Of a DNA stretch of 32,000 nt, positions 1 to 32,000 are shown piece by piece. The notes beneath the pieces are model-generated. The model was not told the DNA's origin. It made no database searches and worked only from the letters and a program-made list of their open reading frames with translations. Position numbers and translations under genes: made by a program. Origin of the DNA: Candidatus Saccharimonadota bacterium. Its GTDB lineage: Bacteria > Patescibacteriota > Saccharimonadia > Saccharimonadales > Saccharimonadaceae. The DNA lies in assembly GCA_039920285.1 (NCBI GenBank), contig JBDSDX010000001.1, positions 330,001-362,000 of the forward strand, written 5' to 3'. How positions within the stretch are numbered: position 1 is the first letter of the stretch; each line of letters begins with the position of its first letter.

Positions 1-1011
1 AGCATTCACGATTGACTGGAAGGGTCCGCCGTTTGCACCAGTCAATGCAATCGCAGTGGTGTTTGTGTTTACTTGAACAACAGCTTGAAGCTGATAACTT
101 TGACCTTTTGTATCAGCGAGATGAAGCGAGATACTCTTTGCGGTCGGAATGAGATAGGTATGCGACAAGATATGACGGCCCTTTTCGGGGATGCTAAATA
201 ACTCAGCTTTACCCGTATCACCCCAGTCAACTGAGAGTGCATATGGCCCGATACCACCCCATAGCGAGACGGGTAATTCGATTTTCTCGCCAATGAAGAT
301 ATTACGCGTCACACAGCTTATGGACATACCGAGCAAATTCGTACTAGGTGTCTCGACTGGAGGCTGGTTGTAACATGGTGATTGATCTGGCTGAGCGACG
401 GGGGTGAAAGGGATTGAAGTATCAATCCTAATATCAGAAGGTCTGTTAATTGCCGCGGGGGGAAGGTTGGTTGCGGTCACCGCAACATCAGGCTCATACG
501 CAACTTCTATCTGATCGGTGACTGGCCCTGCTTGGTTAAGTGAGTCATAGTTTTGTGCTTGGAGCATATTCACACCAAGTCGTAACTGTATGGTTGTCGA
601 GAACGTATTTCCAATAGTACAGTTTGTTGCACTACTGAATTGTCCATTGTTGTACACAGATACGATAGTCCCATTCGGACACGTCCCGCTAACATCAACC
701 AGAGAGTTCTTAAATGAACTTTTTTTGAGGGGTGTCGTAATAACAGCACCGACAGTTGGAGGTGCACCTGGAACGACTGCGGTGATGGTGAGATTTCCAC
801 TCTTTGTAATGCCTGCCGCCTCAAGCGTCGCAAGACTTAAAAAGAGGATGACACCACCGACAAGAAGGAGTAAGAACAGTAGTCCATGTGAGGTGTGACG
901 GTGGGGTAATCGGTGCCCCGTGTGTTTATGTGGCGCAACGTAGACTAAGCTCGCTTTAACGTGAGAAAGTGCAGTTGGCTTTTTATTTTTTGTGGTTTTT
1001 CTTTTTGCCAT
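1..1011 (-). CDS. Secreted/membrane-anchored surface protein with PKD-like box (C-terminus lies beyond the left window edge)
   Basis: Absent from the supplied track because it runs off the edge. Hand translation of the minus strand from ATG (1011..1009) gives 337 codons with no stop down to position 1. It begins MAKRKTTKNKKPTALSHV...HGLLFLLLLVGGVILFLSLATLEAAG (basic N-terminus plus one hydrophobic anchor). It later contains LWGGIGPYALSVDWGDTGKAELFSIPEKGRHILSHTY, a PKD-like WGD...HxY box. The start overlaps the upstream gene end by 29 nt, suggesting an operon. Confidence 0.7.
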   Translation of the reverse strand, partial: MAKRKTTKNKKPTALSHVKASLVYVAPHKHTGHRLPHRHTSHGLLFLLLLVGGVILFLSLATLEAAGITKSGNLTITAVVPGAPPTVGAVITTPLKKSSFKNSLVDVSGTCPNGTIVSVYNNGQFSSATNCTIGNTFSTTIQLRLGVNMLQAQNYDSLNQAGPVTDQIEVAYEPDVAVTATNLPPAAINRPSDIRIDTSIPFTPVAQPDQSPCYNQPPVETPSTNLLGMSISCVTRNIFIGEKIELPVSLWGGIGPYALSVDWGDTGKAELFSIPEKGRHILSHTYLIPTAKSISLHLADTKGQSYQLQAVVQVNTNTTAIALTGANGGPFQSIVNA

Positions 1012-1972
1012 TATGTGAGTTTTTAATTATGTATCTATTATAGCGCTTAATGAGTCCGCGGAGAATATATATAACCGTAATAAGAAGAATCAGACCGATA
1101 AGTAGGATCTTGTAAGGGATAACCCAGAAGCTGATGCTTTCGACGATTGCACCACCTCTCGTACCGTAACCGATACTGATCTGTGCGCTGTACTGACCAA
1201 ACATCCAAGATTTATCGAACGTTGCTTCGAATCGACGAATACTTGATGGAAGGACGTTACCCCCCGCATCATTTATAGGAAGATTTGCGACTTGATTACC
1301 GAAGAAGTCTTTAACCTCAATTTGACCGGTTGGCTTAACGTGGACAGTACCGACATTTTCGAAGCGAGTGACAAAAGTGATTGGACCAGTTTCGAATGAG
1401 GCACCGGCTTTGCCGTTTTTCGTTGCGTCAAATGAGATTAGGTTTACCTTTTCAATAACTGGACCGTCAACTTTCAAGAGTATGAGCGTCCCTGCACTAG
1501 CAGTAAGGTCAACATTTGACGAAGCAGCACTATCGTTGTGACCACTGAAGCGAATGACACCGTAGTGTCCACCGGGAGCGGCATTACTTGGAACGGTGAT
1601 AGTTGCAGTAAGCTTTTTCTTCTCATGCGCTTTGAGATTAAAGTCGGGAATGTTACTGACCCACGTCTTGATGGAGGTCGGAGTAACGGTATTATCGAGA
1701 ATGACATTCGGTGTTCCTGTTTCGTCCTTTGATCCAAAGTCGTTGACGAAGCTGTTGAACACCAGATTGTTATTAGTTACGTTTGTGACACTTAGGTTAA
1801 CGGTGTAGATGTTCCCTTTGACCGCGTTAAGTTCAACGAGGGCTGGGCTAATCTCGAGTCCACTCCCTGAATTCTCTTCGGCATAGGTGATGCTCGAGGG
1901 GACGATCGCAACTAAGCCAATAATAAAAGCGGCGATACCGAGGGTAAGAAGCCGCTTTATTATAATTCTCAT
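983..1972 (-). CDS. Cell-surface protein, DUF916/DUF3324-like (CscA-type) architecture: signal peptide plus C-terminal TM anchor
   Basis: 329-aa ORF. The signal peptide is MRIIIKRLLTLGIAAFIIGLVAIVPSSITYA. There are two beta-rich halves (..APGGHYGVIRFSG.. and ..GQIEVKDFFGNQV..LPSSIRRFE..). The C-terminus has a TM segment ILLIGLILLITVIYIL followed by a basic tail RGLIKRYNRY..KKKNHKK. The family call is from remembered architecture only. Confidence 0.6.
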   Translation of the reverse strand: MRIIIKRLLTLGIAAFIIGLVAIVPSSITYAEENSGSGLEISPALVELNAVKGNIYTVNLSVTNVTNNNLVFNSFVNDFGSKDETGTPNVILDNTVTPTSIKTWVSNIPDFNLKAHEKKKLTATITVPSNAAPGGHYGVIRFSGHNDSAASSNVDLTASAGTLILLKVDGPVIEKVNLISFDATKNGKAGASFETGPITFVTRFENVGTVHVKPTGQIEVKDFFGNQVANLPINDAGGNVLPSSIRRFEATFDKSWMFGQYSAQISIGYGTRGGAIVESISFWVIPYKILLIGLILLITVIYILRGLIKRYNRYIIKNSHNGKKKNHKK

Positions 1973-1976
1973 CTAC

Positions 1977-2993
1977 TTAGAAGTTTGCTGTCGCAACGTA
2001 GGTTAGAACTGTTGAGTATGAACCTGGCTTTGTCACGCCATCGATGTTAGCGATGTAGCTTGTTGTGTAGCTGTTAGTGTTCGTAGGGGCTCCAGAATTT
2101 GCGACCGTTTCACCAGAGACGAAACGGAAGCTGTTAGCAGTGCTGTAGTTTGTTGCTGCAGTACCTGAACCTGCACCTGAAACGGCTGAACCAACTGATG
2201 GAGTTGTGTTCGCAACGAGGTTAATACCGAATTGTGGAGTGTTCGTTGTTGATGCTGTATTTGCAGCAAGTGCAGCGATAGTGTTTGCGCCAGAGGTTAG
2301 CGTCGTACCGTTAACGGTGATTGCGTATCCAGTTGTCGCGTTTGTTGATGCAGTCATTGTTGATGTACCTGAAGCAGTTGAACCAGTGCTTAGTGTGCTA
2401 AGACCAACTGTTGCAGTTGCAAGGGTGAAACTCAATGTTTCATCAACTGATGCGGTGACGGTGATTTGACCAGCAGTTGAAGTTGCAACGTTTCCAGCGT
2501 CAAGTGCGCCGGTCCAGGTTGCACCTGAATATGTCGCCATTCGGAAGAAGAATGTTGAGTTGGTCGCGCTTGGGTTGGTCACGTTACTGAATGAAACAGT
2601 CTGTGATCCTGATGGAGCAGTTGCGTTGGAGGCGTTCGCAAGGCGAAGTGAACCTGCGGTCGCTGTACTAACGGTCCAGCCTGTGCCCGCACCAAGTCCA
2701 GTTGGTTGACCAGTTAATGTTGAAGAAGATACTGAGAAGCCAGAAGGAGTCGTACACGCACCACTCGCTGTCGTACAAGCAACAAACTCTGCAGATTTGA
2801 CCGCAGTTGCCGTAGGAACTGTGAAGGTAAATGAATATGTTGTAATTGCACTCGCAGCAGAACTACCAATGGTGACAGAACGAGCAGTGATTTGGGCTGC
2901 TGAAGCGACTTGGCTCAAGCCAGTGGTGACTGAAGCAAGGACGAAAAGTCCAAGGACACCTCTACTCACCATTTGTTTGATTTTGCTGGTCAT
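1977..2993 (-). CDS. Secreted Thr/Ser/Ala-rich beta-rich surface protein (degenerate WxL-like C-terminus), probably abundant
   Basis: 338-aa ORF. The signal peptide is ..GVLGLFVLASVTTGLSQVASA/AQ. Composition is low-complexity T/S/A/G-rich. The C-terminal strand is GSYSTVLTYVATANF. Codon usage looks like a highly expressed gene (AAC, TTC, TAC, GTT, GCT, GGT, ACT, CAA). There is a 4-nt gap to the downstream gene. Confidence 0.75.
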   Translation of the reverse strand: MTSKIKQMVSRGVLGLFVLASVTTGLSQVASAAQITARSVTIGSSAASAITTYSFTFTVPTATAVKSAEFVACTTASGACTTPSGFSVSSSTLTGQPTGLGAGTGWTVSTATAGSLRLANASNATAPSGSQTVSFSNVTNPSATNSTFFFRMATYSGATWTGALDAGNVATSTAGQITVTASVDETLSFTLATATVGLSTLSTGSTASGTSTMTASTNATTGYAITVNGTTLTSGANTIAALAANTASTTNTPQFGINLVANTTPSVGSAVSGAGSGTAATNYSTANSFRFVSGETVANSGAPTNTNSYTTSYIANIDGVTKPGSYSTVLTYVATANF

Positions 2994-3054
2994 TTTTTAT
3001 TTCCTTCTTTGTTTTAATTTTGACACTTTAACTGATATAGTTATAAGCATTATT

Positions 3055-3597
3055 ATGTTATTCAAGCTTATTCTAGCAGTTATATCCATAAGCACAATAG
3101 TTTTCTTGGGTAATTATTCTGTTTCAGCCTCGCCGTACGGGACTGGTATATATAATGCTAACGTTCCGTATGGCGGCGAAACTCAGATATCACTGGCAAC
3201 AAATGGTTCGATTAACATTCCTATTACTCCGTCAACATCGGGAGTGCTTGGCACAAATTCAAGTGTCGTGACGGTCACCTCTACTGACGTTGTCGGCTAT
3301 AAGCTATATGTACGTGCATTAAGTAGTAGCAACTTAACGAACGGTGCTGCAGTGCTTGGTGCATCAGCAAATATCACTGGTGCCGCCCTTGCAACGAATA
3401 CATGGGGCTATAACATCGATGCAAGCGCGAACTTTATTGGCGCTACGACCTCTGACCAACTCGTTCGTACTCGATCCGGTCCGTATAAGACAGGTGATGT
3501 TACGACCTTCACGTATGGAGTGAAGATTGACTTAGCAAAACCAGCTGGCCTATATAGTACAACGATTATGTATACGGCTATTCCTCAGACGAACTAG
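3055..3597 (+). CDS. Small secreted surface protein, short paralogue type of the 338-aa protein (WxL-like C-terminus)
   Basis: The track ORF 2797..3597 is trimmed to the internal ATG at 3055 (MLFKLILAVISISTIVFLGNYSVSASP.., a clean signal peptide). The upstream 86 codons are antisense to gene 1977..2993. The C-terminus AGLYSTTIMYTAIPQTN parallels GSYSTVLTYVATANF. Confidence 0.65.
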   Translation: MLFKLILAVISISTIVFLGNYSVSASPYGTGIYNANVPYGGETQISLATNGSINIPITPSTSGVLGTNSSVVTVTSTDVVGYKLYVRALSSSNLTNGAAVLGASANITGAALATNTWGYNIDASANFIGATTSDQLVRTRSGPYKTGDVTTFTYGVKIDLAKPAGLYSTTIMYTAIPQTN

Positions 3598-4522
3598 TCT
3601 TCTTTATGTTAAGCGCACGGCCTTTACGTACTTTTGAGATAGTCGGCCAAGCAACGACAATTATTAATACGATGAGCAGGATAAGCTGAGGTAGGGGTAA
3701 GTAGATTAATGGTTGAGTTGAAGTAATTGTTGGGGTATCACCGAGCTCGATAGTATAGACCACTTTGTAGATACCGAGCCACGAAGGCATGGTGAGCTTA
3801 TCTGATACGAGCCGGACCGAACTTGCAAGAATGAGGCTGTTGTTACTGGTCTTGGCACTCACTTCCTGTCCCCAAAGAGTTTGAACACTCGCTGAATAAT
3901 TACTTCGGAAGAGCACGGTTCCGCTGTTTTGAATCGTCGCGCTCCAAGTTGTATCGTCAGTTGCGAGAAGGGGACTTCGAAGACCCAATAATGTTCCAGA
4001 TCGTGTAATATCACCAGGAACGGTCAGGTAAATAAGTGACCCAACTCGTTCAGTGGTTGCAATTTGTCCGGGAATTTTTGAAGGCGTCGTCGATGCAAAC
4101 ATACTAAAGTATTTATCTCCTGGGTTCGCGGTGACTGGGACATTTATTGAATATTCAATCGTTTTTGACTCACCTGCTGTAAGTTCGAAGTTGGCGGGAG
4201 TGTATCGAACCCATTGGTTGACAGGGGAGTCTGGATCGAATGAATAATTATAATCATTGTTTGAAACGGTAAAAAGTTGAGTGCTCATTTGAATTGACAG
4301 GTTTTGTCTACCACTATTAAAAATAGTCAGAGTTCCCGTTTTGGAAGTACCTTTCGCGAGAACAAGTTCTGTGCGAAGAGGACTGATACTTAGTGCTCGC
4401 TCAGGAGTTGTGGTAAGTGCATGCGTCGATGGAATAAAGAGTAGACAAATAAAAACTGTAAAAAGAATTCCGATAGCAGTAATAAAAACTCGTGAGCGAG
4501 TGTTAGAAGTCGGTTTCGACAT
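3578..4522 (-). CDS. Cell-surface protein, second DUF916/DUF3324-like paralogue with C-terminal TM anchor
   Basis: 314-aa ORF with an N-terminal anchor/signal (VFITAIGILFTVFICLLFIPSTHA). It has LSISPLRTELVLAKGTSKTGTLTIFNSG.. and ..NPGDKYFSMFAS.. boxes parallel to ORF 983..1972. The C-terminal TM is LPQLILLIVLIIVVAWP, followed by a basic tail. The 3' end overlaps convergent gene 3055..3597 by 20 nt. Confidence 0.6.
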   Translation of the reverse strand: MSKPTSNTRSRVFITAIGILFTVFICLLFIPSTHALTTTPERALSISPLRTELVLAKGTSKTGTLTIFNSGRQNLSIQMSTQLFTVSNNDYNYSFDPDSPVNQWVRYTPANFELTAGESKTIEYSINVPVTANPGDKYFSMFASTTPSKIPGQIATTERVGSLIYLTVPGDITRSGTLLGLRSPLLATDDTTWSATIQNSGTVLFRSNYSASVQTLWGQEVSAKTSNNSLILASSVRLVSDKLTMPSWLGIYKVVYTIELGDTPTITSTQPLIYLPLPQLILLIVLIIVVAWPTISKVRKGRALNIKKTSSSEE

Positions 4523-5834
4523 AGATCCGGTTCAAGCCGATTGCGATAGAGGTAACCGGTGTAAGGGCGGCATTACTCGCAAGAACGCCAGGGGTAAGAC
4601 CTGTCGTTGAGACGGGGAGATCTAGATTTGTTGAACTGTTAATAATTTCTGTTTGAGTGTTGATATCGACGAGTCGATAGTACACCACGCTGTCATTTGG
4701 CTTACAAAAAATATATGCGTCGTAGCCGTTATTGTTTGCGAGCGTCGGCTGTCCGGCGATAGTGTCCTTTGTCGCTGTACCACTTCCATCGTTGTGCATA
4801 AATGTAATAGCTGTATTGCCGGCATCAATACCAAATCCAAGGATGTTTAAAGAAGCTGATGGGTCAGCAGATACAACAGTTGTTGAGGTATGCATACCGA
4901 CAAACAAACGGCCACCCGTTGTCCATACATCAAGTCCAAAGCGAGCAAAGAAGAAAAAGCCACCCGTACTTGATATTGAGCCGCGGAAATACATTGCTTC
5001 GCTTCCACGCTGACCGAGGATTTGATTGGTAGTTGTGATCACGTTTGCATATCGAGCGCGACGGACTGAGGTATACACATTTGTAAATGTAGGAAGAGTA
5101 TTTGCAAATGTTCCTGCAGCTGCGCCGACAGTCCCTGTCCATAATCCAGCAGTAGCGCTCGTGTTGGTCCACATAACAATATTATTGCCGAATAGTGCTG
5201 GCTGAAAAACTGAGTCGAGTCCAGCGGGGCCTACCCATTTTGGAACGATACGACCCGAAACATTTTTTGAGTAGATACGGAGTACACCTGCAGGAGCAAC
5301 AGCAGGCTCGGTCGTAATACTCTGTATAAGCATACTCGTGTTTGTACCTCCAAGATCTAACTCTTTTGTGGAGCTATTGAAGGTAAAGTCGATATCACCA
5401 GTTAGGGTTCCATTATTATTTAGCTGGACAGTTGTATTTGATCCACCTGCGCTCAGGTCACCTTTTATTGATCCATTAGTCGCGTATACGACCCAACCTT
5501 GAGTATCAAGATATTGGAGTGTTTCACCAGCTAGCAGCGTGACAGTCGTTGGGGTTAAGTAATACTCTGTTCCTGAGATATCCTTTTTGACAAGAATAGT
5601 ATTTGACGTAGATGCGTGTCGATTTGTAATAGTGATTAATTTGATTTGGCGTTGCGTCGCTGCAGCCGGCGCAGCCACGATGGTTGTTGTCGTAGAGGTG
5701 ACAACTTTTCCTTCAACTGTCGAGGGGTTAAAGGTGGTCGTGGTGATGTCAGCGAACGATACAGAGAAGTCTATATCAGCGGTAGATGAGGTCGTTAGCT
5801 CAAGAGTCTCGGTAGTGGACTTAAGAAGGATCAT
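4503..5834 (-). CDS. Phage tail-fibre / receptor-binding-like beta-rich protein (no signal peptide)
   Basis: 443-aa ORF that is T/S/G/N-rich. The C-terminal roughly 200 aa look like a compact jelly-roll-type domain (..GGFFFFARFGLDVWTTGGRLFVGMH..ITFMHNDGSGTATKD..YDAYIFCKPNDSVVYYRLVDINT..NRIYVETDF). An AGGA lies 9 nt upstream of the ATG. There is a 4-nt gap after the upstream gene and a 20-nt overlap with the downstream gene. The function is inferred. Confidence 0.5.
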   Translation of the reverse strand: MILLKSTTETLELTTSSTADIDFSVSFADITTTTFNPSTVEGKVVTSTTTTIVAAPAAATQRQIKLITITNRHASTSNTILVKKDISGTEYYLTPTTVTLLAGETLQYLDTQGWVVYATNGSIKGDLSAGGSNTTVQLNNNGTLTGDIDFTFNSSTKELDLGGTNTSMLIQSITTEPAVAPAGVLRIYSKNVSGRIVPKWVGPAGLDSVFQPALFGNNIVMWTNTSATAGLWTGTVGAAAGTFANTLPTFTNVYTSVRRARYANVITTTNQILGQRGSEAMYFRGSISSTGGFFFFARFGLDVWTTGGRLFVGMHTSTTVVSADPSASLNILGFGIDAGNTAITFMHNDGSGTATKDTIAGQPTLANNNGYDAYIFCKPNDSVVYYRLVDINTQTEIINSSTNLDLPVSTTGLTPGVLASNAALTPVTSIAIGLNRIYVETDF

Positions 5835-5838
5835 CTGC

Positions 5839-6318
5839 TTATATCCTCATACTCTGTCGTGCGAATACTTGAGATTGAGTCAAACCACTTCCGCCCGAAG
5901 GAGCTGCCCATGTAGGGAGGCCGCCTGCAAGCGTCAGAACATAGGTGTTCGTTGTGGCAGCAATACGCACAAAGTTTCCAGTTGCATCACGGTAATACAT
6001 ATCACCGGTTGCACCTGAGGCATCATCGTACATTGCAATAGTTTTACGTATTGTGCTGGTTGTTTGCGTGATGTAAAGCGTGTCGGTTAAGAATTCAACT
6101 GCGCCAGCTTCGGGTGTCGTCATGACTGGCCCAGAACTAAATTTTAACGGTGCAGTGCCTGCAGAAGTGGTGCCAGGACGAATTGTGACTGCTTTGTGGC
6201 CCCCGTTTGCAGCATTGTCGACACCCGTATCGTAGTGTTCTTTTTGGATGAACTGGTTAAGAAGATTTCCCCAGTCACCGTCATCACCGTTAACAATTGG
6301 TAATCGCTGCTGAGTCAT
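5839..6318 (-). CDS. Small tail-fibre-N-terminal-box-like protein
   Basis: 159-aa ORF. The N-terminus is LPIVNGDDGDWGNLLNQFIQKEHYDTGVDNAANGGHKAVTI. This resembles the G-D-x-x-W-G-x-x-L-N-x-F ... H box that I remember at N-termini of minor tail/tail-fibre proteins of Gram-positive and actinobacterial phages. It is the first gene of the leftward operon 6318->3578. Confidence 0.45.
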   Translation of the reverse strand: MTQQRLPIVNGDDGDWGNLLNQFIQKEHYDTGVDNAANGGHKAVTIRPGTTSAGTAPLKFSSGPVMTTPEAGAVEFLTDTLYITQTTSTIRKTIAMYDDASGATGDMYYRDATGNFVRIAATTNTYVLTLAGGLPTWAAPSGGSGLTQSQVFARQSMRI

Positions 6319-6498
6319 TAAAAGTTTCTCGCAATCATAATAGCGTCCGTACTTATCACTAAGTGGTTATTCAAAATAATTCCCCGTACATTGTGTGATT
6401 GACTCACTTCCCCTGCCTATTCGCGCCAATGACTTACTTTATCTAAATCATAAGCTAGATTACTCCTTTAATCAAGCTTTGAGCGTAGATATAGCCAC

Positions 6499-6527
6499 TT
6501 GTATATTTACATGATTTTGCTTATATT
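6499..6527 (+). promoter_or_regulatory. Sigma70-like promoter candidate for tatA-tatC
   Basis: TTGTAT (6499-6504), a 17-nt spacer, then TATATT (6522-6527). This lies 30 nt upstream of the tatA ATG, which is preceded by the SD GAGAGGGG. Confidence 0.4.
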
Positions 6528-6556
6528 TATTGTAGTAGTAAAGAGAGGGGAATTAT

Positions 6557-6745
6557 ATGGGTCTTGGAAAAGTAGAAATTATTCTGCTGATTGTCCTGGT
6601 AATCATTCTTTTGTTCGTGGGCGCGAAGAAACTTCCAGAATTAGCTCGTGGTATTGGTCAATCGGCCAAAGAGCTAAAAAAAGGCTTTAGCGGTGACGAC
6701 GAAGAAGAAGCACCAAAAAAGTCGACTAAATCAGCGAAGAAATAA
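6557..6745 (+). CDS. tatA: Twin-arginine translocase subunit TatA/E
   Basis: 62 aa. It has a single N-terminal TM plus an amphipathic helix, MGLGKVEIILLIVLVIILLFVGAKKLPELARGIGQSAKELKKGF, then an acidic/basic tail. This is a canonical TatA signature, and the gene sits directly upstream of tatC. Confidence 0.9.
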   Translation: MGLGKVEIILLIVLVIILLFVGAKKLPELARGIGQSAKELKKGFSGDDEEEAPKKSTKSAKK

Positions 6746-6759
6746 CGGAGTAAAAGGGA

Positions 6760-7776
6760 ATGGGACGCCAGTCTACGGGTAATACCGAAGCGGTGACGAT
6801 GCTTGACCATGTCAAGGAATTGCGGCTACGTTTAATAGTAGCCGCTATTGTATTGGTGACTGGAGGCGTTATTGGGTACCTATTCTTTGAGCCAATTCTT
6901 CATTGGCTCAAGTCGCCTCTCCAAAGCGATCTGTATTACACTTCACCAGCTGGTAGTTTCAACTTTGTCATGAAGATTGTGACAATGGTGGGTATTGGTC
7001 TTGCAATTCCAGTTATTATTTACCAGATCATTATGTTTATTCGTCCAGCTTTGCCGAAGGCGTTCTCGAAGCTCCGTATTTATGGATATACTGGCATTTC
7101 TGTCTTATTGGCGGCTGCGGGTGCAGCTTTTGGTTTTTATTTTATCCTTCCCGGTGCGCTACATTTCTTCGCAGGCTTCCAGGTTGAGGGCTTATCGGCA
7201 CTCATTGGAGCAGAGAGTTACCTTAGCTTTGTAACGAATGTTCTGATCACCTTTATGGTAGTTTTCCAGATTCCGCTGCTCCTCGTCATCGTCGATCACA
7301 TTAAACCGATTAGCCCGAAGTCACTTCTGAAAGCCGAAAAGTATGTCGTACTTGGTGGACTTGTTGTGAGCTTCTTTGTGCCATTCGCTCTCGATCTCAC
7401 TACGAGTCTTTTGATTGCGACACCAATTGTTGTGCTTTACAACCTCTCGATTGTCATGATTGTGTGGCGTCATATGTTTGCTAAGAAGCAATACGTTGAA
7501 ATCGTCACTCGCCAGAGAAATGAACTTATCATTGACGATGAATTGGTGACTGAGTTCTTTGAACATGCGCCAGAGCGAGTTAAGCCAATTGCATTGGCAC
7601 CGATTGCCGATACACCTGGCCTCCGTGGGTTTGCTATGGAGTTTCAACGTAGCCGACAAGCATCAATCGATGAACTTCGCAAAACAATCGAACGAGAACG
7701 TGCACTGACGATTGCTCACCGTGTTGCACAGTACAATCAACCGATTGCACTCAAACATATTACAGATATACGATAG
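6760..7776 (+). CDS. tatC: Twin-arginine translocase subunit TatC with a roughly 90-aa C-terminal cytoplasmic extension
   Basis: The N-terminal box MLDHVKELRLRLI is typical of TatC, and there are six hydrophobic segments. An alternative start is ATG 6799. The region after the last TM (from about 7492) is a hydrophilic tail not expected in roughly 250-aa TatC proteins. Confidence 0.85.
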   Translation: MGRQSTGNTEAVTMLDHVKELRLRLIVAAIVLVTGGVIGYLFFEPILHWLKSPLQSDLYYTSPAGSFNFVMKIVTMVGIGLAIPVIIYQIIMFIRPALPKAFSKLRIYGYTGISVLLAAAGAAFGFYFILPGALHFFAGFQVEGLSALIGAESYLSFVTNVLITFMVVFQIPLLLVIVDHIKPISPKSLLKAEKYVVLGGLVVSFFVPFALDLTTSLLIATPIVVLYNLSIVMIVWRHMFAKKQYVEIVTRQRNELIIDDELVTEFFEHAPERVKPIALAPIADTPGLRGFAMEFQRSRQASIDELRKTIERERALTIAHRVAQYNQPIALKHITDIR

Positions 7777-7777
7777 A

Positions 7778-7987
7778 TCATTGACCGTACTTTGATGAGC
7801 CGTAACCGTGACGGCCTTTTGGTGTTTCGAGAAGACCCGAAGTGGTTTTACTTGAAGATAAAAGGATGCGGATGAGTCCTGTGACTCCCAAGAGAGCTAG
7901 AACAATACCTCCGCTGTAGCGAAGGAAATTCTTGCGATCCATCTCTTGGTTCAGCAGCGTATCGAGCTGCTTCCGTATATTCCCCAT
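7778..7987 (-). CDS. Small membrane/secreted protein with Tat-signal-like RK-N-F-L-R motif
   Basis: 69 aa: ..NQEMDRKNFLRYSGGIVLALLGVTGLIRILL.. followed by the short tail SSSKTTSGLLETPKGRHGYGSSKYGQ. It lies downstream of murA on the same strand and is convergent with tatC (a 1-nt gap between the stops). Confidence 0.5.
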   Translation of the reverse strand: MGNIRKQLDTLLNQEMDRKNFLRYSGGIVLALLGVTGLIRILLSSSKTTSGLLETPKGRHGYGSSKYGQ

Positions 7988-8051
7988 AACTCACCCTATT
8001 TAAGCACAAGCGCGCCCGTTGGTCTACTACCCTTGAGGCGAAAGGGGCAAA

Positions 8052-9584
8052 CTATTCAGTGATGTCACGAATGACGGTGATATGCGCACCGAGCGTGTTG
8101 AGGCGTTCTGCGAGGTCTTCGTAGCCACGGTTGATCGAATAGATGTTACGCAGAGTCGAGATGCCAGGTGCGGCAAGCATGCCGAGCATGATGACAACTG
8201 CAGGGCGGAGAGCTGGAGGAGTGATAATCTCAGCAGCTTTCCATTTTGTCGGACCTTCAATATAGATACGGTGCGGATCAAGCAATTCAACTTTGGCATT
8301 GAGCTTTGAAAGCTCGGTCAAGTAAATCGCACGGTTTTCGTATACCCAGTCGTGGATAAGTGTGCGGCCTTTTGCAGCAGCAGCAATAACCGCGAAGAAG
8401 GGAAGGTTATCGATGTTCAAACCAGGAAATGGCATGGAGTGAATTTTATCAACTGAGGCTTTGAGGTCACTCGGCTTGGTAGTGAGGTCAACGAGACGAG
8501 TCTTGCCGTTAAGTGCAGTATATTCATCGGAGATTTCGTATTGAAAACCCATGTTCTCGAGGAACTTAAGGTCGATTTCAATGAATTCAATCGGTGCGCG
8601 CTCAATCGTAATCTCAGATTTCGTCACGATTGCTGCAGCGATAAAGCTCATTACTTCGATCGGATCTTCAGAAGGAGCGTATTCGACATTCTTGTTAATG
8701 TCGCGAAGACCGTGAATCTTAAGAGTTGTTGTCCCGATACCTTCGATTTTAACACCGAGTTTTTCAAGATAGAAACAGAGGTCTTGAACCATGTAGTTCG
8801 GGCTCGCGTTACGAACGATAGTGACACCGTCGTTGAGCGCAGCGGCCATGATGATATTTTCAGTGACAGTGTCACCGCGTTCTGAAAGAACAATTACTTT
8901 CTCGGGTTTGACGGTTTTCGCAACGGCGGCGTAATGGCCGGTTACGGTATTAACCGTCAGACCAAAGTAGGCGAGCCCACTCAGGTGTGGTTCCACTGTT
9001 CGTTCACCGAGTGTACAACCACCAGCATAGGGGAGGTCAAACGTCTTAAAGCGGTGAAGCAAAGGACCGAGGAACATAATAATACTCCGTGTTTTACGGG
9101 CTGCTTCACTATCGATGTTTTCTAACTTCAAACGAGCGGGTGGAGTGATTTCGAGATCGTTGTCACCAAACCAGCGGGTTTTGACGCCAATACTATTTAA
9201 GACTTCGATGATGCGGTTTACTTCTTCAATTCGAGCGACATGACGAAGAGTGGTTGTCCCACGATTGAGAAGTGACGCACAGAGAAGTGCGACGGCAGCA
9301 TTCTTGCTGGTTTTCGTGACAATGTGACCAGAGAGTTTGTGGCCACCTTCGATCCTAAAGTTAATTGATCCAGCTTGGTTTAGAGTTACAATCTGACTTG
9401 ACAAAACTTCACTAATACGAGCTAACATATCAAGGCTGATATTTTGTCCACCCTTTTCGATGCGATTTATCGCACTTTGACTGGTGTTCAATGCCTTTGC
9501 AAGTTGGGCCTGAGTCATACCGCGGGCTTGTCGCGTCTCTTGAATAAGTGTGCCGATTTTTGACGTATACGATTTTGTTTGCAT
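8052..9584 (-). CDS. murA: UDP-N-acetylglucosamine 1-carboxyvinyltransferase (MurA family) fused to an N-terminal XRE-type helix-turn-helix domain
   Basis: Residues about 8-65, IGTLIQETRQARGMTQAQLAKALNTSQSAINRIEKGGQNISLDMLARISEVL, form a classic XRE/Cro-cI HTH. The rest aligns by eye to MurA: SKNAAVALLCASLL vs AKNAALPILFAALL. The catalytic-loop Cys is retained in PYAGGCTLGERTVEPHLSGL vs LPGGCTIGARPVDLHISGL, and the C-terminal INRGYEDLAERLNTLGA matches IDRGYERIEDKLRALGA. Confidence 0.85.
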   Translation of the reverse strand: MQTKSYTSKIGTLIQETRQARGMTQAQLAKALNTSQSAINRIEKGGQNISLDMLARISEVLSSQIVTLNQAGSINFRIEGGHKLSGHIVTKTSKNAAVALLCASLLNRGTTTLRHVARIEEVNRIIEVLNSIGVKTRWFGDNDLEITPPARLKLENIDSEAARKTRSIIMFLGPLLHRFKTFDLPYAGGCTLGERTVEPHLSGLAYFGLTVNTVTGHYAAVAKTVKPEKVIVLSERGDTVTENIIMAAALNDGVTIVRNASPNYMVQDLCFYLEKLGVKIEGIGTTTLKIHGLRDINKNVEYAPSEDPIEVMSFIAAAIVTKSEITIERAPIEFIEIDLKFLENMGFQYEISDEYTALNGKTRLVDLTTKPSDLKASVDKIHSMPFPGLNIDNLPFFAVIAAAAKGRTLIHDWVYENRAIYLTELSKLNAKVELLDPHRIYIEGPTKWKAAEIITPPALRPAVVIMLGMLAAPGISTLRNIYSINRGYEDLAERLNTLGAHITVIRDITE

Positions 9585-9591
9585 AAGTATA

Positions 9592-9620
9592 ATAATATAT
9601 CATGATTGGTATACTGTCAA
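9592..9620 (-). promoter_or_regulatory. Strong sigma70-like promoter for murA, placed so that the transcript would be leaderless
   Basis: On the minus strand: TTGACA (9620-9615), a 17-nt spacer, TATTAT (9597-9592), then only 7 nt (tatactt) before the ATG at 9584. No Shine-Dalgarno sequence is present in those 7 nt. Confidence 0.55.
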
Positions 9621-9631
9621 GGAGCCGCTCG

Positions 9632-9640
9632 TGCTATAAT
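9632..9640 (+). promoter_or_regulatory. Extended -10 promoter candidate for glyA
   Basis: TGcTATAAT at 9632-9640, 22 nt upstream of ATG 9663. The short leader carries the SD AAAGGGG. Confidence 0.45.
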
Positions 9641-9662
9641 CGAGGTAAAAGGGGATACGAGT

Positions 9663-10973
9663 ATGACAGATAAACGAATGACACCACTGGTGACACATGA
9701 CGATCAAGTTGCGCTATTTATTGCTGGCGAAGAAGAGCGTGAACGCCGAGGACTTGAACTTATCCCTAGTGAAAACTATGTGAGTCGTGACGTACTAACT
9801 GCACTGGGAAGTATCTTTACGAACAAATACTCAGAAGGCTACCCTGGACGCCGTTATTATGGTGGTCAAGAATTCACCGACCAAGTTGAACTACTCGCCA
9901 TCGAACGTGCGAAGGAAATTTTTCATGCCGATCACGCCAATATGCAGCCACACTCTGGCGCACCGGCAAATGAAGCGGTCTATACAGCATGGCTCGAGCC
10001 GGGAGATACGGTACTTGCGATGGATCTAAGCCACGGTGGTCACTTGACGCATGGTGCACCGGTTACTCGAAGCGCTCATCTCTATAATTTCATCCGTTAT
10101 AAGATGAAAGATGTTGAAACGGGTGAGATTGATTACGAATTACTTCGAACACTCGCACTTGAACACAAACCAAAGATTATCTTAGCTGGCTTTAGTGCCT
10201 ATCCTCGAGAACTTGATTATGATAAGTTTGCTGCTATTGGCAATGAAGTTGGCGCACTCTTGATGGCTGATATGGCGCATATCGCTGGCCTTATCGCTGG
10301 TGGTGTCGCTGAAAACCCACTTGATCATGGGTTCCATGTCATGACCACCACTACCCACAAGACACTTCGTGGTCCTCGTGGCGGCATGATCTTAACTAAG
10401 GGTAAAGTGGGGAATCCACTTCGTGCTCCTGAGAAGACGATTGAGAACATTCCAACGCTGATTGACCGCGCAATCTTCCCTGGTATGCAGGGTGGTCCAC
10501 ACATGCACGTCATCGCAGCAAAGGCTGTGATGCTTCACGAAGCCATGCAGCCAGCCTTTAAGGTCTATGCGGCACAAATCGTGAAGAATGCCAGCACTTT
10601 GGCCGATGCACTCAAGGAGCGAGGCTTCCACCTCGTTACCGGTGGTACGAGTAACCACCTCATCTTAGCGGATGTCTATAAGAGTTTTGGTATTGATGGT
10701 AAGGTCGCCGAGAATGCACTTGATGCGATCGGGCTGACGTTGAACGCTAATTCAATTGCTGATGACCCTTTACCACCATTCCGTCCGAGCGGTATTCGTC
10801 TTGGAACACCAGCGTTAACGACTCGAGGACTCACCGAAGAGCACATGGCGAAGATTGCTGATTGGATGAAGCAAGCCATTGATAGTCGTGATGACCCTTC
10901 GGCACTGGTTGCTTTGAAGCAGGAGGTTGAAGAGTTTGCGCTTCAGTTCCCACTCCCTAGTGATAAAGAGTAA
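9663..10973 (+). CDS. glyA: Serine hydroxymethyltransferase
   Basis: LELIPSENYVSRDVLTALGSIFTNKYSEGYPGRRYYGG and the PLP-lysine box TTTTHKTLRGPRGG are diagnostic. The start is set at ATG 9663 (SD-supported) rather than the track's TTG at 9606. Confidence 0.93.
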   Translation: MTDKRMTPLVTHDDQVALFIAGEEERERRGLELIPSENYVSRDVLTALGSIFTNKYSEGYPGRRYYGGQEFTDQVELLAIERAKEIFHADHANMQPHSGAPANEAVYTAWLEPGDTVLAMDLSHGGHLTHGAPVTRSAHLYNFIRYKMKDVETGEIDYELLRTLALEHKPKIILAGFSAYPRELDYDKFAAIGNEVGALLMADMAHIAGLIAGGVAENPLDHGFHVMTTTTHKTLRGPRGGMILTKGKVGNPLRAPEKTIENIPTLIDRAIFPGMQGGPHMHVIAAKAVMLHEAMQPAFKVYAAQIVKNASTLADALKERGFHLVTGGTSNHLILADVYKSFGIDGKVAENALDAIGLTLNANSIADDPLPPFRPSGIRLGTPALTTRGLTEEHMAKIADWMKQAIDSRDDPSALVALKQEVEEFALQFPLPSDKE

Positions 10974-10987
10974 ATAAGATAGTATAT

Positions 10988-11019
10988 AAAAAAATCGCTC
11001 CGTGATGGAGCGATTTTTT
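10988..11019. terminator. Bidirectional rho-independent terminator between convergent glyA and the pilin gene
   Basis: A7 - ATCGCTCC (10994-11001) - gtgat - GGAGCGAT (11007-11014) - T6. The A-run and T-run flank an 8-bp GC-containing stem. Confidence 0.7.
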
Positions 11020-11038
11020 GTTTAGCTAATCTACCTTA

Positions 11039-11509
11039 TTAAGTACAAGAAGGAGTTGTGTTGCTGTAGGTAAGTGCATTACCGATAAGTGTGTTTACAG
11101 GAGCACCAGTTACTGAGTCCCAGTAAGCAACACATGCACCAGTCGTACTTTTTGGAATGTACTGAACGCTAGTGGTGACAGGAGAAGGTGTTGCAAATCC
11201 AGTTGCTGCCAAAATTCCTGACTGAACGGTCAAACCAGATGGGAGCTTCGCAGTTCCCGTGGTAATACCGTTAAGTTGTGCCAAGGTAGGGTATAGGCCA
11301 TTATTGTCTTGAGCGTATGTTTCGACAACTTGGACAACGCTTTGTGCGTTTGCCTTAGCTGTGTTCGTGTTTGCTTTCGCAGAGATACCTGTGTAAGAGA
11401 CAATCGTGATTGCTGCCAAGATACCAATGACAACGATGACGATCAAGAGCTCAACGATAGTGAAACCGCGTTCGTCTTGTAATCTAGATTTGATGTTGTT
11501 GAAACTCAT
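11039..11509 (-). CDS. Type IV pilin, PilA-like (probable major pilin)
   Basis: Prepilin leader and cleavage motif ..QDERG/FTIVELLIVIVVIGILAAITIVSY with Glu at mature position 5. There is a C-terminal Cys pair (..TGACVAYW...TPSCT). Codon usage looks like high expression. The gene has its own promoter candidate and the bidirectional terminator downstream. Confidence 0.85.
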   Translation of the reverse strand: MSFNNIKSRLQDERGFTIVELLIVIVVIGILAAITIVSYTGISAKANTNTAKANAQSVVQVVETYAQDNNGLYPTLAQLNGITTGTAKLPSGLTVQSGILAATGFATPSPVTTSVQYIPKSTTGACVAYWDSVTGAPVNTLIGNALTYSNTTPSCT

Positions 11510-11549
11510 TGTGAGTCGCCCCCTAATTATTGTGATTTATTCTAAGTCT

Positions 11550-11578
11550 AATGTACTACGTGGCCACTATAAGCGCAA
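11550..11578 (-). promoter_or_regulatory. Sigma70-like promoter candidate for pilin gene 11039..11509
   Basis: On the minus strand: TTGCGC (11578-11573), a 17-nt spacer, then TACATT (11555-11550). It lies in the 89-bp gap between the two pilin genes. Confidence 0.35.
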
Positions 11579-11598
11579 GCATTTTCTTTATGTTTTGT

Positions 11599-12084
11599 TT
11601 ATGGACAAACGATGCCCGTACCAGTATCAACACCCGCAACTTTATATGAATTGGCATTCGGGCTCCCGTCATAGGTCCAATAGTATATACGGACGCCTGT
11701 GAGATTCTGGTTCACGGGGGTAATATCGGTCTGAGACATGTTTGGCGTCGTACCACATTTCACATATCTTAGCGTGCTCGGTGAGTTTGGCTGGTTTGTA
11801 TTGAGGGTAAAGCTGAAATCAGTCGAATTGAGGTAATATGATTTTGTCGAATCAGCCGATAGATCGTTTGTGGAGTAGGGATAGGTACTGGTCTCGGATG
11901 CGTAGACAGTAATTTTCTGGACAACTGATTGCGCTGCTGAGACCGCCTTTGCGGTGTTCGTACGGGTCGTTACGGAGGCATACGAAATGATTGTTACAGA
12001 GGAGAGTATACCGATAACAACAATAACAACCAAGAGTTCAACGATAGTGAAGCCGCGTGGACGAGTGGTTACTATCTGCTGCAT
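11599..12084 (-). CDS. Type IV pilin, second PilA-like paralogue
   Basis: ..TTRPRG/FTIVELLVVIVVIGILSSVTIISY prepilin motif and a C-terminal Cys pair (VKCGTT...GIVCP). It lies 14 nt downstream of the minor-pilin operon. Confidence 0.85.
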   Translation of the reverse strand: MQQIVTTRPRGFTIVELLVVIVVIGILSSVTIISYASVTTRTNTAKAVSAAQSVVQKITVYASETSTYPYSTNDLSADSTKSYYLNSTDFSFTLNTNQPNSPSTLRYVKCGTTPNMSQTDITPVNQNLTGVRIYYWTYDGSPNANSYKVAGVDTGTGIVCP

Positions 12085-12098
12085 TTTCGTCTCCTTTT

Positions 12099-13994
12099 TT
12101 AGTTAACGACAAAGCTTGTTGAGGTTGTTCCACATCCACATCCTGTGTAAAGATACAGAATATTTGTGGTTGTGACGTATCGCAAAATGTCTGTTTTGTT
12201 ATCGCCAGTGTAGTCCCAACCACTGGTCACGCGGTTATTTAACCAACCACTTCCTTGTGTCGAGTTTGACGTCACAAATCCGGCTCCGTCACCTTGATAG
12301 AATATAAGTGTTCCAGCACTGTTTGTCACGAGAATATCTCCCTTGCCGTCAACACTAAAGTCGCCACCGCCGAATACTGTATCTGCTGCATAACCATTCC
12401 AGCCACCCCCGGATGAGGCAATGAAGGTAGCGACGCCGCCACTACTCAAGCCCCACCTGCCGAGAGCATTTGCATGACAGTTCACGATCACGGTAGTGTT
12501 ATTAGTGTATTGGAACGGCGAAGCGAAGACATCCATACAGCTACTAAATGATCCTGCAGGTGCGCTGGTGATAGTGCTGCCAGAGATGCTATATTGTCCA
12601 TTAGATTTGAGAGCATAGCCACCACCCCCTGTGTCAGTCCACCACATAATTGGTGCTGTGCCGCTCGGTAATGTTCCTGGTCCAATGAAACTCACGACGC
12701 TGGAACCAATGTTAGTGAGCAAGATACCCCCATTAAATGTCCCGTCACCATTACCAGTATGGAGGCGAACATCACCGATACTGGTATACCCGAGGATGTC
12801 GTTCTTCCCATCATTGTTCCAGTCACCCACACCGGTAAGTTTTGTGTAACTTGACCATGGGTTTGTACCAGTGGTGTATCCAAGTACGCCGGTCGAGTAT
12901 GCGGTCGTTCCTGTAGAATTTGTCGCAGAGACTTTGAAGAAATACCCGGTGGCAGTGGTGAGACCAGTAATAGTTTTAGTGGTTGAAGTTATATTAGAAA
13001 TTGTCGTTGGACTAGAGAAGCTACTTGTTTTCGAATATTGCAGTGTGTAACTTGTTGGTGTACCCGAAGGTGAAGTCCAATTTACTGTCGCACTAGTGTT
13101 TGTATTACCACTCGTATTTACTTTCGTTGGAGGACCACTCAGCGCGGATTGTACTGGCGGGGCAGCAACGGTTGTGGCATTCGTTTCAAGTCGTGTTGCT
13201 CGCATTGTGGCAGCTCGTTCGATAGTACGACCTGCGACTACTTGGTTTGCAGTCAGAGAAACAACGACCGTAGGAGTGGAGAAGAGGGCGGTGTTCCGAT
13301 CTGTAACGGACGAACTGGTGTTAGAAGCAACAGTGTTTGGCAGAGTAGCATTTGTCGTCGTGAAATATTGAATAAAGAAGCTACTTGGATTCACACCATC
13401 AACGAGCCTGACGTCGTTTGTTTTACAGAACGGATCGGTATATCCAACAGAACAACTTGGACGCTGCCACGGAGTGGAACAGCCTGTTGACGCGTAGTTT
13501 GAAGGCATAACTGTCCGTCGCCAGAGAGTCGTTCCTTTTATGTAATAGATGACATTCATTGTCATCGGGACGTTGTTTTGTACGAGCGCAGTACCACACC
13601 CATTTGGTTGATTGGAAAGATAGACAACACCAGAGCCTAAGGTGAGGGGATTATCATTTGTGACCAGGACATTAAGGATGAGCATTGGGCCAGTTGCTCC
13701 GCCGACATTTGTGAAATTAGATGTCGCGTCGTTGTAACCTTGTGGAGATGCAGGTGTAATATTATTTTGTGCCAAGAAAACCGAACTGAGTTTTACGTCC
13801 TGTTCGATGCGGTTCATCGTATCCTGGACGTTATAGGTGAGTTGATTTGAACCACGCGATGCTAAAACTTCACCAGTCACGCTAATGATAACAGTGAGGA
13901 ATGCACCGATAGTAAGAATAACGATAGGTGCGATGATGAGGATTTCAATAAGTGTGAATCCTTTTTGTGAAGTACGCTGGCGAAACAGTGACAT
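12099..13994 (-). CDS. Large minor (pseudo)pilin with Fn3 module and FG-GAP/VCBS-type repeats (candidate tip adhesin)
   Basis: The prepilin motif is ..TSQKG/FTLIEILII. Residues about 287-372 look Fn3-like (..ATVNWTSPSGTPTSYTLQYSKTSSF...TGLTTATGYFFKVSATNSTG). Residues about 380-631 carry FG-GAP-like calcium-binding boxes (GDWNNDGKNDILGY, GGGDFSVDGKGDILV, WDYTGDNKTDILRY). The start overlaps the upstream stop as TAATG. Confidence 0.8.
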   Translation of the reverse strand: MSLFRQRTSQKGFTLIEILIIAPIVILTIGAFLTVIISVTGEVLASRGSNQLTYNVQDTMNRIEQDVKLSSVFLAQNNITPASPQGYNDATSNFTNVGGATGPMLILNVLVTNDNPLTLGSGVVYLSNQPNGCGTALVQNNVPMTMNVIYYIKGTTLWRRTVMPSNYASTGCSTPWQRPSCSVGYTDPFCKTNDVRLVDGVNPSSFFIQYFTTTNATLPNTVASNTSSSVTDRNTALFSTPTVVVSLTANQVVAGRTIERAATMRATRLETNATTVAAPPVQSALSGPPTKVNTSGNTNTSATVNWTSPSGTPTSYTLQYSKTSSFSSPTTISNITSTTKTITGLTTATGYFFKVSATNSTGTTAYSTGVLGYTTGTNPWSSYTKLTGVGDWNNDGKNDILGYTSIGDVRLHTGNGDGTFNGGILLTNIGSSVVSFIGPGTLPSGTAPIMWWTDTGGGGYALKSNGQYSISGSTITSAPAGSFSSCMDVFASPFQYTNNTTVIVNCHANALGRWGLSSGGVATFIASSGGGWNGYAADTVFGGGDFSVDGKGDILVTNSAGTLIFYQGDGAGFVTSNSTQGSGWLNNRVTSGWDYTGDNKTDILRYVTTTNILYLYTGCGCGTTSTSFVVN

Positions 13995-15019
13995 TATTTT
14001 GCACCTCCAGCGTAGAGACTCGATATCTCTGTCGACGAGAGCGCGCGGTCGTACATTCTCATATCATCAATAGATCCTGTCCAGTATGCTGAACCTCCCG
14101 CGTAGTACCCCAAGTCAAGAGTTTGACCTGTTTTTGTATACGTTCCGGCGGTCGCACTGCTTGCAATAACCGAACCATTCCGGTAGATTTTCGTTCCTGT
14201 TGAAGCAGATGCAGTAAAGGTATAGAGTGACCAAGTATTAAACCAAGCTACATTGAATGGGGTAGTGAGTCTTCCGGTTGTTTGATTACCAAAATCCCAA
14301 TACATTGTATTACCGGTGTAGGGAATTAAGATCTGAATAATACTCCCTGCAGCACCTACAGGATTAGTTGTCATAAATGATGCGGACGCAGAACTTGGCT
14401 TTGCCCATACCGAGATAGTAATCGCATTCATTGGCGACGGCATACTATTGGTGTCAAAACGTATATACGAGTTTGTCCCACTCAGACTATATGCTGTATT
14501 CTCGGTGCCGCTCGGTCCAGGAACTGGCGTGGCGTTAGTTAGGGCACCATTTGATGAACCAACTGAAGTATTTGCATCACCATTAAATTTCCACCAACCA
14601 ATAAGTCCGTCTGTTATATCGGCTGATTGTAGTCCTGAGCCATTCACGAAAGTAGCATACTCAGTTGTTTGTTGAGGTGTGTTGTAGCTAATCGTTGCTT
14701 CAACTTTTGAGAGTCCTGTCGTTGAATAACTAGGACAGCTGATAGAAACGGAGATTGTTACGGTGTCGAGTCCGTCTATGTCGATAGGTGAATTTGTGAG
14801 AGGAGTTTGTGCAGTACAAGGGTCTGTAGCAGATGGCGAATAACGACGGAGGTAGTCGTAGGCAACATTTCCTGCACGAGATTCCGAACGTGCTTGACCG
14901 CCGTCTTTTATAACAATATTAAAAAGCTGATAGCCAGCGATCAAAAAAGCCGCTGCCACAAAGAGGGTGATTAGTAGCTCGACTGCAGTAAATCCAGCCT
15001 GAGGATATCGACGTATCAT
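13994..15019 (-). CDS. Minor pilin with C-terminal LamG/concanavalin-like lectin-fold domain
   Basis: The prepilin motif is ..YPQAG/FTAVELLITLFVAAAFLIAG. The C-terminal roughly 200 aa carry LamG_3-type boxes (LIGWWKFNGDANTSVG ... SIDDMRMYDRALSSTEISSLY). An ATGA overlap links it to the upstream gene. Confidence 0.8.
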   Translation of the reverse strand: MIRRYPQAGFTAVELLITLFVAAAFLIAGYQLFNIVIKDGGQARSESRAGNVAYDYLRRYSPSATDPCTAQTPLTNSPIDIDGLDTVTISVSISCPSYSTTGLSKVEATISYNTPQQTTEYATFVNGSGLQSADITDGLIGWWKFNGDANTSVGSSNGALTNATPVPGPSGTENTAYSLSGTNSYIRFDTNSMPSPMNAITISVWAKPSSASASFMTTNPVGAAGSIIQILIPYTGNTMYWDFGNQTTGRLTTPFNVAWFNTWSLYTFTASASTGTKIYRNGSVIASSATAGTYTKTGQTLDLGYYAGGSAYWTGSIDDMRMYDRALSSTEISSLYAGGAK

Positions 15020-15519
15020 TGGTTTTTACTCATGACCATATAGACGGTATTATCTTTTTCGAGACGGTAGTAGATATTGTACTTTCGACAGTCGAGTCCG
15101 TTACTACAGATTGCTCCAGTTGAATCAATTGGTTGGTAGACGTACTGAGAAATAGTAGGTTGTGGTGCGACACCAGTCGTGGTTTGAACGGAGTTGGTGG
15201 CTTGAATGAAACTCGTGAAGTTGTTAGATGCTCCGGGTGCGGTGAATGTTTTTGGGTCTGCGTCAGGTATGTTTGGTTGGAAGTTTGTAGGGGTTGTTAC
15301 TTGAACAGCAGGATAGTTGCCAGGTATTCCATTAACTGGTGAGCCGGCACTGTAGAAGTTTTCCATCCAGGTTTGGATTGTCGCAATATCAGCGGTTCGT
15401 TCGTTATCTCGAGATGCGACTTGGTTGCCGTTGATGTTGACGATCGTCAGGATCAACAAGATTCCCATAATCGTAATCGTAATAATCAGTTCAACCACCG
15501 TAAACCCGCGCTGTTTCAT
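15016..15519 (-). CDS. Minor pilin (prepilin-type N-terminal cleavage/methylation domain protein)
   Basis: MKQRG/FTVVELIITITIMGILLILTIV. It is the first gene of the coupled operon 15519->12099. Confidence 0.8.
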   Translation of the reverse strand: MKQRGFTVVELIITITIMGILLILTIVNINGNQVASRDNERTADIATIQTWMENFYSAGSPVNGIPGNYPAVQVTTPTNFQPNIPDADPKTFTAPGASNNFTSFIQATNSVQTTTGVAPQPTISQYVYQPIDSTGAICSNGLDCRKYNIYYRLEKDNTVYMVMSKNQ

Positions 15520-15559
15520 GTCTCTAGCATAAGAGGTTTGGCCTCAAATCGCAAGAGGA

Positions 15560-16582
15560 CTAGATCTCGAGTGGTTCTTGTTCAATTTGAATACGGAATT
15601 TATCTCTGACGCCACCAATAATTTCATCACGCGCTTGTTGTAAATCAGCGAAGCTTGCGGCGGATTCGTTGATGAGAACAAGGGTATTTTTATCGTGAAC
15701 ACGCATGCCGTGCAGAAGTTGGCCTTTAAAGCCGACTTGTTCGATCAGCCATCCAGTAGGAATCTTCACCATACCATCAGGCATACCGAATGTTTTCATA
15801 TCAGGATAGGTGCGTTTTAATTCATCAGCCTGCCACTGTTCGACGACGGCATTCTTAAAGAAGGATCCGGTGTTTGGTTTGACGGCAGGGTCGGGAAGTT
15901 TATCGGTCCGAATCGCAATAACAGCATCTCGAACAATCTGCTGGGTGAATATTTTAATATTATGCTCGTCGAAATACGTTTGAAGGGCCTCATAAAATGG
16001 TGCTTGTGGCAAACTTTTTGATAGTTTGACAGTAATACTAGTGATAACATAGCGTCCTTTTTGGTCACCACGAAAGATGCTGTGACGGTAGGAAAAACCA
16101 CATTCTTCATTTTGGAGACTTACTATTTGATTGGTTTGTGAGTCGTAGGCCTCCACCGACACGAGCGTGTCTGAAATCTCTTGTCCATATGCACCCACAT
16201 TTTGGACTGGCGCTGCGCCGACTGTGCCCGGGATTGCCGACATTGCTTCAATACCACTGAGGCGCATGTCGACTGTCTTCTTTACGGTCTCGTCCCATCC
16301 CTCCCCTGCCCCGATTTTTATTGTTGTTGTATTTATGTCATCACTAACGATATCGAAACCGGGGATACGGATACGGATAATAAGACCACTAAATCCCTCG
16401 TCTTTGGCAACCACATTGCTGCCGCCGCCTAATATAAATACGGGTAATTGTTTAGAAATAGCATTGCGGTAAACAGCGAGGAGTTCATCAATAGTACGAA
16501 CTTCAACAAAAAATCGAGCAGGGCCACCGAGTTTCATAGTGGTGAAGTTTTTAAGCGGGATGTTTGTATGGACTTCCATCAT
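15560..16582 (-). CDS. murB: UDP-N-acetylenolpyruvoylglucosamine reductase
   Basis: It has the FAD-binding N-terminal boxes NIPLKNFTTMKLGGPARFF and VFILGGGSNVV. The C-terminal MurB domain contains ..GSFFKN.. and ..GWLIEQVGFKG... An ATGA overlap links it to the upstream HIT gene. Confidence 0.9.
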   Translation of the reverse strand: MMEVHTNIPLKNFTTMKLGGPARFFVEVRTIDELLAVYRNAISKQLPVFILGGGSNVVAKDEGFSGLIIRIRIPGFDIVSDDINTTTIKIGAGEGWDETVKKTVDMRLSGIEAMSAIPGTVGAAPVQNVGAYGQEISDTLVSVEAYDSQTNQIVSLQNEECGFSYRHSIFRGDQKGRYVITSITVKLSKSLPQAPFYEALQTYFDEHNIKIFTQQIVRDAVIAIRTDKLPDPAVKPNTGSFFKNAVVEQWQADELKRTYPDMKTFGMPDGMVKIPTGWLIEQVGFKGQLLHGMRVHDKNTLVLINESAASFADLQQARDEIIGGVRDKFRIQIEQEPLEI

Positions 16583-17010
16583 TTTGTGATCCGTATATAT
16601 GGTTTGCGAATAGAGAAGACAAATGTAGTGATTGAATCACCTGGTTTAATGAGGTGGGTGTGATAATGGGCGATAGTACGTATCTTTGAGGTCGAAGCGC
16701 GAGTATAAGTATTGTAGCCTTTGATTGTGTATTTCTCGAGGAGATCGAGATATTCGATTTTTTGCTCATCAGTCAGTTTGTTCAAGTTGCCGATGTGCTG
16801 CTTTGGAGTGATCATCAGGTGTTCAGCAACGGGTTGATTATCCCACAGTGTGTAGGGGAAATTGTTTCGGACGACTTGGAACGATTTTGTTTCAGCAATA
16901 TAGCGCTGATCACCTTTTTTGACACCACAGAATACACATACGTCCGTGTCGGCGGTTCTGAGATGTTTTCGGTAAGCGTGTTCTGCCTTTGTGGTGCGGG
17001 TTGCGGTCAT
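16579..17010 (-). CDS. HIT-family nucleotide hydrolase/transferase-like protein
   Basis: 143 aa with a histidine-triad-like box IAHYHTHLIKP near the C-terminus and a CxxC (CVFC) near the N-terminus. It is coupled to murB. Confidence 0.65.
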   Translation of the reverse strand: MTATRTTKAEHAYRKHLRTADTDVCVFCGVKKGDQRYIAETKSFQVVRNNFPYTLWDNQPVAEHLMITPKQHIGNLNKLTDEQKIEYLDLLEKYTIKGYNTYTRASTSKIRTIAHYHTHLIKPGDSITTFVFSIRKPYIRITK

Positions 17011-17068
17011 ATGTATGTATTATACACGGCTAAAGCGGAACGAACACTAGTAGTGGAAAGACCTGTTG

Positions 17069-17077
17069 TGGTATAAT
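17069..17077 (+). promoter_or_regulatory. Extended -10 promoter candidate for tRNA-Arg
   Basis: TGgTATAAT at 17069-17077, 26 nt upstream of the tRNA 5' end. Confidence 0.5.
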
Positions 17078-17103
17078 CACCTCTGTACTTCGTACAAATG
17101 TAC

Positions 17104-17180
17104 GCACCCGTAGCTCAGTGGATTAGAGCATCTGTCTTCGGAACAGAGGGTCGCAAGTTCGAATCTTGCCGGGTGTACCA
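17104..17180 (+). tRNA. tRNA-Arg (anticodon TCG), CCA encoded
   Basis: Hand-folded cloverleaf: acceptor GCACCCG/CGGGTGT, D arm GCTC..GAGC, anticodon stem TCTGT/ACAGA with loop CTTCGGA (anticodon TCG), T arm GCAAG-TTCGAAT-CTTGC, 3' ACCA. Confidence 0.92.
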
Positions 17181-17190
17181 AGAATTTATA

Positions 17191-17218
17191 AAAAACACTC
17201 CTTTTGCGGGAGTGTTTT
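17191..17218 (+). terminator. Rho-independent terminator after tRNA-Arg
   Basis: ACACTCC (17195-17201), a loop, GGAGTGT (17209-17215), then TTT. Confidence 0.55.
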
Positions 17219-17241
17219 AGATTTTAAAGCAAAATTTTGCT

Positions 17242-18561
17242 ATGCTTGGGATACAGATGGGCAAAAAACAAACAGGTTTTACAATCGTCGAACTACTCAT
17301 TGTTATTATTGTGATTGGTATTCTTGCCGCTATCACCATCGTTTCCTTCACCGGTCTCCAGAATCGTGCAAAAACAGCATCGGTCCAAAGCGACCTTGAG
17401 GCTTCACTGAAACAACTCGAGATCTTCCGGATTAATATTGGTTCTGCTGAGACATATCCGACAACAATTGACTGTAGCGCAAGTCCTGCTGCGGGTACGA
17501 TTTGTCTGCGTCCGAGCTCGGGAACGATCTACGAATATACTTATGTTGCTGGGAGTAACACCTATTGTCTGAGTGCGGTGAATGGAACAATTGCGTACAA
17601 CGTTTCCTCAACCACTCGCCAGATTCAATCTGGGGTATGTGCGGGGCATACTGCGCCAGGAGCAGTCATTATCTCTACGAGTAGTATTACATCGCTTCTA
17701 GCAGGAAGTGGTGCAGGGTCGAGCGGAAATGGAACCGGTGCAGGTGCTTCTATTAATCAGCCGAATGATGTCGCAGTTGATGCGTCCGGTAATGTGTATG
17801 TCGCTGATCTCTACGGCAACCAAGTTCGGAAGATTACTCCTGCTGGCGTGACGACTACCTTCGCATCAGGGATAGGATATCCGGAAGGATTGGAATTGGA
17901 TGCCTCGGGGAATGTCTATGTTGCAAGCTTCGGAGGTAATAATATTGTAAAGATTACGTCTTCGGGAACGGTGACAACCTTTGCGACTGGCATGTCGAGT
18001 CCACGAGGGCTGACTGTCAGTGGTACCGATATTTACGTTGCTGATACAGGCAATAATCTAATCAAGAAAATTACTTCAGCTGGTGTCGTCAGCGTCTTCG
18101 CAGGGTCAGGTGCCGCCACTTCGACCGATGGGACCGGTGCGGGCGCTTCCTTTAGCTCACCATACGCTATGGCGTCGGACGCCACCGGTAATCTTTACGT
18201 GGTTGATAATACGACAGGCAAGATCAGAAAGATAACCTCAGCAGGCGTCGTGACGACATTGGCCGGCTCGACAAGTGGGTACGCAGAAGGAACGGGTGCG
18301 GCTGCACAGTTTAATCAGCCGTCAGGAATTGGCGTGGACGCCAGTGGAAATGTGTTCGTCGGTGATTCGGTAAACAACCGTATTCGCAAGATAACCTCAG
18401 CAGGTGTCGTGACGACGGTTCTCGGCTCAGGAACTGCGGCCTATACTGAAGGTACGGGAACGGGCGCGGTCTTTAATTACCCAGCGGGAATAAGCTTTGG
18501 TTCTGATGGCACAATGTATATCGCTGACCGCGGAAATAATCGTATTCGGAAAGCACTCTAG
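17242..18561 (+). CDS. Prepilin-type N-terminus fused to a six-bladed NHL-repeat beta-propeller
   Basis: ..GKKQTG/FTIVELLIVIIVIGILAAITIVSF (an alternative start is ATG 17257). About six repeats follow with the pattern D(A/S)SGN(V/L)YVAD..(N/G)N.I(R/K)KIT..G.V(T/S)T(F/L)A, which is the NHL-repeat signature. Confidence 0.85.
   Translation: MLGIQMGKKQTGFTIVELLIVIIVIGILAAITIVSFTGLQNRAKTASVQSDLEASLKQLEIFRINIGSAETYPTTIDCSASPAAGTICLRPSSGTIYEYTYVAGSNTYCLSAVNGTIAYNVSSTTRQIQSGVCAGHTAPGAVIISTSSITSLLAGSGAGSSGNGTGAGASINQPNDVAVDASGNVYVADLYGNQVRKITPAGVTTTFASGIGYPEGLELDASGNVYVASFGGNNIVKITSSGTVTTFATGMSSPRGLTVSGTDIYVADTGNNLIKKITSAGVVSVFAGSGAATSTDGTGAGASFSSPYAMASDATGNLYVVDNTTGKIRKITSAGVVTTLAGSTSGYAEGTGAAAQFNQPSGIGVDASGNVFVGDSVNNRIRKITSAGVVTTVLGSGTAAYTEGTGTGAVFNYPAGISFGSDGTMYIADRGNNRIRKAL
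18229..18416 (+). repeat. Intragenic direct repeat marking duplicated NHL blades
   Basis: AAGATAACCTCAGCAGG[C/T]GTCGTGACGAC occurs at 18229-18257 and 18388-18416 (28/29 identical). The spacing is 159 nt, which is 53 codons, and more diverged copies lie upstream. Confidence 0.85.
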
Positions 18562-18575
18562 ATTCAATTAACAGA

Positions 18576-18604
18576 TTGAAAAAGAGAAGGAAAAATGGTA
18601 GTAT
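18576..18604 (+). promoter_or_regulatory. Sigma70-like promoter candidate for tRNA-Lys
   Basis: TTGAAA (18576-18581), a 17-nt spacer, then TAGTAT (18599-18604). Confidence 0.4.
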
Positions 18605-18658
18605 AGTCTGAGTTCAACGTTCGTAACGCGTTTAAAGCAGAGAAATGTTGTCCGATAC

Positions 18659-18735
18659 GGGTCAGTAGCTCAGCTGGTTAGAGCGTCTGCCTCTTAAGCA
18701 GAATGTCGTGGGTTCAAGTCCCACCTGACCCTCCA
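18659..18735 (+). tRNA. tRNA-Lys (anticodon CTT), CCA encoded
   Basis: Acceptor GGGTCAG/CTGACCC, D arm GCTC..GAGC, anticodon stem TCTGC/GCAGA with loop CTCTTAA (anticodon CTT), T arm GTGGG-TTCAAGT-CCCAC, 3' TCCA. Confidence 0.92.
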
Positions 18736-18749
18736 GGCTATTATCAAGA

Positions 18750-18777
18750 CTTCCCTATTTAGGGAGGTTTTTGTTTT
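18750..18777 (+). terminator. Rho-independent terminator after tRNA-Lys
   Basis: CTTCCCT-attt-AGGGAGG followed by TTTTTGTTTT. Confidence 0.5.
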
Positions 18778-18797
18778 GATTCTGCTATAGTTTAAAT

Positions 18798-19406
18798 ATG
18801 AAAAAGAAGTATCTCACTGGGTATAAGTTATTTTTTGGATTAATTGGATTAATTGCTATTGTGACTGAGATCGCGACACTGGCTGATCGAAACACATTCA
18901 ATGCAGGCAACTTCTTCAGTTACTTCACAATCGAGAGCAATATTATTGCGGTTATCGTTTTCTTAATAAGTTCTTTTTATGTATACGCGGGTAAAAAAAG
19001 TGTGTGGCTTGATTATTTCCGAGGTGCAACAACATTTTATATGGTGGTGACGGGTATTGTGTTTGCAACCTTATTGGCAGGTATTGAAAACGCAACATTG
19101 ACTGCCGTACCACTTGATAATACGATTCTGCATTACATCATTCCAATTGCGATCGCTATTGATTGGTTAATGGATCCACCGATTCGTCGTTTTAGTTTTC
19201 GCCAAGCATTGGCATGGATCATTTTCCCAGTGTTATACCTCATCTACAGTTTATTCCGTGGATCTTTCGTGAACTGGTACCCGTACCCATTTCTTGATCC
19301 TGCTCATGGCGGCTATACCCAGGTTGCTATCACAAGTCTGATTATCACTGCAGGCGGGTTAGTCCTCATTTATGTCATATCGCGAATAAGTAAAAAAGCT
19401 CGCTAA
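18798..19406 (+). CDS. Integral membrane protein, about 6 TM (possibly Pr6Pr / FAR-17a-AIG1-like family)
   Basis: 202 aa with six hydrophobic segments. The box NFFSYFTIESNIIAVIVF resembles the F-T-x-x-SN motif I associate with that family. The family call is weak. Confidence 0.6.
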   Translation: MKKKYLTGYKLFFGLIGLIAIVTEIATLADRNTFNAGNFFSYFTIESNIIAVIVFLISSFYVYAGKKSVWLDYFRGATTFYMVVTGIVFATLLAGIENATLTAVPLDNTILHYIIPIAIAIDWLMDPPIRRFSFRQALAWIIFPVLYLIYSLFRGSFVNWYPYPFLDPAHGGYTQVAITSLIITAGGLVLIYVISRISKKAR

Positions 19407-19407
19407 T

Positions 19408-19695
19408 ATGCGCCATATTATGCACAAACGGAGCGATCGCTCCTATCCTATCACTGATGCGCTGGCACTGCTGGTTGGTCTCGCACAACCAATCATGACT
19501 ATTCCTCAGATTGTTCTCGTCTTCACACTTCATGACTCTTCGCAGATATCACTTGCGACTTGGGTGACGTATGACATCGCGAGCGTCGTGTTACTTATAT
19601 ATGGTTTTCGACACAAGTTGATGCCGATTATTATTTCTCAAATATGCTGGCTTGTCGTCCAGACGATCATGATTATTGCGATCTTTACCTTTTAG
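19408..19695 (+). CDS. Small 3-TM PQ-loop (SemiSWEET-like) membrane protein
   Basis: 95 aa with three TM helices. A PQ motif sits in TM1 (AQPIMTIPQIVLVF). The size and topology fit bacterial SemiSWEET/PQ-loop proteins. The start is 1 nt after the upstream stop. Confidence 0.55.
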   Translation: MRHIMHKRSDRSYPITDALALLVGLAQPIMTIPQIVLVFTLHDSSQISLATWVTYDIASVVLLIYGFRHKLMPIIISQICWLVVQTIMIIAIFTF

Positions 19696-20192
19696 GCAGA
19701 AGTAGTTGGAGCGGGCGCGTGGTGGAGTGACGGGGCAGTTGAGCCTTTGTCATTCCAAGTTGATTTATCAATACCGAGCCAGATAAGCCAAACGATTGGG
19801 AGGAAGATAGCAAGGAGAACGAATGTTCCATCTTTACCGAACTTCTTACCAACGTGGTACATAGAAATGTATAGGAAGACAGCAGAGACATAGTTCACAA
19901 CAGGTACTATTGCGAGGATAGCCCAAAAACCTTGTTGGCCACCGAGTTCAAGTAATTTCCAGTTGTTATAAAAAGGCACCCAAGCGATACCAGGTGAAAT
20001 ACCGGCTTTCTTGAAAATTTTACCAAGAAAAATTGCATACAGAACGTATATACCAATCGATAGCACAAGACTGAAGATAAGGAAAAATAGCGCGAAGCCA
20101 ATCCCCGCAGCTGCAGCGGTAGCTGAATCAGCTGAGCTTGTTTCATAGGTATAATTGCTGTAGTACTGAGCGAAGGTGATAAGGTTTGTCAT
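19692..20192 (-). CDS. DUF5684-like membrane protein
   Basis: GKIFKKAGISPGIAWVPFYNNWKLLELGGQQGFWAILAIVPVVNYV...VGKKFGKDGTFVLLAIFLPIVWLIWLG matches the KAG-x-GW-x-IP-x-YN ... FGK motif pattern remembered for DUF5684. Confidence 0.65.
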   Translation of the reverse strand: MTNLITFAQYYSNYTYETSSADSATAAAAGIGFALFFLIFSLVLSIGIYVLYAIFLGKIFKKAGISPGIAWVPFYNNWKLLELGGQQGFWAILAIVPVVNYVSAVFLYISMYHVGKKFGKDGTFVLLAIFLPIVWLIWLGIDKSTWNDKGSTAPSLHHAPAPTTSA

Positions 20193-20233
20193 AATGGTTT
20201 CATTGTAGCATACGATTTGGTAAGCTAGAACGA

Positions 20234-21046
20234 ATGAGAATTCTTGATGGAAAAGAGCTGGCTGGCTTCATAGAAGAGCGCCAAGCGCGACAAGTTCGTG
20301 CTCTGCGCCAAGCGTCACACGTCTACCCAAAATTAGCGATTATTCAGACTATCGATAATCCAGTCATCGATACCTATGTTAATTTGAAGAAAAGATACGG
20401 TGAGGATGTTTTGATCGATGTCGATATTCATAAAGTTGACCAAGTAGATTTGATGGATACAATCGCAGCGTTAAATGCCAACGAAACCGTCCACGGTATT
20501 ATTATTCAGCTCCCTCTTGCTGACGAGGCTCAGACGGATGAAGCAGTGAACGCCGTCGCGCCCGAAAAGGACGTGGATGGTCTTGGTCAAAATGCAACGT
20601 TAACACCAGCAACAGCTATGGCGATCGACTGGCTTTTGGCTGGATACAACGTCGATTTAAAATCGAAACCAATTGCGATTGTCGGAAACGGTCGTTTGGT
20701 GGGTGCACCATTGGCACGACTTTGGGGAACGACGGGCTATGACGTTACTGTTTATGATGACACAACTGACGATCTTGTGAGCGGGTTGCGTCGTTCGGGA
20801 GTTGTGGTGACTGCAACTGGCGTCCCGGGCTTGGTTAAGAGTACGATGTTGTCTCCAAATACCGTGGTGGTTGATGCGGGAACTGCCGCTGAGCATGGTA
20901 AGATTGTCGGCGATCTAGATGCTGACGTTCGTGAACGCGGCGATCTGACGATTACACCAGAAAAAGGAGGGGTTGGTCCCCTCACTGTGACGGCATTGTT
21001 TGATAATGTGATTCAAGCTGCTCGCGCAACTATCCTCAACGACTAA
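20234..21046 (+). CDS. folD: Bifunctional methylenetetrahydrofolate dehydrogenase/methenyl-THF cyclohydrolase
   Basis: MRILDGKELA.., YVNLKKRYGEDV, HGIIIQLPL, PEKDVDGL and GGVGPLTVTALFDNV are FolD boxes. The protein is short (270 aa). Confidence 0.88.
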   Translation: MRILDGKELAGFIEERQARQVRALRQASHVYPKLAIIQTIDNPVIDTYVNLKKRYGEDVLIDVDIHKVDQVDLMDTIAALNANETVHGIIIQLPLADEAQTDEAVNAVAPEKDVDGLGQNATLTPATAMAIDWLLAGYNVDLKSKPIAIVGNGRLVGAPLARLWGTTGYDVTVYDDTTDDLVSGLRRSGVVVTATGVPGLVKSTMLSPNTVVVDAGTAAEHGKIVGDLDADVRERGDLTITPEKGGVGPLTVTALFDNVIQAARATILND

Positions 21047-21411
21047 ACGCCGAGAGCTTCTTTGATACGTTGTACAACCTGACGAGGTGTCAGCTCTGCT
21101 TTGACGATATAACTATGGATACCAAGGGCCTTGAGCTCTTTTGGTGATTCTTCTTGGCCGAGGTTAGTCAGAATGATAACAGGAATATCTTTACCCCAGT
21201 CTTCTTTACGAATAAGTGCAAGTGCTTCAGCACCACCCATTTCGGGCATTTGTAGGTCCATTAAAATAATGTCGGGCGTAAAACTCTCGACCATTGCGAC
21301 ACCGCGTTTTCCGTTATTCGCAAGCTGAACATCAAAGCCGTCGGCTTCAAATTTCATACGGTACATTTGGCTAATAACAACGTCGTCTTCTATGATGGCT
21401 ATTTTGGTCAT
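21043..21411 (-). CDS. Stand-alone receiver-domain response regulator (CheY-like, no output domain)
   Basis: 122 aa with the acidic pair IIEDD, the phospho-acceptor context DIILMDLQMPEMGG, the conserved T/S in ILTNL, and K in YIVKAELTP. Confidence 0.88.
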   Translation of the reverse strand: MTKIAIIEDDVVISQMYRMKFEADGFDVQLANNGKRGVAMVESFTPDIILMDLQMPEMGGAEALALIRKEDWGKDIPVIILTNLGQEESPKELKALGIHSYIVKAELTPRQVVQRIKEALGV

Positions 21412-21467
21412 GGTTCTCTCGAGTATATCATAATTGCTTATCTGTTGAATTAGTATATGATTATCAT

Positions 21468-22610
21468 GTGAGCTCTATTGAAGAAGGACCGAGTGAGGCC
21501 GTAGCGCTTGAAGCTCAGCAAATCCATACCGACGTGTATCTCGACAGAGGGTATATTCAGCCCGAAGAACTGAGAGAAGACGGTATTTATATTGATGAAT
21601 ACACTCCTCGATCTGAACCTATCCTTGTAAAACTTGGCGCGAAGGAAACAACCGTCAGGATTATTCATGCTGATAAAAAAAATGGCATGCTTTCTTTGCC
21701 GACCCCAAAGCATTTTGCAATCGACACAGCGGCCTTAAAAGAGGTTGCTCATGTCTCACGACTGGCAGATATCGGATGGCGTGACGTGGTTGAATTATCT
21801 GGATTAGCTTCGATCCGATTAGCGGATGACGCAACGACTGAAGAGAAATTTGATGCAACGCGACAGGCTTATGCGGCTGGCTTGCGTCATTCACTCGACC
21901 AAGGCCACGCATTATGGGTGATGAATGTTGACAATAAACTAATGAAATTTCTTGAATTGACCCTCGGTAAAGATTCTTATACACAAATCGGTGAAAAGCA
22001 GGAATATATGGGTCCTGCAACAACACCGATTGCACTGAATCCTCAAGACATTGTGAAATCAATCTTACTTGATCAGACGAGTCGATTTGGTGAAGCGAAT
22101 CGTGAAGATATTTCTCTCGCAATGCAGGGCGTAAGCGAAAAACACTTGTCCCGTACACTCATCAAGTTATTGAAAGATAACGATATCGAGACAACGAAAA
22201 ACTCTGTCGCCTCGAAATTATGGATGAATAAAAAGGCCGCATTATATGGCTCAATAGTTGGGTATTCAGCGCTTCGATTTTTGCCGGTTATGGCAGTCGA
22301 ACAATTTCATGGCAGTGTCGCTGCCTTTGCGGGAATTGACATTGCAACAGCTGTCACGCAGGTCGGAAGTATGGAACTTTTCTTTAGCGGTAAAAACCGT
22401 GCAGTACGAACACTAGGTGCGTTAGGCACGGGTGCAAGTTTCGCAGCACCATACGCTTATTTTTGGGCAAATGGTGAAGATTATCCTCCATATGTAAATG
22501 CGATTGCTGGCGGATTCGTCGCTATCGGCGTCGGTATCGAGGCGAGTAAAACGAGGACCGATATAAAGGTTCGCCACGGACTTGAAACAACAGATCTTCC
22601 AACTGCCTAG
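21468..22610 (+). CDS. Membrane protein: N-terminal acyl-synthase/GNAT-like (autoinducer-synthase-fold-like) domain plus C-terminal 4-TM region
   Basis: 380 aa with a GTG start and no SD. In the N-terminal roughly 210 aa, TDVYLDRGYIQPEEL..DEYT.., VVELSGLAS and EYMGPATTPIAL recall the N-acyl amino acid synthase / LuxI-like GNAT pattern (low certainty). The C-terminus has four hydrophobic segments. It ends 27 nt upstream of the kinase gene. Confidence 0.55.
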   Translation: MSSIEEGPSEAVALEAQQIHTDVYLDRGYIQPEELREDGIYIDEYTPRSEPILVKLGAKETTVRIIHADKKNGMLSLPTPKHFAIDTAALKEVAHVSRLADIGWRDVVELSGLASIRLADDATTEEKFDATRQAYAAGLRHSLDQGHALWVMNVDNKLMKFLELTLGKDSYTQIGEKQEYMGPATTPIALNPQDIVKSILLDQTSRFGEANREDISLAMQGVSEKHLSRTLIKLLKDNDIETTKNSVASKLWMNKKAALYGSIVGYSALRFLPVMAVEQFHGSVAAFAGIDIATAVTQVGSMELFFSGKNRAVRTLGALGTGASFAAPYAYFWANGEDYPPYVNAIAGGFVAIGVGIEASKTRTDIKVRHGLETTDLPTA

Positions 22611-22637
22611 GAATTAGCGCACGACTCGGGGTATACT

Positions 22638-24818
22638 ATGCTTATGCTTTATGAGTCTTTGCTATTGATAGCGACAAATTTACTTGCGTTCATCATGGTA
22701 TTTATTGTCATGTTATCGCGCACAGTTGAAGAACGGCTTCGTTTGACGCTGATTGCAACTATCTTGAGCCTTGTTTTTTGGCAAGACACTATCTTTATTG
22801 CTGATAACTCAGCGCACGATCTCATACTCTGGAATACGATCATCTTCTTCTGGCCAACAGCTGCAATACTTAGTTGTTTCGCGTTTATTCGTGCACTACA
22901 CCGTAGTCAAACTCGTAAAGTTCAACGGTCGCGGATGACTATTCCAATGCTCATGATCGTACTTGTTCAACTTATCCCTATCGTGACGATAAATATTTTT
23001 AGTGCAGCAACCAAAACTAATGCTGGTCTAGAATTGGAACGAAGTACTGGGTATTACGTATACCTTGCCGGGTTGATCATTTCCCTCGCGCTACTTGTGA
23101 CAGAAATTATTGTTCGTCGAAGACGAAGTGGTCACGGTTCGCTTGAAAGGTATGCTATTAATGTCGTACTAGCGACCGTTATTATCGCGAGTACCTACGG
23201 GGTGATTATTAATGCAATTGTGCCTCTTCTGACAGGCGGGCAATCGTATATCGGGTTTGGGGTCATTATTATCGACATTTTCGCAATTGGTTTGAGTCTC
23301 AGTATTGCGCGTGGGCACTTAATTGATATTCGTTTCTACGCGGTTCGAACTACTGTTTATATCTTGTCGCTCGCTACTCTGGCAGTTGTCTATGCGGTGA
23401 TTGCTTACTTAGTATCGCAGTGGATATTAGGATTCGGTGCATCATCATTGCAGAACTTTATCAACATTGCGCTTGCATTGTTATTGGCATTTATTTTCCA
23501 GCCAATCCGACACTTCTTTGATCGTGTCACGAATCGAATTTTTTATCGGGATGAAATTGATAGTGACACTTTCTTCTCACATCTCAACCAAGAGTTAACG
23601 ACAACGAACGATATTCGAGATTTGATGCGGCGGACTGCGACATTTATTGCCGATGCTCTGAAATCAGAACAAGCATTCTTTTTTGTCTTCCATGGTGACC
23701 GGGCACATATTCAAGCAGGAACTGAATATCATCAAAAATTTGCCGCTCAAGATGCACGTGAGGTCGGTAAATTTATTCATGGAAAAGACATGATTGTTGC
23801 CAGTGATCTCGCGACATCAAATAGAAGCCTCTACCGCCTGATGTTGAGTAATCGTATCGCAGTTGTGTTGCCACTTCGTCGTGACGGTATCGGAATTGGA
23901 TATTTTGTACTTGGAGAGCATCGTCAAGGCGCGTATACACGTCGAGATATCAGATTACTTGGAACGGTGGCTGACGAACTGAGTATTGCTGTCCAAAATG
24001 CTCTCTCGGTCCAGGAAGTCAAAGACGTTAATTCTCACCTTGAACAACGTATTGATAGCGCGACAAAAGAACTTCGCGCCAGTAACGCGCAACTTCAGAA
24101 ACTGGATGAAGCAAAAGATGAGTTTATTAGCATGGCCTCTCACCAACTCAGAACACCGCTCACAAGTATCAAAGGCTATATTAGTATGTTGTCAGAAGGT
24201 GATGTCGGGAAAATTACTGATGAGCAGAAACATATTCTTGACGAAGCATTTATAAGTAGCGAGCGTATGGTGCGTTTGATTGGTGATTTCCTGAACGTCT
24301 CGCGGCTTCAAACAGGCAAGTTTATTATCGATAAACACCCGGCGGATTTGGGAAAGATTGTCGCGCAAGAAATCGATGGTTTAGAGACCAACGCTTCGGC
24401 TCGTAATCTGAAGTTTACCTACAAACAGCCAAAGAAATTCCCAGAATTAAATATTGATGAATCAAAGATTCGTCAGGTGATTATGAACTTCTCTGATAAC
24501 GCCATCTACTACTCAAAAGATAATTCGTCCATCAAAGTTTCTCTCAAGATTAGTGGAGAGTATGCAGAGTTTACTGTCAAAGATACAGGTATTGGTGTAC
24601 CTGATGCCGAGAAAGACCAGTTATTTAATAAGTTCTTCCGGGCGACGAATGCTCGTAAACAACGACCAGACGGTACCGGAGTGGGGCTTTTCCTTGCTAA
24701 AAAGGTGATAGATGCCCATCACGGACAGATCATTTTTGAATCAAAGGAAGGAAAGGGAAGCACTTTTGGCTTCCGTTTGCCACTTGCAAAACTACGCGTT
24801 ACTAGCGATACGAAATAG
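22638..24818 (+). CDS. Sensor histidine kinase (about 8 TM sensor region, GAF domain, HisKA, HATPase_c)
   Basis: It contains the H-box FISMASHQLRTPLTSIKGY, the N-box VIMNFSDNAIYYS, the G1 box VKDTGIGV, the F box FNKFFRA and the G2 box GTGVGLFLAK. A GAF-like segment spans about residues 330-460. The N-terminal roughly 300 aa are polytopic. Confidence 0.9.
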   Translation: MLMLYESLLLIATNLLAFIMVFIVMLSRTVEERLRLTLIATILSLVFWQDTIFIADNSAHDLILWNTIIFFWPTAAILSCFAFIRALHRSQTRKVQRSRMTIPMLMIVLVQLIPIVTINIFSAATKTNAGLELERSTGYYVYLAGLIISLALLVTEIIVRRRRSGHGSLERYAINVVLATVIIASTYGVIINAIVPLLTGGQSYIGFGVIIIDIFAIGLSLSIARGHLIDIRFYAVRTTVYILSLATLAVVYAVIAYLVSQWILGFGASSLQNFINIALALLLAFIFQPIRHFFDRVTNRIFYRDEIDSDTFFSHLNQELTTTNDIRDLMRRTATFIADALKSEQAFFFVFHGDRAHIQAGTEYHQKFAAQDAREVGKFIHGKDMIVASDLATSNRSLYRLMLSNRIAVVLPLRRDGIGIGYFVLGEHRQGAYTRRDIRLLGTVADELSIAVQNALSVQEVKDVNSHLEQRIDSATKELRASNAQLQKLDEAKDEFISMASHQLRTPLTSIKGYISMLSEGDVGKITDEQKHILDEAFISSERMVRLIGDFLNVSRLQTGKFIIDKHPADLGKIVAQEIDGLETNASARNLKFTYKQPKKFPELNIDESKIRQVIMNFSDNAIYYSKDNSSIKVSLKISGEYAEFTVKDTGIGVPDAEKDQLFNKFFRATNARKQRPDGTGVGLFLAKKVIDAHHGQIIFESKEGKGSTFGFRLPLAKLRVTSDTK

Positions 24819-25016
24819 TTCGATAATCAATAGGATGACAGCGGTTGCGATGGCGATCGTAATAATGACAGGTCGAGCGATCCGTTTGTGATCAAACCAC
24901 CACTGCCCTGCTTTGTTTCGGTTGACTGCTGATATCTTGGTGACCACTGGACGTTGGACCGCCGCATCGATGCCGGTGTAGACTTTGTTGCGTTTTTTCT
25001 TCTGCTTATTTGCCAT
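24792..25016 (-). CDS. Small basic single-TM protein (hypothetical)
   Basis: 74 aa with a Lys-rich N-terminus MANKQKKKRNK and a C-terminal TM VIITIAIATAVILLIIELF. The 3' end overlaps the kinase 3' end by 27 nt. Confidence 0.45.
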   Translation of the reverse strand: MANKQKKKRNKVYTGIDAAVQRPVVTKISAVNRNKAGQWWFDHKRIARPVIITIAIATAVILLIIELFRIASNA

Positions 25017-25036
25017 AGTTATTTCATTATAACAAA

Positions 25037-25066
25037 ATAACCCCCGCTTTTAACGGCGGGGGTTAT
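25037..25066 (-). terminator. Rho-independent terminator downstream of the LPxTG gene
   Basis: AACCCCCGC (25039-25047), an 8-nt loop, GCGGGGGTT (25056-25064). On the minus strand it is followed by ATTTTGTT. Confidence 0.6.
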
Positions 25067-25114
25067 TGGGTCTGAATCTCTTCAGTGGTTGTGAGAGAGA
25101 GCGGTCAGACTCGA

Positions 25115-26470
25115 TTATTGGTTTAGTGCGCGACGGCTTGCAACGTAATATGCGATGCTAGCAATCAATGTACCAAGGCCAATAACGGCAACAATGTTTT
25201 CAGTTGGACCAGTGTGTGGAAGTTCTGGTGGAGTCGTTGTACAAAGACTTAAGTCTTTTGAGTACTTGCTCGCGTTGAAGTCACTTTCATTGATAGCGAC
25301 AACTTTTTTGGTTGCAAGTTCACAAACATTGATCTTACCAGGTAAACAAGTCTTGTCGACAGTAATGTTAGCAGTGTCTTCTAGTGAAGTACCGTTAACG
25401 TTTACTTTGCCGGTGTTGACGAGTGTGTTTGTACCACACAAAGGAAGTACATCATTTGCTGGGGCCTTCGCACTGAAGATCGCCCAAGCGTTTGCACCAG
25501 CAGCATAAGAACCAACATTGATTCCTGTACCGTTAGCGATGTTGTCACTGGCTTTGACACCAGTTGGGTGCTGTGAGTTACCGAATGTTGTTGAACCAGT
25601 AACGTAAGTCATACCAGCAGGAAGTGAGTCACGGAATGTAACATCATTTTCTTGAGTAGTACTTGTGTTCTTGTAGTTCAAAAGGTAGTCAACAGTTTCG
25701 TTTGGTTGTGCTTTGTAGCTTTCAACCCACTTGTTGTCACCGTGTTTGCTTACCATCTTGCTCATTGAGAACGTTGAAGGTGTTGCAAATTGTGGTTTCA
25801 CGGTAAAGCTAACGTAACCAGAGTACTGGAAACAGCCAGGGATTTTACCATCAAGTTTGTCGTAACCAAGTTTAGCACCGGTGTTTGTGAAGATAGACTC
25901 TGGAAGAGCTACTCCGTTAGGACCGAAGCCGTTACTTTCGTACTTCAATGTACCTGCAACGTATGCAAGGTTGAAGTTGTTGGCACTGGTAAACGTTGCG
26001 TGGTCATAGACACTTGCAGTTGTACCGTTGTTGCCACTCTTGTTTGCACCAACGTTTGAAGCGGTAATAATACCGTCAACTTGGATAGACTTTGCAGTCG
26101 TTGTTGGCAATGTGACTTGAGCAGTAACGTTTTCCGCAACAAGGTTGAGGCTTGAAGCAGCGTTGTTGTGAACGTACATACGGACAATGTATTCTTTGCC
26201 GCTTTGAACGTTCATGTCGTCGTACCAAACGTTCGCTGAACCAGTTTCACGGATACCAACGAAGTTTCGTTCGTCCTTGAGGTCAGTGTTCTTTTGGTCA
26301 ACGATTGAGTTAAATTGGACGTGGTCACTTGGGTTGTCAAGCGTAAACGTTTGACGGTCTGGTCCCCAGGCAAGAGCGGCGGTTGGGATAATGACTGCAG
26401 CAGCAACCATTAAAACAACAGCGCTAAAACGCTTGGGAGCACGACTGATGAGGGATGTAATCTTACTCAT
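25115..26470 (-). CDS. LPxTG-anchored cell-wall surface protein (sortase substrate)
   Basis: The C-terminus PPELPHTGPTENIVAVIGLGTLIASIAYYVASRRALNQ is an LPHTG motif plus TM plus basic tail. The N-terminal signal is ..FSAVVLMVAAAVIIPTAALA/WGPDRQTF. The start is set at ATG 26470 (GGAGA SD 6 nt upstream), while the track start 26482 is 4 codons longer. Codon usage looks like strong high expression (AAC>>AAT, GTT/GCT/GGT/ACT). Confidence 0.85.
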   Translation of the reverse strand: MSKITSLISRAPKRFSAVVLMVAAAVIIPTAALAWGPDRQTFTLDNPSDHVQFNSIVDQKNTDLKDERNFVGIRETGSANVWYDDMNVQSGKEYIVRMYVHNNAASSLNLVAENVTAQVTLPTTTAKSIQVDGIITASNVGANKSGNNGTTASVYDHATFTSANNFNLAYVAGTLKYESNGFGPNGVALPESIFTNTGAKLGYDKLDGKIPGCFQYSGYVSFTVKPQFATPSTFSMSKMVSKHGDNKWVESYKAQPNETVDYLLNYKNTSTTQENDVTFRDSLPAGMTYVTGSTTFGNSQHPTGVKASDNIANGTGINVGSYAAGANAWAIFSAKAPANDVLPLCGTNTLVNTGKVNVNGTSLEDTANITVDKTCLPGKINVCELATKKVVAINESDFNASKYSKDLSLCTTTPPELPHTGPTENIVAVIGLGTLIASIAYYVASRRALNQ

Positions 26471-26689
26471 TTGATTCTCCATTCTTGATGTATCTCGCAG
26501 ATAACATCAAAGTTATAAATATTGTTTAAACATTGTTACCGAGTTGTTAATATCGTCACAAATCAGATCATTACAATGTGCATGTCCGAGTCCAGGTGGA
26601 CTCACAAGGAGTCAAACTCTAACCATTCGTGAACTTAATCACACAATGGGAGTGAGACTCCTTGGAACAAAAAGCTATAGAACCCCGCA

Positions 26690-26725
26690 AGTGGGGCGCG
26701 TCGACCGAAGTCTTGGCGCCCCACT
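26690..26725 (-). terminator. GC-rich hairpin just after the stop of gene 26732..27895 (terminator candidate)
   Basis: AGTGGGGCGC (26690-26699) pairs with GCGCCCCACT (26716-26725), a perfect 10-bp stem, 7 nt beyond the stop codon. On the minus strand the nearest T-run (CTTTTTG) is about 16 nt further on, so it is not a textbook intrinsic terminator. Confidence 0.45.
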
Positions 26726-26731
26726 CGGGTG

Positions 26732-27895
26732 TTAGGGACAGGTAGTCATGCCAGGCGGCGGCGAACATCCCGTTGCGGGGGCGTCCACAGGTGCCGCAGA
26801 AGGCTCAGGCGCAGGCGCCGGAGCCGGATCTGGTGTTGCTACCGGGGCGGGTGCAGGAGCAGGCGGGGCCACGTATGGCGTATCCGTCGTCGGCTGCAGA
26901 ACCGTCTTGTCTCCAGGACCGTCGGTAGCAGCAGGGCCACCACCAGTTGATCCGTCACCGTTGTTAAACGGCGACTTGTCCTGACCATCCTTGCAGTTCG
27001 GATAGGTCCCGTGAGGGAATTCCGGGTACTCGGTGAGGCAGGTCTTAACAGGAATGCAGGGATTCTCATCCGTGCACTCGGGAGTGGTCCCGCCACAAGA
27101 ACTCCCGACACAGTCGGAAGCCTTGGGCGGCGTGGGCTTGCAGTCGTCACTGCTGATGTGCTCGACACGCTTGTCGAGGATGTTCAGCGCCTCGCTAGCG
27201 AGGCATCCATTCTTGTCGTTCAGACGGAGCTCGAAAGCATCCTTGTTGTCTGGACCGGCAGAAATGTAAGGGACGGGCTGCGTCTTGGGTGACGCGACCG
27301 CGGAGACTTCCCAGTTCCGGTCCGACACGAGAGGCTGAGCCTCTTGCACCGGGGTGAAACGCAACCAGATCGTGTTGACCCAGCTGCGGAACGTTTGGAA
27401 CTTGGGAGTGACGATCTTCACGCCGTCAGCCGTCTTCGCGTTGAACGCGTCGAGGCCGTTTTCGGTGATGTACGTCTTGATCTCGTTGAGCCATGCCTTG
27501 TTCTGATCGGCGCCAGGAACTTCCTGGTCCGTCCAGAGGAGCATCTCGTCGACATCCTGAGAGAGGAGGGTCGCGTTGCCGCAGCCTTCATCCAGGTATT
27601 CCGTCAGAGCGGCCTCACCGGTCGTCGCCACGAATGGCGTCGAGACGGCAGTTGCGAACTGACGGAACGCGTCGTCACCGGCCTTAACGATCCGGATCGA
27701 GTTGTCCTTGTAGTGGTTGTCGACGCAGAGCGCCTCAACAGGGATGTAATCCGTGTTGGGGTCGAACGCGACGGTTCCCGCCGGACGATCGCTTGTTGCG
27801 GAACCGATGTATCCGAAGATCAGCGGGAGCGCGATAGCGATAACTCCGAGAATGGCGGCAACGATTGCCACCACACTCCATGAGCGCTTGTTCAC
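26732..27895 (-). CDS. Island protein A: N-terminally anchored extracytoplasmic protein with a Cys-rich region and Pro/Ala-rich tail (orphan)
   Basis: 387 aa with a GTG start and a perfect SD (TTAGGAGGtcaaaGTG). The TM is WSVVAIVAAILGVIAIALPLIFGYIG. There are 12 Cys, 10 of them in the last roughly 155 aa. The tail is PPAPAPAPVATPDPAPAPAPEPSAAPVDAP..CSPPPGMTTCP. Codons are almost all C/G-ending. Confidence 0.75.
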   Translation of the reverse strand: MNKRSWSVVAIVAAILGVIAIALPLIFGYIGSATSDRPAGTVAFDPNTDYIPVEALCVDNHYKDNSIRIVKAGDDAFRQFATAVSTPFVATTGEAALTEYLDEGCGNATLLSQDVDEMLLWTDQEVPGADQNKAWLNEIKTYITENGLDAFNAKTADGVKIVTPKFQTFRSWVNTIWLRFTPVQEAQPLVSDRNWEVSAVASPKTQPVPYISAGPDNKDAFELRLNDKNGCLASEALNILDKRVEHISSDDCKPTPPKASDCVGSSCGGTTPECTDENPCIPVKTCLTEYPEFPHGTYPNCKDGQDKSPFNNGDGSTGGGPAATDGPGDKTVLQPTTDTPYVAPPAPAPAPVATPDPAPAPAPEPSAAPVDAPATGCSPPPGMTTCP

Positions 27896-28027
27896 TTTGA
27901 CCTCCTAAGGGTCATCTAGTTCCTAATTTATTGAGCCCCAGGATAGGATGGGCTTTGTGGACGTAGCAGGTATGATCCTGCTCTGGGGCGGATGTCCCAT
28001 GAAGTTCAAACTTCACGTCCTGCCCAC

Positions 28028-28828
28028 TTACGCTGCGGGCGGCGCCGGCGGAATTGCCGGGGGGTCCTGCGCTTCGAGCTCATCCGCCATTCGGCGGAGG
28101 TTGGCGGCGTTTGCAGCCCGAGCCTCCTGATCGGTGGCCGGGACTGCGGTGGCACGTCGGACGCGTCGCGCAGTGATACGGGGACTGATGATCGCACCAG
28201 CGATCGCGAGGCCCACGATGGGCCAGGCGAACCAGTGGATCGTGGTGCCGACCGCGGTAACGGTCGGCATTGCAGTCGCGATGGCAGCGTAAGCCGCCTT
28301 CACGAACCAGTCCCAGAGCAGCGCTGAGAAGAGCAGGCCGAGGCCAGCTCCAATCAACATCAGCCACCAGTTGTGGCGCCAGTCCCAGTGGGTGATCTCG
28401 TACCAGTGGTGAACCACGGGCACGGGGACCACCTGAACAGGTGGCGTCACGATGACCTCTGTCACAGCAGCCACCGGAGTGACGACTGTTGCAGCCGGCT
28501 CGGGAGCCGTCTGCGTGACAGGGGGGGTGATGTCGGCCGCGGGTGCGACCGGCTCGGCAGGCTCCTCCGGCTGGGCCGGCGGAGTTGCGGGAACGCCACG
28601 AGCCGCGTTGACGGCGGCAAGCAGCTGATCCGCGTGGTGGAGGAGGTCGTCACGCTCGTCGTCGATGCTCAGCTGCACAGCAGCAGCACCGATACGGGTG
28701 TTTTCCTCTTCCTTGGCGAGATCGTTGAGTTCCTTCGCGACCTGATCTGCGGCTTCACGCGTGTTCAGTCCGGCGGACCGGAGGTGACCACGTGCGGTGG
28801 GCAGGTTCTTGACTCGTGTAACGGACAT
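28028..28828 (-). CDS. Island protein B: coiled/acidic N-domain, Pro/Ala/Val-rich linker, Trp-rich juxtamembrane box and about 3 TM (orphan)
   Basis: 266 aa with an ATG start and the SD TTAGGAGGcaaacagaaATG. The linker is PATPPAQPEEPAEPVAPAADITPPVTQTAPEP. HHWYEITHWDWRHNWWLML carries 5 Trp in 19 aa. Hydrophobic segments follow, then a basic/Ala-rich tail. Confidence 0.7.
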   Translation of the reverse strand: MSVTRVKNLPTARGHLRSAGLNTREAADQVAKELNDLAKEEENTRIGAAAVQLSIDDERDDLLHHADQLLAAVNAARGVPATPPAQPEEPAEPVAPAADITPPVTQTAPEPAATVVTPVAAVTEVIVTPPVQVVPVPVVHHWYEITHWDWRHNWWLMLIGAGLGLLFSALLWDWFVKAAYAAIATAMPTVTAVGTTIHWFAWPIVGLAIAGAIISPRITARRVRRATAVPATDQEARAANAANLRRMADELEAQDPPAIPPAPPAA

Positions 28829-28986
28829 TTCTGTTTGCCTCCTAAAGGCGATTTTTGTGAGTGAGCGGAGGGCTTCCTCCGGTGCTGCATGTCGTATTGT
28901 CCGAAGACTTTACAACGATACTTCTTGGAGGAGGACCCTCCAGCAAACTCACGACGAAAGTCGGGAGCTGCGCGCCAATCAACCAG

Positions 28987-29000
28987 ACCTATATATAGGT
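28987..29000. promoter_or_regulatory. Perfect 14-bp palindrome in the AT-rich divergent control region (operator candidate)
   Basis: ACCTATATATAGGT at 28987-29000 equals its own reverse complement. It lies between the divergently oriented island gene sets. Confidence 0.4.
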
Positions 29001-29324
29001 GGGTGATTAACTGACGCGCAGCTTCCGAAGACAAACGGAATGATGATTGGTTCTATAGCTTAGTGCGTGTATAAACATGTAATAAAACACGTTCAGGACA
29101 TGCACTGTAATGATCCGATTTGTTAACGTCCTATTCACCCTGGTTAGGCTCTCACACCTCACCCGTGAATGATCTTTACAATATACCACAAAGATCGATA
29201 AATGTCAATAACTTAAGCAATATATAATACAAAAGCACAAGCTTTTTGAGAATAGCGAATTAACAGATACAGATACTACTGATAGTACCCATGAATGAGA
29301 TGGCACCGCTACATGTACGGTGTT

Positions 29325-29353
29325 TTGACAATTAGCGCACAGGGGTGTATAAC
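29325..29353 (+). promoter_or_regulatory. Sigma70-like promoter for island gene 29424..29915
   Basis: TTGACA (29325-29330), a 17-nt spacer, then TATAAC (29348-29353), 70 nt upstream of the ATG. The SD is AGGAAA. Confidence 0.5.
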
Positions 29354-29423
29354 TATCTTTTATGTGCAGACGGGTATCGAAACCCCGCATCGAGTTAGAG
29401 CTTGAGCACTAAGTTAGGAAAAC

Positions 29424-29915
29424 ATGTCAACTCGCAAGGACAGCTACACCGTCAAACGGAGTAGCGCTGGGAAGCAGTCCACGCGTTCGTCACGCAAGTC
29501 GCCAAAGGGTCAGCGCATTCACAAGCGCTCAGCTTGGGCCGCGCAGGTGCACGGCAATGCCAAGCGTCCCGGTCTCATCGCTCACCCGAACGATGAGCTG
29601 ATCAAGAAGACGCTCTGTGAGCTGATCAACTTCTACCACAGCAGTGGTCAGAAGGAGGTCTTCGCCAGCATTGTCGCTGACCTCAGTAGTGAAGGCGTCC
29701 GTCTCATCGTCGAGATCGACGGCCCGAGGATCAAGAGCCTGCGTAAGGTTCGTGATCCCTACGACCTGGTCTGCAAGGCTCTCAAGCTCAAGCGGCGCCT
29801 CAACTATGAGGCAGCCAAAGATGCTGTCGTAAAGGAGCGTGAGGCAAAGCGACAGGCCGGCAGGCCACAGCAGTACACTCAGCAGCCCCACCTCTCACTG
29901 GTGGGCGTGCAATGA
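29424..29915 (+). CDS. Island protein C: small protein with a highly basic N-terminus (orphan; nucleic-acid binding is plausible)
   Basis: 163 aa. The N-terminal 45 aa are rich in K/R/S (KRSSAGKQSTRSSRKSPKGQRIHKRSAW). The C-terminus has a basic helix, KEREAKRQAGRPQQ. GC is about 58-67%. Confidence 0.65.
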   Translation: MSTRKDSYTVKRSSAGKQSTRSSRKSPKGQRIHKRSAWAAQVHGNAKRPGLIAHPNDELIKKTLCELINFYHSSGQKEVFASIVADLSSEGVRLIVEIDGPRIKSLRKVRDPYDLVCKALKLKRRLNYEAAKDAVVKEREAKRQAGRPQQYTQQPHLSLVGVQ

Positions 29916-30055
29916 CGCGAGATGAGGTCACCCCCTCTTCCGCTGCAAACGATCACATGATTGTTCTGACCGAACCGCCACCACAAGTGATACGGAACGG
30001 TCGCATTAGCCTGGTAACGCCAGGATGGCAGCGACGCGAGGGAGAAACCCCCTAA
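29912..30055 (+). CDS. Island small ORF (47 aa), translationally coupled by an ATGA overlap
   Basis: It is below the track's size cutoff. ATG 29912 overlaps the TGA stop (29913-29915) of the upstream gene. It encodes MTRDEVTPSSAANDHMIVLTEPPPQVIRNGRISLVTPGWQRREGETP and stops at TAA 30053-30055, 7 nt before a 12-bp hairpin. Confidence 0.4.
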   Translation: MTRDEVTPSSAANDHMIVLTEPPPQVIRNGRISLVTPGWQRREGETP

Positions 30056-30061
30056 CTTCAT

Positions 30062-30148
30062 GGGTGGAGTAGACGGTAGGCTCACAAGCCAATGACCATC
30101 TACTCCACCCGGAAGTACCATCTAACTACCCCTAAAGGGTGGTTTTTT
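30062..30148 (+). promoter_or_regulatory. Alternative-hairpin (attenuator/terminator-like) element
   Basis: GGGTGGAGTAGA (30062-30073) pairs perfectly with TCTACTCCACCC (30099-30110). The CCACCC part (30105-30110) could instead pair with a second GGGTGG (30137-30142), which is followed directly by T6 (30143-30148). A CCTGG-taacg-CCAGG hairpin lies upstream at 30010-30024. Confidence 0.4.
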
Positions 30149-30149
30149 G

Positions 30150-30178
30150 TTGCAAAAGATACAGAGTTGTTGTAAAAC
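30150..30178 (+). promoter_or_regulatory. Sigma70-like promoter candidate for island gene 30271..30873
   Basis: TTGCAA (30150-30155), a 17-nt spacer, then TAAAAC (30173-30178). Confidence 0.35.
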
Positions 30179-30270
30179 AAGGACAAGCTGTAAGTGTGAC
30201 GCACAGAGTCGCCACTACCAATACGGGAAGCAGTATTGGATGCAAACGCACATTGAAGTCTGGGAGAATT

Positions 30271-30873
30271 ATGACCGCTCAATCCGCACTACGCCGCCAC
30301 CAGTTGGGACAGGTTCCCGTCGAGAAGTATTTCGACGAGACCAGTGACGACATGGGAGCGACGCTGGCCGCTATCCGTTACAAGATAGTAGCCGTGTTTC
30401 TGAGAGCAACCGACCCCGCCACGGGCCGGACGACCGGAAGGGACAACTGCATCATCGGTGTGAACGACGAGATCTCTGACCTCGTCACTTATGTGACCGA
30501 ACGCATCAACCTGCGCCGTGAATTCGGCCTGAGGGAGTTGCATTACGGGCTTCGCGACGTCGAGAAGCACACATTGGCAACTCTGTCCCGACGAGATCGG
30601 GAACAGATTGCCGGGAAAGTTCGCGCCAAACTCATTTGCATGGCCATGTTGGCTATGCGTGAGAAGCACTTCCTATACTGGATGGATGGTCGCTGGTGTT
30701 TCACCTCCGACCTTCGGGACGAACATGACCACCTGGCGCAAGTCATGAGGGCCAAGGACAACTCCTACCACGGTGACAGACGGAACTGGCACGGCAAACC
30801 TGCGAAACAGGGGAGACGTCGCACCAAACAGCTCCGCATGGCTCCGGGTACTTCCATCGGTAGTACTTCCTAG
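30271..30873 (+). CDS. Island protein D: 200-aa cytoplasmic orphan with a basic C-terminus
   Basis: The start is set at ATG 30271 (SD GGGAGA 5 nt upstream), in frame with the track's longer 30139 start. The sequence begins MTAQSALRRHQLGQVPVEKYF and ends ..HGKPAKQGRRRTKQLRMAPG. GC is about 60%. I recognise no family. Confidence 0.65.
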   Translation: MTAQSALRRHQLGQVPVEKYFDETSDDMGATLAAIRYKIVAVFLRATDPATGRTTGRDNCIIGVNDEISDLVTYVTERINLRREFGLRELHYGLRDVEKHTLATLSRRDREQIAGKVRAKLICMAMLAMREKHFLYWMDGRWCFTSDLRDEHDHLAQVMRAKDNSYHGDRRNWHGKPAKQGRRRTKQLRMAPGTSIGSTS

Positions 30874-30979
30874 ACTTCCTTGACAGAGGACACTGCTAAA
30901 AGCGTAGATGAGAAACCATACCACGGTGACTCTCCTACCAACAGTGTTCTCTGTCGAGAGGAAATCAAATCACCGTTAG

Positions 30980-31004
30980 CCTCTAGTCAAACAGAGGTTT
31001 TTTT
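30980..31004 (+). terminator. Rho-independent terminator after island gene D
   Basis: CCTCT (30980-30984), an 8-nt loop, AGAGG (30993-30997), then T7 (30998-31004). Confidence 0.5.
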
Positions 31005-31054
31005 GTTACAATTTCCCGAGTCGAACGGCACGTTTTTTGACTTGTTCGTTTGAT

Positions 31055-31129
31055 GGTCTCATCGTCTAACGGTTAGGACACCAGGTTTTCATCCTGGCAA
31101 TCGGAGTTCGATTCTCCGTGAGATCACCA
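31055..31129 (+). tRNA. tRNA-Glu (anticodon TTC), CCA encoded
   Basis: Acceptor GGTCTCA/TGAGATC, D arm GTCT..GGAC, anticodon stem CCAGG/CCTGG with loop TTTTCAT (anticodon TTC), T arm CGGAG-TTCGATT-CTCCG, 3' ACCA. Length is 75 nt. Confidence 0.92.
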
Positions 31130-31182
31130 AACGAAACAGTCAAGGCTACGACTAAACTAATCAAACAACAAGGAGTAACGCT

Positions 31183-32000
31183 ATGGGAATTATCTTCAAG
31201 CGCACAAAAATCTTGGCAACCGTTGGTCCTGCAACCAATGATGCTGATAAAATCGAGCAACTTATCCTCTCTGGGGTGAATGGTATGCGTCTCAATTTTA
31301 GTCACGGTGACTACGACGAACGAACCCAACAGATTAACTGGATCCGTGAAGCGAGCAAAAAAATTGGTAAACCGGTCGCAATCTTACAAGACCTTCAGGG
31401 GCCGAAGATTCGTCTTGGTATGTTGAATGAGAATACAGTCGTCAAAAAAGGCGATGAAATTGTTCTTGATTATGCAGCAGAACATAATGGTTTAACTTTC
31501 CCAGTTCAGTACAACCTGGCTGAAAAAGTCCAAGTTGGTGAACCTATTTACATTTTCGACGGCAAAGTTCGTACTACTGTACTTGAACTTACCTCTGATA
31601 CTGCGATTAAACTCCGTGTAGAAAACGATGGTACTTTAATGAGCAAGAAGGGTATTAACCTTCCTGACACCGACTTTGGTGGCGACATTTTAACCCCTAA
31701 AGACCTAAAAGATATTGAGTATGGCCTGACTCAGGACATTGATTACGTTGCGTTGAGCTTCGTTCAGGGTCCAGACGATATCCATAACCTCCGCCAGATT
31801 CTTGTTGCTGGTGGTTCTCAAGCGCAAATTATTGCCAAAATTGAGACAAAAGCAGCCATTAAACCAGATGTCATGGAAGAAATCGTGAAAGCAACTGATG
31901 GTATCATGGTTGCTCGTGGCGATCTTGCGGTTGAAGCAGGTGCTGAAATCGTCCCTATTGTCCAACGACGTCTGATCGCAATGTGCCGCAAACACGGCAA
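31183..32000 (+). CDS. pyk: Pyruvate kinase (N-terminal part; continues beyond the window)
   Basis: Absent from the track because it is open at the right edge. AAGGAG lies 8 nt upstream of ATG 31183. Translation gives MGIIFKRTKILATVGPATNDADKIEQLILSGVNGMRLNFSHGDYDERTQQINWIREASKKIGKPVAILQDLQGPKIRLG, which are canonical Pyk N-terminal boxes. Confidence 0.92.
   Translation, partial: MGIIFKRTKILATVGPATNDADKIEQLILSGVNGMRLNFSHGDYDERTQQINWIREASKKIGKPVAILQDLQGPKIRLGMLNENTVVKKGDEIVLDYAAEHNGLTFPVQYNLAEKVQVGEPIYIFDGKVRTTVLELTSDTAIKLRVENDGTLMSKKGINLPDTDFGGDILTPKDLKDIEYGLTQDIDYVALSFVQGPDDIHNLRQILVAGGSQAQIIAKIETKAAIKPDVMEEIVKATDGIMVARGDLAVEAGAEIVPIVQRRLIAMCRKHG

Follow-up and report, generated by a model that had tools for sequence, protein, structure and literature searches.

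The A/B cassette and its locus

Genes A and B lie next to each other in the 32-kb stretch of DNA analysed here (the window) and probably make up the central part, quick to evolve and open to exchange, of an envelope locus that is conserved in Saccharibacteria (order Saccharimonadales); we give this explanation, taken as a whole, a probability of about 0.6. Gene A (26732–27895, minus strand) starts with GTG and encodes 387 aa, and gene B (28028–28828, minus strand) starts with ATG and encodes 266 aa. As first proposed, the minus strand is the coding strand: the reading frame of A is backed by homologues with E-values down to 1e-157, and B is identical to NCBI protein ABIP50_01910 of a Candidatus Saccharimonadales MAG. 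The two-gene envelope module of the preliminary description is borne out, with both open reading frames on this strand, A predicted to be anchored and exported and B a predicted membrane protein.

The locus consists, in order, of a near-consensus promoter with a structured leader, a B-like gene, an A-like gene, a gene for a CLIPPER (DUF11)/LPxTG adhesin and a gene for a 74-aa membrane protein. The adhesin gene of the window occupies 25115–26482 (minus strand). Its product matches Pfam PF01345 above the cut-off (E = 7.6e-6) and NCBIfam TIGR01451 (E = 1.4e-10) and ends in a sortase signal, LPHTG, followed by a transmembrane (TM) segment and a basic RR tail; this conserved neighbour is present in 43 loci. 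The 74-aa protein, encoded by the second conserved neighbour (24792–25016, minus strand), has a KKKRNK N-terminus and a C-terminal TM segment. About 45 species-level Saccharibacteria genomes and 120 metagenome loci carry the locus. Of the many Saccharibacteria species that the genome collection covers, only about 45 matched the exact non-coding motif, so the locus in its present form may be restricted to part of the class. The A/B pair adjoins the CLIPPER/LPxTG gene at the same position in every related locus examined. Seven loci reached via protein A have both this synteny and the GC anomaly described below, as do further loci reached via the non-coding motif alone. A single long gene replaces the pair in some lineages. 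Loci L004 and L005 have a sortase gene nearby and an IS200-type transposase gene upstream. The window is free of ribosomal or other clearly highly expressed genes, and a description of the A/B locus or its RNA elements was not found in the literature.

Both genes have the same Shine–Dalgarno (SD) context despite their GTG (A) and ATG (B) starts, in agreement with the preliminary description. The element TTAGGAGG occurs exactly twice in the window, at 27901–27908 and 28838–28845, 5 nt upstream of the start codon of A and 9 nt upstream of that of B. Two copies arise by chance in 14 of 100 shuffles; their placement at SD distance is non-random.

The genes of the locus differ strongly in their rate of change. 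Identity to the closest relative is 87% for FolD, 87% for the CLIPPER protein and 82% for the 74-aa protein, compared with about 70% for A and 32% for B, which makes B the fastest-evolving gene of the locus. L005 and L050 share 96% identity in the leader and 83.5% on the adhesin side, but have no similarity over B and the first 70% of A; both A proteins nevertheless end in the same C-terminal module. In a larger set, the flanks are 87–98% identical and only 8–15% of the cassette aligns. These comparisons of aligned loci show that B and the N-terminal domain of A are swapped as a block between genomes, and the view of A and B as a unit holds in that the two evolve and are exchanged together. 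The swap proceeds by recombination within the conserved leader and within the conserved C-terminal module of A.

The nonsynonymous rate (dN) of the cassette is 4–28 times that of the adjacent adhesin gene. Its dN/dS is 0.24–0.52, compared with 0.04–0.14 for the adhesin gene, and, being below 1 throughout, does not demonstrate positive selection. Synonymous rates (dS) of cassette and adhesin gene are equal in L095/L168 (0.09–0.14 and 0.11, respectively) and also in L077/L129. A diversity-generating or targeted hypermutation system, expected to push dS of the cassette above that of its neighbours, was rejected on the grounds of this equality and of the lack of a reverse transcriptase among the window ORFs scanned.

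The same data bear on an unlikely alternative, in which the pair is dedicated to assembling, exporting or anchoring the CLIPPER/LPxTG adhesin, perhaps as a membrane platform that places it for sortase, and changes quickly under weak constraint. The pair always adjoins the adhesin gene, possibly on a common transcript, the C-terminal module of A is conserved, dN/dS stays below 1, and a sortase is encoded nearby in L004/L005. However, a helper of an 87%-conserved protein is expected to be conserved along with it; B is at 32%, whole cassettes are swapped for unrelated ones, and in some lineages a single long gene stands in place of the pair.

The GC content of the A/B region is 0.58–0.63, compared with a background of 0.44–0.46. 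GC3 is 0.71 for A and 0.73 for B, as opposed to 0.36–0.47 in 16 of the 18 other genes of the window; the gene for the 74-aa protein has a GC3 of 0.56. The compositional anomaly of the pair is thus real. The preliminary reading, in which the pair looks out of place in this genome, lies in an island and is actinobacterial-like or belongs to a virus or plasmid, was not supported. The pair keeps its fixed position beside the CLIPPER/LPxTG gene in all relatives examined, and the GC anomaly is common to these relatives over 25–70% protein identity. A second GC-rich block (29424–30873) is split from the A/B region by the conserved AT-rich promoter and leader. In mid-GC Saccharibacteria the cassette as such has high GC, which is no mark of recent import.

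The view that a high-GC donor (an actinobacterial host, its phage or a plasmid) recently supplied the pair as an island or mobile cassette that encodes an entry, exclusion or adhesin module is largely refuted, and we regard it as very improbable. It could draw on the GC3 of 0.71–0.73 in surroundings of about 0.40, the second GC-rich block, a tRNA-Glu gene at 31055–31129 (2.2 kb upstream of the pair), the transposase gene upstream in L004/L005 and the inverted repeats that flank the cassette. Pro/Ala-rich linkers, moreover, recall actinobacterial envelope proteins. Apart from the constant position, the shared GC anomaly and the AT-rich regulatory DNA between the two blocks, the searches argue against it. 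Neither megablast and tblastn against plasmids and phages nor a scan of viral contigs detected relatives of A or B, and no actinobacterial relatives were found. Searches of both proteins against Pfam, PHROGs, NCBIfam and PADLOC gave sub-threshold chance matches only, with no integrase, phage or defence match; PADLOC likewise had no match for A, B, orf163 or orf244. The A family is centred on Saccharibacteria. We rejected a genomic island or prophage as a class since no integrase, phage or plasmid match was found, no relative has an empty site, and the repeats on either side are inverted rather than direct. The preliminary description had named homology to housekeeping proteins widespread in Patescibacteria as the finding that would speak against it: homologues of the locus and of the A family are indeed widespread there, but they are lineage-specific surface genes and not housekeeping genes.

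Architecture of proteins A and B

Protein A has one N-terminal TM segment (residues 8–26), 12 Cys residues, 10 of them in the last 157 residues, and a tail in which Pro and Ala make up 50% of the last 70 residues. The anchor, the Cys-rich C-terminal part and the Pro/Ala tail are all as originally described. The N-terminal part of the gene (27131–27895, minus strand) encodes the TM anchor and a core domain (residues 40–255) without a detectable fold relative. The C-terminal module (26732–27130, minus strand) is composed of a Cys-rich knot (C..PHGTYPNCKD), a Gly/Pro/Thr/Ala-rich tail and a terminal Cys-loop cap, GCSPPPGMTTCP, and is the part of A that is kept when the cassette is replaced.

A profile search with the A family returned 320 matches at E ≤ 1e-3, 185 of them at E ≤ 1e-10, so the family has at least 320 members. 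Among the 155 members listed, 149 can be aligned with genes from Saccharibacteria loci along 150 aa or more, and the named members belong to the Saccharimonadales. The core is one fold across the family, with nearly invariant residues, and is modelled with a pLDDT of 93–99. The confident model has no fold match in the PDB and none among viral structures, an earlier fold search with a weak model gave nothing significant, a profile search of A against PDB sequences found no match, and no Pfam domain was found in the family. By its structural model, the core is a confidently predicted fold without a recognised relative.

We tried to place A in known classes of surface protein. A sortase (LPxTG) substrate was rejected: the protein ends in ...PATGCSPPPGMTTCP and has no TM segment after residue 26. 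A bacterial lipoprotein was rejected as well, as the TM segment (8–26) is of the uncleaved type and a lipobox ([LVI][ASTVI][GAS]C at the end of an N-terminal signal peptide) is absent from the window protein. Within the family, 24 of the 155 listed members do have a lipobox and 27 have two to six N-terminal TM helices.

A polymorphic toxin/immunity or bacteriocin-like module, with the variable domain of A as exported effector and B as membrane immunity protein, is improbable. B and the N-terminal domain of A are replaced jointly as the constant part of A stays, evolution is fast, and the epibiotic, parasitic lifestyle of Saccharibacteria (PMC10633639) would suit such a module. Polymorphic toxins, however, have a conserved N-terminal delivery region, a variable C-terminal toxin and an immunity gene directly downstream. 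In A the variable part is N-terminal and membrane-proximal rather than a C-terminal toxin tip, the C-terminal part is conserved and the partner gene B lies upstream, so that the polarity is reversed, and we rejected the assignment to this class. Furthermore, no toxin or immunity domain turned up among 100 members, and the core of A is one conserved fold rather than a set of unrelated toxin folds.

Protein B (28028–28828) is composed of a coiled, acidic N-terminal domain, a P/A/V/T-rich linker, a Trp box, a hairpin of two TM segments and a basic C-terminal tail. The Trp box HHWYEITHWDWRHNWWLML (28355–28411) contains five Trp within residues 140–158. The two robust TM segments span residues 154–172 and 196–218, and topology prediction places both termini inside the cell. 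A third hydrophobic stretch (121–139) is the Pro/Val part of the linker; the preliminary description was right about the N-domain, the linker and the five-Trp box, but its roughly three TM segments reduce to two. A word-indexed search with B found B itself only. A holin, defined as a membrane protein of less than about 150 aa with a charged C-terminus and an adjoining endolysin gene, was rejected, as B has 266 aa with a cytoplasmic N-terminal region of about 150 aa and has no lysin or phage gene nearby.

The number of TM segments is complementary between the two genes of the cassette. Second genes with one TM segment pair with first genes that have one to four (13 loci), and second genes with three to four pair with first genes that have none (two loci). 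Sequence comparison did not reveal homology behind this pattern: the N-terminal helices of fused (3-TM) forms of the A family do not match the B hairpin (BLASTP E = 0.16), nor does the first gene of L013 match another B (E = 18). An association between B and A is suggested by architecture, not by sequence homology.

Promoter, leader and predicted long-range pairing

Upstream of B lies a predicted sigma-70-type near-consensus promoter (TTGACA-17-TGgTATATT; 29180–29208, minus strand) with an extended −10 element and a score of 11/12, followed by the leader. The promoter is kept at the same place in most of 47 leader copies. A 5′ stem-loop with a conserved GUGAG apical loop (29133–29170, minus strand) is predicted from individual folds of these 47 copies, with a mean z of −1.65; its helix sequences differ among leader subtypes. 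Further along, the leader contains an invariant, predicted single-stranded part, IR-L (CAAATCGGATCATTACAGTGCATGTCC, 29096–29122), which is the left arm of the outer long-range helix, then the left arm of an inner long-range helix (AAGCTATAGAACC, 29049–29061) and a local long hairpin, inverted repeat I1 (GGAAGCTGCGCG...CGCGCAGCTCC, 28961–29028), all on the minus strand. Other lineages carry different sequences at the site of the inner left arm, and the equivalent of the local hairpin is altered in sequence in L005, L008 and L006.

At the other end of the cassette, directly 3′ of the stop codon of A, is a strong, GC-rich hairpin with a UUCG loop (26691–26724, minus strand), which is kept in all relatives. 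It has no adjoining U-run, and terminator prediction did not pick it up as an intrinsic terminator. The right arm of the inner helix (GGTTCTATAGCTT, 26672–26684, minus strand) and that of the outer helix, IR-R (GGACATGCACATTGTAATGATCTGATTTG, 26558–26587, minus strand), the latter with a 2-nt bulge, follow in the spacer between A and the adhesin gene. The adhesin gene may have a promoter of its own.

Leader and spacer are complementary over 26 bp and bracket the cassette. All 26 core positions of the outer helix pair in 27 of 27 loci, and the variants comprise 22 G.U pairs, five double compensatory changes and no A.C mismatch on the sense strand. Duplex energies between arms are −55 to −105 kcal/mol, compared with −32 to −62 kcal/mol for shuffles. 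The inner helix sequences are lineage-specific, and cognate parts bind better than non-cognate ones (p = 0.006–0.0075). With pairs kept through compensatory and wobble changes on the transcribed strand, leader and spacer have the hallmark of a structured cis-acting RNA, as judged from the sequences; DNA repeats evolving in concert could give the same picture as compensatory change. On sense-strand RNA, IR-L and IR-R would close a loop of about 2.5 kb around the cassette, and the long-range helix might serve as a processing or stabilising stalk.

Rfam returned only tRNAs at gathering thresholds and nothing in 28900–29210 or 26480–26730 at E ≤ 10, which rules out a riboswitch or other RNA known to Rfam for the leader and the IR-R region. 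RNAalifold predicted no structure on a MAFFT alignment of the leaders, a result that we attribute to leader subtypes not being aligned by structure; folds of individual sequences and explicit counts of pairs took the place of an alignment-based fold.

An invertible, phase-variable stretch of DNA (Mu G-segment or inverton type) bounded by the repeats is a highly improbable alternative to an RNA helix. An inverted repeat of about 30 bp does flank a 2.5-kb segment downstream of a fixed promoter, and its arms change in concert. Yet all 30 motif pairs share one arrangement, all 18 A-family genes lie on the leader strand, a constant insertion of 2–3 nt between the half-sites distinguishes the arms, and no recombinase gene is conserved nearby. 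The G.U pairs (22 instances) and missing A.C differences on the sense strand also disfavour inversion and fit the RNA helix.

A bolder and more tentative proposal, to which we give a minor chance, goes beyond the exchangeable cassette. In this proposal, the 5′ stem-loop and a stalk of 26 bp or more would make up an as yet undescribed RNA device, specific to Saccharibacteria, which would first loop out a swappable surface cassette of new fold and then either process or stabilise it; the excess in GC3 would reflect GC-biased gene conversion, acting at a recombination hot spot by which the host- or phage-facing surface is reshuffled.

Proposed function and relation to known systems

In the reading that we prefer, that of an exchangeable cassette, B would sit in the membrane as a two-helix hairpin with its coiled, acidic N-domain and basic tail facing the cytoplasm. 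A would be held at the membrane by its N-terminal helix, or in some relatives by a lipid anchor. Outside the cell, A would continue from a compact domain through a disulfide-rich knot and the Pro/Ala-rich tail to the small Cys-loop cap, and the tail would be long enough to span the wall. We infer that the B hairpin and the A anchor associate in the membrane and form a surface complex beside the sortase-anchored adhesin. Architecture, neighbourhood and evolutionary rate suggest that the complex acts as a strain-specific surface determinant, with a part in host recognition or attachment, or in escape from recognition by phage or host. The pair could plausibly act at the epibiont–host interface, as initially suggested.

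Alternatively, the pair might serve in phage exclusion or receptor masking and owe its form to an arms race with Saccharibacteria phages. Such a role would suit a surface location and would account for the hypervariability, the allele exchange and the strong promoter. No PADLOC match and no prophage context accompany it, and we consider it improbable, though the sequence data do not distinguish it from host recognition.

Saccharibacteria live attached to host bacteria, and the surface determinants of their host specificity are largely unknown. The A/B locus offers a concrete, swappable candidate: it is strongly promoted by prediction and fixed in position across lineages, with a middle part that has been exchanged among close relatives. 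The locus further adds a protein family of some size, whose fold is predicted with confidence and has no recognised relative, and a conserved leader with predicted long-range RNA pairing that is missing from Rfam. That a local excess in GC3 does not signal recent horizontal transfer here is relevant to island-calling in reduced genomes.

In Clostridioides difficile, the surface-layer cassette of the slpA region is exchanged between strains via recombination in conserved flanks. Both the slpA cassette and the A/B locus are strongly expressed surface-protein loci (here by predicted promoter) with a middle far more diverged than the flanks, and both are swapped as a block between otherwise similar genomes. 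The likeness involves no relation in sequence or fold. Unlike slpA, the A/B unit consists of a membrane-hairpin protein and the N-domain of an anchored ectoprotein, with one breakpoint inside gene A; it also stands out in composition (GC3) and lies between complementary RNA-like elements.

Long-range processing stalks with RNase III sites bracket 16S and 23S rRNA, and hok mRNA folds back by 5′–3′ pairing. As in these RNAs, complementary sequences kilobases apart enclose the functional part, within one transcript for rRNA and hok and by prediction for IR-L and IR-R, and the predicted helix, at least 26 bp long and interrupted by a small bulge, resembles RNase III substrates. In contrast to the stalks and hok, IR-L and IR-R enclose a protein-coding cassette and have no Rfam family.

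A hypervariable extracellular protein of a Gracilibacterium (CPR), anchored by a single N-terminal TM segment and containing Pro-rich low-complexity sequence, has been proposed to function in attachment (PMC6851277). It shares with A the single-TM anchor, the extracellular location, the Pro-rich sequence and the local hypervariability. The Gracilibacterium case, however, concerns variation in repeat number and sequence in one gene of one population, whereas A/B comprises two genes, has a conserved fold and is exchanged as a cassette between species-level lineages. Finally, CLIPPER (DUF11) domains occur in fibrillar adhesins with LPxTG anchors (PMC12617251). The neighbour gene at 25115–26482 belongs to this group by its Pfam and NCBIfam scores and its LPHTG signal, while A and B, which have neither a CLIPPER domain nor a sortase signal, stand apart from it.

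Proteins A and B

Genes A (26732–27895, minus strand; 387 aa, GTG start) and B (28028–28828, minus strand; 266 aa, ATG start) are both present as open reading frames. TTAGGAGG occurs just twice in the 32-kb window, 5 nt 5′ of the A start and 9 nt 5′ of the B start, in agreement with the identical Shine–Dalgarno contexts noted in the preliminary description. B is identical to NCBI protein ABIP50_01910, from a 795-kb contig of a Candidatus Saccharimonadales MAG. GC content is 0.58–0.63 over the two genes and 0.44–0.46 around them. GC3 is 0.71 in A and 0.73 in B, compared with 0.36–0.47 in 16 of the 18 remaining window genes and 0.56 in a 74-aa gene (24792–25016, minus strand); the anomaly thus sits at synonymous sites and does not come from amino acid composition alone.

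The N-terminal anchor, Cys-packed C-terminal region and Pro/Ala tail ascribed to protein A are all found: it has a single N-terminal TM segment, 12 Cys residues (10 within the final 157 residues) and a tail that is 50% Pro+Ala. A word-indexed search returned 7 relatives and no more; searching 1.84 billion representative proteins with a profile brought the family to 320 members, 185 of them with E ≤ 1e-10. Among the 155 matches listed, 149 can be aligned with genes from Saccharibacteria loci over 150 residues or more, and the few members bearing names are from Saccharimonadales. The N-terminus is a single TM anchor (89 members), a lipobox (24), 2–6 Trp-rich TM helices (27) or a cytoplasmic extension plus TM (9). 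At the other end, a Pro/Thr/Ala-rich tail is followed by one of a few short caps at the extreme C-terminus (GCSPAPGMTTC, CNPVFQDC or GDPGGF/GDPGGW; members P0001–P0156), which have the look of a signal for docking or sorting.

The model of A, built from a 100-sequence alignment, has a mean pLDDT of 81 (93–99 for residues 40–255) and a predicted alpha/beta core domain. Near-invariant in the family are C105, N132, W135, N194, K228, N238, D241, R243 and C252. Searches with the model yielded nothing significant in PDB folds (best E = 1.0) or in viral models (best E = 0.26); PDB sequences searched with the 100-sequence profile gave no match, and Pfam gave none above chance for members of that set. 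The A family is uncharacterised, and its fold is without detectable relatives.

B has two robust TM helices (154–172 and 196–218), rather than the roughly three proposed earlier, with a 23-residue loop between them and a basic segment after; its Trp box, HHWYEITHWDWRHNWWLML with 5 Trp, is as described. The predicted topology is an N-in, C-in hairpin. B-like proteins are alike only in plan: the N-part is cytoplasmic and coiled or acidic, two TM helices form a hairpin, and the tail is basic. At 13 loci, gene 2 (A-like) has one TM and gene 1 (B-like) has TM helices, whereas at L013 and L054 gene 2 has 3–4 TM helices and gene 1 encodes a 140-aa protein without TM. This complementary distribution, and the fact that B and the A N-domain are replaced jointly, suggest that the B hairpin and the A anchor act together in the membrane. 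Sequence comparison gave no link between the B hairpin and the N-terminal helices of multi-TM A-family forms (E = 0.16), nor between L013 gene 1 and other B proteins (E = 18).

Gene order and leader across Saccharibacteria

Gene order is uniform on every contig encoding an A relative: the gene for a B-like membrane protein comes first, that for an A-like protein second, and that for the CLIPPER (DUF11) protein, which bears an LPxTG-type signal, third. On contigs that extend far enough, a fourth gene encodes a 73–74-aa protein with a KKKRNK N-terminus, and on two long contigs a GAF histidine kinase and FolD come next, matching the window. GC3 of the pair is 0.64–0.90 in each locus versus 0.40–0.50 for the CLIPPER gene. 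With gene order and GC anomaly shared by every related locus examined and the family centred on Saccharibacteria, the pair is not the out-of-place island it had been taken for. A virus or plasmid origin fares no better, since plasmids, phage genomes, viral contigs and viral structures yielded no relatives of the pair; scans with Pfam, PHROGs, NCBIfam and PADLOC also gave no match. The remaining window is ordinary chromosome (TatC, a MurA-type enzyme, SHMT, MurB, pilin-like genes, a two-component system and FolD).

In a 100-nt map, high GC is limited to the coding blocks of A and B and, apart from them, of orf163 and orf244, two plus-strand ORFs. Both the promoter/leader and the A–CLIPPER spacer are AT-rich (0.30–0.47). 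A possible source of the GC3 excess is GC-biased gene conversion at a hot spot of recombination, which would agree with its confinement to exchanged coding blocks and its constant sign. The second block, orf163 (29424–29915, plus strand; GC3 0.73) and orf244 (30139–30873, plus strand; GC3 0.63), is divergent from the leader promoter. orf163 is an orphan; orf244, which probably starts at M45 (30271), has relatives in the equivalent position at L010 (78%) and L013 (29%) and no match in a family scan.

A near-consensus promoter (29208–29180, minus strand) lies upstream of B. The leader that follows is conserved far beyond the proteins and contains the invariant stretch CAAATCrGATCATTACAGTGCATGTCC; the reverse complement of this stretch, with a 2–3-nt insertion, recurs as a conserved block in the A–CLIPPER spacer. 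Used as a probe, the motif found 57 stretches from about 45 species-level genomes, almost all labelled Saccharibacteria, and a metagenome scan added at least 120. Without the insertion, it always lies within a promoter-plus-leader unit; with it, in the CLIPPER-gene leader in nearly every case. The motif-found loci share one plan after the leader (cytoplasmic-N/TM protein, A-family protein, CLIPPER protein, small KKKRNK protein), and in several low-GC lineages a single long gene, encoding a cytoplasmic part, a TM and an ectodomain, stands in for the B–A pair. Mid-GC genomes have a large GC3 excess in the pair and low-GC genomes a small one. A 5′ stem-loop has a conserved GUGAG loop and helix sequences that differ between subtypes. 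Rfam found nothing in the leader or the A–CLIPPER spacer.

A conserved box, GCTTGTGCTTT (∼29245–29255, minus strand), is found at an equivalent position in most copies of the leader, ∼35–45 nt 5′ of the promoter −35, and may be an UP element or regulator site. Some low-GC Saccharibacteria (L011, L012, L024, L098 and L106) have 2–4 tandem promoter-plus-leader units before small genes (90–190 aa). In one relative only (L004/L005), an IS200-type Y1 transposase gene lies ∼1.3 kb upstream of the leader.

The CLIPPER gene (25115–26482, minus strand) encodes a surface protein with a CLIPPER domain and an LPHTG anchor; such domains form stalks of fibrillar adhesins (PMC12617251). Directly 5′ of its Shine–Dalgarno sequence is a conserved hairpin, TTGAT..ATCTGCGAGAT..ATCAA (∼26493–26520, minus strand), whose CTGCGAG core is invariant across all relatives. 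Elsewhere in the window, a type IV pilin-like cluster (11039–18561) has the N-terminal methylation motif at 11039–11509, 11599–12084, 15016–15519 and 17242–18561 (the last with NHL repeats), with one fn3 protein and one laminin-G-like protein encoded between. The gene at 8052–9584 (minus strand) shows an unusual combination, an HTH_3 domain fused N-terminally to an EPSP-synthase/MurA-type enzyme.

Divergence of the cassette

Identity to the closest relative is 87% for FolD, 87% for the CLIPPER protein, 82% for the 74-aa protein, about 70% for A and 32% for B, the last over the TM region only. Between L005 and L050, identity is 96% in the leader and 83.5% in the stretch that begins with the final third of A; B and the first 70% of A show no detectable similarity. 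The two A proteins have unrelated N-domains and a common C-terminal module (VCPP..PHGT.PVCKD...PDPAPAP.PEP...PATG.SCAPGI.VC). In a larger sample with flanks 87–100% identical, cassettes (B plus the A N-domain) were 95%, 79% or 77% identical, and in two comparisons just 8–15% of the cassette was alignable.

In the closest pair, L095/L168, dN, dS and dN/dS are 0.045, 0.137 and 0.33 for gene 1; 0.021, 0.088 and 0.24 for gene 2; and 0.006, 0.108 and 0.05 for CLIPPER. The corresponding values for L005/L008 are 0.226, 0.431 and 0.52; 0.229, 0.877 and 0.26; and 0.008, 0.212 and 0.04. As cassette dS equals that of the CLIPPER gene in L095/L168, there is no sign of local hypermutation. Constraint on the pair is much weaker or in part diversifying, and alleles are exchanged as well. 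Short contigs often start within B or exactly at the leader (L001, L006 and L008; L006 at the leader arm IR-L), as expected if the region varies within populations.

Leader–spacer complementarity and overall reading

Folded as sense-strand RNA against the A–CLIPPER spacer, the leader forms duplexes of −55 to −105 kcal/mol in each of 19 pairs; with shuffled partners the values are −32 to −62. In the outer helix (arms IR-L, 29096–29122, and IR-R, 26558–26587), 26 of 26 core positions are paired in 27 loci; the entire variation consists of 22 G·U wobbles and, at three positions, 5 double compensatory changes, with no A·C. A DNA repeat read from either strand should give both kinds of mismatch. 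An invertible DNA segment would be the rival explanation for paired arms, but all 30 motif pairs share a single arrangement, and the leader strand carries all 18 A-family genes.

An inner helix is also predicted: with the outer helix removed, cognate flanks still pair more strongly than non-cognate ones drawn from different genomes (−40.1 versus −36.5, p = 0.0075; in a second comparison, −40.6 versus −37.6, p = 0.006). Inner-helix sequences differ from lineage to lineage, the leader and post-A arms being AAGCTATAGAACC and GGTTCTATAGCTT in the window, GAAGCAAGAAAAGA and TCTTTTCTTTCTTC in L047, and ATTTGTGTAGAAA and TTTCTACACAAAC in L053/L016. A strong UUCG hairpin without a U-run directly follows the A stop codon. 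A putative RNA stalk formed by the IR-L/IR-R complementarity is, in our estimate, about evenly balanced. In L012, L028 and L024, leader-type and CLIPPER-type arms lie ∼30 nt apart, as if bracketed cassettes stood in tandem; such tandem cassettes in some low-GC genomes would favour a local hairpin there.

We conclude that the locus is a recombining, hypervariable surface cassette in a conserved, previously undescribed RNA-like frame, and give this structural and evolutionary description a probability of about 0.85. It is of greater interest than the adhesin in an island first envisaged, and on different grounds. B and A would form a membrane-anchored surface complex that might serve as a strain-specific determinant at the epibiont surface, a specific role that we regard as tentative and somewhat improbable. 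Epibiotic growth of a cultured Saccharibacterium requires adhesins (PMC10633639), and a hypervariable, N-terminally anchored, Pro-rich surface protein has been reported from another CPR lineage (PMC6851277); neither paper describes the B–A locus. The latter, Gracilibacterium-type protein resembles A in its N-terminal anchor, Pro-rich sequence and hypervariability.
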